From NCBI GenBank assembly GCA_910578855.1, contig CAJTRV010000004.1:5551-69550 (forward strand): a DNA stretch of 64,000 bases, in the 5' to 3' direction. Position numbers and translations under genes: made by a program. The DNA comes from an uncultured Bacilli bacterium. GTDB lineage: Bacteria > Bacillota_I > Bacilli_A > RF39 > UBA660. The notes under the pieces were generated by a model. It saw only the letters and a program-made list of their open reading frames with translations, was not told the DNA's origin and ran no database searches. Shown one piece after another: positions 1-64,000 of this stretch; within the stretch, counting starts at the first letter, position 1; the number at the start of each line of letters is the position of its first letter.

Positions 1-796
1 TTAAACGATCCCGATATTTAATATGAATTTGTTCTCCAAATTTTTCTTTTAATCCATGAATACATAACTGTTTTAAATAGGTATAACTATCTATGCCATC
101 TGGACATTTATAAATCGGTAATAAATTTCCACCAGTTTCAATGGTTACATTACATAACTGATTGATCTTAAGGTTATTATCCCAATCCTCAGGAAACTGA
201 TCCTTAACTTCATCTGGCAAGCGAAATGGTTTGGGAACATCTTTAATCTTATGATCAGTGATTGTTTTTCCATCACGAATATCAGTTAAAATGGTCAGAT
301 ATTTACTATCATCAGCTTCAAAATAACGAATCTCATCCATATAAACACAATGTTCTCCGCGGTAAGAACGGCGTTCTTCTAGTGAAGTATATCCGTGGAA
401 AACATATTGATATATTTTATTAACCTGATCAATCAGTTCCATACTAGCAAATGGTAAGATAGCCAGTAACCCTTTACTATGTGTTTCTAAATCACATAAA
501 GTAAGAGCCCGTTCACTCATAAGGGTCGCCAATTTCATTAAATTATGATACCCATCACTATCCATACAATATAAAATAATATGTTTTTGATTAAAAGTAA
601 TATCTAACCCAATGATTGGTTTGATATCATGTTTCCGACAAGCTTCATAAAATTCCATGACACCAAACATATTATTATCGGTAATTGTGAGGGTGTCTAA
701 TTGATTAGCCTCGGCAAATTTAATCAATTGAGGAATCTTGATTAAACTATAAAGTAAAGAATATTCTGTTTTTAAATTTAGTGGTACGTATTTCAT
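1..796 (-). CDS. dnaE: DNA polymerase III alpha subunit DnaE, N-terminal PHP-domain portion. The gene runs off the window start, so the 3' part lies outside.
   Basis: Reverse-strand ORF starting at ATG 796, about 10 nt downstream of an AGGAGG RBS, and not closed before position 1. Translation MKYVPLNLKTEYSLL...IKPIIGLDI matches the DnaE PHP-domain N-terminus, with the usual metal-binding His residues replaced. Confidence 0.7.
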   Translation of the reverse strand, partial: MKYVPLNLKTEYSLLYSLIKIPQLIKFAEANQLDTLTITDNNMFGVMEFYEACRKHDIKPIIGLDITFNQKHIILYCMDSDGYHNLMKLATLMSERALTLCDLETHSKGLLAILPFASMELIDQVNKIYQYVFHGYTSLEERRSYRGEHCVYMDEIRYFEADDSKYLTILTDIRDGKTITDHKIKDVPKPFRLPDEVKDQFPEDWDNNLKINQLCNVTIETGGNLLPIYKCPDGIDSYTYLKQLCIHGLKEKFGEQIHIKYRDRL

Positions 797-840
797 AGAA
801 TCCTCCTCTACCTTATTATAACATGTATCATATTATTTTT

Positions 841-875
841 GACAATTTCCTTATGATTGTGTTAGAATAACCATA
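841..875 (+). promoter_or_regulatory. Putative sigma-A type promoter for the 892 gene (TTGACA, 17-nt spacer, TGnTAGAAT), in the region divergent from dnaE.
   Basis: ttgacaatttccttatgattgtgttagaat is followed by GAGGAG and the ATG at 892. Confidence 0.3.
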
Positions 876-891
876 AGAGTGAGGAGTATAT

Positions 892-1794
892 ATGAACGCA
901 ATTTTTTTTACAAATAGACAATTGAAAAAACTACAGAACTGTAGTTTGCAAAAAAGTATTGATCATACCGAATCAAAACTATATATTGTTGAAAATAATG
1001 GAAAATGGCAGCATAAAAAAATGATATTAAAATATTTTTATAATAATAGTGGCGAATACTTTAAAAACAAATTATTTACCATTAATAATCTTATTGATAG
1101 TACTAGTACTATCAATATCAGGGCCCTGATATTGCCCCAAAAATTAGCAATTGCTGGAGGGCAAATAATCGGATATATAATGCCATTTATTGAAAATACT
1201 AATTTATTAACTTTATTACAAGATTTCAAACTCAATACAGAAAAGAAAAAAGAGTATTTAACACAAGTTGGCCAAATTATTTCTCAAGTCCATGACCTAA
1301 ATAAATTTCAAAGCGAGTTATTTATTGGTGACATTCACGAAGCCAACTTCATTGTTGGAAAAGAAGATGATCAAGTATATGTAGTTGATAGTGATAGTTT
1401 TAAAACCAAAAATAATCTTCCTTTTGCTGCCAAATATTTAGCAACCAATCCTAATATATTAAATATGACACATAAATATCCCATCAATACCGAAGGGATT
1501 CATATTCCAAATGAAAATAGTGATCTTCTTTGTTATGTTTTTATCATATTAAACACAATTGCTCGAAAAGAAATGCAGAAAGTTTCTATTGATGAATATT
1601 ATAATTACCTTGATTATTTATTATCACTTGGATTTGGAGACGATTTTATTAAAACATGTGGCAAAATTTATACCAATGCCAAAAATACCTCTCCATTGCC
1701 ATATTTAGAACAAATTCCTAATAATATTTATCAAGCTACCTATCAAGTATTTAAACAGCGTCAATATATAAGTAATAATAACCGAACAAAATAA
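892..1794 (+). CDS. Hypothetical protein, possibly with a protein-kinase-like / phosphotransferase fold.
   Basis: 300-aa ORF with an RBS. The motifs GDIHEANFIV and VYVVDSDSF resemble the kinase catalytic loop and a DFG-like element. No confident family assignment. Confidence 0.45.
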   Translation: MNAIFFTNRQLKKLQNCSLQKSIDHTESKLYIVENNGKWQHKKMILKYFYNNSGEYFKNKLFTINNLIDSTSTINIRALILPQKLAIAGGQIIGYIMPFIENTNLLTLLQDFKLNTEKKKEYLTQVGQIISQVHDLNKFQSELFIGDIHEANFIVGKEDDQVYVVDSDSFKTKNNLPFAAKYLATNPNILNMTHKYPINTEGIHIPNENSDLLCYVFIILNTIARKEMQKVSIDEYYNYLDYLLSLGFGDDFIKTCGKIYTNAKNTSPLPYLEQIPNNIYQATYQVFKQRQYISNNNRTK

Positions 1795-1841
1795 ACATTT
1801 TTCATATAAAAATTGTTGATTACTCAACAATTTTTTGTTCT

Positions 1842-2615
1842 TTATTTAGCTATCATTTTATCGACAATTATCTTAATATCCCGTTCATTAAACGGCTTTT
1901 GTAAGACATCGATAATCGGATATTGAAATGCCTTCTTTACTTCATCATCATTGCCAATTCCAGTAATAATTGAAACCGGAATTTTCGTAAACAATTGTTG
2001 CCTCTGAAAATAATCTAATACCGTAAACCCATCGACATGGGGCATATTTAAGTCTAGTAACATTCCAACAATATCATATTGATTGGATTCAACAATAATT
2101 CGTAATGCTTCTTCCCCATCACTAGCCGTTACAACTTGATATTGATCCATAAATAGCTTCTGAATAAACTTTTGGATAATATCAGAATCATCGACCACCA
2201 AAATAGTTTTATCAGTTGCGACGGTAACTTTCTCATGATCAATTGCAACCTCTCGCTGTTTTCCTAAATACGTTAATCCAATTTGAATCATCTGTTTAAA
2301 TTCCTTGATTAACTCATCATAGTGTTCATACACATAATAAATATCATTTGCACGACTCTTTTCTTCGTGTTGATAACACATATCCCCTAGTACATCAAAC
2401 CCAAAATACCGAGCATCACTTTTTAAGGCATGAACTAAAATAGAGTAATTTCCCATATCAGCGATCTCTTTAAACGCTTTTAATTGTTGAAGACGCTCCT
2501 CAATATCTTGAAGAAAATCCGCCAATGTCTCATCATATGTCTCCATATCTCCAAATAATTCCAAACTCTTTTGAACATTTACTCCATGTTGAAGCAATAA
2601 ATTTACATCTTTCAT
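1842..2615 (-). CDS. Hpt domain plus receiver (REC) domain phosphotransfer protein.
   Basis: HALKSDARYFG (an Hpt HxxKG-type motif) lies in the N-terminal half. The C-terminal half has a CheY-like signature: ILVVDDS...DLNMPHVDG...K. Confidence 0.65.
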   Translation of the reverse strand: MKDVNLLLQHGVNVQKSLELFGDMETYDETLADFLQDIEERLQQLKAFKEIADMGNYSILVHALKSDARYFGFDVLGDMCYQHEEKSRANDIYYVYEHYDELIKEFKQMIQIGLTYLGKQREVAIDHEKVTVATDKTILVVDDSDIIQKFIQKLFMDQYQVVTASDGEEALRIIVESNQYDIVGMLLDLNMPHVDGFTVLDYFQRQQLFTKIPVSIITGIGNDDEVKKAFQYPIIDVLQKPFNERDIKIIVDKMIAK

Positions 2616-2643
2616 ATCAATTCTCCTATTTTCTAATCTTTTC

Positions 2644-4485
2644 CTATAAAAATTTCCGCAATACTCTATCTAATTCAGCTCGATCAATTGGTTTTGAAAG
2701 ATAATCATCAAACCCATCTTGCAAATACTTCTCCTTCATTCCGGTAATCGCATTGGCAGTTAAAACAACCGTTGGAATCATAAAACCAGGTATTTTCTTT
2801 AATGATTTTAATGTTTCAACACCACTCATTCCTGGCATCATATCATCTAATAATATCAAATCATACTGTTCACCATTATTAATACGTGTAAGACATTCTG
2901 CTCCTGATGATAAACAAACAGTCTCAACCTCATAATTTAATAATAAGCGCGCAGCTACTTTTAAATTAATACGATTATCATCCACCAATAATACCTTCTT
3001 ACCCTTAGCAACAAACGGTTTTTGGTCCGCGCTTATTAATTTTTCTTGAGCAACTTTTCGCTCCTCTGTAATCGGGATAATTTTCTGATCGATTGCCACC
3101 GTAAAACAAGATCCCTCTCCATAGGTACTCTGAACGACAATTCGGCCATGCATTAATTCAACCAATTTTTTGGTAATTGCTAGCCCAAGTCCCGTTCCTT
3201 CAATGGTTACATTTTTCTCAACATCAAAACGCTCAAACTTGGTAAATAACTTCTGAATATTCTCTGGCTTAATTCCGATTCCAGTATCTTTTACTGATAT
3301 AATTAAGCGACAGATATCATCTTGAATCACCGAACTCATCTGCAACTCGATGGATCCATCTTTCGTATATTTAACCGAATTGGTCAGTAGATTAACCATA
3401 ATCTGCTTTAAGCGCATACTGTCACCATATAATATGGGCGGCATATCGGCAGCCAAATGAAAGTGGAACGCCAAAAACTTATTTCCAATCCGGACTTTCG
3501 TTAACGAGACAACTTCATCAAAGATTTGCCGCGGATGATATTCCGTATTTACAATCTCTAATTTACCAGCTTCAATCTTAGAAATATCCAAAATACCGTT
3601 GACAATTTCTAACAGATTATTAGAGGCGATCAAGATATCTTGAATTTCATCTTGAGTATGTTCAGGTAAATTCTCTTCTAGTAAGACTTGACTGAATCCG
3701 ACAATCGAATTTAATGGTGTTCGAATCTCATGTGACATATTAGATAAAAACTCTGATTTTGCTTCGTTAGCGCGGACCGCCTGTTCCCGCGCTAGTTTCA
3801 GTTCATGAATTAATTTCAAATCAGGATTCTCAATAGTAAAATACATTAAGAATGTTACAAATGTCTCCATCGATGTAATAAGTAATAAACTAGGATTATA
3901 TTTTTGTAATAGCATAATTACCGTTCCAAACGTTAATAGAAAAAATAATGGTAAATATTTCTTGGAACGAATATTTTTTAAATTCGCAATTAAACTAACA
4001 ATACTGATTATAATACAAATGATCGACACCAAATAAACCAAATCAATACTAGGACCATAAGAATATATCTGTCCAGCAGTATTAACAAATGATATTGGTA
4101 AAAAAATTAATAATACAATAATAATCCAATAACTTATAGTAACAAAATTCATTACTTTCCTAATATTTGTACTAATATCATAGTGAATTTTATCTTCTTT
4201 ACTAAAGGAAATAATAAAAATATAAACAGTAAAAATTAAAATCCATGTTAATAAATAAACCAAATATAATTTTGAAATAACTAAATTATAAAGGGGATAA
4301 GAATTCATATTTAACACAGAATAATAATTTAATAATTCGATCATTAAACCGAGAAAATTAACGACAATCAAAATAGAAAAAATTTTATTTTCAACACTTT
4401 TCACTTTATCTTTTCTAAAAAAAACCGTCATTAATGAAATACTATAAAATAAACTTCCGACGATTAAGATAACACTTCCTATCAT
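2644..4485 (-). CDS. Hybrid sensor histidine kinase with a multi-TM N-terminus, HisKA, HATPase_c and a C-terminal REC domain.
   Basis: About 6 predicted TM helices. H-box [15 protein letters not shown]-box DTGIGI...GTGLGLAI. C-terminal [15 protein letters not shown]...[14 protein letters not shown]. Confidence 0.8.
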
Positions 4486-4603
4486 GAAACATCATCCTTT
4501 ACTATCTGTCAATATTATAGCATAGAAAAAGAGAAAAAGTAAACACACTTTTCCCTTTCACTATTTAGTAAAAAATACTAATTGTTAACATCCATTTATT
4601 TCT

Positions 4604-6496
4604 TTAGCGTTTATAACAATACACCTTTGAATTTTCCTTTTTATATTGATTAGCCGTTAATAACTGGCCTGTCTCTATACTAGGTTTCACCATAAAATCA
4701 CCATCATACCCTTCAGCCTTTAACAAGGGTTGACTACGCTTTCCGCAACCGCTTAACGGAAATGACTCTTTCATACCACGAATTCGATAATACAAACAAT
4801 TTAACACTTCATCAGAAAAAACATTCTTACATCTTTTTTCAGCTCCCATTAAAACATTCGTGACATTAATCTTTACTCCTGGTTGAAACTCAATATGCAC
4901 AACAATCTTATCATCATTTTTATCATCTTTTACCATGACTAACTCGCATGACAAAATATGTTTGGTATCTTTTAATATCTCATCGCTTATTAAAAATAAG
5001 GGAATTTTTTCGCCATTACTACTAATAAATTCATTTCCTATTCTTCCTTTGATATGAATAGATCCAAATTGATCAATATATCCATAAACTTGACAATCTC
5101 CCCATCTTTTTCCTGTATTATCATAAATAAAAAATTGCCTCGTCGCTTCCGGATTATTTTTATATCCTTTCATTGTACAATTAGAATTGGCAACTAATCT
5201 CCCTAGTTCATTGACTCCACATCGCTTCCCGTTCTGATCCAAGATAGCATACTCAGCCAAAGCAAATGGTTTTAAACCAAATGATTTTTTCCGTAGCCAA
5301 CATGATAATCGCTTTTCTTGTAATGCCTTATAGAGAGTAAAAAATAATCCACCGTGTTCACAATCTCCCCCACCAATCGAAAGGCAAACTGGCGTATAAG
5401 GTAAATGAAACAGATCCTTTCCCGCTTTAGTAGTTTTCAAAGCTTTATTAATAAACTTTTCTTCATTAGGTGCGACCGGCTCACCTACCGCAGTTGGTAT
5501 TATCAAGAATGGCAATTGTAAATTTCGGTATGACTCATCAAATCTAATTTTCTTCGCCGCATTTAACCAAAAACTTGTAGTAGCTGGAACAAAATTAGGT
5601 TTGTTAATCATCAAACTAGTCAAAAAGAAATTTTGATCATAGATTGGCTCTAAGGCAACCGTCCCATGCTGCGATAATACATCAGAAATACTCGTAATTA
5701 AATCCGTATTCGAATGAGCTGGAATATGCGCTAATCCTCTAATATTTTTCATTGCTGGTAATCCTGAAACATCAGAATCATGAATCCGCGCCATGGTAAC
5801 AAAACTTCTAATTCGATGAACAATTGCCTTGGGTCTTGTTGAATGGGTAGAACCACTACTATATGTAATGGTGAATTCATCATCTAAATTGGTATTGGCA
5901 GGAACAATATCCTCCATATCATCACCAAAAGCTGCAAACTCTTTCACATCGATGATTTTATCATTTTCACATTGAAATTCTGGAATTTTATTCCTAAATT
6001 CGCAAAAAATCTTATCTACCTCATCATAAGGATCTATCCCGTCCTTCAATGAACTAGTCAACGAAACCAAAACAATCTTTTCAATGCTACTTTCTAAAGT
6101 TATATTCTTAATATCTTCATATTGACAGTCAGTCGCAAAGAATACTTTTGAACTACAATCATCGATAATCTTTTTTATATAATCCTGATCAAACTGACTT
6201 CCAAAAAGATTAATTTTAGCTCCAAGCATACTAATAGCCAATAAAAGATAAATAAGTTCTGGTGTATTAGATAAGCATGCTGATACTTCATCACCTTGTT
6301 TTATTCCTAGTTTTCGTAATGACTTTGCATACCTATTTGCTTCTTTCAACATCTCTTGATAAGAGATGTTGGTACCGCGGTACCATAGGGATGGCGCATC
6401 TAAATTATCTTTGTTTCGCTCATAAATGTCTTGAAACCACGACTCGTTATGTTGTTCTATTTCACTTAGTACTTCTTTGATATCAGATTCTTTCAT
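4604..6496 (-). CDS. Adenylate-forming enzyme of the AMP-binding / acyl-CoA synthetase-like superfamily.
   Basis: 630 aa. Degenerate A3 motif TYSSGSTHSTRPKA. C-terminal region ...GYKNNPEATRQFF...GDCQVYGYIDQFGSIHIKGR is typical of ANL enzymes. Confidence 0.55.
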   Translation of the reverse strand: MKESDIKEVLSEIEQHNESWFQDIYERNKDNLDAPSLWYRGTNISYQEMLKEANRYAKSLRKLGIKQGDEVSACLSNTPELIYLLLAISMLGAKINLFGSQFDQDYIKKIIDDCSSKVFFATDCQYEDIKNITLESSIEKIVLVSLTSSLKDGIDPYDEVDKIFCEFRNKIPEFQCENDKIIDVKEFAAFGDDMEDIVPANTNLDDEFTITYSSGSTHSTRPKAIVHRIRSFVTMARIHDSDVSGLPAMKNIRGLAHIPAHSNTDLITSISDVLSQHGTVALEPIYDQNFFLTSLMINKPNFVPATTSFWLNAAKKIRFDESYRNLQLPFLIIPTAVGEPVAPNEEKFINKALKTTKAGKDLFHLPYTPVCLSIGGGDCEHGGLFFTLYKALQEKRLSCWLRKKSFGLKPFALAEYAILDQNGKRCGVNELGRLVANSNCTMKGYKNNPEATRQFFIYDNTGKRWGDCQVYGYIDQFGSIHIKGRIGNEFISSNGEKIPLFLISDEILKDTKHILSCELVMVKDDKNDDKIVVHIEFQPGVKINVTNVLMGAEKRCKNVFSDEVLNCLYYRIRGMKESFPLSGCGKRSQPLLKAEGYDGDFMVKPSIETGQLLTANQYKKENSKVYCYKR

Positions 6497-6580
6497 AATA
6501 CCTCCATCAAACTTTACTACTCACTCTTATCATAACACAGTTAAATGAAATATAGAACTACTTTAATCATAAATATCTTC

Positions 6581-7672
6581 TTATTTTTGATAACGACTAA
6601 TATTTAAAATAATTCCAATACTAGACATCGTAATAAGCAAGCTAGAGCCTCCATAACTTAGAAATGGAAGTGTAACCCCAGTTACGGGAATTAAGCCAGT
6701 TACAACCATTAAATTTAAAATCGCTTGGAAGCCAATTTGAAAGGCAATCCCAAATGTCAAATACTTCGCAAACATATCTTGACTCTTTCTAGCAATCTTA
6801 AACGCACGCGTAAGAATAATAAGAAACAAACCAACGACAATAATGACCCCTAGAAAACCAAACTCTTCACTGATAATGGAGAATATAAAATCAGTCTGTG
6901 GTTCTGGTAGATAGAAATGCTTTTGTCGCGAATTTAAAAAGCCATAGCCAAATAATCCTCCAGGACCAATCGCATATAACGATTGAATGATCTGGAAGCC
7001 ACTACCAAGTGGATCCTTCCATGGATTTAAAAAGGATAATATCCGTTCTAACCGATAGGGAGCTACAGCAATCAAGCCAACAATCCCGGCCATTCCAAGC
7101 ATTCCCATGCGTAAGAAAAATTTGAAAGGAACACCGCCAACAAAGATAAGCCCCATAATACTCATCACGATAATCATTCCGGTTCCAAAGTCAGGTTGTA
7201 ACATAATAATTCCAAAGACAAGTAAGGTAAGGCTTAGAATCGGTAAAACCCCTTTTTTGATATCAGTCATCTGCTTTTCATTCTTAACCAGATACTTCGC
7301 TGTAAAAATGATAAGTGCCAATTTCATGAACTCACTTGGTTGAATCCCAAATGAGCCAATTCCAAACCAGCTACGACTTCCATTCCGAACCGTTCCAATC
7401 CCAGGAATTAAGACCAACACCAATAAAATAAAACAGGTAATAACCAAAGGTGTAGCCTTCTCATAATAAAGTCGATAATCAATTTTACTAATAACATACA
7501 TAAAAACTAGTCCCAAGAGAAAGAAGACACCTTGATTAATGACAAATTTAAATGGATTATGAAACTTATATTCAGCCCATACATAAGAAGCGGAATAAAT
7601 CATGATAATTCCAAAGATGGAAATCAAGATCACACTAATCAGAAGTCCATAATCAATATTCCCTTTTTTCAT
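6581..7672 (-). CDS. ftsW: FtsW/RodA/SpoVE family peptidoglycan glycosyltransferase (cell-division / SEDS protein).
   Basis: 363 aa with about 10 TM helices and SEDS-family conservation. Located in the dcw cluster downstream of mraY. Confidence 0.8.
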   Translation of the reverse strand: MKKGNIDYGLLISVILISIFGIIMIYSASYVWAEYKFHNPFKFVINQGVFFLLGLVFMYVISKIDYRLYYEKATPLVITCFILLVLVLIPGIGTVRNGSRSWFGIGSFGIQPSEFMKLALIIFTAKYLVKNEKQMTDIKKGVLPILSLTLLVFGIIMLQPDFGTGMIIVMSIMGLIFVGGVPFKFFLRMGMLGMAGIVGLIAVAPYRLERILSFLNPWKDPLGSGFQIIQSLYAIGPGGLFGYGFLNSRQKHFYLPEPQTDFIFSIISEEFGFLGVIIVVGLFLIILTRAFKIARKSQDMFAKYLTFGIAFQIGFQAILNLMVVTGLIPVTGVTLPFLSYGGSSLLITMSSIGIILNISRYQK

Positions 7673-7684
7673 TCTATCACCCTT

Positions 7685-8677
7685 TTAAAACCATACTCCA
7701 AATGCCAGCGCAACCATTGCCCCCAATAGTCCGATAATCCAAAATAACTTCACAATATCATTTTCCTTCCAGCCCCATTTTTCAAAAGTATGATGAATCG
7801 GTGCCATAGGAAAAAGGCGTTTTTTCGTTAGTTTATAATAATAACGTTGTAAAATACAACTCATCGTTTCTAGAACAAAGACAATCCCGATGATCACTAG
7901 TAGCAATTCATGACGCGTCAAAATGGCTAGTGTTCCTAATGTTGCCCCAAGAGCGAGCGAACCGGTATCACCCATAAATATTTTAGCTGGTTTGGTATTA
8001 AACACAAGAAACCCTAGTAGTGATCCAATCAGAATAAAACAAAATAAGCCAAGATCCGTATACCCCTCTAACCAACCAGTATTATAACTAATTAAACCAA
8101 AAGCAAGAAAAGCAATAACGGAAAGACCGCCAGCAAGACCATCTAAGCCATCGGTTAAGTTAACCGCATTACTACTGGCAAGGAGCAAAAAGAGAATAAA
8201 TAAACCATAGAAGAACCCGATGTTACAGCGAATATTAAATGTATGAATCCAGATTAGTGGCTCGTTCCCAGCTTTCATAAATAAATAGAAAAAGACAATC
8301 GCAATGATCAATTGTAATAATAATTTTTGTCCCTCCGATAATCCTTTATTATTATGTCTTAACACAATTAGATAGTCATCGATAAACCCAATCATTGCAT
8401 AACCAATAAACGATAATAAAACGATTGCTAGCGTATAAGTCATCACCATCTTGCCTGTAAGAATTAAGATCGTCACCGTAAATAACGTTGGAAGTAGGAA
8501 AATAAGTCCGCCCATCGTCGGTGTATGCGACTTACTCTGGTGGGCCTCCCGAAGATAAATACTGAGATTTTGATCAACCTTAAATTTCTTTAAAATAGGA
8601 ATGAGAATCGCAGCGGTAATCACCGATAAAATAAATCCGATCATCATTGCTAGTACTGATTTTGTCATTAGTAACAT
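7685..8677 (-). CDS. mraY: Phospho-N-acetylmuramoyl-pentapeptide transferase MraY.
   Basis: PTMGGLIFL and NAVNLTDGLDGLA motifs. Multi-TM protein in dcw context. Confidence 0.88.
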   Translation of the reverse strand: MLLMTKSVLAMMIGFILSVITAAILIPILKKFKVDQNLSIYLREAHQSKSHTPTMGGLIFLLPTLFTVTILILTGKMVMTYTLAIVLLSFIGYAMIGFIDDYLIVLRHNNKGLSEGQKLLLQLIIAIVFFYLFMKAGNEPLIWIHTFNIRCNIGFFYGLFILFLLLASSNAVNLTDGLDGLAGGLSVIAFLAFGLISYNTGWLEGYTDLGLFCFILIGSLLGFLVFNTKPAKIFMGDTGSLALGATLGTLAILTRHELLLVIIGIVFVLETMSCILQRYYYKLTKKRLFPMAPIHHTFEKWGWKENDIVKLFWIIGLLGAMVALAFGVWF

Positions 8678-8687
8678 ACCATTCCTC

Positions 8688-10604
8688 CTACTGTTTTAAT
8701 AACAATCTTACTACGTCACCCTCGTAAATTTTCTCGCCTGCTTTAGGTGATTGATAGGCGATTGTCTCCCCAGTTCCAGAAAATTCTACCTTGAAGCTGG
8801 TAAGCTCCTTCATCGCCTCACTGGTACTCTTGCCAACAACATTTGGAACCTTGGCATATTTCTTATCCCCATAGTTATAGCGTTTCTCGCTACTTCCTTT
8901 TCGTTTGGGAATATTAAGAGCAGTAATCGAATCTTGTAAAATAGTCTTAGCAATCGGTGCCGCAACAGTTCCACCATACTGGGTAATGCCCTTGGCATTG
9001 TCAATTGCTACATAGACAACAACCTGAGGATCATCAGCTGGTAAAAAACCAATAAACGAGGTAATATAGTTTCCTACCATATAACGACCATCCTTTACCT
9101 TTTGCGCTGTCCCAGTCTTTCCACCAACCCGGTACCCATCAATAAAGGCTGGGCGTCCTGTTCCATTGGTTACAACACTTTCTAGCGTCATTCGTACTTG
9201 CTCAGATGTTTTCGAACTGATGACTTTGCGGACCACTTTCTTCTTCGTCTCTTTAATTACACCATTGGTTTCCGGTTCATTTAAACTCTTAACAATATAG
9301 GGTTGATATAAGTATCCCCCATTGATGGCTGCACTAACTGCTGTAATCTGTTGAATTGGTGTAACTGATACCCCTTGCCCAAATGACGTCGTTGCAAGTT
9401 CAACAGGCCCTACTTTATCGAGTGGAAACAAGATACCAGATCCTTCTCCATTTAAATCAATTCCGGTTTTCGTTCCAAAACCAAAATTATGAATGTACTG
9501 GAACAATTTTTCCTTACCGATTCGCTGCCCCAGTACAACGAATCCTGGGTTGCATGAATTTTCAACAACCTGTAAAAAAGTTTGTTCCCCATGACCTCCA
9601 TGCTTCCAACACTTAATCTTGGCATTCTCAACCCGAATTGATCCCCCATCGGTAAACTTATCTTTATTAAGATCAACAAGCTTCTCTTCTAAAGCCGTTG
9701 CAAGGGTAATAATTTTAAATGTCGATCCTGGCTCATAGGTCATCCAAATTGGTAAATTTCGATTGATTTCCTCGATGGTATAATCTTGATAATTACTTGG
9801 TGAAAAATTAGGACGCGAAGACATTGCTAATATCTCCCCACTCTTAGGATCCATCACAATTCCAAGAGCTTGATCAGGATTATACTTTAACATCGCATTA
9901 TCTAGTTCCCGTTCTAGTGAGGATTGAATATCATAATTAATTGTTAACGTCATATTCATTCCATCCTGTGGTTTTTCATAGACCTCATTTAATTCTAACT
10001 TGTTTCCCTTGGCATCACTAAAATATTTAATTGCTCCATATTCTCCCGTTAAATACTGATCATACATGAGTTCCAATCCTGATAATCCTTGGTTATCAAT
10101 TCCAACAAATCCAATCGTATGTGATAAATACCGATCGTTAGGATAATTGCGTTTTGACTCTTTTACGAGATAAACCCCTGGTAATTCTAAAGCAGCAATT
10201 TTATCGGCAACATCATATGACAAACGGCGTCCTTCAGGGTGAACCCGTTCAATCGACTCCTTCTTGGTAACATGCTGATAAATAGTCTGATATGAAACAC
10301 CTAAAATCGCACTGATCTCTTTGGCTGTCTTTTCCTTATCTTTAATTTGATTGGGAATAAAGACCAATGACGATGTTGTTAGATTATCAGCGAGAACAAC
10401 CCCATTACGGTCATAGATATTACCACGACTCGCCTCGATAGGAAGATTACGACTCCATAAACCAGCTGCATATTGATTAAGACGTTTATAATCGATTACT
10501 TGAATATAAAAGACTTTCCCAATGATCATCAAAAATAATAGAAGCATGATCAATAAAACAATCCGAATACGATAGTGAATATTTTTAAAGAACATGGTAA
10601 TCAC
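8688..10604 (-). CDS. Class B penicillin-binding protein (SpoVD/FtsI-like transpeptidase) with a C-terminal PASTA domain.
   Basis: SXXK (GSTFK), SXN and KTGT motifs. Dimerisation domain present. PASTA-like C-terminus. Confidence 0.85.
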   Translation of the reverse strand: MITMFFKNIHYRIRIVLLIMLLLFLMIIGKVFYIQVIDYKRLNQYAAGLWSRNLPIEASRGNIYDRNGVVLADNLTTSSLVFIPNQIKDKEKTAKEISAILGVSYQTIYQHVTKKESIERVHPEGRRLSYDVADKIAALELPGVYLVKESKRNYPNDRYLSHTIGFVGIDNQGLSGLELMYDQYLTGEYGAIKYFSDAKGNKLELNEVYEKPQDGMNMTLTINYDIQSSLERELDNAMLKYNPDQALGIVMDPKSGEILAMSSRPNFSPSNYQDYTIEEINRNLPIWMTYEPGSTFKIITLATALEEKLVDLNKDKFTDGGSIRVENAKIKCWKHGGHGEQTFLQVVENSCNPGFVVLGQRIGKEKLFQYIHNFGFGTKTGIDLNGEGSGILFPLDKVGPVELATTSFGQGVSVTPIQQITAVSAAINGGYLYQPYIVKSLNEPETNGVIKETKKKVVRKVISSKTSEQVRMTLESVVTNGTGRPAFIDGYRVGGKTGTAQKVKDGRYMVGNYITSFIGFLPADDPQVVVYVAIDNAKGITQYGGTVAAPIAKTILQDSITALNIPKRKGSSEKRYNYGDKKYAKVPNVVGKSTSEAMKELTSFKVEFSGTGETIAYQSPKAGEKIYEGDVVRLLLKQ

Positions 10605-10630
10605 CTCTAATAATGTATATGTACAAGCAC

Positions 10631-10660
10631 AAAAAAAAGAACAACATCACGATTGTTCTT
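10631..10660 (-). terminator. Rho-independent terminator downstream of the deacetylase gene (hairpin AAGAACAA-N8-TTGTTCTT plus a T8 tract on the minus strand).
   Basis: Inverted repeat at 10639-10660 followed on the minus strand by TTTTTTTT (10631-10638). Confidence 0.6.
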
Positions 10661-10839
10661 AGCGTTCTTTATGTGCATAAATATAAAGTGAGATAGGGTA
10701 ACCAATCTAATGATCATTGCGGTCATCAACCAGTAACAAAGTCCCTGGATGCGCAAAAAATATTTCAAATAATACTACACCAATGGGAAGATTATGCTTC
10801 CAGATTTTCCAAAAAGTTCTCCAGTAAGACAACTAAATC

Positions 10840-12042
10840 TTAATTGTTCACTCCATGATGGATGGGCTTAGTCCCAGCTGTAATCCGATCAAACTGATAG
10901 CCATTCTGTTTGCCATAGGTAATAATACGGTCTAAAGCATCCGCTGTTTGTTGGTTTGCTGCATAATCATGCATCAATACAACATATGTGGACTCATTAC
11001 CTAAACTAGACGTTACATTTTTGACAATCGCATCGCTCCCAATTCGCCCAGTATCTCCGCTATCAATATTCCAATCAAAATAATGAAATCCTCGGCGCAT
11101 TACTTCGGTTGTCAGAGTACTCATAATGCCTGGTTGAAACTTACTAACAGTATTCGAACTTCCTCCTGGAAAACGAATAATATTAGCATCTTCCCCAGTA
11201 ATCGTTTTTAAGCGAGCTCGTAATTCATAAAGATCTTTAAAATAAGTATCCACTGATTGATAAATATAACGATAATTATGCGTATTGCTATGAATTGCCA
11301 CCGTATGACCTTCATCATGTACTCGTTTCGTGATAGCATTGTAACTAGAATCTTTCCCGATCATAAAAAATGTTGCTTTGACCCCATGCTGCTTTAAAAC
11401 ATCCAATATGGCAGGTGTAACCTGCGATGGACCGTCATCAAATGTTAAATAAATAGTTTTTAAATTTGGATCTTTCTTAGGAACCACTCGAATTGTTCGG
11501 ATTTCCGTCACTTCATTCCCCGCTTGATCCTTACTATAATATTGTAATCGATATTCCCCCTGTTTCTTTGGATTGACTTGCCCCGTTACCCGAACAGATT
11601 TGGTAATATCTCCATCATTATTATCGATTGCCTGATAACCAGGCTCGGTATAGTTTGTCCCCTCTTCTACAAACATCTCTTTGGCTCCATGTAGGACAAG
11701 TCGGGGTTTATCACGGTCTATAACAATCACTGTTCGTGATTTACGAATCGTTCCATTTAGATAAGAAATACGATATTGAATTTGATACCTACCAGCTCTC
11801 TTCATATTTAAATTACTTTTAACGATAACCCGTGGTGACTTCATTCCAAGTATCACTGAAACCTTCGTTCCAGGATCAACATAGTTCTCCCCCATAGGAA
11901 TAGTCATTGTCTTTGGACCCTTCAATTGGATCCTTGGACGATATAATACCAGTCCCGTAATTAAAATAAATAAAAAACTCCAAAAAACAACGAGAAACTG
12001 CATTCTTCGCGTCCATTTTTTTATCGCTTGTTGCTTCATCAA
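10840..12042 (-). CDS. Polysaccharide deacetylase (NodB homology domain) with N-terminal Ig-like domains.
   Basis: DDGPSQVTPAILDVLKQHGVKATFFMIGKD is a NodB-type motif. A signal/TM segment lies at the N-terminus. The gene sits between the two PBP genes. Confidence 0.75.
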   Translation of the reverse strand: MMKQQAIKKWTRRMQFLVVFWSFLFILITGLVLYRPRIQLKGPKTMTIPMGENYVDPGTKVSVILGMKSPRVIVKSNLNMKRAGRYQIQYRISYLNGTIRKSRTVIVIDRDKPRLVLHGAKEMFVEEGTNYTEPGYQAIDNNDGDITKSVRVTGQVNPKKQGEYRLQYYSKDQAGNEVTEIRTIRVVPKKDPNLKTIYLTFDDGPSQVTPAILDVLKQHGVKATFFMIGKDSSYNAITKRVHDEGHTVAIHSNTHNYRYIYQSVDTYFKDLYELRARLKTITGEDANIIRFPGGSSNTVSKFQPGIMSTLTTEVMRRGFHYFDWNIDSGDTGRIGSDAIVKNVTSSLGNESTYVVLMHDYAANQQTADALDRIITYGKQNGYQFDRITAGTKPIHHGVNN

Positions 12043-12178
12043 TAATCACATCCTACATCCTCATCATTAGTATAACTAATTTTAATCAAAATACTCTTTT
12101 TATCATAACACACCCAAATCTTTTTGTATAGCAAGTTCTAACTTATTTTAGCAAAAAAACATAGTCATTTTTTCATGT

Positions 12179-14377
12179 CTATGTTTCTTTTTTAGAATCT
12201 TGTTCCTCTACATATTTATCATTTAAAATAATTTTAATCGTTTCTTTTCCAGTAATTACCGTTCCTGGTTTGATACTCTGGTTAGTAATATATCCATGTC
12301 CTTCTGTTTCATACGCAATTCCTAATAAGGTAAACAGGTGAATGGCATCACCACTCGACCAACCAGTTAAATCAATCATTTTTTTATTGGCATCATTGGT
12401 TAATAGAATTACTTTATCTCCTGACATAACGGTTGTTCCACGAGAAGGATATTGACTAATAATTTTTGCACCCTCTCCAATGACGATTGGCGTAATTTTT
12501 TGATTGGTTAACTCTTTTACCACCGTCTCCTTTGTTTTGTTGATATAGGATGGCAACACATAAGTAACAATCGCCGTCTTATCTAATGTTTCACCAAACA
12601 TATTTCTATATTTGGCAATACTAGTAATCACACTCTTAACCGCGGTATATAGGCCTTTACTTTCACCCCAGCTTGGTTTTCGCATGGCACCATAAATAAT
12701 AATTTCCGGCTCATCTTTGGGATACATCCCAGCAAACGAGAAAATATAATCATTTTTCCCACTCAAATATAGACCTGTTTCATTGTCAAAAATTTGGGCA
12801 GTTCCGGTTTTTCCAATAATATCAAAACCATCAATTTTATATGTTGTTCCGGTCGTTCCAAGATCTTTTCCGTGAATGGTATTCCACATCAATTCTTTCA
12901 TCTTATCAACCGTCGATTGTTTGACTAGTTGTTCTGATTCTTCCCGCTTCGCCTTATACGTAACTTTTTTGGTATTAGGATCGACGATTTTATCAACAAT
13001 ATGTGGTTTCAACATCTTTCCATTATTCGATAGAATTGTAAGGGCTTGTAAATTTTGAATTTGCGTTGTTGTAATCCCTTGCCCAAATCCCGCATTGGCA
13101 ACTTCAATGGGATATGTGAATGAAATATCACCAGTTTGTTCCCGAGGAAGTTCAATTCCCGTCTTCGCCCCAAAACCATATTTTTTAAGACAAGTCCGTA
13201 AATCTTCTTTATTGATAAACCGCGATAGCATATTGGTAATACCAACATTTGAAGAATACTCATACCCTTTATCAAAGGTGATGTTTCCCCAACCTTTTCG
13301 GTTCCAATCATATACCGTATTCTCACCTACAGCAATCGATCCCGATTTAAACGAAGCTTGACCATCATAAGTACCTTTTTCAAGCGCACACATATAGGTA
13401 AATGTCTTCATCGTCGATCCTGGTTCATAGACATATGAGACTAAAGGATTCTCATAGTTTTCAATATCTCGTAAATTAGGATCAAATGAAGGAATCGAGG
13501 AAGTACCAAGTATTTTCCCAGTCTTTGCATCCATAGCTGTTAAAATTAGCCATTCTGGATCATAAACGTTTTCACTTTCTTTCACCGCACTTTCGATAAA
13601 GCGCTGAATATTAGAGTCAAGTGTAAGATAGATATTTGCCCCATCCAAGGCTGGAGTCTTATATTCTTTCGTATCAGGTATTTGATATCCATTTCGGTCC
13701 TGTTGTTGCCTAAGACTCCCATTACTTCCTTTCAGTAAATCATCATACATACTCTCGATACCAAGCTCTCCAACAATATAGCTTTGAATGGTACTAATAC
13801 CATTATCTTCAATTGTTTTATCATACTGTTTGGCATATCCAACGACATAAGAAGCAAAATTTCCATTTGGATAGTAGCGTTTCTTATTCTCAGTAAAACC
13901 AATTCCTGGTAGCTCCAACTGTTCAATCTCTTCTTTTTTTAGCTCCGTAATTCCCCGACCACCAGGTCCAAGCTCAACCTGATAGGCATTGCTACTAAGT
14001 AGCCGCTCTAAATATTCTACAGTCATCCCAAGAACGGGCGCTAATTTTTCGGCTGTCTTCTTTTTATCGACAACATGACGTGGCTTTTTCGAATTGGTGG
14101 TTCGGCTCTCACTTAGATAAGCAACCACCGTATACGAGTAAACATTTAAAGCGAGCGTATTTCCATCTTTATCATAGATATTTCCCCGCTTCGCATATAA
14201 TGTTTTCGTTACTGTATTTCGAGCCTTAGCAAATTTCTCCATATTAATTCCATAAATAATTGGTGACAATGATAAATAACACAATTGCACATACAAAAGA
14301 ACCATAAAAAAAAGGAAGCATTTTAAAATCAAATTTGGAAATTTCCAAGCTTTTAATTTTACACTTCTCTTCTTCAT
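12179..14377 (-). CDS. Class B penicillin-binding protein (PBP2B/FtsI-like) with two C-terminal PASTA domains.
   Basis: STMK (SXXK), SSN and KTGT motifs. N-terminal TM anchor. PASTA repeats at the C-terminus. Confidence 0.85.
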   Translation of the reverse strand: MKKRSVKLKAWKFPNLILKCFLFFMVLLYVQLCYLSLSPIIYGINMEKFAKARNTVTKTLYAKRGNIYDKDGNTLALNVYSYTVVAYLSESRTTNSKKPRHVVDKKKTAEKLAPVLGMTVEYLERLLSSNAYQVELGPGGRGITELKKEEIEQLELPGIGFTENKKRYYPNGNFASYVVGYAKQYDKTIEDNGISTIQSYIVGELGIESMYDDLLKGSNGSLRQQQDRNGYQIPDTKEYKTPALDGANIYLTLDSNIQRFIESAVKESENVYDPEWLILTAMDAKTGKILGTSSIPSFDPNLRDIENYENPLVSYVYEPGSTMKTFTYMCALEKGTYDGQASFKSGSIAVGENTVYDWNRKGWGNITFDKGYEYSSNVGITNMLSRFINKEDLRTCLKKYGFGAKTGIELPREQTGDISFTYPIEVANAGFGQGITTTQIQNLQALTILSNNGKMLKPHIVDKIVDPNTKKVTYKAKREESEQLVKQSTVDKMKELMWNTIHGKDLGTTGTTYKIDGFDIIGKTGTAQIFDNETGLYLSGKNDYIFSFAGMYPKDEPEIIIYGAMRKPSWGESKGLYTAVKSVITSIAKYRNMFGETLDKTAIVTYVLPSYINKTKETVVKELTNQKITPIVIGEGAKIISQYPSRGTTVMSGDKVILLTNDANKKMIDLTGWSSGDAIHLFTLLGIAYETEGHGYITNQSIKPGTVITGKETIKIILNDKYVEEQDSKKET

Positions 14378-14390
14378 AGGTTCACCTCGA

Positions 14391-14687
14391 TTATTTATTA
14401 ATTATTACAATATTATCATTATTATACTCTAAACCCATTTCCTTGGCAACATCTTTCACTTTATCAAAAGATGTTAACTCATTGACTTTCATCGTTAAAC
14501 TCTCATTCTTTTTTTCTTGTTGGGTAATATCATATTTTAACTTTTCAACATTCATTTTTAAATTTCCAATATTGGCTCCACAAAAAATAGAGGAAGCAAA
14601 AGAAAGCACAGCACAAAGAACTGCTGCTGTATATAATATTTTCTCACCCTTAGTAATACGTAGTCTTCTCACTTTTCTCGTTCTCAC
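14391..14687 (-). CDS. ftsL: Cell division protein FtsL.
   Basis: 98-aa bitopic protein with a TM segment and a coiled coil. Canonical position between rsmH and the PBP gene. Confidence 0.6.
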   Translation of the reverse strand: MRTRKVRRLRITKGEKILYTAAVLCAVLSFASSIFCGANIGNLKMNVEKLKYDITQQEKKNESLTMKVNELTSFDKVKDVAKEMGLEYNNDNIVIINK

Positions 14688-14701
14688 ACTGAACCCTCGC
14701 T

Positions 14702-15619
14702 TTATTTTATTCTTTCAATGACTCTAAGTCGCGCACTACGAGCCCGATTGTTTTCTTCTAATTCCTCAGTACTTGGACAAATATTAGCAATGATTTGATA
14801 CTTTGGCAAGTATTCCTCCGGAACTACCGGCAATTGCCGCAAGCTAGCATCCATTGTACTATGTGCTTTAAAGATCGTCTTTACCAACCGATCTTCTAAG
14901 GAATGAAAGGTAATTACACAGACTCTTCCCCCTACTTTGACAAGCTCCAGTGCTTGTCTTACCGCTTCTTCACAGACTGCTAATTCCTGATTCACTTCAA
15001 TTCGAATTGCCTGAAACACTTTGCGTGCAGGATGTTTTAAACGACGATATTTTTCAGGAACATGATTCTTAATAATCTCAACCAGCTCTAATGTCGTGGC
15101 AATTGGTTGTACTTCTCTTGCTTGAACAATTCCCCGGGCAATTTGATAAGCAAATTTTTCTTCTCCATATTCTTTAAAAATACGGGTTAAATCAGAAATC
15201 GTATAAGTATTAACCACTTGATAAGCAGATAACGCTTGATCCTGATCCATGCGCATATCAAGCGGTGCATCCTGATGAAAACTAAACCCCCGATCTTTTT
15301 CATCTAATTGTGGACTTGAAACCCCAAGGTCAAACAAGATCCCATCGACCTCTTGGATTCCCCGCTTCTGTAATTCTTCTGTCATATGACAAAAATTACT
15401 CTTGATAATTTCAAAATTAGGCGCTATTTCACTAAGCCGTTTCTGACTATGAGAAATAGCATCGCGATCTTGGTCAAAGGCGAATAGAAACCCCTTTTTA
15501 ATTTCTTTTAAAATGGCACTACTGTGCCCGCCATATCCCAAGGTGGCGTCGACGATAATACTATCGTCGTGTATTTTTAAATAGGATAGACTCTCTTCTA
15601 ATAAAACACTTTTATGCAT
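14702..15619 (-). CDS. rsmH: 16S rRNA (cytosine1402-N4)-methyltransferase RsmH (MraW).
   Basis: MHKSVLLEESL...DATLGYGGHS...FDLGVSSPQLD are hallmark motifs. Confidence 0.9.
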   Translation of the reverse strand: MHKSVLLEESLSYLKIHDDSIIVDATLGYGGHSSAILKEIKKGFLFAFDQDRDAISHSQKRLSEIAPNFEIIKSNFCHMTEELQKRGIQEVDGILFDLGVSSPQLDEKDRGFSFHQDAPLDMRMDQDQALSAYQVVNTYTISDLTRIFKEYGEEKFAYQIARGIVQAREVQPIATTLELVEIIKNHVPEKYRRLKHPARKVFQAIRIEVNQELAVCEEAVRQALELVKVGGRVCVITFHSLEDRLVKTIFKAHSTMDASLRQLPVVPEEYLPKYQIIANICPSTEELEENNRARSARLRVIERIK

Positions 15620-15627
15620 AGTCCCTC

Positions 15628-16059
15628 CTAATTAAAACTTGTAGAAAATAGATTATCAGCAATTGCTGATAAGTTGCTCTCATTTTCATCAATAAACGCT
15701 TCCCAACGATCTTTACTCCAGATTTCCAAACGATCATTGACGCCAATAATAATACAGTCTTTCACTAGACCGGCAAATTTCATCAGTGGTGGTGTTAATT
15801 TTAAACGTCCTTGTTTATCAAATTCACAAGTGGTCGCACCCGATAAAAAGAAGCGCATGAAATTACGAGCATCTTTCGTATTGGGTAATTCTTTGTACTT
15901 CTCAATAATGGAATTCCATTCTTTCATCGGATAGACAAATAGACAGTTATCAAGACCTCGCGTCACGACAAAAGTTTCTCCTAGGTCATAACGGACTTTC
16001 GACGGAATGGTTAATCGGCCTTTGTCATCAACCGAATGATGATATTCCCCCATCAACAT
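15628..16059 (-). CDS. mraZ: Transcriptional regulator MraZ (start moved to the internal Met, MLMGEYHH).
   Basis: Two DXXXR-type MraZ repeats (DDKGRLTIP, DKQGRLKL). A 143-aa product fits the family. The track ORF extends 20 aa upstream, which is unlikely to be real. Confidence 0.85.
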   Translation of the reverse strand: MLMGEYHHSVDDKGRLTIPSKVRYDLGETFVVTRGLDNCLFVYPMKEWNSIIEKYKELPNTKDARNFMRFFLSGATTCEFDKQGRLKLTPPLMKFAGLVKDCIIIGVNDRLEIWSKDRWEAFIDENESNLSAIADNLFSTSFN

Positions 16060-16336
16060 GAAATCACCCACTTTGCTCCACTTTATTCCACTAGATACCA
16101 CTATTTTACTCCATAACACCCACTTTGTAAATAGGTCCTTTCGATTTTTTCATAAAAAGTGAAGCAAGAAAACAAATTAGAAATCAATTATGACAAGTAA
16201 ATTGTCAAGAAATAAGAATGGCCAACCATAAGACACAAAAAAAGACAATCAAAAATTCGATTGTCGAGACCATTATCAGAAATTGTGAATAGTATTTGAT
16301 AAATCGGTATTCCCAATTTAAAATCAATTCTATCAA

Positions 16337-16795
16337 TTACCAACGTCTTACTTTATTATTTTTTACTCTTTGAATATTTTGAATATTAAGCTGATTGTAA
16401 TTTTGTTCTGCACCACAGAGATTCAATATATCTTCATCAGAGTTTAATTCAAAGAATCTTTTTAACGACTCCTCTAAAGTGATATTTTTACCTTCCATTC
16501 GCTGCTTCATTAGCCATATTTGCATATCACCATAATTCATAATATTTTTCAGAAGCAGTAGGAATTCATCATACTCCATCTTTTCTTGTCTTTTATCTTC
16601 AATAGCTGCTTTTATTATCCAAAGTCTTTGTAACACTTCATCATCCCGAATACCGTATACTAACTTCATATCTTCTAATGTTTCATTTATAATAAGAATG
16701 TCTGTACAACAAAGTTTGCTCGGTTCCGTACCACATCCCTTTTTCTGCTTCCTCTTTAAACTTTCACTCAATTTTTTAAATATGTTTTCACCCAT
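16337..16795 (-). CDS. Hypothetical protein.
   Basis: Start chosen at MGENIF, preceded by GGGAGGAAG. No recognisable family. Confidence 0.4.
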   Translation of the reverse strand: MGENIFKKLSESLKRKQKKGCGTEPSKLCCTDILIINETLEDMKLVYGIRDDEVLQRLWIIKAAIEDKRQEKMEYDEFLLLLKNIMNYGDMQIWLMKQRMEGKNITLEESLKRFFELNSDEDILNLCGAEQNYNQLNIQNIQRVKNNKVRRW

Positions 16796-16885
16796 ATATA
16801 CTTCCTCCCAGAAGTAGTATAACATATTTTAGATATTATTGTTATTATCTACTAATATTATTTAAAATAACTGTATAAAATTTTA

Positions 16886-16918
16886 TATAAAAAAGAAAAG
16901 AGGACTACTCTCCTCTTT
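16886..16918 (-). terminator. Putative rho-independent terminator after the YjcZ-like peptide gene.
   Basis: Hairpin AAGAGGAgagtagTCCTCTT followed by a T-rich tract on the minus strand. It overlaps the stop codon. Confidence 0.4.
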
Positions 16919-17057
16919 AAAAGAAACAAGAACCTAAAATAATTGCTAATAAGATGTATAATACGATAATGCAAACATAATTATTTCCGGTGTTGCATCC
17001 ACATCCACATCCACAATTAGTTGGTTCTGGACGACTGCAATTGTTTCCACATGCCAT
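16917..17057 (-). CDS. YjcZ-family small sporulation-type peptide (46 aa), with a Cys-rich N-terminus and hydrophobic C-terminus.
   Basis: Not in the ORF track. GGAGGTG RBS precedes the ATG. MACGNNCSRPEPTNCGCGCGCNTGNNYVCIIVLYILLAIILGSCFF resembles the YjcZ core (FALIVVLFILLIIVG). Confidence 0.5.
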   Translation of the reverse strand: MACGNNCSRPEPTNCGCGCGCNTGNNYVCIIVLYILLAIILGSCFF

Positions 17058-17073
17058 ACGATTCACCTCCTGC

Positions 17074-17157
17074 CTAAATGTACGCTCCAAGTATGATTAT
17101 TAAAAGAATAAATAATACTAAAACGATAGCAGCGCCTGATACTCCTGTGTTACACAT
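17074..17157 (-). CDS. YjcZ-family small peptide (27 aa).
   Basis: AGGAGG RBS. MCNTGVSGAAIVLVLFILLIIILGAYI. Tandem with the previous peptide gene. Confidence 0.5.
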   Translation of the reverse strand: MCNTGVSGAAIVLVLFILLIIILGAYI

Positions 17158-17303
17158 AAAAATCATTCCTCCTTTTTTTGTCTTTTCAAGAGTATTTTAT
17201 GGCAATCAGAGTAATTTGTGATTACTTATAACCAAAATATTGTAATTTTTATATTTTTTTGATAATATAGTACATGTATAATTGAAAGGAGTTCATAAAA
17301 CAT

Positions 17304-18299
17304 ATGAATAAAAACAGAAATAAAAAACTAGGTTTGATTGCCCTTGTAGCAGTTGTACTGTTAACAGCTGGATGTGGAAAGGTATCAAAACTAAAAAATG
17401 GTGAAGAATTAGTTGCTAGTATCAATGGAAAGAAAATTACAACCGAAGATTTATACAAGGAATTAAAAAAACAGGGAGGATCTAGTGTTCTGATTAATTT
17501 AATTGACGAATATATCGCCAATAAAGAAGTAAAAACCGATGATACAACCAAAGAATATGCCAATGCACAATTAGAACAAATGAAAACACAATATACCCAA
17601 GCTGGACAAGACTTTAATGCAGCTCTTATCAATGCTGGTTATAAAAATGAAGCGGCATTTAAAGACGTATTAATTCTCGACTATAAAAAACAACAAGTAG
17701 TTAAGAAATTCTTAGAGAAAGAATTGAAAGATGAAGAAATTGACAAATACTATAAAGATGAAATCTTTGGAGCCATGACAGCTCGCCATATCTTAATTAA
17801 ACCTGATGTCAAAGATGATGCTAGTGATGAAGACAAAGAGAAAGCGGAAGAAGCAGCAAAGAAAAAAGCCGAAGAGCTCATAAAAAAATTAGAAGATAGC
17901 AAAGATGTTGAAAAAACATTCAAGGAACTAGCTGAGAAAAATTCTGACGATGAAGCTACAGCCAAAGAAGGTGGACTATTTAGTGACTTTGAAAAAAGTG
18001 AAGTCGTAACTGAATTCTGGGATGCAAGTGCCAAATTAAAAGATGGAAAATATACCAAAGAGCCAGTAAAAAGTGACTATGGATATCATATCATTTATCG
18101 TGTTAGCCAAAAAAGCAAACCAAAATTAAAAGATGTCAAAGACGAAATTAAAGAAACCCTTGTTTCTAATAAATTAACAAATGACGCTAACTTATCTAGT
18201 AAAACTTGGGATCGTATTCGTCGGGAAAAGTATAAATTAAAAATTGAAGACAGTGAACTAAATGATTCTTATAAGAGCATTGTTGATAATATTAAATAA
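17304..18299 (+). CDS. prsA: Foldase lipoprotein PrsA (parvulin-type peptidyl-prolyl isomerase).
   Basis: Lipobox LLTAGCGK. PpiC domain (ARHILIK ... YGYHIIY). Strong RBS AAAGGAG. Confidence 0.8.
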   Translation: MNKNRNKKLGLIALVAVVLLTAGCGKVSKLKNGEELVASINGKKITTEDLYKELKKQGGSSVLINLIDEYIANKEVKTDDTTKEYANAQLEQMKTQYTQAGQDFNAALINAGYKNEAAFKDVLILDYKKQQVVKKFLEKELKDEEIDKYYKDEIFGAMTARHILIKPDVKDDASDEDKEKAEEAAKKKAEELIKKLEDSKDVEKTFKELAEKNSDDEATAKEGGLFSDFEKSEVVTEFWDASAKLKDGKYTKEPVKSDYGYHIIYRVSQKSKPKLKDVKDEIKETLVSNKLTNDANLSSKTWDRIRREKYKLKIEDSELNDSYKSIVDNIK

Positions 18300-18300
18300 A

Positions 18301-18325
18301 AAGAGCAACTGCTCTTTTTTTGATC
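18301..18325. terminator. Probable bidirectional rho-independent terminator between prsA (+) and truB (-).
   Basis: aagagcaactgctcttttttt: a GC hairpin plus T-run. On the opposite strand an A-run precedes the hairpin. Confidence 0.55.
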
Positions 18326-18327
18326 TT

Positions 18328-19188
18328 CTAAAACATAATCCGTGGTTTAAAGTGTCCTGGTTCATATTGTTCATATATCCCAATCGGTGAGCCATCAGGA
18401 TTAATAAATAAAATCTTATCAACATCATAATAAGCTTCTATTTTATTACCATTCCGGATCCGGGTTGCATTTTCATCACCAACGACCATCTGTTTGACAT
18501 CGACTAATGCTTCGGGAATCGAAATACAACGATAATTGCCATTTTCAAGCGCGGTTAAGCGAATTGCCGATGCCAAGGTATAATTTCCCTGTCTCGTCCG
18601 TTCTAACCGCAGCATCGTTCCAATCGTTCCCAACTGAGCAGCCAAGTCCCGGATGAGACTACGAATATAAGTCCCCTTACTTACCGTTGTTCGAATCGTA
18701 AACCGAATTTTTCCATCGCTAACAGTAAGTGGGGAAATCCGTTTTAAAGAGGCAATTGTCACCTCTTTTTTTGGTAATGTTACTGCCTCATGATGACGAG
18801 CATACTCATATAATTTTTTTCCCCGAACCTTAACCGCTGAATAAATTGGTACTTCTTGCAGATACGTCCCAATCATTTGCGCTAAGGCATGATCAATCTC
18901 AGTCTCTGATTTCCTTACTGTTTCCGAAGCGAGAATCTTACCCGTAATATCTAAAGTATCAGTCAACGTTCCCAATTCTATTTCGGCAATATATTCTTTC
19001 TCCTTATTGGTAATATAATCCACTAATTTCGTTGCTTTCCCAACGGCTAAAACCAACACCCCGGTAGCCATGGGATCAAGAGTTCCCGTATGGCCGATTT
19101 TCTTCGTCTTTAGGGCCTTGCAGGCAATGTTTACAACATCACGACTTGTATACCCTGTTTCCTTATTAATCACAATAAACCCATTCAT
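18328..19188 (-). CDS. truB: tRNA pseudouridine(55) synthase TruB.
   Basis: GHTGTLDPMATGVLVLAVGKATK catalytic motif. 286 aa. Confidence 0.9.
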   Translation of the reverse strand: MNGFIVINKETGYTSRDVVNIACKALKTKKIGHTGTLDPMATGVLVLAVGKATKLVDYITNKEKEYIAEIELGTLTDTLDITGKILASETVRKSETEIDHALAQMIGTYLQEVPIYSAVKVRGKKLYEYARHHEAVTLPKKEVTIASLKRISPLTVSDGKIRFTIRTTVSKGTYIRSLIRDLAAQLGTIGTMLRLERTRQGNYTLASAIRLTALENGNYRCISIPEALVDVKQMVVGDENATRIRNGNKIEAYYDVDKILFINPDGSPIGIYEQYEPGHFKPRIMF

Positions 19189-19253
19189 ATCATCACCACT
19201 CGTCTTACAGTATAAAGAAAATTATTGAAAAAGGCAAGAAAAAAAAATCCAGG

Positions 19254-19715
19254 TTATGAATTCTTACAGGTAAGACCATCATCTTCCATCTGTTTTTGAT
19301 ACTTTTTCACATCAATCGTTTTCTTGTTTGCATCATACTTAGGCATAAACTTTTGAATATCTGCTTCCGAAGCCTTGGCAAAATCTAGCTCTAATAACAC
19401 GACAAGATTGTTATCCTTCTGTTTAACCGAAGCTTCGACTCCGGTAGCATTATATGATTCATAGGCTTTTTTTAATGCCTCATAGGCAGCGGTTCTAACA
19501 CTCTCTTGCTGCTTAGAAACATCCATATCAACCGATATCGTCATTTGTTGAATCGCATTTCGCTTGGTCTTTAAAACCATTTTTTGCTCGGTTGGAATCC
19601 CAGAATCTTCCGTATGCTCCGTACAAGTTAAGGTCTTCGTTCCCCCGAAACATCCCGTTACCATGCTTACCATTAAAACAGTAACAACAATGGCAACTCC
19701 TTTTTTCTTTATCAT
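19254..19715 (-). CDS. Hypothetical lipoprotein.
   Basis: Signal peptide with lipobox MVTGCFGG. No family call. Confidence 0.45.
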   Translation of the reverse strand: MIKKKGVAIVVTVLMVSMVTGCFGGTKTLTCTEHTEDSGIPTEQKMVLKTKRNAIQQMTISVDMDVSKQQESVRTAAYEALKKAYESYNATGVEASVKQKDNNLVVLLELDFAKASEADIQKFMPKYDANKKTIDVKKYQKQMEDDGLTCKNS

Positions 19716-19790
19716 TTCCTCACTCCTCCTATTTCAATTATAACATAATTTGACTTTTTTCACCAATGTTTCACATTCAAAAAAACAAGA

Positions 19791-20489
19791 TCAATCACGA
19801 TCTTGCATCATTATAATAATTCGCAAAATATTTAGAATATTCGATACCAAACTCGCCACATAAGTCATCGCTGCTGCTTTCAACATATCAGCGATCCCTT
19901 GTTTTTCGTCTGGTTCGATTAACATTAACTGTTCTAACTGAACTCCAGCTCGTTTAGAAGCATCAAATTCAACTGGCAATGTCACTAGCTGAAATAACAA
20001 TGTCGCACATAACACCAAGATAGAAACCATGAAATATCCTGTCAGTCCACTAAATAAAGAAATGATAATTCCAAAATATCCAAGGTAAGAAACAAGATTT
20101 ACAAATGGTACTAAAGCTGAACGGATTTTCATCATGGAATACCCTTCTTTATCCTGAATCGCATGCCCTACTTCATGGGCAGCAATTGCTAAGGCAGCAA
20201 TCGTTTCCCCATGGAAAATCTGTGACGACAGACGAATCACTTTTCTACTAGGATCGTAGTGATCAGTCAATTCTCCTTTGGTTTCCACCACATAAATCTC
20301 TTGTAACCCATTGGCATCTAGAATAACGCGAGCAGCTTCTGCTCCACTCATCGTTTTCTTATTCTTGATCACTCTAAATCGTCGGTAGGCGCTGCTTATT
20401 TTTGACTGTGCAACAACTACAATGATAATTGCAATAATTGATAATAATATGGTTAAGGGCGTCTCATAGCCCCATGTTAAATAATTCAT
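19791..20489 (-). CDS. Putative neutral zinc metallopeptidase (membrane-associated, HEXXH).
   Basis: HEVGHAIQ motif with an N-terminal TM segment and C-terminal TM helices. Resembles the YpfJ-type zinc metallopeptidase family. Confidence 0.65.
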   Translation of the reverse strand: MNYLTWGYETPLTILLSIIAIIIVVVAQSKISSAYRRFRVIKNKKTMSGAEAARVILDANGLQEIYVVETKGELTDHYDPSRKVIRLSSQIFHGETIAALAIAAHEVGHAIQDKEGYSMMKIRSALVPFVNLVSYLGYFGIIISLFSGLTGYFMVSILVLCATLLFQLVTLPVEFDASKRAGVQLEQLMLIEPDEKQGIADMLKAAAMTYVASLVSNILNILRIIIMMQDRD

Positions 20490-21887
20490 TTATTTCTCCT
20501 CTATTTCATATGTCGTACCAACTCTTGTATCTCGAAGCACAATTCCTTGTTTTAAGAGCTCTGATCGAATTCGATCGGCAGTTGCAAAGTCTTTTTGCTC
20601 TTTGGCTTCTTGACGTTTGGCTATTTGTTCTAAAATATATTGTTCTAAATTTTTATCAACTTCAACTGTTTCTAACAATGACAATGATAAAACAGAATCG
20701 AACTTACGTATCAAATCAAGTTTGGTCGCATTGTTACAATCCAATTTCAAGACATCATATAAAACAGTACAAGCATTGGCAGTATTTAAGTCATCCATTA
20801 ACGCTTCCTGAAATTGCCTGTCATACTGAAAAACGATTTTAGAATCAACTTCTCCACTAGAATCTAATAATAAACCTCGTACCCGCTGTTTTAGTTTTTG
20901 ATATGCCTTCGCCGCACTTTCTAATGATTCATAATGAAACAATAACTGTTTACGATAATGCGAACCAAGACAGAAAAAGCGGTAACTAAGTGGATCAAAG
21001 CCTTTTTCTTCTAAGGTTGCCACCGTAATAAATTCCCCAGTTGACTTACTCATCTTCCCACTTGCTATATTCAAGTGTTCATTATGAACCCAATAGTTAC
21101 ACCATTTATGCCCCAAATAGGCCTCACTTTGGGCAATTTCGTTGGTATGATGGGGAAAAATATTATCAACTCCGCCACAGTGAATATCCAATGTTTCCCC
21201 AAGATGACACATCGAGATACAGGAACATTCAATGTGCCAGCCAGGATAACCAATTCCCCATGGACTATCCCACTTCAGCTCCTGATCATCAAACTTTGAC
21301 TTAGTAAACCACAAAACAAAGTCGGCCTGATTTCGCTTACTATCATCATACTCTACCCCAGCCCGTGCTCCTACTACCAAGTCATCTTCCTGATGATTGG
21401 TCAGTTGATAATAATCATCTAGCTTAGATGTATCAAAATAAATATTACCTTGACTCTCATAGGCATACCCTTTGGCTAGTAACGTCTCAATCATTTTAAT
21501 ATAATCAGCAATATGGCTCGTTGCTGGGGAAACAATATCAGGGTATTTAATATTTAATTTTTCACAGTCTTGAAAAAATGCTTTCGTATATAAATCAGCA
21601 ATTTCTAATACCGTTTTATGTTCCCGTTTGGCCCCCTTTAACATTTTATCTTCACCAGTATCTGCATCACTACTAAGATGTCCAACATCGGTAATATTCA
21701 TCACTCTCGTAACCTCGTATCCGATATACCGTAAAGTCTTTTCTAAAATATCTTCCATAATATAATTACGAAGATTTCCAATATGTGCATAGTGATATAC
21801 CGTCGGACCACAAGTATACATTTTTACTTTTCCTTCTTCAAGGGGAACAAATGGTTCGATCTTTCCAGACAATGTGTTATATAATTT
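20490..21887 (-). CDS. cysS: Cysteine--tRNA ligase CysS.
   Basis: HIGN (HIGH-class) and KMSKS motifs. Start placed at MKLYNTLSG. Confidence 0.9.
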   Translation of the reverse strand, partial: KLYNTLSGKIEPFVPLEEGKVKMYTCGPTVYHYAHIGNLRNYIMEDILEKTLRYIGYEVTRVMNITDVGHLSSDADTGEDKMLKGAKREHKTVLEIADLYTKAFFQDCEKLNIKYPDIVSPATSHIADYIKMIETLLAKGYAYESQGNIYFDTSKLDDYYQLTNHQEDDLVVGARAGVEYDDSKRNQADFVLWFTKSKFDDQELKWDSPWGIGYPGWHIECSCISMCHLGETLDIHCGGVDNIFPHHTNEIAQSEAYLGHKWCNYWVHNEHLNIASGKMSKSTGEFITVATLEEKGFDPLSYRFFCLGSHYRKQLLFHYESLESAAKAYQKLKQRVRGLLLDSSGEVDSKIVFQYDRQFQEALMDDLNTANACTVLYDVLKLDCNNATKLDLIRKFDSVLSLSLLETVEVDKNLEQYILEQIAKRQEAKEQKDFATADRIRSELLKQGIVLRDTRVGTTYEIEEK

Positions 21888-22028
21888 CATAGTTTCCCTC
21901 CACACTATTTATTATATCATATCTCATTTACTTTGGAAATATGTTCGACATCTCTATATTCCGCTATATTTATGGTACCTAGACCAAAAAGATTTAAAAC
22001 TATTTTTACATCTTCTTAAAGTAAGTAT

Positions 22029-22907
22029 TTGAATATTCATCCCCAACATGTTATAATACAACCATTCCAAGTCACGCTTTTAAATACCATAAAAAGAAGT
22101 GAGGAAAATATAATATATATATCTTACTATTTATGTATATTATATTACTTTATAATGAAATATAATTTAGACAAAGAGGCGGCGCTATTTATCGATAGAA
22201 TTAATCATGGTTTTTTCTACCAAGATTACCTAAAAAACGGGGCAAAAAGTTATCACGATACCGGAAAAGCAGACCAAGATGTCCAGACGTTCCTTGATTG
22301 TATGCTTTTAGATTTTCCTGATTTATTCGCCCAGGAAACCCCTTATACAATTAATGTCAAATACAGCGAATTATTAGATCCAATTTATTTTGAAACAATG
22401 AAAAATAGATATAAAATGATTCTAGAAGAAATGATAGCTTTCATTGAAAAAGGTAATCATGAAAATAATTTAATTATAAATACCAATCTTTTAAGTCAGG
22501 CTATTTTGGATTACTTTCTTAATATTCAACATTTAAAGAGTATTTATAATGTTTACAATGTTAACACCGATATCATCTATGCTGATACAGCATTCTGGCT
22601 CTTACGAAAGAAGCCTATTCAAGTTATCCCTACTTTGAATCATGATGAAATAACAATTCCAAACCAAAAGGAAGCAATCAATCAATTCCTATTTATCAAT
22701 GAAGAGTTTGTTGCTTTCCAAATGATAAGTAATCTTTTATCAGACTTAGAAATTAATCCATTCTTATTAAAAACGGAAGAAACACATCTTACTGAGTTTT
22801 ATAATCATTTATTATACTATTTTAAAAATTATGATTTCACATCATTCCATTTAGAGTTAATGGTGAAGGGATTTAGATCCGGCTATACATTCGGTAAAAG
22901 AAAATAA
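22029..22907 (+). CDS. Hypothetical protein (start uncertain; possibly the internal MKYNL at about 22154).
   Basis: 292-aa ORF with no clear RBS at the annotated start and no recognisable family. Confidence 0.35.
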   Translation: MNIHPQHVIIQPFQVTLLNTIKRSEENIIYISYYLCILYYFIMKYNLDKEAALFIDRINHGFFYQDYLKNGAKSYHDTGKADQDVQTFLDCMLLDFPDLFAQETPYTINVKYSELLDPIYFETMKNRYKMILEEMIAFIEKGNHENNLIINTNLLSQAILDYFLNIQHLKSIYNVYNVNTDIIYADTAFWLLRKKPIQVIPTLNHDEITIPNQKEAINQFLFINEEFVAFQMISNLLSDLEINPFLLKTEETHLTEFYNHLLYYFKNYDFTSFHLELMVKGFRSGYTFGKRK

Positions 22908-23061
22908 TTTTAATACCTTTCATGCCAAAATAAAAGACTAAATAGCAAAGTTGATTTTCAAAACCGCCTTTGCTACTAGCCTATAAAATTTTAAAATAAA
23001 CCGGTTTATTACAATTGGGAACTTTTCTAAAGTTGCCAGGATCGATTATATATCCCATTGT

Positions 23062-24021
23062 TTAAGAAATTATCTCATAATCTAACAATTCAATTTGATT
23101 AGATAAATAAGCTGCATCAGAATTGATCTCATCGGCATACGAAGTAGATAAATATTTTTTATTATCATCAGGAAAAACGGTTGCAACTACTCCAGGATAA
23201 TCAGCTTGTTCTAAGACAGCTGCTAAAAAATTAGCACCCGAAGAAATTCCTACGCCAAGTCCAAGTTTGGCTGCTAAGAGCCTTGCCATATTAACTGCAT
23301 CATCATCATTAATTAATCGAACATCATCTAATAATGATTGATCGACTAATTCAGGAATAAAATCATCGCCAATTCCCTCAATTTTATGTTGACCGAGTAT
23401 CGCTCCATTTGTCAGCATTGGCATCTTATCAGGTTCTAAAGCTACAACCCGAATACGAGGGTTATTCTCTTTGAGATAAGAGCCAATCCCCATTAATGTT
23501 CCACCCGTTCCAATCCCTGATACAAAACTCGTAACACCAGGAAGCGATTTATATATCTCTAAAGCGGTACTTTTATAATGGGCCTTTCGATTATCAGAAT
23601 TTGAAAATTGATCAGGTCGATATCCACCAAGTGTTTTCGCTAAGGCATCTGCTTTTGCAATACACCCAGCAAACCCACCTTCTGCTTTAGATACCAGTGT
23701 AAGATGGGCGCCATATCGCTTCATCATAAGTTGTCGTTCTTTGCTACACCAATCTGGCATAAAAATATAAACTGAGTGATGATAACGAGCTCCTAACGCT
23801 GCAATCGATATTCCTGTATTCCCACTCGTTGCTTCGATAATCGGCATACCATCTTTTAACATTCCCGTTTGTTTGGCATTCGTTAATATATAATCGACCA
23901 TTCGGTCTTTAATGCTACCTGATAAATTATAGTACTCTAATTTGGTATAACATGAGCCCATCACTCCTTGATATCGATAGTTTATTTTGATCATTGGGGT
24001 ATTTCCAATTAATGTTGTCAT
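23062..24021 (-). CDS. cysK: Cysteine synthase / O-acetylserine sulfhydrylase (PLP-dependent).
   Basis: SGSIKDRM (PLP lysine) and GNTGISIAALGA glycine loop. Start placed at MTTLIGNTPM. Confidence 0.85.
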   Translation of the reverse strand: MTTLIGNTPMIKINYRYQGVMGSCYTKLEYYNLSGSIKDRMVDYILTNAKQTGMLKDGMPIIEATSGNTGISIAALGARYHHSVYIFMPDWCSKERQLMMKRYGAHLTLVSKAEGGFAGCIAKADALAKTLGGYRPDQFSNSDNRKAHYKSTALEIYKSLPGVTSFVSGIGTGGTLMGIGSYLKENNPRIRVVALEPDKMPMLTNGAILGQHKIEGIGDDFIPELVDQSLLDDVRLINDDDAVNMARLLAAKLGLGVGISSGANFLAAVLEQADYPGVVATVFPDDNKKYLSTSYADEINSDAAYLSNQIELLDYEIIS

Positions 24022-24139
24022 CTTTTTCCTCACTTTCACATATATTATTATAGCCAATTTTTAAATAATTGCCCTCTTTTTTAGAAATAATGTTGCAAAA
24101 TCATCAAACTTATGATATTATTAAATAGCGATGTATCTT

Positions 24140-24216
24140 GGACCTTTAGCTCAGTTGGTTAGAGCATCCGGCTCATAACCGGACGGTCGATGGTTCGAGT
24201 CCATCAAGGTCCACCA
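24140..24216 (+). tRNA. tRNA with CAT anticodon. Most similar to the lysidine-modified tRNA-Ile2 type; elongator tRNA-Met cannot be excluded.
   Basis: Cloverleaf ggaccttTAGCTCAGTTGGTtAGAGC...ggCTCATAAcc...GGTTCGAGTCC...aaggtccACCA. Closely resembles the B. subtilis tRNA-Ile(CAU) sequence. Confidence 0.8.
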
Positions 24217-24222
24217 TTACTT

Positions 24223-24307
24223 GCGAGTGTGGCGAAATTGGCAGACGCACTAGACTTAGGATCTAGCGCCTTATGGCATGGGGGTTCAAGTCCCTTCACT
24301 CGCACCA
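24223..24307 (+). tRNA. tRNA-Leu (anticodon TAG), a class II tRNA with a long variable arm.
   Basis: Acceptor stem gcgagtg/cactcgc plus CCA. Anticodon loop cTTAGGa. TPsiC arm GGTTCAAGTCC. Confidence 0.85.
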
Positions 24308-24439
24308 TCGATGAATCTGTTCGAACTATTCGAACTTCATATATAAATATCAACTCAATTTGGGTTGATTTTTTCGTTATATGGAAAATCATCCTACTAA
24401 GAAAAGCTAGTGTCTATGATAAACATTATTAAGCAAGAA

Positions 24440-25100
24440 ATAACTTTTGATGAATCTTTAAAATAAAAATTAGAGTTTATCTATAGTTTTTGCAATACTA
24501 CATCTACTATTTATAATGAATTTATCATATTTCTTCATTATTCTTATCTCCAATGATATCATACTAAGATGTATCACAAGGGTAAATTTTTCATTAAAAA
24601 ACGTCTATACCCAAAACTGCACCAGCGTATTTTGACCAAGTTACTTTAAATTCACTTTGGACTACTTTTAGATTAGCAGTAAATTTTATAGTCTTTACTT
24701 GGAACATATTTTAAGAAATTTCTAATTAAACGTACAATACATCTTTGTACAATAACACCTTTAAAGATTCCTTTTGCACCATCCTCAATACCACTGACTT
24801 CATCCATAGAAATAAAGAATATGTCTTCAACACCACGAGTTTTTATCTCATCAAATATTTGCACCCAAGAATGCTTCGATTCTGTCTCATTTAACCAGAT
24901 ACCAGTGAGATCCCTATGACTATCATCATATCCAAGTATTATATAAACAGCACTTTCCGTACGTTCAGATTCATAACACATCATAACATACACATTTCAC
25001 CCTGTAGCATCACCTCAAACATAGGAACAAATACATCTTTTAATACATCCGGCACTTCTTTAGTAGTTTCTGGTTGATAAACACCTAACATTGATTGAAA
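24440..25100 (-). mobile_element. Decayed IS256-family insertion sequence. Includes the internal transposase fragment ORF 24673..24993.
   Basis: The 106-aa ORF AVYIILGYDDSHRDLTGIWLNETESKHSWVQIFDEIKTRGVEDIFFISMDEV...IVRLIRNFLKYVPSKDYK aligns to the central DDE region of IS256 transposases. The flanks contain out-of-frame remnants. Confidence 0.6.
24673..24993 (-). pseudogene. IS256-family transposase fragment (central region only).
   Basis: See the mobile element above. The ORF is truncated at both ends relative to a ~390-aa transposase. Confidence 0.6.
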
Positions 25101-25210
25101 TAGCTCATTTTACTTCTCATACTTTTACCTCTTTCATTTATTTTATCACACTATAAAAGTGCGTAGCTTTTACTAGACTACACACTTTATTTTACGCACT
25201 CTCGACTTAA

Positions 25211-25645
25211 TTATAATTTGATGCTAATATTTTTAGTTGCTCCCTGATTACCAGTTGCAAATACTTTTATACTTTCTGGATCTGTTAAAAAGTACATGTT
25301 GTAAACTACTTTTTCCCTTATTAATTGTAACCATTTATTATCATCATCAACCATAGATCTACCAAACCTTGAAATTAGAACTAAATCGTCACCAATTTCA
25401 GTTATGTTTCTTTTTATTGTATCAACGTCATTGTGAATAAATCCACATGCATCTGAACAAGCTAAAAGATAATCTAGCGCCTGAAAATCTTCTAAACTTT
25501 GAAGTCGATTCCAAAGCCTACCACTTTTTAAAGTCGTCAAACTTGCTAAACTTATCAATAGATGTTCATCAATCCCTAACTCTTGTAAGATAAATGTCGT
25601 CAGTATTGATATATAATATCTCTAAAGTTTAAAAATAACTAAAAA
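25211..25645 (-). pseudogene. Hypothetical gene fragment lacking a start codon, possibly a remnant of a mobile or defence gene.
   Basis: The 115-aa ORF reading frame stays open upstream to about 25645 (..LTTFILQELGIDEHLLISLASL..) without an ATG or RBS. AT-rich islet context. Confidence 0.3.
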
Positions 25646-26650
25646 TTATAATAGCGTTTTTAATACTAAGTCAATTAAAAAAGAGATCGTTTTAGATTTT
25701 CCATAAAATTGATAAAAAAAGTTTCTAATATAGGTATTATAAATTAAGAATTTTGATATTCTATGATTAAAAATTATAAATCTATCCTTCCACATTCGAA
25801 CTTTATAAAACCAATTCATTGATTTTGATAAATTATAAGAAGATGATACAGCATAATAAATTCCCTCACCACTTACTGGAGAAATAAGACCTGCGGCATC
25901 TCCTACAAAAAATATATCCCCTTTTCTCAGAAAAATATTATTCCCTGTTGGCAAAAAGGCTCCCCTCATAGGAATATCATTCTTTAAATAAAAATGATTT
26001 AAAAATATATTTTGAATATCCGTATTTTGAGAAACATCTCCCAACCCCCTCAAATTAGTTTTATTATTTGAAATAGTCCAAGCATATCCTTTGAAATGAT
26101 TAAAAAAATCTATTTGAATTATTTCGTTTTTTATGGCATTTTCACTTTCAATAGCAAAATTCATTTTCTGACGTTTACCTGTCAAATCATTTCTTACTTT
26201 ACTAAAAACCCCGTCTGCCCCAACTAAATGATTATATTTAAAAGCTTTCTCAGAAGTATATATAATTTTATTTTTAAAATCTATTTTTTCATAACTAGTG
26301 TTATCAATAACTTTCCCACCACATTGTTTAAACTGATTAACTACAAAATCGTCCAAATCTTTTCTATCTATTGTATATATCGAATGCATCTTTATTTCTT
26401 TTGTAATTCCATTATTATTAACCTTAAAAGTATCAAATTTTTTAAAATCTATTTTTGCAAGTTCTGTTCCATATATTTTAAATAAAAGTTTATATGCCTT
26501 CGTTGTAACGATCCCCCCACATAATTTGTTTTTCTTTTTTAAATCTTGACTTTCAACAATCATTACAGTTTGTTTTTTATTTAGAAGAAGATTACCCAAA
26601 GTGCATCCTGCTAATCCCGCTCCTATTATTATAGTATCAAAATACTCCAT
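25646..26650 (-). CDS. FAD-dependent oxidoreductase of the geranylgeranyl-reductase-like family.
   Basis: N-terminal dinucleotide-binding motif IIIGAGLAGCTLG. GDAAG motif (FFVGDAAGLISPVSGEGIYYA). Very AT-rich codon usage, distinct from the core genes. Confidence 0.65.
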   Translation of the reverse strand: MEYFDTIIIGAGLAGCTLGNLLLNKKQTVMIVESQDLKKKNKLCGGIVTTKAYKLLFKIYGTELAKIDFKKFDTFKVNNNGITKEIKMHSIYTIDRKDLDDFVVNQFKQCGGKVIDNTSYEKIDFKNKIIYTSEKAFKYNHLVGADGVFSKVRNDLTGKRQKMNFAIESENAIKNEIIQIDFFNHFKGYAWTISNNKTNLRGLGDVSQNTDIQNIFLNHFYLKNDIPMRGAFLPTGNNIFLRKGDIFFVGDAAGLISPVSGEGIYYAVSSSYNLSKSMNWFYKVRMWKDRFIIFNHRISKFLIYNTYIRNFFYQFYGKSKTISFLIDLVLKTLL

Positions 26651-26937
26651 TTTAACCTCCGATATTTAAATTTTTCCTTTTGATAATTATACCATTTTTT
26701 ATAAATTTATAATAGAATACTAAAATCTTTTTATATGCTTTTTATTTAACCAAAAGTTACATAATTATAATCGATATCGTAAATATAGTATTAAATCAAT
26801 ATAGCTCCATCTTATCCTATTGTATACAACTCTATCTAATTACCGATCCCTGTCCCCTAACCTCATCAAAAATACACGTTATTCATAAAAAATATGCTAT
26901 AATAGTTATAATCATTTTAACCATTGGAGGTGTTGGA

Positions 26938-27537
26938 TTGTCAAAGATATCAAATGTTATAACAATGCTTAATCTTCTAGCAACTGGTAAAAAATATGGC
27001 ATTAAAGAACTCGCTAATCTGCTAGAAGTATCACCAAGAATGATTAGAATATATAAAGAAGAGTTAGAAAAAGCAGGAATCTATATTGATTCTATTATGG
27101 GACCATATGGAGGATATGTCTTAAATCAAACAATTAGAATTCCAAAACGTAAATTTAAACAAGAAGATTATCTATTACTCGATCAACTACTAACGAATCA
27201 TATTTCTAATCTAGAAAAAGAAAAACTAGAACTATTAAAAGATAAAATTAGAGGTATCTACATTGGAAGTACCCAAGAAAGAGTCGAATTAAATTTGGAC
27301 GATTACAATTTAAAAAAATATAATATTTTAACACGAGCCATTAAAGAAAGACAAAAAGTAAATACCTTATATTATTCTTATAACAAAGGTGAACATGAAA
27401 GAGTAATCTGTCCAGCTGAAATGTTTTTATTTAAAGATGGCTGGTATTGTGCCGCCTATTGCACCCTTAAACACGATATGAGACACTTTGAATTAAAACG
27501 AATTAGAAATATAGAACTTTTAGATGATAAATTTTAG
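26938..27537 (+). CDS. HTH plus WYL-domain transcriptional regulator (YafY-like).
   Basis: TTG start 7 nt after GGAGG. N-terminal HTH_11-like region (ITMLNLLATGKKYGIKELANLLEVSPRMIRIYKEEL). C-terminal WYL-like segment (DGWYCAAYC...RHFELKRI). Confidence 0.65.
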   Translation: MSKISNVITMLNLLATGKKYGIKELANLLEVSPRMIRIYKEELEKAGIYIDSIMGPYGGYVLNQTIRIPKRKFKQEDYLLLDQLLTNHISNLEKEKLELLKDKIRGIYIGSTQERVELNLDDYNLKKYNILTRAIKERQKVNTLYYSYNKGEHERVICPAEMFLFKDGWYCAAYCTLKHDMRHFELKRIRNIELLDDKF

Positions 27538-27595
27538 AGTAGACCATATATTACCTCCTTACGTGATAAGATTCATGTAGGAGGTAATTTTAATT

Positions 27596-28510
27596 ATGAA
27601 AGACAATATGAATGATAATTTTTCTAAATTACAAGCAAGAGTCTTCGATTCTATAGGCAAAACAGATTTACTAGCAATACGAAATATTTTATCTACAATA
27701 AAGGACCCTACACTGGTAAGTGGGGTCGGTGGTTCATCCGTAGTGAGTTTATTTTTATCCAAAGTATTAAGTGCTAAAAATAATATTATATGTGAAGATG
27801 TGACCCCAAGAGACTTAAATTATAAAAATTTACAAGGTTTTAAAAATATCATCGTCTGTAGTTATGGAGGGCTTAACTATGGTGTTACAACAGCCTTTAA
27901 TCATGATTTAACAAAATATTTATTGGCTAGGAACACCAAAGACGAAATCATCAATCTTCAATATCAAAACGATGATCTAGAAAAAAGTTTTATTTCACTG
28001 GCGGCAACTTTAATCCCAATGACTATTTCCTTGATGTATTATTTGGACAATGATCCTACGATTATCTATGAAATTTTGAATTCATCACCTCAGTTTGATT
28101 TTATCGATCATGATATCTATGAAATATTGACTGGATACGAAACGAGCACAGCCGCAAGATTCATGGAATCAACCCTAGTCGAAGCAGGGCTTGCAATTCC
28201 TATCCTCCACGATAAATATGACTATTGTCATGGAAGAACAACATTAGGCTTTCAACAAGATCATGGTTTACTATTCTTTAATAATCATAATGAGTTAGAC
28301 CAACTATATAGCGAGATACTAAATCATGCCTATCACAACATCATCACAATCGATCGAAAATATGATGATCATATTATTAACGATTATTATTTTACCTATA
28401 TAAGTATGCTATTATGTAAGAAAATTGCCGAACAAAAAGGAAAAGATTTATCAAATGTAAGTTATTCGCCACTCGTCAAAAAACTATATTTTTATAAAGG
28501 AGAAATGTAA
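27596..28510 (+). CDS. Hypothetical protein co-operonic with the WYL regulator, with a weak Rossmann / SIS-like G-x-G-x-S motif.
   Basis: RBS GGAGG upstream. VSGVGGSSVVSLFL and IIVCSYGG glycine-rich segments. No confident family assignment. Confidence 0.4.
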   Translation: MKDNMNDNFSKLQARVFDSIGKTDLLAIRNILSTIKDPTLVSGVGGSSVVSLFLSKVLSAKNNIICEDVTPRDLNYKNLQGFKNIIVCSYGGLNYGVTTAFNHDLTKYLLARNTKDEIINLQYQNDDLEKSFISLAATLIPMTISLMYYLDNDPTIIYEILNSSPQFDFIDHDIYEILTGYETSTAARFMESTLVEAGLAIPILHDKYDYCHGRTTLGFQQDHGLLFFNNHNELDQLYSEILNHAYHNIITIDRKYDDHIINDYYFTYISMLLCKKIAEQKGKDLSNVSYSPLVKKLYFYKGEM

Positions 28511-28523
28511 AAAAAGTCTACAA

Positions 28524-29480
28524 TTAAATAGACTTTTTGATTTCATTCTTCTCAGGATAGATCGCAAATAAAACAATTTCCGTTGGAAAAATATTACTAC
28601 CATAAAATCTTAAATAAAATTCATATCCGGGACAAATCTCCTCGATCATTTTAGGAATTTTCCACAAATCCTCATGGTTATGGTAAACAGATAGTAATAA
28701 TTTAGGATGATCTTCTACAATATGTCGCCGACACCCTAATAATGCTTTCGTCTCTGCCCCTTCAATATCCATTTTCACCATTGTAATTGGTTCACTAATA
28801 TCATCATCCAAGGTTACCGTTTCGACAAATGTATTCCCATTGTCTACTAACACATTGGCAGAAGCATTGACCCTATTCGTATCCATCGAGACAACTTCTT
28901 GTCGATCAGTCACAGCTTTTTTACGACATACAATATTGGGATAATCTTTGACATTTGTTTGGAGATTTAAAAATGTCTCATCCGTCATTTCGTAACAATA
29001 AATTTTTTGATAAGCATCCAAGCCATAACTATGAATAAAGTCTAAGGTCGAATCACCAATATAAGCTCCAACATCAACCAATATTTCTTGATCACAAGTC
29101 ACAATATCTAAATCAAAATAGTGACAATAAGTTTGATCCATTAACTCCTTTAAAGTTGTAAAATCGTAATCATACCAATTATATAATATAGCAAATAATA
29201 ATTTTTTTGAACGATAATCTTTTAAGTGTTGATATAACCAGCGATAATCATCAATATGATCATGAAGTGATTCTGCTTTATTATGAATCTCTTCATATAC
29301 TTTCTTCTGATCATCTAATACACCCCAATAAGGAAAATCAGATAAGAATTGTTCCATTGACTGTTTCACTGCTAGTGGAAGTAGCTGGTACTTCTTCTTG
29401 ATATGTTCAAATACTTCTATCTTCGTTTTTCCTTTTATTTCCGAAGTTAACCATTCAAAATTGCGATCCACATAATTCAT
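28524..29480 (-). CDS. FkbM-family methyltransferase.
   Basis: VDVGAYIGDSTL and KMDIEGAE are hallmark FkbM motifs. Confidence 0.7.
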   Translation of the reverse strand: MNYVDRNFEWLTSEIKGKTKIEVFEHIKKKYQLLPLAVKQSMEQFLSDFPYWGVLDDQKKVYEEIHNKAESLHDHIDDYRWLYQHLKDYRSKKLLFAILYNWYDYDFTTLKELMDQTYCHYFDLDIVTCDQEILVDVGAYIGDSTLDFIHSYGLDAYQKIYCYEMTDETFLNLQTNVKDYPNIVCRKKAVTDRQEVVSMDTNRVNASANVLVDNGNTFVETVTLDDDISEPITMVKMDIEGAETKALLGCRRHIVEDHPKLLLSVYHNHEDLWKIPKMIEEICPGYEFYLRFYGSNIFPTEIVLFAIYPEKNEIKKSI

Positions 29481-29586
29481 CTTCTCACATCCTATTTCTT
29501 TACATCATATTCTAAACTTGAAAAATGATACCAATAATTGATTAAAGAATCGGAAACGTCCATAAATAATATTATGAACGTTTTTT

Positions 29587-30819
29587 TTATTCATTAAAAA
29601 TTCCTTTTAACATATTGGATACCGCAACAAAAATAGCTGATATTCGATACCAAGTAGCAAAGTTAACAATTCCTGTAACTGGTAGATTAAAAACACGTTG
29701 AAATACCTTTACGGCCTCGATCGTATCTGGGCCATATATTCCATTGGCCTTTTGAATGGAAGGAATAGCAGGATAACTCCCTCTAATTTTATTCAATGCA
29801 TTTTGTAATAGTTGAACTTCTTCACCACATGCCCCTTCTGTCAAATTATAACCTGGAAACGAAGTTGGCAACCCTGGGACAATTTCAGCTGTAACAAGCT
29901 CGATGGTATTTCCATAATAATAACGAACAATTTGTAGAGAATTATAACCTTGGTCCCCTAGTGACTTAGACCCCCACTGACTAAGCCAACCTTCTCGCAC
30001 TACATTAATTCCATCACTATATTGGGCAAAAAAAGGATAAGAACGTCCAGGAAATTTTAAATATTCCATAAATACTTCATCGACTACATTAGATATGGTA
30101 TCAAAAATTGTTCGATTATGAGAATATTTTTGATCATATGCAGTCGAAGAGGTAATCGTAAAATTATACCCTTTAGAGTAATACCATTCCGTATAGACCC
30201 GATTTAAAGTAAATGATACAATCGCATGGACATTGGCCTTTAGTGTTTCTCTAGGCCAACTAGGATAAATTTCTGACGATGTGACATTCTTGATATAATC
30301 TGAAAATGATACATAATAATTTGGAGCATAAGTATCCGTAGGAATTCCATCATGAACAATAATATATTCGGGAATGACAACCCGGGGTAATACCTTAGAT
30401 TCCAATGATCCTATCTCTGGATGTTCAACAATTTTGGGAACTTCATTGTCCCATATCGTTGGTGGTGGGACAATTGTTGTTATCTTTCCTGATCCCCCTG
30501 TTGTTGTACTGAGATATACATCCTGAATCGATGTAATACCAGCATAAACTTGAACCCCGAGAACGGTTCCGGTTCCAAGGCCATCTTTGGTTACGGTAAC
30601 ATTATACGTCTCCCAAGGTTGAACTATCGTCTGTGGTTCTAAAGAGTATTCGATATTAGGTGCTTCAAGAGCAATCGCCTCCGTCCTTCCAGATTCATCA
30701 GTAACAACATTAATATTGGTATTATTTCCACTAATATTCACTCTGGCCCCCATTAATGGTTGCGCAACATTATCTACAAACACATTCACAACCAAATGTC
30801 CAATTGCCATAACACTCAA
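29587..30819 (-). CDS. SpoIID/LytB-domain protein with a C-terminal peptidoglycan-binding (PG_binding_1) domain.
   Basis: EIYPSWPRETLKANVHAIVSFTLNRV resembles the SpoIID region (...EALKAQAVAARTYA). C-terminal GEEVQLLQNALN...PDTIEAVKVFQ is PG_binding_1-like. Confidence 0.55.
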   Translation of the reverse strand: MSVMAIGHLVVNVFVDNVAQPLMGARVNISGNNTNINVVTDESGRTEAIALEAPNIEYSLEPQTIVQPWETYNVTVTKDGLGTGTVLGVQVYAGITSIQDVYLSTTTGGSGKITTIVPPPTIWDNEVPKIVEHPEIGSLESKVLPRVVIPEYIIVHDGIPTDTYAPNYYVSFSDYIKNVTSSEIYPSWPRETLKANVHAIVSFTLNRVYTEWYYSKGYNFTITSSTAYDQKYSHNRTIFDTISNVVDEVFMEYLKFPGRSYPFFAQYSDGINVVREGWLSQWGSKSLGDQGYNSLQIVRYYYGNTIELVTAEIVPGLPTSFPGYNLTEGACGEEVQLLQNALNKIRGSYPAIPSIQKANGIYGPDTIEAVKVFQRVFNLPVTGIVNFATWYRISAIFVAVSNMLKGIFNE

Positions 30820-30928
30820 ATCCTTTCTTTCTATAATTCAATATATGTTTTTTAACAACTAATATCATTAAAAGACAACATTTTTCATCTTTCTAATATA
30901 ATACAAGTAATAGAGATGGGGTTATAAA

Positions 30929-31942
30929 ATGAATGATAACAAAAAATACTTTGTTCACCAAGAAACGGTTTCATCACTAGAAAATATGTATTTTAATGAT
31001 GTAATTACGATGATTCAACATCAACTTAAAACATTAGGTTATTATGATGTCAGCATTACCGGTAGCTACGACCACAATACCAAAACAGCAATCAAAAATT
31101 TTCAGACAGATCACCATTTAAAAAACGATGGTACGCTCAATGATCAAACCTGGGATACACTTTACTCTAACAGAAATAATTTAGAGCGCCAAGTAGCGGA
31201 ACGCCAAACAAGACCGGTTCTTAGACTCGGTAGTACTGGCCCATATGTAACGGAGTTACAAACAATTTTAAAAAATCTTCTTTACTATACTGGTACCATT
31301 GATGGTAATTTCGGAAATACTACTGCTCTCGCAGTCAAAACATTTCAGACGAATAATCACTTAACACCAGATGGTGTTGTCGGTCGAGATACTTGGAGTG
31401 CCCTTTCGACGCTATATTCACCACTGGCTATCTGTGATGACAACGAAAATGGAAATGGGAATAATCCAATTTCTTATACAGTGGTGGCCGGGGACTCCTT
31501 ATGGAGTATTGCCAAACGATTTAATACTACCGTTGAGGCAATTAAACAATTAAATCAATTAACGAGTGATGTTATTTATGTTGGTCAGCAACTTCTCATC
31601 CCGAGCGGCAATGATAATGGAACACCGCCAACTTATACCCTATATACGGTGGTAGCTGGTGATTCTCTATGGAATATTGCCAAACGATTTAATACCACCG
31701 TTGAAGAGATTAAAAGCCTCAATAATCTGACAAGTAACCTATTAACTATCGGTCAACAATTAAAGATCCCATCAGATACTTCAAATGTCATCACCTATAC
31801 AGTAATTGCTGGGGATACATTATGGAAAATAGCTCAAAAATTTAATACTACTGTAAATACATTAAAAAGCTTTAACAATCTTACCAATGACACTTTAAAT
31901 ATTGGTCAGCAATTAAGAATCCCAATCAATCGTAACGAATAA
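30929..31942 (+). CDS. Peptidoglycan-binding protein with 2x PG_binding_1 and 3x LysM domains.
   Basis: Two repeats of the form TLGYYDVSITGSYDHNTKTAIKNFQTDHHLKNDG. Three LysM repeats (YTVVAGDSLWSIAKRFNTTVEAIKQLNQL...). Confidence 0.75.
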   Translation: MNDNKKYFVHQETVSSLENMYFNDVITMIQHQLKTLGYYDVSITGSYDHNTKTAIKNFQTDHHLKNDGTLNDQTWDTLYSNRNNLERQVAERQTRPVLRLGSTGPYVTELQTILKNLLYYTGTIDGNFGNTTALAVKTFQTNNHLTPDGVVGRDTWSALSTLYSPLAICDDNENGNGNNPISYTVVAGDSLWSIAKRFNTTVEAIKQLNQLTSDVIYVGQQLLIPSGNDNGTPPTYTLYTVVAGDSLWNIAKRFNTTVEEIKSLNNLTSNLLTIGQQLKIPSDTSNVITYTVIAGDTLWKIAQKFNTTVNTLKSFNNLTNDTLNIGQQLRIPINRNE

Positions 31943-31973
31943 AAAATACCATCGAAATGGTATTTTTTGTTTC

Positions 31974-32942
31974 TTATATAATTAATCGTTGGCCTGGATA
32001 AATTCTATTGGGATTATCTCCAATCGTTGCTTTATTCTTATTATAAATAGTCTGCCATGTCGTCCCAAATTGTTTGGCAATTTTAGATAAATTATCGCCT
32101 TTTTTTACAATATAAACAGTTGGTTCAACTGCAGTAGATGGCAAGATTAGTACTTGACCTGGATAGATTAGATTGGGATTTTTAATATGATTCAATGCTA
32201 CTAATGTCGCAACAGTTGTTTGGTACCTACTTGCAATCGTCGATAAGTTATCACCAGCTTTTACGACATATGTTTTCTGATTAGTTGGTGGTTCATCTGG
32301 ATCAGTTGGTTCTGTTGATTCATCTAGGTGGTTTAATCCTCGTTCTTTTATGATCATAGGATAATCTAGATAAGCAATATCACGATCGACTCGACCATTA
32401 ATTCCGGAAATACTTCCATCACTCGTATACTGCCACATACCAAATGGTTTATCATAAGTAGGAAGATTACTCCATTGTGCCAACCACTTATCATAGCGAT
32501 CTAATTTAGGTGAATTTAATTTTGATTGAAAAAAGGCTTTGCTCGAATATATTCCTACATAGTATCCAGCCTGCTCTATTTTATCACAAAATGTTTGACA
32601 CATTTTTACCAGCATTTCATTACTATTTTGGTCGGTATAAGAGTTAGCCTCAATATCATAATAAATCGGATATTCTAGTCGGTAATTCTTAGCCAATCGT
32701 AAAGCATGATCTGCTTCACTACTCGCTTCAGCTGTTCCCCTGGCGTAACTAAATAAATAGATTCCAAAGGGAATCCCTAACCGAGTACATTCTGAAGCAT
32801 TACGGTGGAACTTTGTATCATCTTGACTAGTACGATCAACACCATAACCACATCTTAAAATAGCAAAATCAACTTGATCTTTAACTTTTTCCCAATCGAT
32901 ATCACCTTGGTAATAAGAAACATCAATTCCTTGCTTTTCCAT
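31974..32942 (-). CDS. GH25 family lysozyme (muramidase) with two C-terminal LysM domains.
   Basis: [17 protein letters not shown]...[10 protein letters not shown] is a GH25 signature. C-terminal LysM repeats. Start at MEKQG. Confidence 0.8.
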
Positions 32943-33025
32943 ATACAACTCCTTTCGTTATTATAGTATACGAATGAAATAATATAAGAGTAAGGAAGTC
33001 AAACTAAAAAAGAAGGAATAACCTT

Positions 33026-33445
33026 CTATTTTTGAATCATGTTTAATAAATTGATTTTAAAAATGTCTTTTTCCGCATGTTCTTTCGAAACCATAACACC
33101 CTTGTAAGTAACCAATTCCGATTGATGACCTTCTGCTAAAATATCTTCCGGTGTAATCGTATCTAACATAATAATATGATCTGCTTCATAAACGTGATAA
33201 TGTAATTTAATATCACCATGGACTTTAGAAAACATGGAATCCGTTGGCAATTTTAATTCATAAGTTACAGTTCCTTTGCTTTGATTGGTAGAAACAATTT
33301 CTCCTAGAAAAATACCAGTTTTTAGTTTTGGATAAAATTCGAAATATAATTTTTTATAGGCTAACATATTATACTTTTTTAAAGAACGTTCAAGCTTCTT
33401 AAATTCATTTTCATTGACATAGTCAAATACGTAAGCACCCTTCAT
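33026..33445 (-). CDS. Hypothetical protein.
   Basis: 139-aa ORF, last gene of an apparent three-gene operon. No family. Confidence 0.4.
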   Translation of the reverse strand: MKGAYVFDYVNENEFKKLERSLKKYNMLAYKKLYFEFYPKLKTGIFLGEIVSTNQSKGTVTYELKLPTDSMFSKVHGDIKLHYHVYEADHIIMLDTITPEDILAEGHQSELVTYKGVMVSKEHAEKDIFKINLLNMIQK

Positions 33446-33565
33446 TATATTTCACCTTCCCCATGCATCTACTATTTTCTATCGTACTTAAATGATAACA
33501 TGATTACTGGTTTTTGTCAAACAAAAAAAGGAAAGATTCCTTTCCTTTAGAAACTTGAATAACAA

Positions 33566-35239
33566 CTATCGTGACATTCCACCAGTAGATGCTTCTACTT
33601 GAACAGGAGTGCCATCAGATAAATACCAGTTACCATCAGCACCCATAATCAAGTCACTATAATAAACTTCCTCAGTCGTCGTTGTAGTAGTTGCACTATT
33701 ACTATTTTCATTTGGTTGCGACTGTCCACCATTATTTGGAAGCACATTACCACTATCGAAACCTGGATAATAGTTGTCTTGTGTATCTTGATTATTATCT
33801 ATAACATTATCGTCCTCAGGTGGCGTTATGTTATTTTTAACAGAATTATATCCTAACATATAATTAGAATCACTTGATTGTGGTGGCAACCCTGCAAGTG
33901 CATCATTTGCCCCACGTTGAACTAATTGTTCAACTGTTTCTTTATTTGACTGTTGATTGTTTTCATCATGAAAACCGGTATCCACTTCTTGACCTTTATG
34001 TTCATTATAATCAGCTACACCTGCATTAATCGTCGTTTTTCCAGTCTTTGGATCAGTTCGCAAATTTTTATAATCCTCCGCTGTCATCTGACTACCTTTT
34101 TGTTTTTTCATTGCTTCTGTATATTCATGTGAATCACTTGCTTGCGAAGCAATTTCACTAGCATTTTTCTTATTTTCAACTTTTACTTTACTAATTTCAA
34201 TCGCGATTTCTTTTAAAGATTTACCACCATCAGACTTTGATTCATCAGTTGCTTTTTCAATTTCAATCATCTCAGTAATATTTTCTAATATTGATGTGAA
34301 AGCACTGGAATAACTAGAATGATTTTCTTCAATAAAATCCGTATTTTCTGTTCTTTCAGCACATGCTTTATCGAGATGATCAATGAAAGTATTTCGAACA
34401 GTTTGATTAATATCCTTATAGCTATGAAAATACTGAGCGTAACTTGTTGCAACGAACATAGCCATTTCACTATAACCAGCTGATCCATTTTGAATTTTAT
34501 CTAAGGTCTTTACCAATTCATCACGATTTTCATTACTTCGTTCTGTATTCAATTTTTGATACAATGCTTGTAACTCATTTAACATCTTCGCATCATATTT
34601 TTTCGGAAATATACTAGACCAATCCACTTTGAATTGATTAGTCATCAACCCAGTATTCAATGATTGTCTATATTCCTCAAGGTATTTCAACGCATCCGCT
34701 CTATTAGATACAAACTCAGAAATATTTAATGATTTAATTCTAGCATCAGTTTTTGCTTCAAAACCAGCTAATATTGAATAAAATGCTAACTTATCATTAG
34801 AAAACCGTCCCTCTTCTAACAATCCATTTTCACCTAATAACTTCTTAATACTAATTCCTTGATCAATTAGCGTTTGGTCTGCTAAAGCATTACGGCTCCA
34901 ATAATCCTCATCAAACAAAACAATATTATTTTTATCTGAACCTGGTTCTTTATCTTTACTATCATTTCCACAACCAGTCAAGGAAACCGCAATTGCTCCA
35001 ATTAGTCCCACTGGAACTAGTATTTTTACAAGTACTCCATACTTTTCTTTAATTTTACTGACAATATTTTCCCGAACACCCTGTTGCTTTTTATAGTCCT
35101 TCACAATTTTATTAATTTTAGTTAATGCTCCATTCGAAAAATCATTTAGTTCAAGTTTCGAAAAGGCTTCCAACACATTTTCCCCGCGATCGAGTGTTCG
35201 TTGTAAAGCTGCAATTATGGACATTTCATATGCATTCAT
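33566..35239 (-). CDS. Hypothetical membrane-anchored lipoprotein with an Asn/Gln/Gly-rich C-terminal region.
   Basis: TM helix followed by the SLTGCGND lipobox. Low-complexity tail. Confidence 0.45.
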   Translation of the reverse strand: MNAYEMSIIAALQRTLDRGENVLEAFSKLELNDFSNGALTKINKIVKDYKKQQGVRENIVSKIKEKYGVLVKILVPVGLIGAIAVSLTGCGNDSKDKEPGSDKNNIVLFDEDYWSRNALADQTLIDQGISIKKLLGENGLLEEGRFSNDKLAFYSILAGFEAKTDARIKSLNISEFVSNRADALKYLEEYRQSLNTGLMTNQFKVDWSSIFPKKYDAKMLNELQALYQKLNTERSNENRDELVKTLDKIQNGSAGYSEMAMFVATSYAQYFHSYKDINQTVRNTFIDHLDKACAERTENTDFIEENHSSYSSAFTSILENITEMIEIEKATDESKSDGGKSLKEIAIEISKVKVENKKNASEIASQASDSHEYTEAMKKQKGSQMTAEDYKNLRTDPKTGKTTINAGVADYNEHKGQEVDTGFHDENNQQSNKETVEQLVQRGANDALAGLPPQSSDSNYMLGYNSVKNNITPPEDDNVIDNNQDTQDNYYPGFDSGNVLPNNGGQSQPNENSNSATTTTTTEEVYYSDLIMGADGNWYLSDGTPVQVEASTGGMSR

Positions 35240-35253
35240 CTAAACCCCTCCTT

Positions 35254-36606
35254 CTATTTTTCTTTCTTCTCGCCGGTCCATTCATAACCGTCGTTGATTA
35301 AATTTTTATCGTCACACTTGCTCCATTTTTCATCACGCCATCCGCTCTTAATAGATCGTGTTCGGTAACGATAATACTTTGTATTAACAGGAACTTTGAC
35401 CGTTCCATAAATTGGTTCGGTTGTTTTTTCGACCCGTTGTGATGTACCATAATCTACAATCACCTTAATGGTTGTATAAACAGGTGTTGACTTCGTCTCC
35501 CATTTTGTACATACCGTTTGCGTTTTAGTAACTTCGTACTTTTGACATGTTTTTTGAGCCCATATCTGATATTCTCCAAAAGAACAATTACCACAATGCT
35601 CTGGGACATCTGAAATCCAATACCAATACTCAGTATCACTAAAAGTTAACTCGTCTCTACTTCCAACCTTTTTTCTAACCCCTGTATCAGTAAATTTTGT
35701 ATATTTATACTCACCAGTTCCCACTTCCTGAGTTTTCGTTGCTGTACATACTTTTTTCTGTTCAGTACCAATTTGAATTTGTTTATCACCATAAATTGGC
35801 TTATTTTTATCTTTATATGTAATGGTCTTGGTGATAATTCGTTCTCCAATTTTAACCGTCTCATTTTTATAAGTAACTTCGTTTTTCGTTTCAACATCAG
35901 TTAAATCATCTTCATACTTTGGTGATGTTGACCAGCTTGACCAGTTACCCCAATCAGTATAGGAAGCCTTTACCGTCTTAACATACTTACAAATAAATTC
36001 TTTTTGACCTGGTGTTGGCGTTGGTTTTGGTTTATTTGTCGGAGTTGGTGTCGGTTTTGGTTTACTAGTTGGCGTTGGTGTTTTACTAGGCTTACTGGTT
36101 GGTGCTGGAGTTGCCTTTGATGGTAAGATCGCTGGTGTTTTCACATCCTTTTCATCTTTTTCACAGATGGTCGTCTTACAATAATCATAACATCCCATGT
36201 AAACTAATAAATAATTTTCTTGTTCAGTACATTTCAAGTTGACCTTCATGATATACTCTTCATCCATCTTCGTAATTTCTACATAAGAAGCCGTATTATC
36301 ACATGATCTTCCTTTACTATCGGTAAATGGTAACACAATTTTCTTGTCTAACATTTCACCTAATGTCATCGACACTTTATCCCCAACTTTTTGTGGCAAT
36401 CGCGGCGTCGTATAATAACTCTTTGCTGAATCTTTCATCATTAAAATGTTTTCATTAAAGATTCGATCATATAAAGGTGTTAACGCATCCTTTACAAATT
36501 GTTTTGATGGAAATAAATAAATTAAAATAAATACAAACAGTACTACAAATAAAATCTGTAATACAATATCCTTAATTGAAAAACTATCTTTACGTTCTTG
36601 ATACAT
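35254..36606 (-). CDS. Hypothetical membrane protein with a Pro/Thr/Lys-rich repeat linker.
   Basis: Start at MYQERKD, preceded by GAGGGGGAG. N-terminal TM helix. PTSKPSKTPTPTSKPKPTPTPTNKPKPTPTP repeats. Confidence 0.45.
   Translation of the reverse strand: MYQERKDSFSIKDIVLQILFVVLFVFILIYLFPSKQFVKDALTPLYDRIFNENILMMKDSAKSYYTTPRLPQKVGDKVSMTLGEMLDKKIVLPFTDSKGRSCDNTASYVEITKMDEEYIMKVNLKCTEQENYLLVYMGCYDYCKTTICEKDEKDVKTPAILPSKATPAPTSKPSKTPTPTSKPKPTPTPTNKPKPTPTPGQKEFICKYVKTVKASYTDWGNWSSWSTSPKYEDDLTDVETKNEVTYKNETVKIGERIITKTITYKDKNKPIYGDKQIQIGTEQKKVCTATKTQEVGTGEYKYTKFTDTGVRKKVGSRDELTFSDTEYWYWISDVPEHCGNCSFGEYQIWAQKTCQKYEVTKTQTVCTKWETKSTPVYTTIKVIVDYGTSQRVEKTTEPIYGTVKVPVNTKYYRYRTRSIKSGWRDEKWSKCDDKNLINDGYEWTGEKKEK
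35990..36125. repeat. Short imperfect tandem DNA repeat encoding the PT-rich linker of the 35254..36606 protein.
   Basis: Reiterated ggtgttggcgttggttttggttta-like units. Confidence 0.5.
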
Positions 36607-36742
36607 AAAAACTCCCCCTCTTCTCAAATTATGTTCGCTATGATAACACAACCGTCTATTCTTGTCAAGTGCCACACAATTCCAATTTTTTCTTATTTTT
36701 CAAACCATCACTTGTTAATAAATTATACCATATTTTAGGCTG

Positions 36743-37012
36743 TTAGTCAATTTTGATTTGGACAATTGTACAACCATGATTATAGTAAAAACTCTTGTAA
36801 TCGATTACCATTTTATGACTTCTTAATACTTCGTTGGTCGTGCTTCTTAAAATTCCATATCCAATTCCATGAATGATAACGATAATTGGTTGTTTTAACG
36901 TTCTTTGATCACGAATAAAATCCTGAATGGCTACTCTCGCCGTTTCCCGATCATAACCATGTAAATCTAGTTTAGGAAAGCGATCAATAAAAATAACATC
37001 ATTTAAATTCAT
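36743..37012 (-). CDS. Smr-domain protein.
   Basis: LDLHGYDRETARVAIQDFI...IIHGIGYG is an Smr signature. Start placed at MNLNDV. Confidence 0.6.
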   Translation of the reverse strand: MNLNDVIFIDRFPKLDLHGYDRETARVAIQDFIRDQRTLKQPIIVIIHGIGYGILRSTTNEVLRSHKMVIDYKSFYYNHGCTIVQIKID

Positions 37013-37898
37013 AAAAATACTTCCGCATTTCTTCTTTTTCGGGCATCGAAGGCTTACTGCCAATGCGGGTTGCCGAAATGGCCCCAGCTAAATTACCGAT
37101 TCTGAGGCAATCTTCAAACGGATAATGTTTGGCAATCGCATAAGTAAATGCCCCATGAAAAATATCACCTGCTCCAGTTGTATCTTTGGCCTCAACCGTA
37201 ATAGATGGCATGATTTTGATCATTCCGTCATATTCATAAAGACAACCATGTGCTTCTAAAGTAATAACAATATTGGTTTGAAATCGTTGTTGTAAATAAC
37301 GGAGATTATCAATTAACGTTTGATGATTTTCGTAATCAATAGTAATCCCACTTACTTGCTCAGCAAAATCATGAGAACAAACAACATAGTCAACCAACGA
37401 ACATAATTCCTGAATCTCAGGAGTGGACCTACCCGCATCGATAATTCCAATTGCCTTCGGATACTGCTTTAACACCATCTTCGCATAGGCATATTCCTGA
37501 CCATCAATTAAAATAATATCAGGTTCCACAGGATAACACGGTGCCTGGTATTCTAACTGATCAGAGCGATATGTCAAAATTGTCCGTGACCCTGTTTCCG
37601 TATTGACAATTACCGTTGATGATGTTGTCGCCCCTGTCTCACTAAACGCTAAATAATCCGTATTGACATGGGCTTCCGTTAATTCCTGCTTAATCTTCTC
37701 TCCAAAACGGTCTTTTCCAACCACCCCAGCAAAGGCGACATCTAAGCCCCATTTTCCTAGTAAATAGGCAGCATTACATGCCGGACCACCGCCACATTCA
37801 ATTTGCTGTTTCACTCTATTTTTGGTATTTTCCTTAGGATAACCATCAACGGGAATGGTCGTATCATAGGCAGCATGTCCAATTGCTAAAATTTTCAT
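36999..37898 (-). CDS. PfkB-family carbohydrate kinase (ribokinase-like).
   Basis: N-terminal GG motif (ECGGGPACNAA) and C-terminal DTTGAGDIFHGAF. Confidence 0.8.
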   Translation of the reverse strand: MKILAIGHAAYDTTIPVDGYPKENTKNRVKQQIECGGGPACNAAYLLGKWGLDVAFAGVVGKDRFGEKIKQELTEAHVNTDYLAFSETGATTSSTVIVNTETGSRTILTYRSDQLEYQAPCYPVEPDIILIDGQEYAYAKMVLKQYPKAIGIIDAGRSTPEIQELCSLVDYVVCSHDFAEQVSGITIDYENHQTLIDNLRYLQQRFQTNIVITLEAHGCLYEYDGMIKIMPSITVEAKDTTGAGDIFHGAFTYAIAKHYPFEDCLRIGNLAGAISATRIGSKPSMPEKEEMRKYFYEFK

Positions 37899-38009
37899 TG
37901 ATCCACCTCATCTTGTGTATCGTACTATTTACGATCTACTATTATTATTCTACCACAAAACTAATTATTACAGAAAAAAAGTGATCAAAATCATCACTTT
38001 TTTACAACT

Positions 38010-40637
38010 TTACATCATTTCTTTTACTTTGGCCTGTGCTGCCGCTAAACGAGCAACCGGAACACGGAATGGACTACAAGACACATATGTAAGGCCAATG
38101 TTATGGCAGAACTCGACGGTTGCTGGTTCTCCACCATGCTCTCCACAGATTCCCATTTTCATATTTGGTCTTGTTTCACGACCTTTTTCCACAGCCATTT
38201 TCACAAGCACTCCCACACCTGTTTGATCTAATTTAGCAAATGGATCAGCCTCGAAAATTCCTTTGGCATAATAATCTTCTAAGAATTTACCAGCATCATC
38301 ACGACTAAATCCATATGTTAGTTGTGTTAAATCATTGGTTCCAAAACTAAAGAACTCAGCCTGTTCGGCAATCTTATCAGCTAAAAGCGCTGCTCTTGGA
38401 ATCTCGATCATCGTTCCAACACTATAACGAAGTTTTACACCAGATTCAGCAATAATTGCATCGGCTGTTTTAGTGACAATATCTTTTACAAATTGCAATT
38501 CCTTTTCATCACCAATCAATGGGATCATAATCTCAGGTTCAACATTCATACCATCTTTATTAACATTGATGGCCGCTTCAATCACCGCTTGTGTCTGCAT
38601 TCTTGCAATTTCTGGATATGTTACAGCAAGCCTGCAACCACGATGTCCCATCATCGGATTAAATTCTTTTAATGATTCAACCCGCACCTTTAATGCTTCA
38701 AAAGTCATCCCAAGACTTTCAGCAAGTGGTTTTATCTCTTCATCTGTATGAGGCAAGAATTCGTGAAGTGGTGGGTCTAAGTAACGAATGGTAACACTAT
38801 ATCCATCCATTGCTCTAAATAAGCCTTCGAAATCGTCACGTTGATAAGGAAGAATTTTTTCTAAGGCTTCTTCACGTGCTTCTACTGTTTCTGCGGTAAT
38901 CATTCGGCGGAAATTAAAAATTCGCTCTTCTTCAAAAAACATATGCTCCGTTCGACAAAGTCCAATTCCCTCAGCACCATATTTACGAGCATTGATCGCA
39001 TCTTTTGGGGTATCCGCATTCGTTCTGACCTTTAATGTACGAATATCATCAGCCCAAGCCATAAACACTTCGAAATCCCCAACAATTTCTGGATCAACAG
39101 TTTCAATCTTTTCCCCATAAACATTACCAGTAGTTCCATCTAAACTAAACCAATCACCCTCATGGTACTCATGACCATCTTTGGTTCTAACAATTTTAGC
39201 TGTTTCATCGATTTGTAATTCACCACAGCCACATACACAGCAAGTTCCCATTCCTCGGGCAACCACAGCAGCATGACTGGTCATTCCCCCACGCGTTGTC
39301 AAAATACCATGGGCGAGGTTCATCCCTTCGATGTCTTCCGGTGATGTTTCTAATCGAACAAGAAGAATATCTTCAATCCCTTCTTTATGTGCCTTAATTA
39401 CATCAGGAGCTGTAAAATAAATATGTCCCGTAGCTGCTCCAGGAGAAGCTGCAAGTCCTTTGGCAATGACCGCCCCATTCTTCAACGATTCACTATCAAA
39501 ATTAGGATGAAGCAATTGATCTAATTGCTTTGGTTCTACTTTTAACAAAGCCTCTTCTTTGGTACACATTCCTTCATTGACTAAGTCAACCGCAATTTTT
39601 AATGCTGCTGGCGCTGTTCGTTTCCCATTTCGAGTTTGTAGCATAAATAGTTTTCCATCTTCAATCGTAAACTCCATATCTTGCATATCACGATAATGAT
39701 TTTCTAAAATACCACAGATTTTTACAAATTCGTTATAACAATCAGGCATAACCTCTTTTAACGTATCAATTGATTGTGGTGTTCGAATTCCGGCAACCAC
39801 ATCTTCTCCTTGGGCATTCATGAGGTATTCTCCGTATAACTTCTTTTCACCTGTCGCTGGATTACGTGTAAAAGCTACTCCGGTTCCTGAGGTTTCCCCA
39901 CGGTTACCATAAACCATCTCTTGGACGTTAACAGCTGTTCCCCAACTTCCTGGGATATCATTTAAACGGCGATAAGTAATTGCCCGGTCATTGTTCCAAC
40001 TACGGAATACTGCTTTGACCGATTCTAATAGTTGTACCTTAGGATCTTGAGGAAAATCAGTTCCTGCATGATTGCGATATTCATTTTTATAGATTTCCAC
40101 CACTTCTATTAAATCTTCAGCAGTTAAATCAGTATCAAACTCAACTCCCTTAGCTTCCTTGATACGATCAAACTGATGTTCAAATGAACTTTTAGGAAAT
40201 CCCATCACCACATCAGCAAACATCTGGATAAAACGACGATAACTATCATAAACAAACCGGGGATTATTGGTGATTTCGATAAATCCTTTGGCAACTTCAT
40301 CATTTAGTCCCAAGTTGAGAACCGTATCCATCATTCCTGGCATACTCGTTCTTGCCCCACTACGAACTGATACCAATAATGGATTCTTAGGATCGCCCAT
40401 TTTCTTACCCGTCATCACTTCGAGCGCCGAAAGCTGTTCAAAGATTTCCTTTTCAACTTCCTCGCTAATTCGTTTCCCATCTTCATAGTACTTGGTACAA
40501 GCTTCGGTCGTAACAGTAAATCCTTGAGGAACTGGTAGTCCTAATCCCGTCATTTCTGCAAGATTGGCGCCTTTTCCTCCTAACAAATTCTTCATTTCTT
40601 TATTTCCCTCTTTAAAGAGGTAAACGTACTTTGTCAT
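38010..40637 (-). CDS. ppdK: Pyruvate, phosphate dikinase.
   Basis: 875 aa with PEP-utilising enzyme motifs and the catalytic His region GGMTSHAAVVARG. N-terminal ATP-grasp domain. Confidence 0.95.
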   Translation of the reverse strand: MTKYVYLFKEGNKEMKNLLGGKGANLAEMTGLGLPVPQGFTVTTEACTKYYEDGKRISEEVEKEIFEQLSALEVMTGKKMGDPKNPLLVSVRSGARTSMPGMMDTVLNLGLNDEVAKGFIEITNNPRFVYDSYRRFIQMFADVVMGFPKSSFEHQFDRIKEAKGVEFDTDLTAEDLIEVVEIYKNEYRNHAGTDFPQDPKVQLLESVKAVFRSWNNDRAITYRRLNDIPGSWGTAVNVQEMVYGNRGETSGTGVAFTRNPATGEKKLYGEYLMNAQGEDVVAGIRTPQSIDTLKEVMPDCYNEFVKICGILENHYRDMQDMEFTIEDGKLFMLQTRNGKRTAPAALKIAVDLVNEGMCTKEEALLKVEPKQLDQLLHPNFDSESLKNGAVIAKGLAASPGAATGHIYFTAPDVIKAHKEGIEDILLVRLETSPEDIEGMNLAHGILTTRGGMTSHAAVVARGMGTCCVCGCGELQIDETAKIVRTKDGHEYHEGDWFSLDGTTGNVYGEKIETVDPEIVGDFEVFMAWADDIRTLKVRTNADTPKDAINARKYGAEGIGLCRTEHMFFEEERIFNFRRMITAETVEAREEALEKILPYQRDDFEGLFRAMDGYSVTIRYLDPPLHEFLPHTDEEIKPLAESLGMTFEALKVRVESLKEFNPMMGHRGCRLAVTYPEIARMQTQAVIEAAINVNKDGMNVEPEIMIPLIGDEKELQFVKDIVTKTADAIIAESGVKLRYSVGTMIEIPRAALLADKIAEQAEFFSFGTNDLTQLTYGFSRDDAGKFLEDYYAKGIFEADPFAKLDQTGVGVLVKMAVEKGRETRPNMKMGICGEHGGEPATVEFCHNIGLTYVSCSPFRVPVARLAAAQAKVKEMM

Positions 40638-40751
40638 AACTCTTCCTCCTTTATGTTATACATCCACATTATAACACATTTTATTTTGTTTGTAACAAAG
40701 TATGTAAAAACACAATGATTCGACAAAAAAAGAATGTCACTTGACAATCAT

Positions 40752-41648
40752 TCACTTCTCATGGGCCCGGGGATGGGTGTGGAGATAAACACTTCGAAGT
40801 CGTTCATTCGAAACATGGGTATAAATTTGGGTTGTACTTAAGTTTTCATGTCCCAATAATTCTTGAACACTCTTTAAATCCGCCCCATTATTTAAAAGAT
40901 GGGTGGCAAAGGTATGGCGCAGCGTATGGGGAGAAACATGGAGTTTTAATCCACTTTGCTTCAATAGTTTATTTATGATATAACGAACTCCGGCAGTCGA
41001 TAATTGATTCCCATCTTTATTTAAAAATAAATATGATGTCGGTTTCTGGTGAAGCAACTTCTTTCGACCATCTTGCAAGTATAATTCTAATAATTTAGCA
41101 CATTGACGACCATATAATACATAGCGTTCCTTGTTTCCTTTTCCGCAAATTTTAATATTCCGCTCAGTGTATTTAATGTGTTTTAACTGAATAGAAACCA
41201 GCTCACTAACCCGAATGCCGCTAGCATACAGTAATTCCAAAATTAAGGCATCACGCTGCCCAAATGGATCTTTCAAATCAGGAAGTCCTAAAATTGTCTC
41301 AATTTCTGTATCATTGAGATAATTTGGTAACTTTTTATCCTGTTTTGGATTACTAATCAAAGTCATAGGGTTAACCGTAATCTGCTCTTCCTGAAGCAAA
41401 TACTTAAAAAAAGAGCGTAGTGTACTAATATGTCTTGCAATCGTCTTTTTAGCATATTGTTTTTCATACATCATTTTTAGAAAAGAACGAATATCTTGAT
41501 ATGTCACTTGTGAAAACGAATGCATCTTCTGCTGCCTCAAAAATTCACTAAAATGACATAAATCTTCTTCGTAACTCAAAATGGTATCATCCGCATACTG
41601 TTTTTCAAATGTCAAATAATCTAAAAAAGCTTGTTTGTTTCTATCCAT
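40752..41648 (-). CDS. xerD: Tyrosine site-specific recombinase XerC/XerD.
   Basis: C-terminal catalytic region HTLRHTFATHLL...LLGHENLSTTQIYTHV contains the R-H-R-Y residues. Confidence 0.85.
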   Translation of the reverse strand: MDRNKQAFLDYLTFEKQYADDTILSYEEDLCHFSEFLRQQKMHSFSQVTYQDIRSFLKMMYEKQYAKKTIARHISTLRSFFKYLLQEEQITVNPMTLISNPKQDKKLPNYLNDTEIETILGLPDLKDPFGQRDALILELLYASGIRVSELVSIQLKHIKYTERNIKICGKGNKERYVLYGRQCAKLLELYLQDGRKKLLHQKPTSYLFLNKDGNQLSTAGVRYIINKLLKQSGLKLHVSPHTLRHTFATHLLNNGADLKSVQELLGHENLSTTQIYTHVSNERLRSVYLHTHPRAHEK

Positions 41649-41718
41649 ACTATCATCTCTATTTTTAGCATAACAAATTTTAAAAGAAAGAGCAAATAAA
41701 AATGACTATGAAAGTCAT

Positions 41719-42759
41719 TTAACGTCTTATTGTGCATCCATTATAATTATCTTGGGGACGATAGTATCCAGGTTGAGTCAAACGATCGATAAGATCAAAA
41801 ATCTCACCCGCAAGGTCAGCACGTTCTTGGCGTAAAACATCAAATTGCATCATCATCTCCAGCATTGCTTTTACCCTATCATAATCATTTCGTCTACGAA
41901 AAGGAATCTTTGAAAGATCAACCGTTCCATTAATAATTGATTGATAAAATTTCCAAACCACTTCATTTCCTTGATAACGAAGAGAATCAATATAACTCAA
42001 ATTTTCACTTCCGAAAGAAGCGGCCGTTATTTCATCAGGCTTTTCGCAATGATAAAGCCACCAATCGCGTTGTGTTACTTTTTGTTCCTTTAATTCCTTA
42101 AAATAATGACTTGCAGCTATATAGGTTCCGCGTAATACAGGATAAGAACTCATCAACTGAAAGACATTATAAATTGAGACGTGATTCCCATTATAGTGTT
42201 GTAATGCCTGTTTCATCTTAGTTCCAATATAAGGACCTTCCATCAAATGATTCCGGTAAGCTGCTTGATCGATATCATTCATAAATTGTTCTTTATAATG
42301 CAAAAACGAATCAGCAAGCATAGGGATTGTTTCATTCTTCGAATCCATACTTTCGAGAATTTCTTCCATCATATAATCATGATAAAGTGGCTCGATATCG
42401 ATTCGTTGCTTCTGTTTCTTTTTAAATAATTCAATCCGTACAAAAGCTTTGTACTGATCTTCAAATGGATCATATGATGTAAAATACTGATCAATAAAGT
42501 GTTCCATGCAATCGTACTTTAACAATTCACGATCAATATCACTAAGCCGATTCCCAATCTCTTCAGGACAAAATGTATAGATATGATCAAAACGGGTATA
42601 ATGATTGATCGTTAAATGAAATAAACTAGGATCTTTTGGCTTTATTTGATCTCCCATAGTTTCAACGATAAGAAAATACTGATTATTTCGTTTTCTTACT
42701 TTCATACTATCCCTCACTTCTTTCATTATATCCAATCTTGGGCCAAACGTCAATTGCAT
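41719..42759 (-). CDS. Hypothetical protein.
   Basis: 346-aa ORF with no family recognised. Likely start at the internal MKVRKRN. Confidence 0.4.
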   Translation of the reverse strand: MQLTFGPRLDIMKEVRDSMKVRKRNNQYFLIVETMGDQIKPKDPSLFHLTINHYTRFDHIYTFCPEEIGNRLSDIDRELLKYDCMEHFIDQYFTSYDPFEDQYKAFVRIELFKKKQKQRIDIEPLYHDYMMEEILESMDSKNETIPMLADSFLHYKEQFMNDIDQAAYRNHLMEGPYIGTKMKQALQHYNGNHVSIYNVFQLMSSYPVLRGTYIAASHYFKELKEQKVTQRDWWLYHCEKPDEITAASFGSENLSYIDSLRYQGNEVVWKFYQSIINGTVDLSKIPFRRRNDYDRVKAMLEMMMQFDVLRQERADLAGEIFDLIDRLTQPGYYRPQDNYNGCTIRR

Positions 42760-42792
42760 CTTTATCCTTTTTCCTACAAAAAAAGGGAAAGC

Positions 42793-43212
42793 TTATTTCC
42801 CTTCGCTTTCCAAACGTGTTAACACTTCTTTGGTCGTTGTAATCGCTTTTTCCCGAATTGAGTTTGCTGTTTTTTCTAACACTGGTGTCCCTTTTTCTAC
42901 CGTATATTCAACCAATTCTTCCACAGCATCTTGAATTTGTTTTGCTTTTTTCTTGGCAATCTTAAGAACTTTCTCTTTGTCTAAGTCTTCTAGTTCTTCT
43001 TTGATCTCATACAACTTTTCTTCAAACTCTACTTTTACTTCTTCAACATCAATATCTTTAATTTTAAGAATCATATCATCGATCGCTTTTTTTAAATCTT
43101 CTCTTGTTTCACTTCCTTTTTTCGGTGCGAACAAAATTCCAAGTCCAGCCCCAAGTGCTGCTCCAGCTAAAAATTTTCCAAAACCACTATGCTTTTTACT
43201 CTTTTTACTCAT
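42793..43212 (-). CDS. YtxH-like protein (DUF948 family, general stress).
   Basis: GFGKFLAGAALGAGLGILFAPKKGSETRE N-terminal helix, then a charged coiled-coil region. Confidence 0.6.
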   Translation of the reverse strand: MSKKSKKHSGFGKFLAGAALGAGLGILFAPKKGSETREDLKKAIDDMILKIKDIDVEEVKVEFEEKLYEIKEELEDLDKEKVLKIAKKKAKQIQDAVEELVEYTVEKGTPVLEKTANSIREKAITTTKEVLTRLESEGK

Positions 43213-43492
43213 AATTGTTATCCTCTTTTCTTTTTCTATTCATGATACGACTCACGGTTCGTGTAATATATCCAACCGCCATATCACTTACCGATGCTAA
43301 AGCATCAGCAGTATGATCAACAATATCAAACACACCATTTAACTTACTCGCTTTTAAATTAACATCATCAATTAGCGTATCCACTCGATTCAACGTCTGA
43401 ATCAATCGGACACCTAATACAATCATGACAATTAATAATATGCTACCTAACATATAAAGTATGATTGGAAATAATTCATTTATACAGATCAT
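43205..43492 (-). CDS. DUF948 (YtxG-like) membrane protein.
   Basis: N-terminal TM segment followed by LIQTLNRVDTLIDDVNLK. Confidence 0.5.
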   Translation of the reverse strand: MICINELFPIILYMLGSILLIVMIVLGVRLIQTLNRVDTLIDDVNLKASKLNGVFDIVDHTADALASVSDMAVGYITRTVSRIMNRKRKEDNNYE

Positions 43493-44292
43493 TATTCTTC
43501 ATCTCTCTTTTCATACATCGAATCAATCAAATGAAACAAATCATTTTCATCTAATTCTTGGTCTTCTACTTCTTGATTTAACGCTTCTTCAACCATATTA
43601 TCAGATTCGATCGCGTGGGCCATTGCTGGCGATTCTTCCACATTACCAATTGTAATATCATCCGTCTGATCAATCACTGGTTCGGTAAGATGATCGACAC
43701 TCATTTCCTCAAAAATATCATTTTCTAATGACTCTTCACCAAATTGATTTTCTAAGACAAGATCATCATCTTGCAAAGCAGATTCGGTATGCAAATTCAA
43801 ATCTATATCATCTTCTAGAGTGCCAAATGCCTTTTTTCGTACTTCATCTACCGTTAATTCTCTTGTTGTCTCATGGTAATAGGATGATACAAAATCTTCT
43901 CCTTTATTCACAATATCTTCTTTTTTATAATTTTTATCTAAAATACCATACACTGGAGAAATAATTGGCGAAGGCTCGAATACATGCTTTTCCCGACGGT
44001 CTTTTTGATGATACGTTGGCCGTTCCGTTCGCTTAGCAGGTACTTCCTCTTTCCGTTTTGGCTTTGGTTTTGGTTGTTCCAAATTGACAAAATCCTTGTC
44101 ATCAAAGAACACTGGTCCCGATGTTTTCATTTCTTCTAATGGGGCAATGACATGATCCACTTCAGGTACTCGTACAGTTTCCTTCTTCGGTACTGGGGCC
44201 TTAATCTCCACCTGCATCACTTCTTTTTTAACGGGTTCAATGATTTCCTCTTCCTCTGTGAATAAATTCTTCATTTTTTCCATAAATCCCAT
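43492..44292 (-). CDS. Highly acidic hypothetical protein.
   Basis: 266 aa, Glu/Asp-rich. The N-terminus (MGFMEKMKNLF) is SepF-like, but a SepF C-terminal domain is absent. Confidence 0.4.
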   Translation of the reverse strand: MGFMEKMKNLFTEEEEIIEPVKKEVMQVEIKAPVPKKETVRVPEVDHVIAPLEEMKTSGPVFFDDKDFVNLEQPKPKPKRKEEVPAKRTERPTYHQKDRREKHVFEPSPIISPVYGILDKNYKKEDIVNKGEDFVSSYYHETTRELTVDEVRKKAFGTLEDDIDLNLHTESALQDDDLVLENQFGEESLENDIFEEMSVDHLTEPVIDQTDDITIGNVEESPAMAHAIESDNMVEEALNQEVEDQELDENDLFHLIDSMYEKRDEE

Positions 44293-44293
44293 C

Positions 44294-44944
44294 TTATTTC
44301 ACCTCTTCGTTTTTCTTTGCTTCTGCTTCCAGGCGTTTTGCTTCTTCTTCATCATACTGTAAAAAATTGTTATCAGTATCCTTCTTAGTCGTGTCAAAAA
44401 TATCATATTTTTCCTCTTTATTGACAAAACTATTTTCATTCATCATAAGTTTAATTACATTATGATTAAATTTAACTGTTGACAAGATATAGGAAGCATT
44501 TAAGACTGTTTCGTTGATATCTTGTTTATCAACCAACGCTTCAATCTTAGAATAGTTATACATGAATTCAATGAGATATTTTCCATCCATCTCGTTAATC
44601 TCCAAATAGCCTGTCTTACCATTCATATTTAGCGCTCTAGAATAATAAGCATCCGGATTTTCTTGATAATTACTCTTGGCTTTATGATAATACCGAATTG
44701 CGTCAATATATAAATAATAATAAGTACCATTGGAATACAGCTTTTCATTTAATTCATTGGTATCAATATAAGTTACACCTCGTGGTACATAATACTTATA
44801 TCCCTTACCTACGCGATTATATAATGTATTGTTCTTCGATAATATTACATTGATAGTATTATCTATACTTGCTGTATCTATTCTCACAACAGTACATCCT
44901 GATAGAAAGACTACAGTAAGCATTATCCATATGAGTTTTTTCAT
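44294..44944 (-). CDS. Hypothetical lipoprotein.
   Basis: Signal peptide plus lipobox LSGCTVV. Confidence 0.45.
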   Translation of the reverse strand: MKKLIWIMLTVVFLSGCTVVRIDTASIDNTINVILSKNNTLYNRVGKGYKYYVPRGVTYIDTNELNEKLYSNGTYYYLYIDAIRYYHKAKSNYQENPDAYYSRALNMNGKTGYLEINEMDGKYLIEFMYNYSKIEALVDKQDINETVLNASYILSTVKFNHNVIKLMMNENSFVNKEEKYDIFDTTKKDTDNNFLQYDEEEAKRLEAEAKKNEEVK

Positions 44945-45023
44945 ATATCACCACTCTTTCTAAATTATATCAGATTTTAATGACTTGCAAAAGTCCTTTT
45001 GTTTTTTAGTGTATATCAAATGT

Positions 45024-45662
45024 CTAATCATGCTTTTTGGCAACTAGTTTATAGATTGGAAAACCTTGATTGGCAAACCTTTCTTCATATTCAGTTGGAA
45101 TATTATCCTTTACATTATCTTGATATAAATCGAGAGATAATTCCGTTAGTTGGTATCCATAATTAGCAATACTCATTATGGAATATGCAAATAAAGATCG
45201 ATTATCTGTTTTCATAACAATTTGTTTTTCTTGACAAAATAAGGAATCATATTTTTGAAGAAATAACGGACTACTTAATCGACGATTCTGATGCCGTTTC
45301 TTAGGCCATGGATCAGAAAAATTCAAATATACAGTCGTAATTTCATGATCAAATACCTCCATAATATGAAGCGCATCCATACGAATTAGTTTTAGATTTT
45401 GTAGTGGTTCTTCCACTTCCAACTTCTCAATCGCCCGAACAATCACACTATCAAATTTTTCAATTCCAATAAAATTGATCTCAGGATAACGTTTGGCATT
45501 TTCAATAATAAAATTTCCTTTTCCCATTCCAATTTCAACATGGATTGGATTATGATTTTGAAAGACTTGGTTCCAGGCTCCAAAATGGTCCTTAGGATCT
45601 AAGACCATATAGGGGGAGTTATAAATCTTCTCCTCTGCCCCTTTCACTTTTTTTAATCTCAT
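45024..45662 (-). CDS. trmB: tRNA (guanine46-N7)-methyltransferase TrmB.
   Basis: VEIGMGKGNFI and FSDPWPKKRHQNRR motifs. Confidence 0.85.
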   Translation of the reverse strand: MRLKKVKGAEEKIYNSPYMVLDPKDHFGAWNQVFQNHNPIHVEIGMGKGNFIIENAKRYPEINFIGIEKFDSVIVRAIEKLEVEEPLQNLKLIRMDALHIMEVFDHEITTVYLNFSDPWPKKRHQNRRLSSPLFLQKYDSLFCQEKQIVMKTDNRSLFAYSIMSIANYGYQLTELSLDLYQDNVKDNIPTEYEERFANQGFPIYKLVAKKHD

Positions 45663-45757
45663 ATTATCACCACAGACATTATATCATATTTTTAAATTTG
45701 ACACCATTTTATTCTAGATGCATATAATGAATTAGAGAAATAAAAGGAGTGTGTAAT

Positions 45758-46126
45758 GTGAAGAAAGATAGAAACTGTGGTTGTCCTGGAAACATGGCAA
45801 TGCCCTATGGTGGTATGCCCGTAATGCCAGGTGCTCCAATGCCAGGAGGAATGCCAGGAGGAATGCCTGTATATCCAATGGGTCCAGGAATGGCATACCC
45901 AATGCCAAATGATATGAATACCATGCCAACACCTAGTACAGGAAGTACGATGAATTCTAATTCAGGCATCACGACCAACCAAGCTGTAACAGCCGTTGAA
46001 CAGTTACAAGCCCAGATCAATAATATTGATCGCCGAGTTAGTCGCTTAGAGTCAATGATTCAAGATACTAAATCAACATCATTCTCTAGTAACAAATATA
46101 CTGATTCAAATTATCATATGATGTAA
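45758..46126 (+). CDS. Hypothetical Met/Pro/Gly-rich protein with a C-terminal coiled coil (GTG start).
   Basis: AAGGAG RBS lies 8 nt before GTG 45758. The track start at 45749 abuts the RBS. PGGMPGGMP repeats, then a coiled coil (VEQLQAQINNIDRRVSRLESMIQ). Confidence 0.45.
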   Translation: MKKDRNCGCPGNMAMPYGGMPVMPGAPMPGGMPGGMPVYPMGPGMAYPMPNDMNTMPTPSTGSTMNSNSGITTNQAVTAVEQLQAQINNIDRRVSRLESMIQDTKSTSFSSNKYTDSNYHMM

Positions 46127-46129
46127 CAA

Positions 46130-46160
46130 AAAACTTCACAAATCGTGAAGCTTTTTTTAG
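46130..46160. terminator. Probable bidirectional terminator.
   Basis: cttcacaaatcgtgaag hairpin followed by T7. Lies between the convergent genes at 45758 (+) and 46163 (-). Confidence 0.5.
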
Positions 46161-46162
46161 TA

Positions 46163-48073
46163 TTAGAAACGGCCACCACCACCGCCGCCACCGAAAGATC
46201 CACCACCACTAGAAAATCCTCCGCCAAATCCGCCACCAGATGAGTTGGACGACTGAGCAGCACTTTTGGTTGAAATCGCATTCGATACAGCCCGACTCAT
46301 TCCCTGATTAATTGCTCGGTTAAATGAAACCATAAAATAGAAATCATATGAACTATCTGGGTAAATCGAATGGTCACCAGAATAATATTCCTGAGCCTTG
46401 ATCTCCATCGTTTTCGCTAGCTTATTAGCACATCCTAGAACGACAGCATAAACAAGATATTTTTCCCATAGAACAATCTCTGGTAATTCTTTTTGACTAA
46501 AATTCCCAAAGTCTAATAAGAAATTTTTAAACGCTTTCCAGCGAACATATAATTCATTTCCTTGAATCGTTCGTTTTTGAAATGATAATAGATAGATTAT
46601 ACTACCAATTGTCAGTACCAAAATAGAGGCTATAACAATATTATTTACCTCTAAATTAACAAGCATAAAGACAAGAATAAATCCTAGTAAAGCATAGAAA
46701 ACAGTTCCTATTTTTTGACGCGTAAAATTGTAGAAAAAATTACGTTGTTCAGCCTCTTTTTTCACAATATTTTTCCAATCCTCATAGCCACTTAAAAAGG
46801 TATCATAGTTGCGTTTGGCATCCTTTTGCAATTCTGATAACAAGATACTTTCCTCTTTTGAAGCATCATGATGACTTTTCTGAAATAACCATCCTATCAA
46901 AATTCGATCAGTTGGTGATAACGTCTCATTGGCAATTTGATCTGGTTGATAAAGAAAACGATAGTCATCTTTTTTCTTTCCTTGAACTTTTTCAACCTTA
47001 ATTGCTTTCCGATAAACAAGATCTAAAATGGTTGCCGATAATGCCTTAGTTCCAATTTTTTGTTCCATCAAATATTCAATTGTTGACGGCGAATCCTCAC
47101 TCGGAAACTCTCGATAATACTTACCTGTAAAATTACCTCGATATTCTTTATCATACTTGAAATAAACCCAGATCACGATTGCGATCATTCCCAGTGACCA
47201 TAATCCACTAAGCATTAAAACTCCATAGTATTTTACCCGAGCTTGCTTACGAATTTGATTGGCTTCATCGGCCATTTTCTCCTCATACTTCAGAATCTTA
47301 TCTAAAGCTATCACATCTGTTTTTTTCGTACTTTCTTTAATCACTTCTTGATCAAAAGCGAGCCGAACATCAAAGGCAGTATTTGCTGATAAATGATCGA
47401 TGGTCACTTTGACTGTTTCAGAATCAATTATTTCACTCTTTCCATTCAATGGACCATGCGCCCAAATTCGCATCAAAGTTTTATTATCCGGAAGATGAAC
47501 CATTAGTTCAAAATAACCAACTGATTCTTTTAATTCGTCACTAAAAATATTCCAACCAATTTCTGCCATATCCTGATGTAGAATGGCTGCATTTTTGACA
47601 ATATATTCTAAATAAAATGATTTGTTTCGCTCACTTGGATTATAAATTCGGTACCGATAACCATTTGCTTTACTTATTGTTGTGTAATCCCCATAATCAC
47701 TTCCAATATTGGTAGCAGTAAAGACTTCGATATCACGATCTGTAAGTGTTTCTAAACGTTTCCCACGATCAACTGCCCCTACTCTTACTAGTACAATATC
47801 ATCAGCATTATGAATGTCACTCCCACCATAATAATTTTGATTTGCGTCAAAAGATGAAGCAAGGGAGTTCTTATAATTAATAATACGATCATACCCATTA
47901 TAATCCCCATTCACGGTAAATAATTCCTTTATGAGAATATCCCCGTTAGCCTGTACAGTTGCATCCATATAATAATGCTTAATGCCATCATCACTTGCCA
48001 TTACATAATCAGGCGCAACATTCAATGCCAAAACAAAGAAAAATGCAATGATAAGACTTTTTATTTTTTTCAC
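46163..48073 (-). CDS. DUF2207 family membrane protein with a Gly-rich C-terminal tail.
   Basis: Signal peptide and a large extracytoplasmic domain. TM helices in the last third. The C-terminal GGGFGGGFSSGGGSFGGGGGGGRF is typical of DUF2207. Paired with LemA. Confidence 0.7.
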   Translation of the reverse strand: MKKIKSLIIAFFFVLALNVAPDYVMASDDGIKHYYMDATVQANGDILIKELFTVNGDYNGYDRIINYKNSLASSFDANQNYYGGSDIHNADDIVLVRVGAVDRGKRLETLTDRDIEVFTATNIGSDYGDYTTISKANGYRYRIYNPSERNKSFYLEYIVKNAAILHQDMAEIGWNIFSDELKESVGYFELMVHLPDNKTLMRIWAHGPLNGKSEIIDSETVKVTIDHLSANTAFDVRLAFDQEVIKESTKKTDVIALDKILKYEEKMADEANQIRKQARVKYYGVLMLSGLWSLGMIAIVIWVYFKYDKEYRGNFTGKYYREFPSEDSPSTIEYLMEQKIGTKALSATILDLVYRKAIKVEKVQGKKKDDYRFLYQPDQIANETLSPTDRILIGWLFQKSHHDASKEESILLSELQKDAKRNYDTFLSGYEDWKNIVKKEAEQRNFFYNFTRQKIGTVFYALLGFILVFMLVNLEVNNIVIASILVLTIGSIIYLLSFQKRTIQGNELYVRWKAFKNFLLDFGNFSQKELPEIVLWEKYLVYAVVLGCANKLAKTMEIKAQEYYSGDHSIYPDSSYDFYFMVSFNRAINQGMSRAVSNAISTKSAAQSSNSSGGGFGGGFSSGGGSFGGGGGGGRF

Positions 48074-48115
48074 TCTAACACTCCTTCATTATAAAAAAGG
48101 GCTTACTTTGTAAGC

Positions 48116-48679
48116 CTAAAATTTTACTTGTGGCACTTCTTTATCCGCTTCAGATGCTTCAAAGAATGCTTCCTGTTTAAATCCAAACATTCCGGCGATA
48201 ATATTAGATGGGAACATTTCTAATTTATTTTTATAGGCAAGTACCGTATCATTATAAAATTGTCTTGCAAATGTTATTTTATCTTCGGTATCCTGTAATG
48301 AAGCTTGTAATTCCATAAAATTGGTATTGGCTTTTAAATCAGGGTAACTTTCCGTAAGAGCAAATAAACGACTCAAGGCACCACTGAGTTCTCCATTAGC
48401 GGCCATTTCATCAACAGGGGTAGTCGCACTCACCGCTTTATTCCGCGCGTTGATCACCGCATCTAATGTTTCTTTTTCATGACCAGCATATCCTTTGACA
48501 GTTTCCACTAAATTAGGGATTAAATCAGCCCGTCTTTTTAAGACAACATCCACTTGTGCCCATTGATCTTTCACTCGATTCCTTAAACGAACTAAGGAAT
48601 TGTAAACTCCCATCGCCCATAGGGCAATTAAGACGATTAAGACAACGATAACAATAACACCAACCATAATTCCATTCAT
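48116..48679 (-). CDS. lemA: LemA family protein.
   Basis: TM helix then SLVRLRNRVKDQWAQVDVVLKRRADLIPNLVETVKGYAGHEKETL, characteristic of LemA. Start placed at MNGIMVG. Confidence 0.8.
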   Translation of the reverse strand: MNGIMVGVIVIVVLIVLIALWAMGVYNSLVRLRNRVKDQWAQVDVVLKRRADLIPNLVETVKGYAGHEKETLDAVINARNKAVSATTPVDEMAANGELSGALSRLFALTESYPDLKANTNFMELQASLQDTEDKITFARQFYNDTVLAYKNKLEMFPSNIIAGMFGFKQEAFFEASEADKEVPQVKF

Positions 48680-48786
48680 AACAAATCCTCCTTCTATTTT
48701 CATTATATAATAATTTTCTAAAAAAATATAGATAAATTGAATAAAATTGAATTATTTCATCACTATAACTTAGAAAGGATGGTTAT

Positions 48787-48990
48787 ATGAATATCGATAT
48801 TAGAAAAAACATCATCGACAATTTTAAAGGATCAGATATTGAGGAGATTAAAACATCGATTGTCTCTTCAATTTCAGAACATCAAGAAATTACATTACCT
48901 GGACTTGGTGTCTTCTTTGAATTACTATGGAACAATAGCGATGAATCAAATCAAACCGAGATATTAAATACCATCAAAAAAGGACTTTAA
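48787..48990 (+). CDS. sspI: Small acid-soluble spore protein SspI.
   Basis: 67 aa. TLPGLGVFFELLWNNSDESNQTEILNTIKKGL closely parallels B. subtilis SspI ([32 protein letters not shown]). Confidence 0.7.
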   Translation: MNIDIRKNIIDNFKGSDIEEIKTSIVSSISEHQEITLPGLGVFFELLWNNSDESNQTEILNTIKKGL

Positions 48991-51900
48991 CAGTCTTTTT
49001 TTGATGCTAATTCTTGATAAGATTGAAAGCGTCGCATCGCATCTTGTTTATTTTGTTCAAACAATTCTTTCGCATGATCAGGATTAACTGTTTCTAACAT
49101 TTGATAGCGAAGCTGACTTCGTAAATAGTTCTCATACTGATCAAAATCGACATTTTTATAATCTAGAAGGAATTTTCCGGTCTCAGGATGCCGATGAAAG
49201 ATTGGGAAATAGCCACAAGTAACCGCCAGTTTTTCACTCGCAATACTCTCCTGCATTCCCCCAATTAGTCCATGGGCAATACATGGGGCATAAGCAATGA
49301 TAATAGATGGCCCATCATAATTAGCAGCCTCCCTCATCACCCGAATTACCTGTTGCATATTGCCACCCAGTGATACTTGGGCAACATAAACATGAGGATA
49401 CATAAGCGCAATTGCTGCCAAATCTTTCTTAGCTAGTTTCTTTCCACTCGAAGTAAATGAGGCAATCGTTCCTTTGGGACTTGCTTTACTAGACTGCCCG
49501 CCAGTATTAGAATAAACTTCAGTATCTAAAACGAGAATGTTGATATTATCACTCCGTGATAAAACATGATCAATCCCACTATATCCAATGTCGTAGGCCC
49601 AACCATCCCCGCCGATACACCAAACTGTCTTGGTCAAAAAATCACTTCGATAATTTTCTAACTCACTTGGTAACTTCATAGTACTTAACGTATGATATAA
49701 TTCTTTTACTTGATCCAAATCATGATGTTGTTCAAGCCATGTTTCAAAAATAGGATATTCCCTTTGATATTTCGCTACCAGTGCTCGCATCCGTTCTTGT
49801 TTTAGCTGTTCTGACAATAAAATTCCATACCCATATTCAGCATTGTCTTCAAACAATGACGATCCCCAGGATACTTGATATGGTAATGTCGGAACACTGG
49901 CTCCATAAATAGACGAGCACCCAGTCGCATTGGCAATCACGAGTTGCTCCCCAAATAACTGTGTTAATAATTTAATATAGGCTGGTTCCCCACAGCCAGC
50001 ACAAGCCCCACAGAATTCAAATTTAGGCTTGCGAAATTGACTTCCCTTGATCGTATATTTATTCCCTACAGGTTTTTCTGTAACATGTTGATTTACATAA
50101 TCAAATATTTCCTGCTCATGATTTCGCTTGCTATCGTCTAAACTAATTTCAGTAAGAGCTTTCGGAATCGCAGGACATGTTTTAATACATAACCCACACC
50201 CGGTACAGTTTTGAATCGATACAGCCAACAAATAGTAATAGTCGGATAAATCTGGTGTTTTGGCCTTTATTGCACGCTGTTTTACAATATCTGGAGCTTC
50301 TTGATACTCTGCCTCTGTTAATAGAAAAGGTCGAATGACACTATGCGGACAGACAAAGGAACATTGATTACATTGAATACAATTGCTGCTGATCCACTCG
50401 GGAACCAAGGCACTGATTCCCCGTTTCATCGTCTCCTTTTCATCATAGTAGAATTTTCCATCGGCCCCTTTAAGAAATGCGCTAGTTGGAAGAAGATTGG
50501 CAGTTCTATTTTGGAGAGCGTTGATCACACTCTTATTGGCAAGATCTAATATTTCAGCATCATCAGTGTCATATATACTAATTCTTGTGATATAGCTAAG
50601 GGCTTGATCAAGCGCTTGAATATTGGCCTCGACAACTTTATGACCTTTTTTATAAAAGTGATGTTGAATATACTGGATTAATTCCTGTTTCATCTCTTCA
50701 TGAGAAAAATCTTCTAATAAAGACAGAATTGCACTTTCCATAATCATACTAATTTTATCTTTTAGACCTAACTTTCGAGCTAGTGCATAAGCATGAATGG
50801 TGTAGCAAGTAATATTTTGATCCCGTAATAACTGCTTATCTTTTGGTGTTAATAAATGATTCAATTCTTCTTCCGTCTTAGCCGTATTAATTAAGACAAT
50901 TCCATTTTTACAAATTCCATGAAAACAATCAAAGTCATCAAGGTAAGTATCTTTACTAATAACCACAATCCGTGGATGTTCAACATAATAAGTTGATCGA
51001 ATAGGATGCTCACTAATTCGTAGATGACTAATCGTTACCCCACCTGATTTTTTAGAATCATATTGGAAATAGCCTTGAATATACTGATTTTTACTAGTTC
51101 CGATTAATTTTAACAAGGACTTACTAGCGCTGATCATTCCGTCACTACCATATCCATAAATGCGCATTTCATGCGATGATGAAATATAAAAATGATGATC
51201 AACTGGCAAACTCAAATGGGTCACATCATCGATAATCCCCACCGTAAAGTTATGAAATGGTTGCTTTCGTAAAAAATCATAGACCGCCTTGATATCAGCC
51301 GGAGTTGTATTTTTACTAGATAATCCATAACGTCCTCCATAAACAGAAATGTTATCTCCTAAGACACTCTTAATATCTAAATATAACGGTTCCCCTACAC
51401 TTCCACTTTCTTTGGTACGATCTAAGACTGCAATTCTTTGAACTGTGGTCGGCAATACTTGTAATAGATACTTCGGACTAAATGGGCGATATAGGTGAAC
51501 GATGATCAACCCTACTTGATATCCTTGTTCATTTAAGACATCAATCGTTTCCTTGATCGTCTCTGTCACCGACCCCATTGCCACGATAATATGCTCAGCA
51601 ACACTCGATCCATAGTATTCAAATGGCTGATAATGCGTCCCCTTAATCCGATTGATTTTAGTCATGTAATCGTTAACTATATCAGGAATTGCATCATATG
51701 CTTGATTTCGTGCTTCCGTAGCTTGGAAGTAAATATCATCATTCTGATTGGTTCCAATAGTATAAGGGGTCTCTCCTAATAAAGAATGAGTTCTAAATTT
51801 CTCTACCTTTTTCTTATTCAATAATGGAGCTAGATCATCACGTTCTAATAAAGTCACAGTAGATAATTCATGACTGGTTCGAAAGCCATCAAAAAAGTGA

Positions 51901-52397
51901 AGAAAGGGCATCCCCGCCTCGATCGCCGCTAAATGACTAACCGCCGCCATATCGCCTGCTTCTTCTGGATTAGATGAAGAAAGCATGGCAAAGCCAGTCA
52001 TTCTTGTCGCATAGACATCTTGATGATCCCCTAAAATACTAAGAGCATGAGTCGATAAACTACGGGCTGCTACATGCATTACACAAGGTAGCATTTCCCC
52101 GGCTATCTTATACATGTTGGGTATCATCAACAATAGACCTTGACTTGCTGTATAGGTAACTCCTAAAGTACCAGCTTGTAAAGCCCCATGCAAAACCCCG
52201 GCAGCCCCTGCTTCACTTTGCATCTCGACTACATGGACCTCGGTATCAAACAAATTTTTCATATTCTGACTGGCAAACGCCTCGACATGCTCGGCCATCG
52301 GACTCGACGGTGTAATCGGATATATGCTAGCAAGTTCTGTAAATAAATAAGAGACCCTTGCTACCGCCTCATTACCATCTATCATTAATTTTTTCAT
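48987..52397 (-). CDS. nifJ: Pyruvate:ferredoxin (flavodoxin) oxidoreductase (PFOR / NifJ).
   Basis: 1136 aa single-polypeptide PFOR. 4Fe-4S Cys clusters (CIQCNQCSFVCP, CTGCGLCIKTCP). TPP-binding GGDGW motif. Confidence 0.95.
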   Translation of the reverse strand: MKKLMIDGNEAVARVSYLFTELASIYPITPSSPMAEHVEAFASQNMKNLFDTEVHVVEMQSEAGAAGVLHGALQAGTLGVTYTASQGLLLMIPNMYKIAGEMLPCVMHVAARSLSTHALSILGDHQDVYATRMTGFAMLSSSNPEEAGDMAAVSHLAAIEAGMPFLHFFDGFRTSHELSTVTLLERDDLAPLLNKKKVEKFRTHSLLGETPYTIGTNQNDDIYFQATEARNQAYDAIPDIVNDYMTKINRIKGTHYQPFEYYGSSVAEHIIVAMGSVTETIKETIDVLNEQGYQVGLIIVHLYRPFSPKYLLQVLPTTVQRIAVLDRTKESGSVGEPLYLDIKSVLGDNISVYGGRYGLSSKNTTPADIKAVYDFLRKQPFHNFTVGIIDDVTHLSLPVDHHFYISSSHEMRIYGYGSDGMISASKSLLKLIGTSKNQYIQGYFQYDSKKSGGVTISHLRISEHPIRSTYYVEHPRIVVISKDTYLDDFDCFHGICKNGIVLINTAKTEEELNHLLTPKDKQLLRDQNITCYTIHAYALARKLGLKDKISMIMESAILSLLEDFSHEEMKQELIQYIQHHFYKKGHKVVEANIQALDQALSYITRISIYDTDDAEILDLANKSVINALQNRTANLLPTSAFLKGADGKFYYDEKETMKRGISALVPEWISSNCIQCNQCSFVCPHSVIRPFLLTEAEYQEAPDIVKQRAIKAKTPDLSDYYYLLAVSIQNCTGCGLCIKTCPAIPKALTEISLDDSKRNHEQEIFDYVNQHVTEKPVGNKYTIKGSQFRKPKFEFCGACAGCGEPAYIKLLTQLFGEQLVIANATGCSSIYGASVPTLPYQVSWGSSLFEDNAEYGYGILLSEQLKQERMRALVAKYQREYPIFETWLEQHHDLDQVKELYHTLSTMKLPSELENYRSDFLTKTVWCIGGDGWAYDIGYSGIDHVLSRSDNINILVLDTEVYSNTGGQSSKASPKGTIASFTSSGKKLAKKDLAAIALMYPHVYVAQVSLGGNMQQVIRVMREAANYDGPSIIIAYAPCIAHGLIGGMQESIASEKLAVTCGYFPIFHRHPETGKFLLDYKNVDFDQYENYLRSQLRYQMLETVNPDHAKELFEQNKQDAMRRFQSYQELASKKDC

Positions 52398-52524
52398 AAG
52401 ATCCTCCTTTTAAGCATACGAAAGAAACATTCTATCTATTAATATTTTATCACAAAATTCTATATTATGGGCCCTGGAAACAAGATTTACCAAAAAAGAG
52501 TAGCATCATCGCTACTTTCAATAA

Positions 52525-53151
52525 TTACTTTGTATCTAATTCATCTAAAATATTACGCATTTTCCCTTTGATCCGTTGTAAAGCATTATCGATAGACTTC
52601 GTATTCTTATCTAAAATGCTGGCAATTTCATCATAGGAAAAATGGTTAAGTTTTAATTCAAATACCTGCAATTCAAGATCAGTTAACTGATCTTTGATTA
52701 AATTGGATAAGATATGTTCCCGTTCACTATTTAATAAAACATGTTCTGGATCCGTAGTTTCATCACGTAATAGATAATCAGCATAGACCATTTCATTATC
52801 ATCACCACGCACTTCAAAAGGAACTGATTCATTGAGAATTTTATGTTTCATTCGACGGGTGCTAACAGCTGCAGTAATGATTTTCCGTTCAATACACGTT
52901 TTAGCAAACGTATAAAAAGTAATATTCTTTTTTTCATTAAAGTGATCAATCGCTTTCGATAGACCTAACATCCCTTCTTGAATCAAATCATTGAGTTCGA
53001 GGCCACCATTTTCACAATAAGGAAGCATTTTCTTCGCAAAATTAACAATTAATGGTTTATATTTATCGTATAAAAGAGTTTCTGCTTCATCACTATGTTC
53101 TGCAATCGCATAATTTACCAACTCATAATCATTAAGATCTTTATAATTCAT
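52525..53151 (-). CDS. sigH: RNA polymerase sigma factor SigH-like (sigma-70 regions 2 and 4).
   Basis: LIQEGMLGLSKAIDHF is region 2.2-like. Sits in the conserved rlmB-mrnC neighbourhood as in Bacillus sigH. Confidence 0.75.
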   Translation of the reverse strand: MNYKDLNDYELVNYAIAEHSDEAETLLYDKYKPLIVNFAKKMLPYCENGGLELNDLIQEGMLGLSKAIDHFNEKKNITFYTFAKTCIERKIITAAVSTRRMKHKILNESVPFEVRGDDNEMVYADYLLRDETTDPEHVLLNSEREHILSNLIKDQLTDLELQVFELKLNHFSYDEIASILDKNTKSIDNALQRIKGKMRNILDELDTK

Positions 53152-53157
53152 AAGAAC

Positions 53158-53853
53158 CTACTTTCTAAGTCTTACTGCTTCATAAATAATAATCCCGGCA
53201 GCCACCGAGGCATTTAGACTATTGGTCTTACCCTTCATAGGAATACTGGCAATAAAATCACAGTTTTCTCTGACCATTCGCGCCAAACCGTCACCTTCAT
53301 TTCCTATCACAATCGCACATTTTCCACGATAATCAATATCGCTATAGTCTTCACCCTCCATATCTGTTCCAACAATCCAAAACCCCTGTTTCTTTAAATA
53401 ACGCATCGTATTATTTAGATTGGTTACCTGGGCTATTTTCATATAATCAATCGCCCCCGTACTCACTTTAATAACCGTTGGGGTTACCCCAACAGATCGA
53501 TGTTCTGGAATAATAATTCCATCCACTCCAGCCGCTTCACAAGTACGAATAATCGCACCTAAGTTATGAGGATCTTCTAAATGATCGAGAATGACAATGA
53601 GTGGGTTGTCCCCTTGAATTAGGGTTTCTATTTCATCATACTGAAAATCAGGAACTTGCAAAACAATTCCTTGATGATTTCCTTTAACCATTTGATCCAA
53701 CTGTCTTTTTTCGACATAGCGAATTGGAGCTGCAGTCGTGGCAAGGGCACCTATGACTTCGTTATCCCGAAATTGTTTGGATAAGTAAACCCGTTTTATT
53801 TTCTTGTTCGTCTTAATTGTTTCTAATGCGACATTTTTTCCATAGATATACAT
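53158..53853 (-). CDS. rlmB: 23S rRNA (guanosine-2'-O)-methyltransferase RlmB (SpoU/TrmH family; YacO).
   Basis: SpoU motifs (ILDHLEDPHNLGAIIRT, VIGNEGDG). N-terminal substrate-binding domain. Confidence 0.85.
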   Translation of the reverse strand: MYIYGKNVALETIKTNKKIKRVYLSKQFRDNEVIGALATTAAPIRYVEKRQLDQMVKGNHQGIVLQVPDFQYDEIETLIQGDNPLIVILDHLEDPHNLGAIIRTCEAAGVDGIIIPEHRSVGVTPTVIKVSTGAIDYMKIAQVTNLNNTMRYLKKQGFWIVGTDMEGEDYSDIDYRGKCAIVIGNEGDGLARMVRENCDFIASIPMKGKTNSLNASVAAGIIIYEAVRLRK

Positions 53854-54230
53854 AATTTTTCTCCTAACATTATTTCCATAATTTCTTGAATTCGATTAAA
53901 GTGACCATTTAGATAATGATACCCAATTAATGCTTCTAAACCAGTTGATTCTTTATAAGTTACAATGTCAGTATGCTTAGGATGACGAGATCCTTTATGA
54001 TTCCTGGCACGTTTCACAATCTGAATCTCTTCGGTTGTTAATGATTCCTGATCTAGTAACATTTTTAAATAACGACTTTGGGCTTTGGCACTAACATATT
54101 GAACAGCTTCTTTCTGAAGATCATTCACTTTACAAAGACCTTTTTTTAATAACAGAGTCCGAATAACAACTTCATAAATACTATCACCAACATAAGCCAA
54201 CGCCAAAACATTTAGGCAATCTGTTTTCAT
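53823..54230 (-). CDS. mrnC: Mini-ribonuclease 3 (MrnC / YazC).
   Basis: LNVLALAYVGDSIYEVVIRTLLL is the RNase III signature. 135 aa. Confidence 0.8.
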   Translation of the reverse strand: MKTDCLNVLALAYVGDSIYEVVIRTLLLKKGLCKVNDLQKEAVQYVSAKAQSRYLKMLLDQESLTTEEIQIVKRARNHKGSRHPKHTDIVTYKESTGLEALIGYHYLNGHFNRIQEIMEIMLGEKLCISMEKMSH

Positions 54231-55108
54231 ACAAGTTCCTCAATTCGATCAAAGGTAATTCCTTTTATTAGACCACTTTTCATATCGTTTAAAATGAGAT
54301 TCATCACGCGGTCATAATCAATTTCCCCACCCTGAATCATACATCCTCGACGTTTACCAATGATATCCAACGTGTTAACCATATCTTCTTCATCAATAGT
54401 CGTAATTCCATAACGTGATTCTAACTCCTGAGGATAATAAGTATATAGCATGTTCAAAATGTAACAGACCACATCATAAATAGGCAATACTTCCTCTTTA
54501 ATTGCCGTTAAACTTGCGAGATTAAGGGCAATAGTTTGATCATCAAACTTCGGCCATAGTACCCCTGGTGAGTCTAACAATTCAAGACGCTGATTGATGC
54601 GAATCCAATCCAATGACTTCGTCACTCCAGGACGGTTTCCAACATTGGCAACCTTTTTTCCAACTAAGCGATTGATCAATGTGCTCTTTCCAACATTGGG
54701 AATCCCGACAACAAGGACCCGAATACGTCTTGATTTCATTCCTCTAGCAATCATATCATCCATCTTATCTTGCATCATCGCTTCAGTCTTTTTCACTATT
54801 CCGGTTGTACTTTGTTGATGCTCTAAATCAACCCCCATTACTTGATAACCTAGTTGTTCATAATACCGAATCCAGCGCTCTGTTTCTTTTTTATCACATA
54901 GATCCATCTTGGTCATAATTAACAACTTCGGCTTATTTCCAATAATCGATTCAATATCTTGAATCTTTGATGAGTATGGCATCCGAGCATCGATTACTTC
55001 ATAAACAACATCAATAACACTCATTTTTTCCTTCATAATTCGCTTGGCTTTCGCCATGTGACCGGGATACCAGTTGATTGTCGTATTTTGTCCTTTATTG
55101 TCGTTCAT
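54227..55108 (-). CDS. rbgA: Ribosome biogenesis GTPase A (RbgA / YlqF).
   Basis: Circularly permuted GTPase motifs (IDARMP...TKMDL...GIPNVGKSTLINRL). Start at MNDNKGQ, preceded by AAGGAAGTGAAACAA. Confidence 0.85.
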   Translation of the reverse strand: MNDNKGQNTTINWYPGHMAKAKRIMKEKMSVIDVVYEVIDARMPYSSKIQDIESIIGNKPKLLIMTKMDLCDKKETERWIRYYEQLGYQVMGVDLEHQQSTTGIVKKTEAMMQDKMDDMIARGMKSRRIRVLVVGIPNVGKSTLINRLVGKKVANVGNRPGVTKSLDWIRINQRLELLDSPGVLWPKFDDQTIALNLASLTAIKEEVLPIYDVVCYILNMLYTYYPQELESRYGITTIDEEDMVNTLDIIGKRRGCMIQGGEIDYDRVMNLILNDMKSGLIKGITFDRIEELV

Positions 55109-55559
55109 TTGTTTCACTTCCTTTAGATTTATTTTTATATTTAACATATTCTTCAATTTTTTTATTATAGTTCTTTAAATCTTCTACAAATTGAGGCTTA
55201 AATTGATTTAAATAATCAATGATTAAATCAGCATATTCATCAATATTTTCATCATCAACTATATCTATGAGATATTTATTGATTCCTTTTTTAGTATTTA
55301 TTCTTTCTACATAAAAGGCTAACAAATTAGTTGGACCTATTTTTTCTTTTGCTGATAAAACAATAGAAATCAAATTTTCTCTTGATGCATAATATCTCGG
55401 TTTAAATCCATTTGACCTAGAAAATAATATCAAAGTACAACCAATAAATAATTTATCTGAACCATTTTTAGGAAATGTTTTGTTTGCAAATTCAATTAAA
55501 CTTTCTGTATTACCCTGTTCGTAATCATCATATAGTTCCATTAAAATTCTATTTATCAT
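55095..55559 (-). CDS. Hypothetical protein, the variable last gene of cassette A. Its 3' end reads through the rbgA RBS and start.
   Basis: 154-aa ORF. Its stop overlaps the rbgA start by 14 nt. Confidence 0.4.
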   Translation of the reverse strand: MINRILMELYDDYEQGNTESLIEFANKTFPKNGSDKLFIGCTLILFSRSNGFKPRYYASRENLISIVLSAKEKIGPTNLLAFYVERINTKKGINKYLIDIVDDENIDEYADLIIDYLNQFKPQFVEDLKNYNKKIEEYVKYKNKSKGSETNERQ

Positions 55560-55569
55560 TTTATCTCCT

Positions 55570-55845
55570 CTATTTATATAGACTTTTTATAACTCTATTA
55601 ATGCAATCTTTGGCACTTCTGTTATTATTTGAAAAACTAATTTTTACTAATGTCCCATTTACTTTAAAAGCATATGGATTCTTTGTGGAAGCAATAAAAT
55701 CCAATATTCTTTCATTACTAGGTTTTCTTCTATCTATTTTTATATTTGTTATTTCATCCACATCTTCTAATTTTACATCATCAAGATTTACATTTCTACA
55801 TCTTTCTAATTTTTCTGCTAATTCTTTAATATTATATTTATTCAT
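55570..55845 (-). CDS. Small conserved cassette protein (about 91 aa), paralog of 57697..57996.
   Basis: The N-terminal 50 aa are about 96% identical to the cassette B copy at the protein level, and about 97% at the DNA level over about 145 nt. The C-terminal half is diverged. Confidence 0.5.
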   Translation of the reverse strand: MNKYNIKELAEKLERCRNVNLDDVKLEDVDEITNIKIDRRKPSNERILDFIASTKNPYAFKVNGTLVKISFSNNNRSAKDCINRVIKSLYK

Positions 55846-55927
55846 AAAATCACACTCCATATTAATTATAAAATCAAATACAATTAATGTTAAATGTGCA
55901 ATTTTTTATTATAAATGATAATCTTTA

Positions 55928-56953
55928 CTAATCTTTATTATTTTCTGAAGTTTCTAATAATTTTGTACTTTCAATAAATTTATCGAAGTCAGAAATATAT
56001 AATTGGTCTTGTTTTTCCTTAAACTTATCATACTCTTTATATGCAAGTTCTTGAGCCACTTTATGAGATATTTTTCCTGCATCATGCAGTATTTCTTGCC
56101 CATTAAATTGTAAAAACGCATCCAATTTTTCTACCCAATCTTTCATTGTCATCGCATTATGATTTTCTGCTTGTAATTCAGCATAATCTAAATACATAGT
56201 AACTATTCTATTTAAGTTTTTTAATTCTTTTTCTGTCAAATAATTTTTAGCAATATCAACATCATATTTATAAATCGTTCCATCAGGAGAACCTGTCCAA
56301 TTTGTTAAACCCATATTGTCTTTTTCTGAATCAACTCTATTATAAATAATCTCTGCAGCAGTATTACCAGTGACTGAATAATGAAGTTTATTCTGCACAG
56401 TTTTAAAAAAAGTTTTAGTGATTTCTGAATCTTTATCATAATCAACACTACAAGATGAATATATATCTGTTATCTTTTGGTAAAATCTTCTTTCACTAGA
56501 ACGAATATTTCTAATTCTTTCTAGTGTTCTTTCAAAATAATCTTCTCCAAAAATATAATTTGGATTTTTTAATCTCTCGTCATCCATAACAACGCCAGTA
56601 ATTAAGTATTCTTTTAGAACTTTTGTTGCCCATATTCTAAATTGCGTTGCTTTTTTGGAATTAACTCTATAACCTACAGCAATAATCATATCTAAATTGT
56701 ATATTTTAGATTTTCTTCCACCTGTACTTTCGTCGGAAATTCCGACAGAAGTTTCTTCCTTAAGTTCACCACTATTTAATATATTATTAATATGTTCTGT
56801 TATGGTACTTCTACCTACTCCAAATAATTCAGCAATCAAATTTTGCGTCAACCAAATATCATTATTAATTAATAATACATTCACTTTGATATCATTATTA
56901 TCATCACGATATATTAAAAAGTCGTGGGTAGTTATTTGTAAATTATTTTTCAT
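55928..56953 (-). CDS. RhuM-family protein (the first gene of cassette A, a member of the KilA-N/Bro-N-related superfamily).
   Basis: WLTQNLIAELFGVGRSTITEHINNIL and KIYNLDMIIAVGYRVNSKKATQFRIWATKVLKEYLITGVVMDDERL are hallmark RhuM regions. Confidence 0.75.
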   Translation of the reverse strand: MKNNLQITTHDFLIYRDDNNDIKVNVLLINNDIWLTQNLIAELFGVGRSTITEHINNILNSGELKEETSVGISDESTGGRKSKIYNLDMIIAVGYRVNSKKATQFRIWATKVLKEYLITGVVMDDERLKNPNYIFGEDYFERTLERIRNIRSSERRFYQKITDIYSSCSVDYDKDSEITKTFFKTVQNKLHYSVTGNTAAEIIYNRVDSEKDNMGLTNWTGSPDGTIYKYDVDIAKNYLTEKELKNLNRIVTMYLDYAELQAENHNAMTMKDWVEKLDAFLQFNGQEILHDAGKISHKVAQELAYKEYDKFKEKQDQLYISDFDKFIESTKLLETSENNKD

Positions 56954-57215
56954 TTATTTTCACCGCTTTCTTATGTTCTTAAATGTCGTAATCACCTATC
57001 TAATTTCTATTATAAATAGCGCAAAAATTACTATATTTTTATGAATTTTTATTGTTTTTTATCATTTTTTAATGAAAACATGCAAGATATAAATTGGATA
57101 GTTTCCTTTATTTATAAGGGTTTAAGGGTGTTCTTAATTAAATCGTAATCAACCAGTTTATGTTTGCCTGATTTTGTCGATTTTCATTATTCATTTATTT
57201 CACTTCCTTCAATTC
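56954..57215. repeat. Direct repeat R2, the cassette boundary. It is a degenerate rbgA 5' end (57150-57213) followed by a ~150-bp regulatory region carrying two TGATTACGA motifs (fwd TCGTAATCA at 56986-56994 and 57143-57151).
   Basis: About 85-90% identical to 58900-59147. Contains aaggaagtgaaataaATGaataatgaaaatcgacaaaatcaggcaaacataaactgg on the minus strand. Confidence 0.7.
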
Positions 57216-57704
57216 AATATTATTTTCTAATAAAACGCTTTCTAATGTTTCATTTTCGTTTATAATATATAAGTTCTCATAATTTCTTTGCAAACAATCC
57301 TCATAGAATGGAACAAATACATTTCCCAAGCCACTAATAAAACTTTCATTATTACCTCGATTTATACACTTTCTCTTTACATCTTCCCAATTATTAATAT
57401 TAGGATATGCTATACTGTATTTAATATTATTTTTATCGAAATAATCGAAGTGTTCTGGTTTTAATTGAACTAAAACAACATCATATTCCTTTATAGCCAT
57501 TCGAATGGCTTTATAGTAATTCTTTGGCCATTCACTATTTACTTCTCTTTTCGTTCCTTTTCTTGCTTCAACAGGTACATTTTCAAGATTAGTATTAATA
57601 TATTTAAAATTACTCGATTCTAAATCAATTACATTCCTATATTTTTTACCCAAAATGCTTTTTCCACACGTTGCAAATCCTGCAATTATTATTCCCTTAG
57701 CCAT
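57195..57704 (-). CDS. P-loop NTPase / small kinase-like protein, the variable gene of cassette B.
   Basis: Walker A motif GFATCGKS near the N-terminus. 169 aa. Its stop abuts the pseudo-rbgA ATG of R2. Confidence 0.5.
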   Translation of the reverse strand: MAKGIIIAGFATCGKSILGKKYRNVIDLESSNFKYINTNLENVPVEARKGTKREVNSEWPKNYYKAIRMAIKEYDVVLVQLKPEHFDYFDKNNIKYSIAYPNINNWEDVKRKCINRGNNESFISGLGNVFVPFYEDCLQRNYENLYIINENETLESVLLENNIELKEVK

Positions 57705-57996
57705 TATTTACCTCTTGTCTATATAAATTTTCTAAAATTTTAGTTAAACAATCATCTGCAGTTAAATTACTATTTTCTGAAAATCTTATTCTAACTAATT
57801 TCCCATTGACTTTAAATATATATGGGTTCTTTTTCTTCATTACAAACGCTAATATTCTTTCATTACTAGGTTTTCTTCTATCTATTTTTATATCTGTTAT
57901 TTCATCCACATCTTCTAATTTTACATCGTCAAGATTTACATTTCTACATCTCTCTAATTTTTCTGCTAATTCTTTAATATTATGTTTATTCATATT
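57697..57996 (-). CDS. Small conserved cassette protein, paralog of 55570..55845.
   Basis: MNKHNIKELAEKLERCRNVNLDDVKLEDVDEITDIKIDRRKPSNERIL... The start is at MNKHN; the track ORF is extended upstream. Confidence 0.5.
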   Translation of the reverse strand, partial: NMNKHNIKELAEKLERCRNVNLDDVKLEDVDEITDIKIDRRKPSNERILAFVMKKKNPYIFKVNGKLVRIRFSENSNLTADDCLTKILENLYRQEVNNG

Positions 57997-58056
57997 ATAC
58001 CTTCTTTCTATAATAATTTTATTATTTAGAAAGAAATAACACAAATGTGCAAAATA

Positions 58057-58899
58057 CTAGATATTATCTTTTTCTCCTAATAGTTTTATCTTTTCTGCAT
58101 TATTAAGTATATCAAGTTGATACTTAGCAATGCTACTTAATATTTCAAATCTTTCTTCTTTGCTTTTTCCTTCTTTAATTAGTTCTGCATTATGTGATTC
58201 TAAATTAGATAATACTGTTAATTCATTTATCGATGCATAATCTCTAACATTTGAGTTTTTTGCTAAATTCGGATTAAGTTCTCTCCATCTTTTAGCAGTT
58301 GTGTTAAATAAGGCAACATTTAAAATATCTGCTTCTTCTGCATACTTTAACCATTCTCTATCTTTATAATAATCATTATCAGGTAATATATAATTTTTAA
58401 TTGCATCTGTATGAATAAGATAATTATTTTTGGTTAAGATTCTTTTTATATCCCATTCCCTATTTTGATTTTCTAACTCTTTTAGTCTTTCAAATTCTTT
58501 TATCAAATATAGTTTAAAAACCGGACTAATAGAAGATGCAAATTCAAAAGCAATGTCTTTATGAGCATAAGTTCCACCATATTTTCCACGCTTCGAATAT
58601 ATCCCAATTGCATTTGTTTTACTACACCATTCTGTAACACTTAGTGTAAAAGTATGAAGTCCTGCCTCACTTTTAAACCCGTCGAATTCGACGGAATTAA
58701 AATTTGGATTGTAAATTGACTCCCAAGTACCTAAAAATTCTAAAGTAATTCTATTTCTTAACCAATTTCTGATAACATCATCTGATGTAGATTTTCCTTC
58801 TTTAAACTTGGTAAAATCAGAAATACAAATATAATCGCTATCATTTATATTTGTTATGTTCACTTTAATATTTTGAACTTCAATTATTTTGTTTGGCAT
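58057..58899 (-). CDS. KilA-N domain-containing protein, the first gene of cassette B.
   Basis: DYICISDFTKFKEGKSTSDDVIRNWLRNRITLEFLGTWESIYNPNFNSVEFDGFKSEAGLHTFTLS...RGKYGGTYAHKDIAFEFASSISPVFKLYLIKEFERL matches the widespread KilA-N family pattern. Confidence 0.7.
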   Translation of the reverse strand: MPNKIIEVQNIKVNITNINDSDYICISDFTKFKEGKSTSDDVIRNWLRNRITLEFLGTWESIYNPNFNSVEFDGFKSEAGLHTFTLSVTEWCSKTNAIGIYSKRGKYGGTYAHKDIAFEFASSISPVFKLYLIKEFERLKELENQNREWDIKRILTKNNYLIHTDAIKNYILPDNDYYKDREWLKYAEEADILNVALFNTTAKRWRELNPNLAKNSNVRDYASINELTVLSNLESHNAELIKEGKSKEERFEILSSIAKYQLDILNNAEKIKLLGEKDNI

Positions 58900-59147
58900 A
58901 TATTCGCCTCTTTTCCATGTCCTTAAAATTCGTAATCACCTATCTAATTCTTATAATAAATAATACCAAAATTATTAGTTTTTATATTTTTAATTATTTT
59001 TTAATGAAAATATGCAAGATCTAATCTAGATAATTTTCTTTATTTATAAGGGTTTAATGGTATTCTTAATTAAATCGTAATCAGCCAGTTTATGTTTGCC
59101 TGATTTTGTCGATTTTCATTATTCATTTGTTTCACTTCCTTTATTAT
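58900..59147. repeat. Direct repeat R3 (cassette boundary) with the same architecture as R2. TCGTAATCA motifs lie at 58930-58938 and 59075-59083. The rbgA-like RBS plus 14 codons lies at 59082-59142.
   Basis: ggaagtgaaacaaATGaataatgaaaatcgacaaaatcaggcaaacataaactgg|ctgattacga on the minus strand. Confidence 0.7.
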
Positions 59148-59312
59148 TTAACATTGAGAATTTAAAAAATTTGCAATTTGTTCTAAATTTTTAAATATTT
59201 TTCCATCATTTCTTATAACTATTCCTCTTGCACCATATCTCATTCTAGGCTCATTCATTTCAATCATACTTTCGCCTAAATCTTCATCAGTTATTTTACA
59301 TATTAATTTCAT
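59148..59312 (-). pseudogene. Truncated NUDIX-hydrolase-like N-terminal fragment (54 codons).
   Basis: MKLICKITDEDLGESMIEMNEPRMRYGARGIVIRNDGKIF resembles a NUDIX N-terminal strand. It is followed by an early stop. Not in the ORF track. Confidence 0.35.
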
Positions 59313-59338
59313 TAATATCATCTCGCTTTCATTTTATA

Positions 59339-59863
59339 TTACAACTTGTATTCTTTTATCTCACAATTCTTCAATCCACGATTTAAAAACCAACCATCAT
59401 TAATGCCATCAAAATATGCACTAAAAGCTTTTGAAACACCACTATGTGCAACAATTAAAACACTTTTATAATTTTGAGTTTTAAGTTCATCTAAAAAATT
59501 ATATATTCTATCAAAAAAGTCTTTTATATTTTCAGAGGTTCCATATTGAATTGTTGTATTATAATTCCAATATTCATCACGATTAGTTATTTCAAGAGGT
59601 TTACCACTTAAATCTCCACAACTTCTTTCTTGAATTCTATCATCAATAATAATTTCATTATTATTAGCATTAATAATATTAGCTGTGTGTTTTGCCCTAA
59701 TTAAAGGTGAAGAAATTATAATATCAAAGTTTATATCTTTAATTTTGTCTCTTAATTCTTCTGCTTGACTTATTCCAAGTTCAGTTAAATCTTCATCTTT
59801 TGTATTATATTGTTTCAATGCATTATGAGGTACTTCACCATGTCTTACTATATATATTTTCAT
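59339..59863 (-). CDS. Histidine phosphatase (phosphoglycerate-mutase-like family), in cassette C.
   Basis: IYIVRHGEV (RHG catalytic motif) plus a second His in VAHSGV. Confidence 0.7.
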   Translation of the reverse strand: MKIYIVRHGEVPHNALKQYNTKDEDLTELGISQAEELRDKIKDINFDIIISSPLIRAKHTANIINANNNEIIIDDRIQERSCGDLSGKPLEITNRDEYWNYNTTIQYGTSENIKDFFDRIYNFLDELKTQNYKSVLIVAHSGVSKAFSAYFDGINDGWFLNRGLKNCEIKEYKL

Positions 59864-59989
59864 TTATTGACTCCTTTTTTATAGAATTTTTATAGTAACA
59901 TTTTATCATCGAGGATATATATTTATTTTATTATTGATACCATTATATTAAAATCATACTCATTTTTACTATTTTTATCTGTTTCTAAG

Positions 59990-60717
59990 GTTATATGATT
60001 ATTCTCTGTTTTTCCTTTAAAATAAAGCAAATCAGCTATTTTAAATTGTCGTGTCATTTCGCGTACACAAGCCAGGAAGTCAGGCCCATATGTTCTTTAT
60101 TTGAATCAACTCTATTATATATAATTTCTGCTGTTTGTTTTGATACAGCAAAATGCATTTTGTTTTGTACTTTTTTAAAAAATTCAATTGATATTGGAGA
60201 TTTAAAATCATAGTCAATACTTGTAGCATATATATCTGTTATTTTTTGATAAAATCGCCTTTCTGATAACCTTATTTCTCTAATTTCTTCTAATAATTTT
60301 TCAAAATAATCTTCTCCAAAAATATAATTTGGATTTTTTTATCTTTCGTCATCCATAACAGCATCATTAATTAGATATTCTTTTAAAACCTTTGTTGCCC
60401 ATATTTTAAATTCTGTTGCTTTTTTAGAATTGATCCTGTATCCAACTACAATAATTACATCTAAATTATATATTTTGGTTTTATATTTTTTACCATCAGA
60501 GGCAGTTATCGAGGATTCCTCGATAACTGAATCCTGATTTAATGCATTATCTTTAGAAATTGCAGATTTTTTTATTTCCTTTTCATATAAATCTCTAGCA
60601 CCTTTAGCAACTCCTCCGCCTCTTTTTGCTACATTTAAATTTTCTTTTAAACCTTGCGGATGTTCTTCTCTTGCAATATCTCGTGTTGCAATCTCTCCTA
60701 TATTTGTTCACTAGCTT
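59990..60717 (-). pseudogene. RhuM-family gene remnant. It carries a nonsense mutation (DDER* at about 60345) and a C-terminal deletion. It is fused downstream of the DinD-like reading frame via a frameshift near 60700-60720.
   Basis: DNA about 85-90% identical to cassette A RhuM (compare 56561-56600 with 60331-60370: tctctcg versus tctttcg creates a TAA). The fragment ..KIYNLDVIIVVGYRINSKKATEFKIWATKVLKEYLINDAVMDDER* is present. Confidence 0.55.
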
Positions 60718-61263
60718 TCATTCCAGACCACCCCTTATAGATTTCATTGGTTTGGTTATGCCTCCTTCTTTCCAAACATCTGTAAGTTTAAATCTATCTA
60801 CAACCCCCATTAGTCTTGCCTTAATCCATTCATCAGAGTACCCTTTATTACGATAATAATTTACTGCTCTATTTATTGCAATTTCAGGATCAAATACTTC
60901 ATCAATCCTCTCACTACCAAGACTCGCTAACCAAACTTTAAATGGTTCGGCCTTAGGGCTAGAAACTGATTCAATTAATCTTAATATTCCATTTGTATCT
61001 AAAGTATCAGTTATACGATTTTTACCATCCCGGGCCTCCATTTTCAACTGCACGATTTCTTCGTGCAGTTCACTTCCTTCATAAATTAATCTTCTTTTTA
61101 AACCGCTCCAATAATTTCTTGGGATTTTTGCTTCAGTTAATACACTTATTACATCAGCAACGCTAAAATAATACTCTTCTTTTTCACTATCCCAAATGCT
61201 TCTTATTTCTTTACCTTCAAATAAATTTGATATTGTTTCTAATTTGTTGTTCAAATATAACAC
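60718..61263 (-). CDS. DinD-like (DNA-damage-inducible protein D-like, Bro-N/KilA-N-related) N-terminal portion, the first gene of cassette C. Probably a disrupted gene.
   Basis: EEYYFSVADVISVLTEAKIPRNYWSGLKRRL parallels the DinD N-terminus (FWSARDLAPLLDYRDWRNFQKVL). The frame is broken at 60718 relative to the downstream continuation. Confidence 0.45.
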   Translation of the reverse strand: MLYLNNKLETISNLFEGKEIRSIWDSEKEEYYFSVADVISVLTEAKIPRNYWSGLKRRLIYEGSELHEEIVQLKMEARDGKNRITDTLDTNGILRLIESVSSPKAEPFKVWLASLGSERIDEVFDPEIAINRAVNYYRNKGYSDEWIKARLMGVVDRFKLTDVWKEGGITKPMKSIRGGLE

Positions 61264-61400
61264 CTCTTTTCTATGGTCTTAAATGCCGTAATCATCTTTC
61301 TAATTCTTAAATAAAAATATGGAAAATTTAAAATCGTACAACCTCCTTATTTATAGGGATTTACTTAAGAGTGCAATAAATCGTAATCAAACAGTTAATT
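61264..61400. repeat. Direct repeat R4, an older degenerate copy of the cassette boundary. It has two TGATTACGA-type motifs (61286-61294 variant CCGTAATCA, and 61381-61389). Only codons about 7-14 of the rbgA-like segment remain.
   Basis: cttaaatgccgtaatcatctttctaattcttaaata...ttatttatagggatttacttaagagtgcaataaatcgtaatcaaacagtt aligns with R2 and R3. Confidence 0.55.
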
Positions 61401-61503
61401 CTGACTGATGAAAAACTTTTTTGATTACTTTCGCTATTCTTTTTTCTTGTCTCATTTTTCCCTTTTGATATATATCCATATTTTTCACTTTCTTTTCAAT
61501 AGT

Positions 61504-62064
61504 TTAAAGTTTTTTACCCATTACAATGGGTCTATCATCATAAATATGAATTCTGTTATTTATATCACTAATTAATGCAACAAGTTTTCTAGGATTTTCT
61601 ACTCCTTCAAAACTCATTCCATTTTTTATTTGTTCAATTAAATTATTAGCATAAAAATTAAAAGATATATCTCCATAATTATTTTTTTCTCTTGCAATTC
61701 CAATATGTTCTATATCAGATATATTTTCTATCCTAAATCCATTTTTAGAATTATATAGAGCTATCCTTTTATTGGTAATAAAATATTCATTATTTTTCTT
61801 TTTATATTTTAAGAATATATTATAAACTAATCCATAAATTAAACAAATTGTTAATATGCCCAAAGTAAGAAAAATTATCAAAATTTCAAAATTTAGTATT
61901 TCCCCACTTTTTATACCTATTATAATTAATATCCAAAATAATAACAATACGGCAAAACCTAATAAAAATCTACCATATTGTTTACTAGTCTTACTAACGT
62001 TTGAAACACCATAGAATAATATTTTTTCATTCTCTTCCAATTTATTTATAAACTCATTTTTCAT
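61504..62064 (-). CDS. Membrane protein with a bacterial PH (bPH_2/YdbT-like) domain.
   Basis: Two TM helices, then FITNKRIALYN...ISDIEHIGI, typical of a bPH domain. AT-rich. Confidence 0.45.
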   Translation of the reverse strand: MKNEFINKLEENEKILFYGVSNVSKTSKQYGRFLLGFAVLLLFWILIIIGIKSGEILNFEILIIFLTLGILTICLIYGLVYNIFLKYKKKNNEYFITNKRIALYNSKNGFRIENISDIEHIGIAREKNNYGDISFNFYANNLIEQIKNGMSFEGVENPRKLVALISDINNRIHIYDDRPIVMGKKL

Positions 62065-62201
62065 TTATCTCTCTCCTTACAATTTATTAAATATAATACC
62101 ATTTAATAAAAGAGAATTCCTTTATTAAAATCATTCTAGTTTTATCCACTATAGATTCCTCATAAGATAACCATTTATTCATTTCGAAAATGCATTTATT
62201 T

Positions 62202-62840
62202 TTATTTAAAGATTACATATGGAATGCCCATTTTATGATAAACATCATAAGCTCGTGGCCACGAGAACATTCGGGCAATTAATAAATTATAAAGTTCATC
62301 AAACATGATGATAGAACACAATGTAATTGAAAGCATTAAAAATAATTTTTTATTCATCCGTTTCGCAAGAAAAAAACACATAGGAATTATGACATACATC
62401 AACAATAAACTAGATAACCCAAAGAACATAACACTTCTTAAACAAACAAAACCATGAATGTTTCCAAAGTTTAAAATTTCCGAATTATAATCCCAACAAC
62501 GCATTCCATTTCCAATGATATACATGCCCAAACCTGATATATATTCGAGAATCCCAGTTGCAAAAAAACTAATTAAAAATACCCAGAATGGTTTTTTTCG
62601 ATGCTTGTAAGTTAATAGATAAATCATAATTGAACCTGTCGCATATATATTAATCCATGGTAAGAAATTACCACCTCGCCAATAAAATTGTTTCATACCA
62701 CCATTAAAATAATAAAATATAAATTCATAGATCCAACCAAAAATTCCGGTGATAACGATTAACAGACAACAAATTCCTAGCATCGTCCATTTATCAAACG
62801 AATGATTATTTTCTATATAATGTTTATACCATTTCTTCAT
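62202..62840 (-). CDS. Hypothetical polytopic membrane protein.
   Basis: 212 aa, about 6 TM helices, AT-rich codon usage. Confidence 0.4.
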   Translation of the reverse strand: MKKWYKHYIENNHSFDKWTMLGICCLLIVITGIFGWIYEFIFYYFNGGMKQFYWRGGNFLPWINIYATGSIMIYLLTYKHRKKPFWVFLISFFATGILEYISGLGMYIIGNGMRCWDYNSEILNFGNIHGFVCLRSVMFFGLSSLLLMYVIIPMCFFLAKRMNKKLFLMLSITLCSIIMFDELYNLLIARMFSWPRAYDVYHKMGIPYVIFK

Positions 62841-62896
62841 ACTACTAAACTCCTACCTCATTATATCGTAAACAAAATATTAACTTAACAATTGTC

Positions 62897-64000
62897 CTAC
62901 TTTCGTTCTTCCATTTTCAATATTTTTTGTTTTCCTTTTTCATAACTGCTATCTAACACTTGCTGCTGCTTTAATAACTGTTCTTGTTGAGCCATAACCG
63001 TTTCTTCTAACGATTGTAATTCCTCTAAAAATTGTTCCACTTCAGGACTTCGATCATAAGCGAACTGTCCCATAAACTCCATCTTTAACGATTGAAGTTG
63101 ATCAAGTGAATCAGCGCAAAAATCAATCGACATCATCAAAGCATCTTTCTCTGTTTTTAATTGTTTCATTATCTTTTTTAAATCAAAATAAGCAATATCC
63201 TCGTTTCGGTCTTTGACCATATTGCGCATACCGCGAATTCCATGGTTCGTAAGCAATATCCCAGTTAGTAAGCCAAAGGCATTCTTGCGACTCTTTAATA
63301 ACGTAAAAACCCCCAGACTAGCAAACATTGTATGTTTAATTAACGATCCTAATCGAAAGAGACGACCACGTTTTCTCTTATGTTGTGGCAGTTTCCAAAG
63401 ACTCGCCTGTAATGACTCAATCATAATCCGTTGTTTGGTAATTTCTTGACTCATTTTTTTCTTTTCCAGAGTAATATCGACCATTTTCTCTTTTTGTTTA
63501 TTCAATACTTGTTTCTCTTTTTCTTTTTTTACCACTTGCTGCTTCTGCTTCACTTGCAATTGGTGAGTTCGCTCTTGACACTTCTTCAATCTTGATGCAA
63601 AGATAAGATCGGATGTTAAAAAATGTTCCTTATCTATCTTTTTTAATGTCTTATCAGAGGCAAACTTTGAAAAACGATATTGCTTTCGCATCGATAATTC
63701 TGACATATGACAAGAAAATATTTTATCATAAAGATTCGATAATTGAAGCAGAACCATTCCTATTTCCTTGTCATCAATTGATCCAGTATATTTTGCAAGT
63801 TCCCGGTCAAATTCTTTTAGTTTTTCATGACTTTCTTCTAAATATTGAGCAAGTACCACGATCGCTGGATCTTTACCCTCACCGACTTTTTTTCGTTGTG
63901 GAGAAACCAAGACCATTTCCGTGGCTTCTGCTAGCGCTATTTCTTTTTGTTCTAATTGTTCACTTACCGCATCGATCGTATCAAGTGTTTCCTCAAGTTG
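62897..64000 (-). CDS. Hypothetical coiled-coil / membrane protein. The 5' end lies beyond the window, where the frame stays open.
   Basis: The reading frame continues in-frame upstream of MVLVS to position 64000 (..QLEETLDTIDAVSEQLEQKEIALAEATEMVLVS..). GC returns to the core level. Confidence 0.4.
   Translation of the reverse strand, partial: QLEETLDTIDAVSEQLEQKEIALAEATEMVLVSPQRKKVGEGKDPAIVVLAQYLEESHEKLKEFDRELAKYTGSIDDKEIGMVLLQLSNLYDKIFSCHMSELSMRKQYRFSKFASDKTLKKIDKEHFLTSDLIFASRLKKCQERTHQLQVKQKQQVVKKEKEKQVLNKQKEKMVDITLEKKKMSQEITKQRIMIESLQASLWKLPQHKRKRGRLFRLGSLIKHTMFASLGVFTLLKSRKNAFGLLTGILLTNHGIRGMRNMVKDRNEDIAYFDLKKIMKQLKTEKDALMMSIDFCADSLDQLQSLKMEFMGQFAYDRSPEVEQFLEELQSLEETVMAQQEQLLKQQQVLDSSYEKGKQKILKMEERK

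Follow-up and report, generated by a model that had tools for sequence, protein, structure and literature searches.

A resident WYL regulator gene, a conserved 58-nt control element, and a predicted tandem-SIS enzyme gene in uncultured gut Bacilli

The WYL domains of CapW, DriD, and PafBC bind single-stranded nucleic acid (PMC11804915, PMC11662680). The HTH of PafB binds a −26 motif, with single-stranded DNA (ssDNA) as the ligand (PMC11804915), and DriD sites lie at a fixed distance from a −10 element in promoters without good −35 elements (PMC13004042). CapW and BrxR bind palindromes (PMC11662680). Among the enzymes relevant here, GlmS, FrlB, and FraB are described as having Glu and His spaced by exactly 16 as their hallmark (PMC10285752).

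We analyzed a 64,000-nucleotide stretch of DNA (the window) from an uncultured Bacilli bacterium. Positions 26938–28510 constitute a two-gene module that is resident in uncultured gut Bacilli and spans the lineage; it is composed of a WYL regulator gene, a 58-nt control element, and a tandem-SIS enzyme gene (Table 1). The WYL gene lies directly upstream of the enzyme gene on the same strand at 89 of 96 loci, and at five of the other seven loci the sequence is truncated by the end of the contig. Both genes occur together in 74 of the 76 species-level genomes of uncultured gut Bacilli whose loci have enough upstream flank. In the relative L011 (59% protein identity), the order is tRNA-Met, tRNA-Leu(TAG), WYL, tandem-SIS, and Ham1. 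Its tRNA pair is 91% identical and precedes the WYL gene by 676 nt, and its flanks carry the same CysS, c13, and c21 genes and the same 139-aa neighbor as the window. Since the same tRNA pair precedes the WYL/304-aa pair in L011, the pair is resident, and the variable DNA is that between the tRNA genes and the pair. In other species, the GC content of the pair is 0.260, versus 0.270 in the flanks.

Table 1 Features of the locus, in positions of the window.
Feature	Position	Strand	Basis and remarks
tRNA-Met(CAT)	24140–24216	+	ARAGORN (which does not discriminate tRNA-Met from tRNA-Ile2), Rfam; with tRNA-Leu, conserved left neighbor of the WYL/tandem-SIS pair
tRNA-Leu(TAG)	24223–24307	+	ARAGORN, Rfam
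Terminator-like hairpin and T-run closing the tRNA transcription unit	24349–24369	+	Consensus scan
IS256-family transposase relic, internally deleted, frame-broken	24615–25106	−	NF033543, PF00872, tblastn
5′-truncated pseudogene of a ca. 178-aa conserved hypothetical protein	25211–25621	−	Relatives
Geranylgeranyl-reductase-family-like FAD oxidoreductase	25646–26650	−	TIGR02032
TGCTATAAT, likely −10 of the WYL gene promoter	26895–26903	+	Read from sequence
Short wHTH-WYL regulator, 199 aa, TTG start, no WCX domain	26938–27537	+	Pfam HTH_11 and WYL, PADLOC WYL
Conserved 17-nt box TAGACCATATATTACCT (family consensus TWGACSAWATAYTTCCT)	27540–27556	+	ca. −39 to −23 relative to the predicted internal start site
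RNA hairpin	27550–27588	+	Anti-SD CCTCC 27554–27558 (5′ arm), SD GGAGG 27580–27584 (3′ arm); T-rich DNA, then ATG
TGATAAGAT, extended −10-like element (TGnTAnnnT)	27564–27572	+	TG 27564–27565; TAAGAT 27567–27572, exactly the hairpin loop
Predicted divergent tandem-SIS (GlmS/FrlB-type) phosphosugar enzyme, 304 aa	27596–28510	+	AF2, Foldseek, profile
FkbM-family methyltransferase, convergent	28524–29480	−	TIGR01444

The first-pass annotation had interpreted 24308–29500 as a horizontally acquired, tRNA-Leu-linked islet whose cargo, the 304-aa protein, was governed by a WYL regulator of the defense or mobile-element type. Gene by gene it was correct, and every gene it listed is present where it was placed, but the interpretation was mostly wrong and, as applied to the WYL/304-aa pair, is largely refuted: nearly the whole lineage carries the pair, which in L011 is syntenic with the same two tRNA genes and hence is not islet cargo. 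GC does fall after the tRNA pair (0.292 in the region versus 0.336 in the window), but mildly, with 9.7% of equal-sized windows equally low and a far lower GC at 55–63 kb. The GC of the pair itself is below that of the host window and closer to the ca. 0.26 typical of relatives, which would favor acquisition. The same can be said of the IS256 relic and truncated gene adjoining the tRNA, of the geranylgeranyl-reductase-like and FkbM genes limited to this species, and of the match between the WYL protein and the PADLOC CRISPR-associated WYL model. On the other hand, a repeat of the tRNA-Leu 3′ end, searched for as an att site, was found nowhere in the window, and Pfam and NCBIfam profiles detected no integrase in it. 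Housekeeping genes adjoin the pair at other loci, and the enzyme bears a metabolic catalytic signature. Control of a defense or mobile module is not borne out either: PADLOC matches only the WYL protein, the enzyme has no PADLOC or PHROG match, 2.9 million viral contigs contain no relatives, and outside the IS the region matches neither phage nor plasmid DNA. We consider acquisition of the pair highly improbable, and the IS relic is a mark of local plasticity.

The variable DNA comprises 24308 to ca. 26880, which holds the IS256 relic, the 5′-truncated gene, and the geranylgeranyl-reductase-like gene, together with the FkbM gene; the insertion-sequence wreck and a few neighboring genes are the only truly foreign DNA here. 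The relic had been recognized correctly, its 106-aa ORF (24673–24993) matching positions 137–232 of 338 in the NF033543 profile. In tblastn with the intact 430-aa E. faecium IS256 transposase, aa 12–49 mapped to 25106–24993 and aa 176–282 to 24993–24676 in another frame, with aa 50–175 deleted internally and aa 304–315 mapped weakly; ISBsu2-like plasmid matches reached 72%. The start-less fragment annotated at 25211–25645 is real and lacks the first ca. 51 residues of its relatives, but its open frame is shorter (Table 1). It is 72% identical to residues 52–176 of P0425 (179 aa), and intact copies of its family occur in unrelated housekeeping contexts. The FAD oxidoreductase scored 129 bits with TIGR02032 (below the cut-off of 158.8), and its GC (0.262) is lower than that of any other gene in the region; its cluster contains same-species loci only, and hence it is a neighbor in this species alone. 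The FkbM gene (TIGR01444, 60 bits; cut-off 37.7) also clusters with same-species loci only. It lies outside the conserved module, and in other species its place is taken by Ham1 or unrelated genes.

The 304-aa ORF matched nothing in Pfam, NCBIfam, PADLOC, or PHROG and falls below the Pfam SIS threshold. The SIS-like loops guessed from its sequence proved apt: its AF2 model (pLDDT 91, pTM 0.92) has a tandem-SIS fold, for which Foldseek returned 2aml, GlmS, NagB-II, and FrlB (E down to 3e-12, TM 0.7–0.8), with AgaS and FraB/FrlB-type proteins also among the fold matches. With a broad family profile, the closest sequence match was B. subtilis FrlB (3eua, 2e-7), spanning both SIS domains. G45-G46-S47 (the phosphate loop), E196, and H212-G213 are invariant across the 20–50%-identity family, and the window protein has Gly91 where the family has Ser. 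In the profile alignment, E196 and H212 stand opposite the FrlB Glu and His, and their 16-residue spacing is that of GlmS and of the deglycases FrlB and FraB. Fold, motifs, and profile sequence place the protein with the sugar-phosphate isomerases, an affiliation that the annotation itself had set against its cargo reading. On the model and the alignments, it is most probably a divergent tandem-SIS enzyme, presumably a homodimer with ketose/aldose(-amine) 6-phosphate isomerase, deaminase, or deglycase activity, in which Glu196 would be the base and His212 the acid.

The HTH-WYL regulator was confirmed (Pfam WYL, 1.8e-16; PADLOC WYL, 1.5e-29) and has more than 2,500 homologues, the near ones being 70–81% identical. 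Its profile matches the WYL domains of PafBC, CapW, and BrxR, and its fold matches PafBC, DriD, BrxR, and CapW. The WYL motif, G-W-Y-C-A, resembles T-W-Y-F-E of PafBC, unlike the repressor motif RWHVR (PMC11662680). In CapW, two Arg flank the Trp and the WCX domain helps form the ssDNA crevice, whereas the window protein has Gly and Ala beside the Trp and no WCX domain, which leaves its ssDNA sensing putative. The region around TGCTATAAT can be aligned at 73% to the sequence preceding the WYL gene in L011; across species, no common or conserved element was found upstream of the WYL genes.

No feature of the locus is as novel as the 58-nt spacer. The WYL gene had been described as overlapping the 304-aa gene, but there is no overlap, and the spacer with its strong hairpin separates them. 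The control element occurs once per locus at 93 of 96 loci and matched no Rfam family. In 69 unique copies, the 17-nt box forms the near-invariant columns 16–32 without indels, and it is present once per locus at this position only. It contains no obvious palindrome or repeat, contrary to the expectation for a homodimeric HTH protein. The hairpin (dG −21.5 kcal/mol, z −5.5) folds alike in 69 of 69 copies, with the sense strand more stable in 65; a U-run follows the stem in 53 copies, and the SD lies within the arm in 64. The two arms covary, and their sequences do so freely between species; transition mismatches are G.U in 75 cases versus A.C in 7 (50 versus 5 in the inner stem outside the SD). 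These results show sense-strand, that is, RNA-level, selection on the hairpin. No consensus structure emerged when RNAalifold was applied to the MAFFT alignment, and the support for the hairpin comes from single-sequence folds and the arm-by-arm analysis. The WYL stop codon lies a fixed 12–15 nt before the stem. The −10-like element has the column profile T72% G90% n T100% A99% T75% w w T88% over the 69 copies, and columns 9–62, covering the box and this profile, contain no indels. A generic promoter scan of the region gave no more sites than in shuffles, and −10-like strings are common in such AT-rich DNA; the consensus-like conservation profile is what points to the putative internal promoter and start site. 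At one locus (L050), a natural deletion has removed the WYL gene, the box, and the anti-SD arm together, leaving a free SD.

In our best model, to which we give a probability of roughly 0.5, a promoter gated by the WYL protein lies within a terminator. The WYL gene would be read from whatever promoter lies upstream, probably TGCTATAAT in the window, and its transcript would meet the hairpin and the U-rich tract, which would act as a terminator. In read-through RNA, the hairpin would pair the SD of the enzyme gene with the anti-SD, so that upstream transcription would not express the enzyme. The enzyme gene would be read from the extended −10 promoter in the loop, with an RNA start predicted near 27579; this RNA would lack the anti-SD arm and thus be translatable. 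The putative promoter has no correctly spaced −35 but the 17-bp box at a fixed distance from its −10. The WYL protein would bind this box and, upon ligand binding by its WYL domain, gate the promoter; by analogy with PafBC, DriD, and CapW, the ligand may be ssDNA. The canonical W-Y-x motif and the best matches to PafBC incline us toward activation over repression.

Alternatively, the spacer could be an attenuator acting purely as RNA, which on a single WYL–enzyme transcript would both end transcription and mask the SD, with the −10-like loop as a protein or RNase contact. It could be opened by the WYL protein on the conserved single-stranded 5′ flank GUAGACSAAAUA, by a small ligand, or by ribosomes terminating at the WYL stop. 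The sense-strand selection, the U-run, and the fixed stop-to-stem distance agree with such a switch, as does the binding of single-stranded nucleic acid by the WYL domains of CapW, DriD, and PafBC and likewise by WYL/Sm-like domains. However, the loop mirrors TGnTATAAT position by position, for which there is no RNA-loop reason, and the lack of indels in the 5′ flank and loop suggests a DNA spacing constraint. At the stop codon, 12 nt before the stem, a terminating ribosome would be too distant to free the anti-SD. No known aptamer would fit in so short a flank, Rfam gave no match, and no covarying alternative pairing was found. We regard a switch of this kind as unlikely. The opposite possibility, in which the inverted repeat around the −10 serves as a palindromic operator, the WYL dimer is a classical repressor, and the RNA hairpin is incidental, appears distinctly unlikely. 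The repeat is indeed centered on the −10-like hexamer, and palindromes are the targets of CapW and BrxR, but the 10:1 ratio of G.U to A.C mismatches, which extends to the inner stem, is not expected from a double-stranded operator. Furthermore, the arm centers are ca. 24 bp apart, far for one HTH dimer, and the arms covary freely while the regulator is 70–80% conserved.

The enzyme might instead serve ordinary nutrient catabolism, as a fructosamine-6-phosphate deglycase or GlcN6P/GalN6P deaminase for dietary Amadori compounds or amino sugars, with the WYL protein sensing that sugar and the whole unconnected with DNA damage or nucleotide hygiene. This role would suit the FrlB sequence match, the NagB-II, AgaS, and FraB/FrlB-type fold matches, and the abundance of Amadori compounds as gut nutrients (PMC10285752). 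Enzyme relatives fused to PfkB kinase mirror the FrlD kinase plus FrlB deglycase logic; these fusions are only ca. 25% identical and may have a different function. We hold this role to be possible but doubtful, as only the WYL gene is conserved next to the enzyme gene, with no transporter or kinase consistently adjacent, and all WYL regulators characterized in the literature consulted sense ssDNA. The recurrent partner, by adjacency and fusion, is the Ham1 NTP pyrophosphatase, which has no role in sugar catabolism. The Ham1 gene lies 1–2 nt downstream of the enzyme gene in L011, L015, L016, L017, L019, and L045; just 12 of 73 species have it as an adjacent gene, and the window locus lacks it. 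In more than 100 species of uncultured gut bacteria, the enzyme is preceded by this small WYL regulator and this control element, and the translational coupling or fusion of relatives to Ham1 (ITP/XTP-type), or their fusion to PfkB, suggests that it may act in metabolite or nucleotide "housecleaning" rather than bulk sugar catabolism.

The region directly downstream of the tRNA-Leu gene (24308–29500) had been read in the first-pass annotation as a tRNA-linked, acquired islet, with the 304-aa protein as its cargo. Every gene named there was found again by domain search. tblastn with the intact 430-aa IS256 transposase of E. faecium placed residues 12–49 at 25106–24993 and residues 176–282 at 24993–24676 in another frame. 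Because residues 50–175 are missing and the flanking pieces are out of frame, the wording "internally deleted relic" is exact, and no intact IS256 transposase (ca. 400–430 aa) was found in the region. Two independent metagenome contigs of the window's species (L002 and L005) end inside this relic (window 24877–24993) and carry only its first 39 codons, which suggests that the IS is repeated or polymorphic in those populations. The start-less fragment proposed at 25211–25645 is indeed a truncated gene, but its open frame is 25211–25621. It shows 72% identity to residues 52–176 of a 179-aa protein and is a 5′-truncated pseudogene of a conserved hypothetical gene, whose intact copies lie in unrelated housekeeping neighbourhoods. 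The fall in GC content after the tRNAs was also observed, but it is mild (0.292 vs 0.336 for the whole window), and 9.7% of all 5.2-kb windows in the 64 kb have a GC content equal to or below that of 24308–29500. Elsewhere in the window, a 292-aa ORF (22029–22907; GC 0.282) between CysS and a cysteine-synthase-like gene had no match in Pfam, NCBIfam, PADLOC, or PHROG and, among the fetched loci, occurred in the window's species only.

Features of the region downstream of the tRNA genes and of the spacer between the WYL and enzyme genes.
Feature	Position in window	Remarks
tRNA-Met(CAT)	24140–24216	ARAGORN; Rfam agrees
tRNA-Leu(TAG)	24223–24307	ARAGORN; Rfam agrees
Terminator-like hairpin, 3′ of the tRNAs	24349–24369	
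IS256/Mutator fragment	24673–24993	Domain search
Geranylgeranyl-reductase-family-like (GGR-like) FAD protein	25646–26650	Domain search; score under family cut-off; GC 0.262
HTH+WYL protein	26938–27537	Domain search
Conserved box of the spacer	27540–27556	
Spacer hairpin	27550–27588	dG −21.5 kcal/mol; z −5.5
−10-like loop, six bases TAAGAT	27567–27572	TG before it, at 27564–27565
304-aa protein	27596–28510	No family match in domain search
FkbM methyltransferase, convergent	28524–29480	Domain search

The signs of integration that such an islet would carry were not found. The expected direct repeat of the tRNA-Leu 3′ end near 29.5 kb was absent from the whole 64 kb: searches with its last 24 nt (≤3 mismatches) or 15 nt (≤2 mismatches) returned the self-match only, and general repeat finding gave no repeat of it. 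The ORFs of 24308–29500 include no integrase or recombinase, only the dead IS256 transposase. Plasmid and phage searches of the region matched the IS256 piece alone, and a search of 2.9 million viral contigs yielded no relatives.

A scan of one genome per species located relatives of the enzyme in 161 places, and 80 species-level loci were kept; for synteny, ORFs were called and clustered in a set of 96 loci. The WYL gene and the 304-aa enzyme gene form a pair: the former lies directly upstream of the latter on the same strand in 89 of the 96 loci, and five of the seven exceptions are contig-end cuts. Among species-level loci with at least 700 nt of upstream sequence, the WYL gene was present in 74 of 76. 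The relatives include Candidatus Coprovivens ("Bacilli incertae sedis"). The flanking genes differ completely by species (LysR, radical-SAM, ABC ATPase, HD, GDPD, and others), and the GGR-like gene, the truncated gene, and the FkbM gene were found in the window's species only. SpoIID-like and LysM genes are near the pair in two loci (L025 and L045), as in the window. In 26 of 73 species, an ABC-type ATPase of ca. 560 aa (ABC_tran, weak SMC_N) is encoded no more than 8 kb from the pair; its gene often begins ca. 230 nt downstream of the enzyme gene (e.g., L007, 9159–10841).

We regard the comparison with one relative, L011, as decisive. Its enzyme shows 59% identity to that of the window, and its gene order is c21, c13 (139 aa; c21 and c13 are protein clusters), tRNA-Met(CAT), tRNA-Leu(TAG), a 676-nt spacer, WYL, enzyme, and Ham1, with CysS further on. 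c21, c13, and CysS flank the pair in the window as in L011, the tRNA pair is 91% identical between the two, and the WYL promoter region (window 26882–26994) aligns with 73% identity. At the homologous site of this relative, 24308 to ca. 26880 and the FkbM gene are absent, and the WYL and tandem-SIS genes are present. Since order and flanks are shared, the pair is an ancestral resident beside the tRNAs, and the variable DNA of the window, as far as sequence comparison indicates, is 24308 to ca. 26880 plus the FkbM gene. The GC content of the pair is unremarkable (0.260 vs 0.270 for the flanks in the 80 other loci), and this agrees with residency, as does the lack of viral relatives and of plasmid or phage matches outside the IS256 piece. 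In L011, the tRNA-to-WYL spacer (4669–5343) contains no called ORF, includes segments that are GC-richer and possibly structured, and occupies the position of the IS256 relic, the pseudogene, and the GGR-like gene of the window. In L025, a complete 1.2-Mb circular MAG, a tRNA-Ala(TGC) gene (7199–7275) lies directly before the WYL gene; therefore, tRNA adjacency of the pair recurs without island features.

WYL-domain regulators had further been said to control defence or mobile-element modules frequently. PADLOC matched the WYL protein alone, and to regulator models; the 304-aa, GGR-like, and FkbM proteins were unmatched, and no defence genes adjoin the pair in the window or in the loci of relatives. 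These results indicate that the module is not the mobile or defence islet proposed. tRNA adjacency, an IS relic, and low GC content misled here, and resident genes were assigned as cargo. A better candidate for a mobile-element or prophage remnant is 55000–63000, the most AT-rich part of the window (GC 0.24–0.28, far under that of 24308–29500), whose genes for RhuM-family, KilA-N, and Bro-N domain proteins all lie on the minus strand.

The 304-aa protein has at least 862 homologues without Pfam domains, found in gut metagenomes and in MAGs labelled "Bacilli bacterium". Single-sequence and narrow-profile searches (Pfam, NCBIfam, PADLOC, PHROG, and PDB) returned nothing or spurious matches, and neither the Pfam SIS model (PF01380) nor NCBIfam matched the window protein; only the fold search and a broadened profile identified it. 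Its AF2 model, with 43 homologues in the input, was confident (pLDDT 91, pTM 0.92) and has a tandem-SIS fold, which together with the conserved motifs bears out the earlier guess of SIS-like loops. The best 50 Foldseek matches were all tandem-SIS proteins (TM 0.6–0.8). Lmo0035 (2aml) was matched with an E-value of 3e-12 and a TM of up to 0.80, and other fold matches were the GlmS isomerase domain, NagB-II, FrlB of B. subtilis and Salmonella, and AgaS; sequence identity to the solved structures is only 10–15%.

An exhaustive search of 1.8 billion representatives yielded 223 relatives of the enzyme, 42 of which, spanning 20–51% identity, were aligned (alignment A3). G45, G46, S47, E196, H212, and G213 are invariant in this alignment, and the 42-sequence profile matched B. 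subtilis FrlB (3eua) over both domains with an E-value of 2e-7. In the profile alignment, GTGGS, SYSG, and vEsG...ycHGr of the enzyme correspond to ACGGS, SHSG, and MEMQ...YFHGP of FrlB, respectively. The phosphate loop of SIS-1 (GxGxS) is present as G43-V-G45-G46-S47, and the SxSG motif as C88-S89-Y90-(S/G)91-G92, aligned to CSHSG of FrlB, with G91 in the window copy. Catalytic Glu and His residues exactly 16 residues apart are a criterion of GlmS/FrlB-type enzymes (PMC10285752); E196 and H212 have this spacing and align to the Glu and His of FrlB. The corresponding residues of FraB are E214 and H230, as given in PMC12359202. The distant family members P0226 and P0242 match PF01380 with E-values of 7e-8 and 6e-6. 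Based on the fold, the profile, and the Glu–His spacing, we place the protein in the GlmS/FrlB/NagB-II group, as a highly divergent member with its catalytic residues in place. There is good support for its predicted action on a 6-phospho ketose or aldose(-amine) as an isomerase, deaminase, or deglycase.

Like FrlB/FraB, the GlmS isomerase domain, NagB-II, and AgaS, the enzyme has two SIS domains in ca. 300–340 aa, the GxGGS loop and SxSG in SIS-1, and the invariant Glu and His in SIS-2 (PMC10285752). In contrast, T96 and E98 of FrlB are replaced by Asn94 and Gly96, and the family has its own motifs, HDKYxxCHGR and SFISL. Fusions occur with Ham1 (ITPase-like; P0123 and P0186) and with PfkB kinase (P0226, P0242, and P0255); the fusion of this distant branch to a PfkB kinase resembles the logic of the FrlD+FrlB pathway. 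Ham1 is encoded directly downstream of the enzyme in 12 of 73 species, and in L011, L015, L016, L017, L019, and L045 its gene starts 1–2 nt past the enzyme stop codon. Two structural variants were also observed. In ca. 10 of 80 species (L062, L069, L087, L092, L095, and L057; also P0121, P0125, P0129, P0130, and P0138), the enzyme has an N-terminal extension of ca. 110 aa with a conserved "ILxDxYIxWL" start and no Pfam match, and the conserved spacer element precedes these extended ORFs too. A sub-branch of 343–354 aa has a ca. 45-residue insertion between the SIS domains (P0033, P0042, P0044, P0052, and P0054 from rabbit "Lapin" MAGs; L015 and L021–L030).

The WYL protein (199 aa) has more than 2,500 homologues, almost all of 197–204 aa; the near ones are 70–81% identical, and it is better conserved than the enzyme. 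Its N-terminal winged HTH matched HTH_11 (1.8e-5) and an Rrf2-type HTH (3.8e-6), and its WYL domain matched PF13280 (1.8e-16) and, in profile comparison, PafBC (5e-9) and CapW (4e-6), as well as BrxR and PafC. The AF2 model (overall pLDDT 72; 85–92 in the WYL domain) aligns over HTH and WYL with PafBC, DriD, BrxR, and CapW. The last strand of the WYL barrel is followed at once by the C-terminus (residue 199), so the protein has no WCX domain.

With PafBC and DriD, the protein shares the succession of winged HTH, linker helices, and WYL domain and a canonical W-Y-x motif; its G-W-Y-C-A is closer to T-W-Y-F-E of PafBC than to RWHVR of the repressors. However, a DriD subunit or a PafB or PafC chain has ca. 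320 aa, those regulators belong to Alphaproteobacteria or Actinobacteria rather than Bacilli, and the protein described here apparently has a single target, a metabolic-type enzyme. CapW and BrxR, wHTH-WYL-WCX repressors of CBASS and BREX defence, have the same order of the first two domains, and their genes are likewise immediately upstream of their targets. CapW contacts ssDNA through one Ser and three Arg (PMC11662680). Of the residues of the WYL pocket, the Ser (S147) and the C-terminal Arg residues R182 and R188 are present and invariant, whereas GWYCA replaces RWHVR and the two Arg of the latter correspond to G168 and A172. This module also differs from CapW and BrxR in that WCX and adjoining defence genes are absent and the putative target site is not an evident palindrome. 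In RpiR/MurR, too, an HTH regulator is associated with an SIS phosphosugar-binding fold, and the SIS domains of these regulators are matched by the enzyme family profile; here, however, the SIS fold forms a tandem-SIS protein of its own, with the catalytic residues retained, and the HTH protein has a WYL sensor domain. A full-text literature search found no paper with both "WYL domain" and "SIS domain".

Contrary to the first-pass annotation, the WYL and enzyme genes show no overlap; the two are 58 nt apart. This spacer (50–58 nt among the loci) is kept in sequence across species whose proteins are only ca. 50% identical. In 93 of 96 loci, its nhmmer model gave exactly one match, in every case directly 5′ of the enzyme ORF; the element is absent only from one truncated contig and from two loci that also lack the WYL gene. 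Rfam 15 matched no family at 27530–27600 even at E ≤ 10. Across 69 unique copies, columns 9–62 contain no indels. The element contains a near-invariant box, T-W-G-A-C-S-A-W-A-T-A-Y-T-T-C-C-T; each locus has it once, and the 64 kb contain no second copy.

All 69 copies fold into a hairpin with a 10–20-bp stem (mean dG −16.1 kcal/mol). The Shine–Dalgarno (SD) sequence lies within its 3′ arm in 64 copies, at least five T occur in the 8 nt after the stem in 53, with the ATG next, and in 65 the sense strand folds more stably than the complementary one. RNAalifold predicted no structure from the raw MAFFT alignment, which we attribute to bulges in different registers; support for the hairpin was instead obtained from per-sequence folding, strand-neutral alignment of the arms, and a fixed-register pair count. 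In the arm alignment, transition mismatches were G·U-compatible in 75 cases and A·C in 7 (50 and 5 outside the anti-SD), an excess that argues for selection on the transcript rather than on a DNA palindrome. In fixed register, 74.8% of cells were paired, compared with 44–61% in slid controls; double changes occurred in 9 of 13 pairs, and the covariation score was above all 500 shuffles.

The loop, together with the last pairs of the stem, has the consensus T(72%) G(90%) n T(100%) A(99%) T(75%) w w T(88%), a profile that matches a putative extended −10 element (TGnTATAAT). A −35-like TWGAC is located 21 nt upstream; a canonical sigma-70 promoter using it was rejected, since this spacing is too long for sigma-A. 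The element resembles intrinsic terminators and SD-sequestering hairpins in its stable stem, its U-run, and the SD of its 3′ arm, which is paired to an anti-SD. It differs from these riboswitch-type platforms in having no recognisable aptamer, no Rfam match, and a loop with the conserved extended −10. The DNA-like conservation of a box abutting the stem suggests a promoter nested inside a terminator.

Three other arrangements were considered. A pseudoknot joining the loop UA to the invariant AUA of the 5′ flank was rejected on geometry, as the flank abuts the base of a 13–16-bp stem. Anti-terminator pairing of TTTTAAGTAG at the WYL stop codon with the 3′ arm was rejected as it shows no covariation with the stem. 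Translational coupling by a terminating ribosome was judged unlikely, the gap from stop codon to stem being ca. 12 nt. No conserved operator was found upstream of the WYL genes across loci; some of these upstream regions have their own TGnTATAAT promoter, and other WYL genes directly follow another ORF. A natural deletion was observed in L050 (7600–7760), where ca. 20 N-terminal WYL codons are joined straight to the enzyme SD; the deletion removes the rest of the WYL gene together with the box, the −10-like loop, and the anti-SD arm and leaves the enzyme gene behind the WYL promoter.

The simplest model that uses the box, the hairpin, and the −10-like loop is a WYL-gated promoter nested in a terminator. 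The hairpin would terminate transcription of the WYL gene and from further upstream and would mask the SD in any read-through RNA. The enzyme gene would be expressed from the −10 in the loop, and its RNA would lack the anti-SD arm, with a start ca. 7 nt farther on at the SD (near 27579). Occupying −39 to −23, at a fixed distance from the −10, the box would stand in for a usable −35 and would be the binding site of the WYL regulator. In this model, we infer where the RNA starts, that WYL binds the box, what the ligand is, and whether WYL activates or represses. In PafBC, which forms a bridge to sigma region 4 and is activated by ssDNA as ligand, the HTH of PafB binds a −26 motif (PMC11804915); in the promoters of DriD and PafBC, too, the distance from target box to −10 is fixed and a usable −35 is missing. 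Since the layout matches that described for WYL activators, we lean by analogy towards ligand-dependent activation. The WYL protein may instead repress, as an extended −10 can fire without a −35.

The physiological role of the enzyme is the weakest link of the model. Coupling to Ham1 and the precedent of other WYL regulators suggest a damage-control role. A plain nutritional role, for example in the use of fructosamines or amino sugars, is a serious rival; unlike the FrlB class, the enzyme is not in a sugar-utilisation operon, and its partners are the WYL regulator and often Ham1. Under the damage-control reading, the module could be a damage-induced deglycation or pool-sanitising system. The WYL protein could sense ssDNA, and the enzyme could be an FrlB-like deglycase that strips 6-phosphofructosyl (glucose-6-phosphate-derived Amadori) adducts from amines such as guanine nucleotides. 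It could work beside the non-canonical-NTP pyrophosphatase Ham1, its fused or coupled partner in relatives, with the promoter in the terminator loop forming one DNA/RNA element that both insulates and gates the enzyme gene. We assign this reading a probability of ca. 0.07.

The three parts of the module, namely the WYL regulator, the tandem-SIS enzyme, and the terminator hairpin, are of known kinds, but each is atypical: WCX is missing from the regulator, the curated SIS model does not capture the enzyme, for which no close relative has been characterised, and the spacer has no Rfam family and seems to hold a promoter nested in a terminator. If this reading is right, a −10 in a terminator loop and a 3′ arm that serves as the ribosome-binding site make an unusually economical design. 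The tandem-SIS family that the enzyme defines is unannotated; it has at least 862 members and neither a Pfam model nor a solved structure, and its Ham1 and PfkB fusion partners point to an unexplored substrate. WYL regulators in the literature cited here are linked almost only to DNA-damage responses and phage defence; here, a minimal one without WCX is tied to a single metabolic-type enzyme across more than 100 species, with its likely target site conserved to the nucleotide. The pair is thus a tightly conserved regulatory module in a poorly known gut lineage, and a compact system for learning which signal the WYL domain detects in Bacilli and how a WYL protein of two domains operates.

Follow-up and report, generated by a model that had tools for sequence, protein, structure and literature searches.

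The 5′ end of rbgA in an uncultured gut Bacilli bacterium looks like a landing pad for small mobile cassettes

A 64-kb stretch of DNA from an uncultured Bacilli bacterium (the window) carries an array of three cassettes of about 2 kb (2306, 1932 and ~2083 bp), arranged head to tail before rbgA with all genes on the minus strand (Table 1). The 5′ region of rbgA resembles a landing pad for mobile DNA more than the site of a new three-gene defence system, because the cassettes, which have no recombinase gene of their own, share their exact insertion base with elements that encode paired large serine recombinases (LSRs) in related gut bacteria. In our best reading, the cassettes would be LSR-less elements similar to pseudo-SCC or CIMEs, and we consider it somewhat probable that they are three non-autonomous integrative units that accreted in tandem at a site-specific attachment site in the first codons of rbgA.

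Table 1 Features of the rbgA cassette array in the window (positions counted from the first nucleotide of the window).
Feature	Position	Strand	Evidence or remark
rbgA, ribosome biogenesis GTPase A, target gene	54227..55108	-	ORF; homologues in 80 species
Junction J3: cassette-borne RBS (AAGGAAGTGAAA), ATG, leader codons, core AACTGG (55075-55070), host rbgA body	55070..55125	-	D5
Cassette A gene 3, 154-aa protein, candidate cargo	55095..55559	-	ORF; stop overlaps rbgA start
Cassette A gene 2, DUF6870, 91 aa, orphan copy of LSR-associated protein	55570..55845	-	PF21757, 71 bits
Cassette A gene 1, RhuM-family protein, 341 aa, PADLOC PDC-S05	55928..56953	-	PF13310, E=4e-109
Junction J2 (B/A boundary): leader remnant (57211-57159), core AACTGG (57158-57153), left end TTGATTACGATTTA	56954..57211	-	
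Cassette B gene 3, Walker-A protein, 169 aa, candidate cargo	57195..57704	-	phrog_4182, E=3e-23
Cassette B gene 2, DUF6870, 98 aa	57697..57993	-	PF21757, 60.5 bits; 8-nt overlap with gene 3 start
Cassette B gene 1, KilA-N protein, 280 aa, PADLOC PDC-S22	58057..58899	-	PF04383, E=4e-19
Junction J1 (C/B boundary): leader remnant, core AACTGG (59090-59085), CTGATTACGATTTA, promoter block	58900..59143	-	
57-aa ORF	59148..59321	-	probable gene remnant
Cassette C histidine phosphatase (branch 1), 174 aa, cargo	59339..59863	-	PF00300, E=3.5e-36
Cassette C gene 1 wreck, Bro-N/DinD-like (PDC-S13) fused to RhuM-like segment	60072..61275	-	pseudogene
Junction J0, right part: core AACTGT (61396-61391), left end TTGATTACGATTTA (61390-61377), promoter block	61285..61396	-	D3, D9
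Remnant of long rbgA leader typical of LSR elements (MDIYQKGKMRQEK...)	61397..61479	-	leader match
Two low-GC membrane-protein genes (186 aa; 212 aa, CmpB-like PF06541)	61504..62840	-	GC 21-30%, Pfam

The end of each cassette carries a substitute RBS and the first ~12 codons of rbgA; it is followed by the core AACTGG, which contains the Trp codon of INWYPGHM, then by TTGATTACGATTTA and finally by a conserved promoter region. In the window, rbgA takes its RBS and its first ~12 codons from cassette A; in relatives whose site is empty, the native leader is short, starting MVNINW, only four codons ahead of the Trp. The boundaries are in register, with the rbgA RBS and leader, the core with TTGATTACGATTTA, and the promoter block each present three times, and the junction repeats are 90% identical over 163 nt. 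J3 was defined by repeat family D5, sequence and leader alignment. Beyond the left end, J2 contains the promoter/5′UTR block and a second GGTGATTACGA (56996-56986), and belongs to repeat families D2, D3, D5 and D9; J1 also has a second GGTGATTACGA (58940-58930), and the right part of J0 has GATGATTACGG (61295-61285). J0 joins a leader of the LSR-element type to a cassette left end directly after ...AACTG. The long leader remnant is cut exactly at ...GAATTAAC TG and matches the leader found after the LSR genes in five relatives (L010, L020, L037, L039 and L042). Among 15 junctions from 10 species, the core region AACTGGTTGATTACGATTTA was the best-conserved block.

The connection to LSRs comes from the small protein encoded in cassettes A and B, which the initial annotation described as conserved between them. 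Indeed, both copies belong to DUF6870 (PF21757; bit-score cut-off 24.4) and are 74% identical, and the 5′ halves of their genes share 95% identity over the first 151 nt (repeat family D4). Outside the arrays, DUF6870 was in every case 65-220 nt upstream of one to four LSR genes: in all 19 IMG/VR loci, in four of four phage/plasmid database matches, including an annotated Vescimonas record, and in an ICE with ArdC, PrgI and VirB4. It is also directly upstream of LSR genes in L010 and L025. In these contexts, DUF6870 is a companion of LSRs. No structural relative of DUF6870 was found; therefore, its role is read from gene context only. Thirteen of 14 orphan copies form a clade nested among LSR-linked copies of rbgA-targeting elements, and purifying selection acts on the orphan copies (median dN/dS 0.26). 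Neither this companionship nor the position of the cassettes at the attachment site of LSR elements had been noticed in the initial annotation.

LSR modules adjoin rbgA at the same TGGTA. A single LSR module occurring in five host backgrounds is identical through ...CAATTGGTA and host-specific thereafter, which is the position of the cassette junction, and two further loci (L112 and L113) switch from a shared LSR module to host-specific sequence at this position. The arms just left of the core differ, being ...GTAATCAAC in LSR elements and ...AAATATAAAC in cassettes; therefore, cross-recognition is not assured. The TGATTACGA motif was not seen in the LSR-element sequence examined (the left ends of these elements lie outside it), and none of the LSR elements found has a leader of the cassette type.

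The gene orders first described for cassette A (RhuM, small protein, 154-aa protein) and cassette B (KilA-N, small protein, Walker-A protein) were confirmed by Pfam matches and ORFs. Homologues of the RhuM protein reach 97% and 95% amino-acid identity in L038 and L018, respectively, and those of the KilA-N protein, assigned to phrog_2657 (‘transcriptional regulator’), 97% in L043 and L027. The 154-aa protein has homologues in L034, L032 and L043 and showed no match in Pfam, NCBIfam, PADLOC or PHROG. The Walker-A protein itself had no Pfam match; it falls in an uncharacterised small-kinase-type family of ~168 aa (525 cluster representatives) with marginal profile matches to the Clostridium thermocellum Pnkp kinase domain and to AAA_18/AAA_33. 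The third position had been described as a nucleotide-processing enzyme, with activities of the sort found in modules that manipulate NAD or nucleotide signals; this is not supported for these two proteins or for the contents of position 3 across arrays, which are generic small enzymes (HAD, GNAT, ASCH, APH and kinases).

Cassette C is a decayed wreck. It does contain the reported histidine phosphatase, whose homologue comes after a DUF6870 gene in L027 and L034, and the DinD-like/RhuM fusion, but the latter is a pseudogene: its Bro-N/DinD-like part (61275-60537) is spread over three frames by two frameshifts and has an internal deletion, and its RhuM-like segment (60575-60072) is interrupted by an in-frame stop and truncated at its 3′ end. 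DUF6870 is absent from cassette C; the common gene order holds for A and B. The 57-aa ORF is probably a gene remnant; its NUDIX identity was unsupported, as searches of Pfam (E up to 5), PDB and PHROGs gave no match. The claim of a KilA-N-superfamily module in every first gene goes too far: B has KilA-N and C has Bro-N, the match of the RhuM N-terminus to Bro-N was below threshold (E=0.033), and the three gene 1 proteins are not pairwise similar.

The same layout is present 5′ of rbgA in many species, a pattern far beyond chance. Among 47 related species representatives, the site was occupied in 23, empty in four and lost to contig breaks <700 nt upstream of rbgA in 14, in agreement with the earlier view of a hotspot collecting compact, discrete units. 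The window array does not lie within a prophage; the arrays of relatives are positioned between lepB and rbgA. Modules consisting of junction, gene 1 and DUF6870 show 90-92% DNA identity across species whose RbgA proteins are only 51-56% identical. Their homology breaks off exactly at the DUF6870 stop codon; therefore, gene 3 is a swappable cargo. For example, a KilA-N and DUF6870 module (91-92% DNA identity) is followed, depending on the species, by a gene for a P-loop protein, histidine phosphatase, HAD hydrolase, nucleotidyltransferase or ASCH protein, and the HAD hydrolase comes after either KilA-N or Bro-N modules. The comparison loci are all metagenome assemblies, in which repeats can cause misassembly; in one species, the same array was found in six independent samples.

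In the explanation that we propose, the crossover would fall directly after TGG in AAC TGG TA, at the Trp codon of INWYPGHM, and the same site serves DUF6870-LSR-LSR elements in related gut Bacilli, one of them an ICE. The left part of a cassette comprises the left-end site, the promoter/5′UTR and gene 1 (RhuM, KilA-N or Bro-N; a candidate single-gene defence), and the right part DUF6870, the cargo and the end that gives rbgA a new RBS, a start codon and ~12 codons, the cargo slot being the one that holds the recombinase genes in autonomous elements. Since a usable 5′ end and core of rbgA are restored by the right end, the rbgA-proximal junction could admit the next element; older cassettes would be displaced from rbgA and decay, cassette C presumably being the oldest. 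The cassettes may be moved by serine recombinase pairs associated with DUF6870, acting either in trans or, through accretion, in cis. DUF6870 itself may be a retained recombinase accessory, such as a directionality or targeting factor, kept so that excision and capture stay possible, and genes 1 and 3 would be independent cargo. Much of the mosaicism could also be accounted for by ordinary homologous recombination across the ~270-nt junctions, DUF6870 and rbgA, with no need for site-specific mobility to be ongoing.

It was originally hypothesised that the triads could be phage-conflict systems of a type not yet catalogued (abortive infection, toxin-antitoxin-like or anti-defence). Each triad would then be one functional system in which a KilA-N/Bro-N-type protein acts as sensor or DNA binder and the small protein as adaptor or antitoxin, with the third enzyme as effector. 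This is unlikely in our view, although at least 11 related species share the order gene 1-DUF6870-enzyme, the genes overlap or are closely spaced, cassette DUF6870 is under purifying selection and phage-encoded relatives exist for the KilA-N, Bro-N, P-loop and histidine phosphatase proteins. About 14 of 18 orphan DUF6870 copies do come after a RhuM, KilA-N, Bro-N or YhcG gene, so the pair of gene 1 and small protein co-occurs elsewhere. However, others come after PemK, AAA_33 kinase or unknown genes, the partners are freely swapped as described above, some cassettes lack DUF6870 (L018, L023 and L045-48), and outside rbgA arrays the examined DUF6870 copies are always coupled to LSRs and not to the gene 1 families. 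The gene 1 families are already catalogued as PADLOC candidates, with full-length matches to PDC-S05 (E=5e-140), PDC-S22 (E=7e-116) and PDC-S13 (E=6e-69; here the pseudogene of cassette C), whereas genes 2 and 3 gave no significant PADLOC match. A RhuM-domain PDC-S05 gene was reported to reduce plating of T7, T5 and T4, but this activity is that of a single gene; all three families are treated as single-gene candidates, and activity is reported only for the PDC-S05 representative.

A more plausible, still doubtful, alternative is that the cassettes are inert deletion scars of LSR elements, ICEs or prophages once integrated at rbgA, diversified only by homologous recombination after DNA uptake, anchored at rbgA, lepB, the junction repeats and DUF6870, the last of which would be kept for another reason or none. 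No LSR gene was found within the 64-kb window, nor any recombinase family among the Pfam families listed for the relatives' arrays. The array shared by six samples of one species, the decay of cassette C and of distal cassettes elsewhere, breakpoints falling at conserved blocks that may serve as recombination anchors, and phage tail genes adjoining an array on one related contig are likewise consistent with scars. Against them stand the conservation of the junction core above its surroundings across 10 species, the intact proximal cassettes with DUF6870 under selection, and the precise cassette/host boundary at the Trp codon in many species; in addition, RbgA differs so much between hosts sharing modules of ~90% DNA identity that the flanks offer little homology for exchange. 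It is highly improbable that a tyrosine recombinase moves the cassettes, be it similar to those of streptococcal rbgA ICEs or an integron-like integrase elsewhere in the genome, and that the DUF6870-LSR link is coincidental for them. The ~50-nt leader repeat does resemble the identity segment of such integrases, an imperfect inverted repeat surrounds the core (AAACATAAAC-TGGYT-GATTACGATTT), and ICE tyrosine integrases of Streptococcus integrate in the rbgA 5′ end, with direct repeats overlapping the upstream region (PMC4701971). However, no tyrosine recombinase family was found beside any array or LSR module examined, the elements demonstrably ending at the core in this clade encode LSR pairs right beside the junction, and the identity of the leader repeats with the rbgA-proximal copy is no higher than 75-78%.

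The preferred reading, accretion at an LSR attachment site, has parallels in several known systems. In staphylococci, SCCmec composite islands and ccr-less pseudo-SCC elements occupy orfX/rlmH and are mobilised by the LSR pair CcrA/CcrB. As in SCC, a single site within a conserved ribosome-related housekeeping gene is used and the element restores its coding end, direct repeats lie between tandem elements, recombinase-less cassettes occur beside LSR-pair elements, and the cargo is of resistance and defence type. Unlike SCC, which targets the 3′ end of rlmH, the target here is the 5′ end of rbgA; therefore, the element must also supply a promoter, an RBS and a start codon. Moreover, the recombinases are not Ccr orthologues (90 bits with the CcrB model, whose cut-off is 900), the units measure only ~2 kb and carry DUF6870, which does not belong to SCC, and the hosts are uncultured RF39-like gut Bacilli. 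In streptococci, CIMEs accrete and mobilise with ICESt1/ICESt3, and tandem IMEs, ICEs and phage-ICE tandems are known. The cassettes resemble CIMEs in being flanked by attachment sites, lacking recombination and transfer genes, being stacked beside an ICE attachment site and being thought to derive from or ride with an autonomous element. However, in the streptococcal systems the integrases are of the tyrosine type and the target is the 3′ end of a gene such as fda; here the associated enzymes are serine recombinase pairs, and each unit retains a recombinase-companion gene. Streptococcal rbgA ICEs (Ambroset et al. 2016, PMC4701971) use the same end of the same gene and replace the upstream region of this essential gene, but are full-size, carry tyrosine integrases and are not described as cassette arrays. 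Integron arrays likewise consist of ordered small units, most of them with one to three genes; both have boundary sites that recur, entry at one end with decay of older units, and a cargo in which acetyltransferases, small enzymes and toxin-antitoxin genes are common. In contrast to integrons, no IntI tyrosine recombinase or attC hairpins were found for the rbgA cassettes, each unit has its own promoter and the array lies within the 5′ end of an essential gene.

Decay grows with distance from rbgA in the window as well as in L034, L040 and L014, the rbgA-proximal cassettes being intact. No junction motif was found upstream of the two membrane-protein genes beyond cassette C; the pair stands where L010 and L020 carry LSR genes, and is possibly an older cassette.

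All genes between 54.2 and 63.9 kb of the window are annotated on the minus strand, and upstream of rbgA, as far as about 62.8 kb, the G+C content is 22-29%, down from 35-40%. Three cassettes lie there head-to-tail, with A proximal to rbgA and C distal. The gene order proposed in the initial annotation, namely a DNA-binding protein (gene 1), a small protein (gene 2) and a variable enzyme (gene 3), was recovered in cassettes A and B but not in C, which has no small protein. The small protein belongs to DUF6870, the two window copies scoring 71.1 and 60.5 bits against a gathering threshold of 24.4; no publication mentioning this family was found. Its AlphaFold model has a pLDDT of 82, and no related solved structure was found. 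The first genes were thought to share a KilA-N-superfamily module. They fall into three different families without detectable pairwise similarity, and the N-terminus of the RhuM protein showed only a sub-threshold Bro-N-like match (E = 0.033). The Walker-A protein of cassette B was not assigned to a named kinase family, since its profile matches were marginal only (Clostridium thermocellum Pnkp kinase domain, E of about 0.008; AAA_18/AAA_33 in a few homologues).

Cassette C is a wreck. A single frame of its Bro-N gene covers only positions 8-167 of the PDC-S13 model (about 286 aa), and the rest is spread over two further frames with an internal deletion, followed by the RhuM fragment. The suggested DinD-like/RhuM chimera is therefore correct in that Bro-N is fused to a RhuM-like segment, but it is a broken gene and not an intact ORF. 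The histidine phosphatase was confirmed, including its RHG motif (N-terminus MKIYIVRHGE). The 57-aa ORF was described as a NUDIX-like fragment; this identity is not supported, as searches of Pfam (E up to 5), which includes PF00293, and of the PDB returned no match.

Coordinates of rbgA, cassette genes and associated sequence features in the window
Feature	Position	Strand	Family or remark
rbgA	54227-55108	-	
Cassette A, gene 1: RhuM	55928-56953	-	PF13310 (E = 4e-109) and PDC-S05 (E = 4.9e-140), both full-length
Cassette A, gene 2: DUF6870	55570-55845	-	PF21757
Cassette A, gene 3: 154-aa protein	55095-55559	-	no family found
Cassette B, gene 1: KilA-N	58057-58899	-	PF04383 (E = 3.9e-19); full-length PDC-S22 (E = 6.8e-116)
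Cassette B, gene 2: DUF6870	57697-57993	-	PF21757
Cassette B, gene 3: 169-aa Walker-A protein	57195-57704	-	
Cassette C, Bro-N gene fragment	60718-61263	-	PF02498
Cassette C, RhuM-like segment	60575-60072	-	in-frame stop and truncation; fused to Bro-N remnant
Cassette C, histidine phosphatase, branch 1	59339-59863	-	PF00300 (E = 3.5e-36), residues 3-171
Cassette C, 57-aa ORF	after histidine phosphatase	-	
rbgA RBS/leader copies	55075-55125, 57161-57211, 59093-59143		
TGATTACGA copies abutting the core	57142-57151, 59074-59083, 61381-61389		
TGATTACGA copies about 30 nt before gene 1 start	56986-56996, 58930-58940, 61285-61295		
Promoter-like match TTAACA-17-TATAAT (11/12)	55865-55893	-	between RhuM and DUF6870
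Remnant of long rbgA leader	61397-61479		upstream of cassette C
Two membrane-protein genes	61504-62840		G+C 21-30%; 186-aa protein and 212-aa CmpB-like protein (PF06541)

Repeat analysis and direct reading revealed that the ribosome-binding site of rbgA, its start codon and some 12 codons are repeated at the end of every cassette, the rbgA-proximal copy being the actual 5' end of rbgA. Each leader copy is followed by the core AACTGG, (C/T)TGATTACGATTTA, an A+T-rich stretch with CCTTATAAATAA, and a conserved block in which a second GGTGATTACGA lies about 30 nt ahead of the gene 1 start. The resulting units are 2306, 1932 and about 2083 bp long. In empty-site relatives only MVNINW precedes the conserved YPGHM of RbgA, whereas cassette-bearing genomes have leaders of the MNNENRQNxxNINW type, which places the core at the Trp codon of INWYPGHM. 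The cassettes are discrete units with direct repeats at their boundaries, and they occupy a single base-precise site in the housekeeping gene rbgA, which stays intact. The junctions are conserved between cassettes across related species, AACTGGTTGATTACGATTTA being their best-conserved block. Two direct copies of TGATTACGA occur in each junction, about 150-200 nt apart.

No intrinsic terminators were found on the minus strand across the array, so rbgA is probably transcribed from cassette promoters. A promoter scan gave fewer matches than shuffled sequence and was uninformative in this AT-rich DNA. The best promoter-like match of the region precedes DUF6870 of cassette A, and a related motif, TTGCACATTT, lies ahead of DUF6870 in cassette B; as judged from these motifs, a separate promoter may serve DUF6870, the cargo gene and rbgA. 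The junctions had no Rfam match and no hairpin signal, and their conserved part is a linear motif.

Similar arrays were found in other species. A scan for RbgA with one genome per species returned 80 loci, the closest proteins (up to 72% identity) coming from uncultured Bacilli/RF39-like metagenome-assembled genomes, and the typical gene order in relatives is rimM-trmD-rplS-lepB-rbgA. Among the 47 closest species, lepB adjoins rbgA in four and genes are inserted in 23; in 14 the contig ends less than 700 nt upstream of rbgA, and six were left unscored, as their available flank contained neither lepB nor a cassette marker gene. The combinations around DUF6870 vary between these comparison loci. 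KilA-N and DUF6870 are followed by a histidine phosphatase (L027), a HAD hydrolase (L032 and L043), a nucleotidyltransferase (L040) or two ASCH proteins (L081-86); Bro-N and DUF6870 by a HAD hydrolase (L027, L034 and L038); RhuM and DUF6870 by the 154-aa protein (L034); and a YhcG nuclease and DUF6870 by two ASCH proteins (L040). Among the 106 array ORFs of 20 species the leading families were DUF6870 (9), RhuM (8), Bro-N (7), HAD (6), GNAT (6), KilA-N (4) and ASCH (3), and longer arrays also carry UDG, an MBL-fold Apyc1-like protein, an ABC-F protein, several small P-loop kinases and peptidase S51.

Modules have passed from one species to another, and their cargo has been swapped. The junction, KilA-N gene and DUF6870 gene of cassette B share 91-92% DNA identity with L027, L043 and L040, and the junction, RhuM gene and DUF6870 gene of cassette A share 90% with L038, while the RbgA proteins of these hosts are only 51-56% identical to that of the window. 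In every case the stop codon of DUF6870 marks the end of the DNA homology. Position three therefore holds exchangeable cargo and not a fixed partner, and genes 1 and 3 have been reshuffled independently around DUF6870. Distal cassettes tend to be degraded and rbgA-proximal ones intact (window cassette C, L034, L040 and L014), a pattern consistent with insertion of new units at the junction nearest to rbgA.

Outside the arrays, DUF6870 is obligatorily linked to large serine recombinases (LSRs). Each of the 19 DUF6870 loci in IMG/VR is followed, at a distance of 65-170 nt, by two or three LSR genes, and six of the loci continue into rbgA. The phage and plasmid collections yielded four weak DUF6870 matches, each immediately preceding one to four or more LSR genes; in a Vescimonas record among them, the genes are annotated as 'DUF6870 family protein' and then 'recombinase family protein'. 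A phage or plasmid origin of the family was rejected, as it is nearly absent from both collections and all four matches are LSR-linked. In the window, no LSR gene was found across 64 kb, and the DUF6870 genes precede the 154-aa or the P-loop gene; they are consequently orphans, in contrast to the loci elsewhere. The orphan copies form one clade, with one exception, nested among LSR-linked copies, and are under purifying selection (median dN/dS of 0.26).

The LSR elements use the same rbgA site as the cassettes. In L010 and L025 the order is PemK, DUF6870, a 570-aa LSR, a 526-aa LSR and rbgA, and an identical DUF6870 protein occurs on contigs where ArdC, PrgI and a VirB4-type ATPase precede the LSR module, i.e. 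in an integrative conjugative element (ICE). At least four different host backgrounds carry the DUF6870-LSR module ahead of rbgA, one of them with the downstream synteny of the window. In a windowed identity profile, five hosts share an identical LSR element as far as ...CAATTGGTA, after which the sequence is host-specific, L112 and L113 showing the same behaviour; the module boundary is TGGTA, at the position of the cassette core. Replacement of about 600 nt of rbgA by the element, as BLAST extension had indicated, was ruled out by this profile, which puts the boundary at the Trp codon. The right-hand core is common to the ICE/LSR element and the cassettes, and the arm sequences beside it differ between the two. 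The left end of the ICE was not located by self-repeats of L010 and L025, breakpoint inspection or a look-up of the ArsR gene (an unrelated locus); an ArdC-based scan of metagenomes led to the same conjugation genes, there attached to a different integration module. The DUF6870-LSR-LSR module, which comes with an ECF-like sigma factor and MazEF, can itself be exchanged as a block: L091 (16629) has the same conjugation genes as L088 (7957) with a different downstream module, and in L010 (4253) and L087 unrelated genes precede the same LSR block. Relatives differ in downstream synteny (window 53823-55108 against L081-L087): rbgA is followed in the window and L089 by mini-RNase III, SpoU methylase and a sigma factor, and in others by rnhB and topA.

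The upstream edge of the array also bears a trace of such an element. The sequence upstream of cassette C is a remnant of a long rbgA leader (MDIYQKGKMRQEK...), a type that precedes rbgA in L010, L020, L037, L039 and L042 and lies directly 3' of the LSR genes in L010 and L020. The remnant ends at ...GAATTAACTG, the Trp-codon core, where it is joined to the left end of cassette C; the cassette therefore entered a site that an LSR-type element had rebuilt. The pair of membrane-protein genes beyond it occupies the place of the recombinase genes in related elements; no junction motif was seen upstream of the pair, and no outer boundary of the island was located.

The three genes had been interpreted as a phage-conflict triad, toxin-antitoxin-like or a multi-gene defence system, of a type not yet catalogued. 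Analysis with the defence predictor PADLOC agrees with this for gene 1 only: its families are already listed as candidates (PDC-S05, PDC-S22 and PDC-S13), so an uncatalogued type is not supported, whereas DUF6870 and the third genes had no significant match. According to a preprint, one RhuM-domain PDC-S05 gene gives about 1000-fold protection against T7 and T5. Together with the PADLOC candidacy, this makes it plausible that gene 1, taken by itself, has some phage-conflict role. Nothing links DUF6870 or the third genes to defence, and for several cassette proteins the connection with phages consists only in phage-encoded relatives. The shuffling of genes 1 and 3 around DUF6870 leaves no fixed partnership of the kind a triad implies. 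The location outside an obvious prophage was upheld, as no structural or lysis genes surround the window array and the arrays of relatives lie between lepB and rbgA. The triad is best read as mobile-element anatomy, with a recombinase companion between two cargo genes, a caution for defence-system discovery that a recurrent gene order can be mobile-element architecture and not a functional system. The IMG/VR locus L104 (1-7594; IMGVR_UViG_3300006149_000131) has siphovirus-type tail genes (Dit_N and a dockerin-bearing protein) and, immediately after them, a RhuM remnant, an APH-family phosphotransferase and a cassette junction with a Bro-N gene behind it; a prophage may have accreted there at the same site.

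The favoured reading, an inference, is that the cassettes descend from DUF6870-LSR elements, lost their autonomy when cargo took the place of the recombinase genes, and are moved in trans or in cis by DUF6870-associated recombinases, with DUF6870 as a recombinase accessory. Its weak points are that the left end of the LSR element was not located, that the arms beside the core differ between LSR elements and cassettes, and that homologous recombination alone could produce much of the mosaic. The joint proposition, that DUF6870 acts as an accessory of multi-gene LSR modules in directionality or site choice and that the rbgA arrays are an LSR-driven platform for cassette capture, is tentative, and we regard it as rather doubtful. 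Under it, units of about 2 kb would keep only DUF6870 and the attachment sites, be captured at the rbgA-proximal end, use their own promoters, drive the essential rbgA and circulate between species, as a Firmicute counterpart of integrons or SCC in RF39-like gut Bacilli. If true, this would give the uncharacterised DUF6870 a testable role as companion of LSRs, which are wanted genome-engineering tools whose directionality factors are hard to find. It would also provide a precise, widely used attachment site (AAC TGG TA in rbgA) with natural mini-substrates of about 2 kb, and a route by which uncultured small-genome gut Bacilli trade defence candidates and small modifying enzymes (acetyltransferases, kinases and phosphatases), as well as an ABC-F protein, between species.

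In streptococci, ICEs that use tyrosine integrases are known to insert into the 5' end of rbgA (PMC4701971), and tandem accretion with recombinase-less riders, as in cis-mobilisable elements (CIMEs), pseudo-SCC elements and phage-ICE tandems, is an established theme. The arrays resemble SCC in their tandem repeat-bounded units at one housekeeping-gene site and in the use of this site by an LSR pair in five host backgrounds. However, the rbgA LSRs are not orthologues of CcrA, CcrB or CcrC (90 bits with the NCBIfam CcrB model, whose cut-off is 900). The cassettes may correspond to CIMEs, which are flanked by ICE attachment sites and lack recombination or conjugation genes: no such genes occur inside them, and the right-hand core is that of the ICE/LSR element, whose left end was not located. 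Unlike integrons, they showed no IntI/integrase family among the listed array neighbours and no attC-like hairpin signal. What is new is that uncultured gut Bacilli have a serine-recombinase version of this at rbgA, that the cassettes are very small and have conserved promoter-bearing junctions, and that there is a link to DUF6870.

The 14 of 47 contigs that start within 700 nt upstream of rbgA include L001, L003, L004, L012, L019, L024, L028, L030, L031, L035, L039, L042 and L044. This pattern suggests that the repeated junctions systematically break short-read assemblies at the rbgA locus, which would explain the frequent assembly breaks just upstream of rbgA in metagenomes of this clade. 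In L105-L107, covering 7 kb on each side of DUF6870, the arrays extend more than 12 kb upstream of rbgA and contain two GNATs, UDG, flavodoxin, SdpI, peptidase S51, three different small P-loop kinases, an MBL-fold protein matching the Anti-Pycsar Apyc1 family and an ABC-F-type double ABC protein.

Follow-up and report, generated by a model that had tools for sequence, protein, structure and literature searches.

DUF6870, a small mosaic gene in recombinase-less cassettes at the rbgA start of uncultured gut Bacilli, and its possible partnership with large serine recombinases

SprB of SPbeta and Orf7 of TP901-1 are recombination directionality factors (RDFs) of large serine recombinases (LSRs), and some LSRs of conjugative transposons, namely TndX and TnpX, are not known to need an accessory factor. 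In C. difficile, CD1234 is the RDF that acts with the large serine recombinase CD1231 (PMC5025042). As for integration at rbgA, the attB of Tn5253 is the 5' end of this gene, where the element integrates after ...ATTCAATGGTT and the attTn restores the coding sequence (PMC8571831), and the streptococcal Tn5252-type elements use tyrosine integrases (PMC4701971). Moreover, CIMEs and their tandem accretion have been described in the islands related to ICESt1/ICESt3 (review PMC5704250). DUF6870 (PF21757) is a large Pfam family without described function, of which we found no mention in the literature searched and for which PHROGs and PADLOC have no model; nor did the literature searched mention KilA-N, RhuM and Bro-N together.

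The window, namely the whole stretch of 64 kb analysed here, has in front of rbgA three cassettes of ~2 kb, stacked head to tail on the minus strand and each bounded by a conserved junction of ~260 nt; they lie in a low-GC island between a membrane-protein gene and the target gene rbgA itself, an ORF at 54227-55108 (minus strand, as are all features below) that encodes the ribosome biogenesis GTPase, with Pfam MMR_HSR1 on the orthologues. Cassette A begins with a RhuM-family gene of 341 aa (55928-56953; Pfam PF13310, E 4e-109; PADLOC PDC-S05, E 5e-140), copies of which are 95-98% identical in other MAG species. It is followed by a conserved leader (55846-55927) with a GGAG ribosome-binding site and a putative sigma-70-like promoter, TTAACA-17-TATAAT at 55893-55865, which scores 11 of 12 in the promoter scan, then by DUF6870 copy A (55570-55845, 91 aa) and by a cargo ORF of 154 aa with no known family (55095-55559), whose 3' end overlaps the rbgA start. 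The attR-like right end (55069-55125) belongs to the repeat family D5/D6, with a crossover point at ~55069/55070. Junction J2 (56954-57216), between cassettes B and A, consists of a pseudo-rbgA 5' end, Box 1 (TTGATTACGATTTA), a promoter and Box 2 (GGTGATTACGACATTTAAG); the two boxes co-vary. Cassette B carries a KilA-N first gene of 280 aa (58057-58899; Pfam PF04383, E 4e-19; PADLOC PDC-S22, E 7e-116), again with copies 96-98% identical in other MAGs, then DUF6870 copy B (57697-57993, 98 aa), whose 3' end overlaps the start of a P-loop cargo gene of 169 aa (57195-57704) that matches PHROG 4182 (E 3e-23) and has no Pfam match. Comparison of the junction repeats places J1 between cassettes C and B at 58900-59146. 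Cassette C (59148-61263), described from its ORFs, repeat D1, Pfam and PADLOC, has no DUF6870; it contains a Bro-N gene that is truncated (60718-61263), a fragment of a RhuM pseudogene (about 60085-60700), a gene for a histidine phosphatase (59339-59863) and a fragment of 57 aa (59148-59321). The leftmost junction J0 (61261-61443) is attL-like and partly degenerate; its Box 1 lies at 61377-61396 and its Box 2 at 61278-61300. What lies to the left of J0 is similar in sequence to an LSR element's right end. Each cassette end supplies a ribosome-binding site, the ATG and the first ~13 rbgA codons up to AACTGG, and the junction repeats include a pseudo-copy of the rbgA start. In related loci the ~260-nt junction was found at 153 places. 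All fetched loci, whose orientation was set by their DUF6870 match, have it on the gene strand, and so has the window, where the gene strand is the minus strand. Rfam gave no matches in 54-64 kb, and neither promoter-like nor terminator-like sites are enriched in the island.

Compared with the described systems, the locus shares with the Tn5253/Tn5252-type elements both the target and the position, just past the codons for I-(Q/N)-W (pneumococcus ATTCAATGGTT, this locus ATCAACTGGTA), as well as an element-borne 5' end that restores the rbgA coding sequence, whereas the autonomous elements found here carry two large serine recombinases. The cassettes are like CIMEs in that they have no integration or transfer genes, keep att-derived flanks and are stacked beside the target gene, and in that an autonomous recombinase element exists at the same site (loci L108 and L109 of conspecific strains, and L118-L120 of other hosts); however, they are far smaller, and they have a long conserved promoter-bearing junction, a conserved small gene and frequent reassortment of modules. 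One-orientation arrays of small exchangeable cassettes at a fixed site, with small enzymes as cargo, are also reminiscent of integrons, but here each cassette has its own promoter and the associated recombinases are serine recombinases. In fact, no IntI-type tyrosine recombinase was seen among the island ORFs, another 10 candidate ORFs in the window and the 25 most frequent cargo families; nor is there an attC-like hairpin in the junctions, as RNAalifold gave 0 conserved pairs in 35 junctions, and the fold of the junction as single-stranded DNA has a z of -0.93.

The original prediction pointed out two small ORFs with near-identical N-terminal halves and regarded them as a protein of no recognisable family. 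The first part holds well, while the second does not: both copies match Pfam DUF6870, copy A with 71.3 bits (E 6e-20) and copy B with 57.9 bits, against a curated gathering cut-off of 24.4 bits, and PF21757 is matched by all 53 members of our alignment A4. The extent of copy A was given correctly, but the end of copy B had been placed at 57996, one codon too far, since its ATG is at 57993. The two copies are thus paralogues within DUF6870, a family of 2169 clusters at 50% identity that is very abundant in gut metagenomes; more specifically, they are part of a 91-aa subfamily from uncultured gut Bacilli whose spread has taken place in cassettes lacking a recombinase, and a protein identical to copy A (P0001) is present in public metagenomes. 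Weak recurrent Pfam matches to IFT80 and FecR_C, far under the cut-offs, were disregarded as signs of kinship, and the apparent domain fusions in longer members (DarA_C, HisKA, MT-A70 and others) were read as read-through from interrupted host genes, the partners being unrelated truncated gene fragments.

Over 92 aa the copies are 74% identical (BLASTP, E 5e-49), but the identity is unevenly distributed. Residues 1-50 are 96% identical with only two differences, Y4H and N34D, and nt 1-144 contain 5 mismatches (positions 10, 42, 66, 100 and 144; 96.5% identity), whereas nt 145-273 contain 40, i.e. ~69% identity; the divergence per site accordingly rises from pS 0.135 and pN 0.028 in codons 1-50 to pS 0.486 and pN 0.266 in codons 51-92. 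Two copies 2.1 kb apart with a near-identical segment (repeat D4) could also be explained by segmental duplication alone, or by gene conversion among the paralogues of one genome. However, the high identity stops short of the whole cassettes, being confined to the DUF6870 5' half, beyond which A and B have in common only the ~260-nt junctions (74-90%), and their flanking genes are unrelated as had been stated, RhuM and the 154-aa ORF in one and KilA-N and the P-loop protein in the other. Moreover, the near-identical 5' half is common to other species at 91-99%, and in L001, a locus of another MAG, it differs from copy A by 1 mismatch in nt 1-152, followed by 36 in nt 153-273. In L046 the picture is the reverse, with 38 mismatches in nt 1-132 and 14 in nt 133-273: its 5' half is only 75% identical, but its 3' half (91%) and the cargo behind it (93%) match those of cassette A. 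The two halves of copy A have their closest relatives in separate foreign loci, and L015-L017 match its 5' half together with the RhuM gene at 95-97%. These cross-genome comparisons refute duplication or conversion within one genome, to which we give hardly any credit, and they indicate that copy A is the product of a homologous crossover at nt 133-152 (codons 45-51; window 55694-55713, minus strand).

Such crossovers are apparently common. Among 2080 pairs, 83 share the upstream module only, 28 the downstream module only and 11 both, and 31 of the 39 significant breakpoints fall at nt 90-165. Judged from these alignments, the mosaic is a footprint of recombination and not a domain architecture: the 5' half of DUF6870, as near-identical DNA common to many cassettes, would serve as a site of repeated homologous crossover, by which the upstream and downstream modules may be reassorted. 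Synonymous diversity in this 5' half is about half as high, and a DNA- or RNA-level element within it was considered and rejected, the deficit being only ~1.4-2-fold; the low synonymous divergence is rather ascribed to linkage with recently spread upstream modules and to recombination.

The protein itself argues in the same direction. The original prediction saw in it a two-part adaptor, whose conserved N-terminal domain would contact a common partner and whose variable C-terminus would contact the cassette-specific cargo, and within the window one half is indeed near-identical and the other diverged; it also fits that the C-terminal half of copy A accompanies the 154-aa cargo in L046, where an 84%-identical copy of this cargo follows a divergent DUF6870. 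However, the AlphaFold model from the 53-sequence alignment, which spans three clades, is a single compact domain (pLDDT 83), and the mosaic boundary is located within its helix 43-53; a model from 18 close relatives only reached pLDDT 42 and was discarded, and no solved structure was found to be similar to the predicted fold. Besides, most of the invariant and near-invariant residues of the family (R46, F50, N56, P57, Y58, V67, I69, F71, D80 and L86) lie at the boundary or in the C-terminal half, whereas E14 and V24 are the sole ones in the N-terminal half. R46, F50, N56, Y58 and F71 are invariant in three clades whose identity to copy A is 23-33%, the window copies keep R46, F50, N56-P57-Y58, F71 and D80, and the core motif ER..F.....NPY.F...G..V.I.F......D.L is present in the window proteins. 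By this alignment it is the C-terminal half that is the conserved core family-wide, and in the recombinase-linked copies the variable part is the N-terminal ~35 residues. In addition, pairs with the same cargo do not resemble each other more in the C half (amino-acid identity 0.88) than in the N half (0.90), one C-half type precedes different cargos, and one cargo follows different C-half types. The adaptor model is thus largely refuted, and we regard it as very improbable.

DUF6870 could also be a functionless relic of the recombination module, kept in the cassettes only as a promoter and translation start for the cargo and as a homology handle for module exchange. The clustering of breakpoints inside the gene agrees with this, and so does the finding that the cargo genes begin 10 nt past the DUF6870 stop codon or overlap it. 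About one fifth of the copies look disrupted by a count made by eye from listings, in which some may be assembly errors, and 21 of the 57 cassettes examined below manage without the gene. A mere handle, however, would not need an intact reading frame, and 72 cassette copies from dozens of MAG species retain the length and the conserved family residues; among them pN/pS is 0.35 in codons 1-50 and 0.26 in codons 51-92, which indicates purifying selection on both halves of DUF6870 in the cassettes. A relic is therefore quite unlikely to us, if less so than the adaptor.

In order to describe the context of the gene, 57 junction-to-junction cassettes were collected from related genomes, with a median size of 1.8 kb. 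DUF6870 is present in 36 of them, as expected from the original prediction of a core component shared by otherwise different cassettes; as the other 21 have none, it cannot be required for every cassette. The arrays occur in dozens of MAG species and reach at least eight units (L057), GNAT acetyltransferases and further small enzymes are frequent in their cargo, and LSR genes or LSR relics are found within some of them. Altogether, the cassettes look like a maintained cassette system and not like random decay products.

Co-occurrence with KilA-N and RhuM genes in other genomes, which the original prediction proposed as a check, is usual, as DUF6870 commonly lies 60-90 nt past a KilA-N, RhuM or Bro-N gene, one of which is directly upstream in 27 of the 36 DUF6870 cassettes. 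DUF6870 might then be the partner or regulator of the preceding gene, so that KilA-N, RhuM or Bro-N and DUF6870 would form a two-gene module, e.g. a phage-defence candidate with its modulator, while in Clostridia the partner would be a protein like sigma-70 region 4. In fact, the three first genes match PADLOC phage-defence candidates in full length (PDC-S05, S22 and S13), and Clostridial elements have a Sigma70_r4-like gene at a distance of one or two genes upstream. However, these PDC families are defined as single-gene phage-defence candidates (bioRxiv 10.1101/2024.01.29.577857). Each gene also occurs alone, DUF6870 right after the junction in eight cassettes and a first gene without DUF6870 in nine, and behind the three first genes, which are unrelated to each other, the 5' half of DUF6870 is the same. 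Moreover, DUF6870 has its own promoter-like leader, found before most cassette copies both with and without a first gene, and for the copies in L108, L117-L120 and L106 neither kind of gene occupies a fixed upstream place. Considering both sides, a partnership with the preceding gene seems unlikely. A derivation of this leader from the promoter before the small resolvase gene of L108 was also considered and rejected, as other LSR-linked copies have unrelated leaders.

Outside the cassettes, the neighbour of DUF6870 is of a different kind. As the N-terminus of RbgA is cassette-specific, an exact look-up of RbgA gave no match, and conspecific loci were located by the neighbouring mini-RNase III, whose protein is identical in these strains; RbgA is 97-100% identical from ~residue 12 on, while the last cassettes differ. 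In two of these loci, L108 and L109, a module of DUF6870 (91 aa), LSR 569 and LSR 528 directly abuts rbgA. The conspecific loci converge at AACTGG/TATCCCGG, being different upstream of AACTGG and identical downstream. The DUF6870-LSR1-LSR2 module is found in four further contigs (L117-L120): rbgA follows it directly in L118-L120, L117 ends just past LSR2, and L118 and L119 have identical element ends on different host rbgA genes, with divergence right after AACTGGTA. The recombinases of the elements at the rbgA site are Resolvase+Recombinase+Zn_ribbon_recom proteins. In Clostridia, divergent DUF6870 genes are always followed directly by one to five LSR genes, and DUF6870 lineages only 30-53% identical to each other lie directly before LSR genes in every case examined, namely in Vescimonas pMM35_01, MT837700 and CP141730, in P0211 and P0187 with LSR triplets, and in P0290, where it is the end of a relaxase-bearing element, a position which we take to be that of xis in the Tn916 layout.

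Among the functions that the original prediction offered, it is the directionality factor that fits this strongest lead, and the family assigned by the homology searches comes with a recurring LSR or cassette context, and not with an unconserved neighbourhood. In its LSR-linked copies, DUF6870 resembles the RDFs of LSRs in being a small stand-alone protein gene beside the recombinase, at the element end by the att site. No similarity to a characterised RDF was found; the RDFs do not form a homologous family, and therefore its absence does not exclude such a role. Unlike those RDFs and unlike most other DUF6870 members examined, which adjoin LSR genes, the window copies have no recombinase neighbour. 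In fact, Pfam on all island ORFs found no recombinase in any window cassette, tblastn found no LSR in the 64-kb window, and most cassette loci are without an LSR gene, so that a trans-acting recombinase is assumed and not seen.

Taken together, we consider with a probability of about one half that DUF6870 is a small gene of the recombination module of LSR-type integrative elements, which survives in the recombinase-less rbgA cassettes, has become mosaic through recombination and is likely an accessory partner of the LSR; for its function, an accessory, directionality-factor-like partner is what we infer as most likely. In such a scenario, an element ending in DUF6870-LSR1-LSR2 would insert into rbgA of uncultured mouse-gut Bacilli right after (I/V)-N-W codons and would bring along a ribosome-binding site and N-terminal codons of its own, by which the essential gene would stay intact. 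The window would then hold recombinase-less miniature relatives of this element stacked at the same site, each having in order an att-containing junction with promoter, a first gene for a DNA-binding protein (KilA-N, RhuM or Bro-N) that may be absent, DUF6870 with its promoter-like leader, the cargo and the pseudo-rbgA 5' end, where the variable enzyme cargo would occupy the position of the LSR genes in the full element. DUF6870 would be a directionality factor of the LSRs or a regulator of recombination, and the cassettes would be excised and integrated in trans by the LSRs of a full-length element with DUF6870 enabling it, which may be the reason why the gene is under purifying selection in the cassettes. 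Stacking could have arisen by homologous recombination between junctions instead of LSR insertion. Repeated insertion beside an occupied site is not obviously allowed by the canonical LSR logic, in which only attP and attB recombine. Somewhat doubtful, and put forward tentatively, is the further step that the arrays are a working integron-like system, where two LSRs in trans would capture and release promoter-bearing mini-cassettes, with defence candidates and small modifying enzymes as cargo, at the rbgA start. DUF6870 would then license the reaction from within the cassette, e.g. by letting the LSRs recombine types of site that they normally refuse.

For the uncultured gut Bacilli, these results describe a compact and widespread array that rewrites the N-terminus and the expression signals of an essential gene with each insertion, and that carries candidate phage-defence genes and many acetyltransferase-type enzymes; as such arrays are systematically broken in short-read MAG assemblies, they have probably been overlooked. 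For the family, the tie to LSRs gives DUF6870 a concrete role to test, and accessory and directionality factors are what turns serine integrases into reversible tools. If the arrays are indeed such an integron-like system, DUF6870 would also fill the place of the directionality or accessory factor that is still missing for a large group of LSRs from the mobile elements of gut Firmicutes.

Between 52 and 64 kb of the window every gene lies on the minus strand, including the second genes of cassettes A and B, two of the roughly 2-kb units stacked upstream of rbgA: copy A at 55570-55845 (91 aa) and copy B at 57697-57993 (98 aa), the latter being the open reading frame (ORF) of the original prediction except for its end, 57996, which was one codon too many. 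The near-identity claimed for their N-terminal ends is borne out, with 48 of the first 50 residues the same and the proteins 74% identical overall, and so is the conserved 5' DNA with a diverged 3' half, 5 mismatches across nt 1-144 standing against 40 across nt 145-273 (pS 0.135 and pN 0.028 in the first half, pS 0.486 and pN 0.266 in the second). The flanks are indeed unrelated, a RhuM gene and a 154-aa ORF in cassette A, a KilA-N gene and a 169-aa P-loop protein in cassette B. The observation on the small gene is real and confirmed, and its context adds more interest than the gene taken alone. What did not hold is that the protein has no recognisable family, since both copies belong to Pfam DUF6870 (PF21757), with 71 and 58 bits at a cut-off of 24.4 bits, and are thus not a new protein family. 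In a literature search no paper names DUF6870, and the family entry has no described function; it comprises 2169 clusters at 50% identity, nearly all of them stand-alone proteins of 80-130 aa. The few longer members are fused to assorted truncated genes, which suggests that the gene often lies at the very end of an element, adjoining an interrupted host gene.

From an alignment of 53 sequences covering three clades, AlphaFold predicts a single compact domain (pLDDT 83, pTM 0.72) with helices at residues 6-17, 43-53 and 78-89 and a hairpin at 59-68, and comparison of this model with solved and predicted viral structures gave no significant match. Apart from E14 and V24, most conserved residues are found at the boundary of the mosaic or within the C-terminal half (R46, F50, N56-P57-Y58, V67, I69, F71, D80, L86), and the variability of the recombinase-linked copies sits in the N-terminal ~35 residues. 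Moreover, pairs of copies with the same cargo show no greater similarity in their C-halves than in their N-halves. Altogether these results contradict the adaptor model suggested by the two halves of copies A and B, in which a conserved N-terminal domain serves a common partner and a variable C-terminus is matched to the cargo, and we regard that model as very improbable.

The near-identity of the 5' halves is not intragenomic, because copy A has but 1 mismatch in its first 152 nt to a locus of another MAG (L001). In fact its halves match different foreign loci: L015-L017 match the 5' half together with the RhuM gene at 95-97%, and L046 matches the 3' half (91%) and the 154-aa cargo (93%), with only 75% identity in the 5' half and a distant RhuM as first gene. 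The crossover maps to nt 133-152, at 55694-55713 of the window. These cross-genome matches speak against the simple segmental duplication that the original prediction had weighed, and a purely intragenomic duplication of DUF6870, to which two such similar copies in one array might point, is refuted by them and keeps next to no probability. The 72 intact copies form 2080 pairs for which both flanks are available; in these, the upstream module is common and the downstream one not in 83 pairs, the reverse is seen in 28, and both are common in only 11, counts that describe a pattern and not a rate as pairs are not independent events. Moreover, nt 90-165 holds 31 of the 39 statistically supported breakpoints, and the synonymous diversity of codons 1-50 is roughly half that of codons 51-90. 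Judged from the split matches, the pairs and the breakpoints, we take the mosaic to be the footprint of homologous recombination between sublineages within a conserved gene. That the gene is a relic retained as promoter, leader and homology handle, as the clustered breakpoints might allow, seems quite unlikely; purifying selection acts in both halves (pN/pS 0.35 in the first, 0.26 in the second).

Both copies belong to a low-GC island at 55.1-61.4 kb (24-30% GC versus 35-38% elsewhere) immediately upstream of rbgA, which consists of three cassettes separated by a recurring junction of ~260 nt. On the coding strand the junction has a pseudo-rbgA ribosome-binding site, an ATG and about 13 codons terminating in AACTGG, then Box 1 (TTGATTACGATTTA), an A/T-rich stretch bearing a -35/-10 pair, and Box 2 (GGTGATTACGACATTTAAG) immediately ahead of the first gene, namely the KilA-N, RhuM or Bro-N gene that opens a cassette. 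The junctions B/A (56954-57216) and C/B (58900-59146) are, like the genes, on the minus strand, and cassette A runs into the genuine rbgA (...ATCAACTGG followed directly by TATCCCGGTCACATGGCG), so that the ribosome-binding site and N-terminal tail of this essential GTPase are supplied by the cassette. The island encodes no recombinase gene, a search for large serine recombinases (LSRs) in the entire window gave zero matches, and no recombinase family was hit by 10 additional candidate ORFs from the window.

Several other features of the window merit description. The 154-aa ORF of cassette A extends 14 nt beyond the rbgA start codon (55095-55108), thus the last gene of the cassette and the essential gene overlap. 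In an alignment of 35 junctions, Box 1 (TTGATTACGATTTAWT...) and Box 2 (GGTGATTACGACATTTAA...) are direct repeats ~190 nt apart with the promoter between them, and the bases following them co-vary, TAAGAACA with TAAGAACA ahead of KilA-N and RhuM, xCCCC with xCCCC ahead of Bro-N and others; the boxes could be paired operator sites, or the scar of a nested insertion into a P'-type arm. Cassette C (59148-61263) is decayed, having a truncated Bro-N gene, a histidine phosphatase, a 57-aa fragment ORF and a piece of a RhuM pseudogene that shares 79% identity with part of the intact gene, and no DUF6870. Left of the leftmost junction, 61400-61480 encodes MDIYQKGKMRQEKR..., similar to the pseudo-N-terminus at the right end of an LSR element on another contig, L120 (MDMYQKRKMRQEKK...), a likeness suggesting that a full element has left a relic upstream of the array, and a 186-aa membrane ORF (61504-62064) may be part of an older insertion. 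Elsewhere, an HTH-WYL protein is found at 26938-27537, and low-GC patches (26-29% GC) at 22-23 kb and 25-28 kb may be other accessory islands.

The 91-aa DUF6870 subfamily has more than 500 members of 69-100% identity. In the species-representative genome collection of GTDB, 74 of 77 loci belong to MAGs that carry the label of uncultured Bacilli, Mollicutes/'Tenericutes' or other Firmicutes; the remaining 3 are short contigs assigned to Muribaculaceae bins. The identity of first genes to those of the window is often 95-98%, while the host RbgA proteins are only 35-56% identical, and rbgA comes after the last cassette in many loci. In these 77 loci DUF6870 usually lies 60-90 nt past the KilA-N or RhuM gene, or past a Bro-N gene, a position that would suit a partner of this upstream DNA-binding or defence-candidate gene, which we consider unlikely; of 57 cassettes with a junction at either end (median 1.8 kb), 36 have DUF6870 and 21 lack it, and in 8 of the 36 it stands immediately past the junction, without a first gene. 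The three first-gene types are full-length matches to the PADLOC 'phage defence candidates' PDC-S05, S22 and S13, which come from guilt-by-embedding and whose defence role is putative. The junction was found at 153 places; with the fetched loci oriented by their DUF6870 match, it is on the strand of the genes in each of them. As for the cargo (73 clusters from L001-L089), GNAT acetyltransferases are the commonest by far, Acetyltransf_1 being the best-represented GNAT model (11 of 73), accompanied by cytidine/blasticidin-type deaminases, nucleases (YhcG), phosphatases, P-loop kinases, HD, ASCH, UDG, and the nucleotidyltransferases NTP_transf_6 and GrpB. This profile is similar to that of chromosomal integron cassettes or drug-modifying enzymes. 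An integron-cassette reading was rejected, as the junctions lack a conserved hairpin, every cassette is equipped with a promoter of its own and no IntI was seen. Many MAG contigs end within the 5' half of DUF6870 (L029, L059, L076, L083, L085, L086, L088, L089), L083 at residue 51, exactly the mosaic boundary, as expected of a multi-copy near-identical repeat; the arrays are thus systematically fragmented in short-read assemblies and probably under-reported.

In Clostridia, distant members (23-33% identity to copy A) stand directly upstream of LSR genes in every context examined, namely Vescimonas pMM35_01 with five recombinase genes, MT837700, an Oscillospiraceae plasmid, two very common elements with LSR triplets, and a relaxase-bearing element of the order Sigma70_r4 - 66 aa - DUF6870 - LSR, where DUF6870 occupies what we take to be the xis position of the Tn916 layout. 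The decisive link is an element at rbgA in the window's own species, whose strains were located via an identical mini-RNase III protein. Two of them, from mouse gut (L107, L110), have the same array as the window and L111-L116 have different last cassettes, while in L108 and L109 the order is ...Sigma70_r4, PemK, short resolvase, DUF6870 (91 aa), an LSR of 569 aa and an LSR of 528 aa, at which end the element directly adjoins rbgA. From about residue 12 onwards, RbgA has 97-100% identity across these strains, and the sequence upstream of AACTGG varies with the adjacent element. The DUF6870-LSR1-LSR2 module is seen again in four IMG/VR contigs (L117-L120), with rbgA directly after it in L118-L120, L117 stopping ~30 nt past LSR2, before any readable rbgA; L118 and L119 have identical element ends on different host rbgA genes and diverge right after AACTGGTA, which is a pattern of site-specific integration. 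The conspecific RbgA proteins (54227-55125 in the window; L107-L116) have 293-306 aa; their only differences, in the ribosome-binding site and the first ~12 residues, follow the upstream cassette or element, so that with every insertion an essential gene receives a new N-terminus and new expression signals. Some arrays themselves hold LSR genes or fragments (L028, L053, L067, and a relic in L046). One cassette type (L028 5076-8836; L053 12984-16647; L067 4814-6049) carries Bro-N, a short LSR (411 aa) and a reverse transcriptase, PADLOC RT_UG31 (E 1e-74); this LSR, frameshifted in L028 and L053 and intact in L067, stands where DUF6870 usually follows Bro-N.

The family, the cassette anatomy, the common integration point, the DUF6870-LSR-LSR module there both in the window's species and in other hosts, the recombinant origin of copy A and the purifying selection together form a description in which we have high confidence. 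As to function, we tentatively propose, at a probability of about 0.4-0.45, that DUF6870 acts with LSRs, as a directionality factor or another accessory protein or regulator, and that cassettes retain it and would thereby be movable by LSRs supplied in trans. The window without an LSR, the third of cassettes without DUF6870 and the lack of a known fold weigh on this proposal. Moreover, canonical LSR site logic poorly explains repeated insertion beside an occupied site, and therefore much of the cassette stacking may stem from homologous exchange between junctions.

In pneumococcus, the ICE Tn5253 has its documented attB at the 5' end of rbgA and integrates after nt 20 of the coding sequence (...ATTCAATGGTT), attTn restoring the gene (PMC8571831). 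The position, at the I-(Q/N)-W codons, is the same as here; however, streptococcal ICEs at this site use tyrosine integrases (PMC4701971), whereas the recombinases here are serine ones. CIMEs are recombinase-less elements keeping att sites and piled up beside a target gene by tandem accretion (PMC5704250), and the window's cassettes agree with this definition, but are much smaller and more uniform, with a common junction, promoter and DUF6870 gene, and they are widespread and actively reassorted. CIME-like accretion and a small recombinase-linked accessory gene are the known frame, in which the finding ties an abundant domain without assigned function to serine recombinases and brings to light a compact cassette array at a classical ICE integration site.
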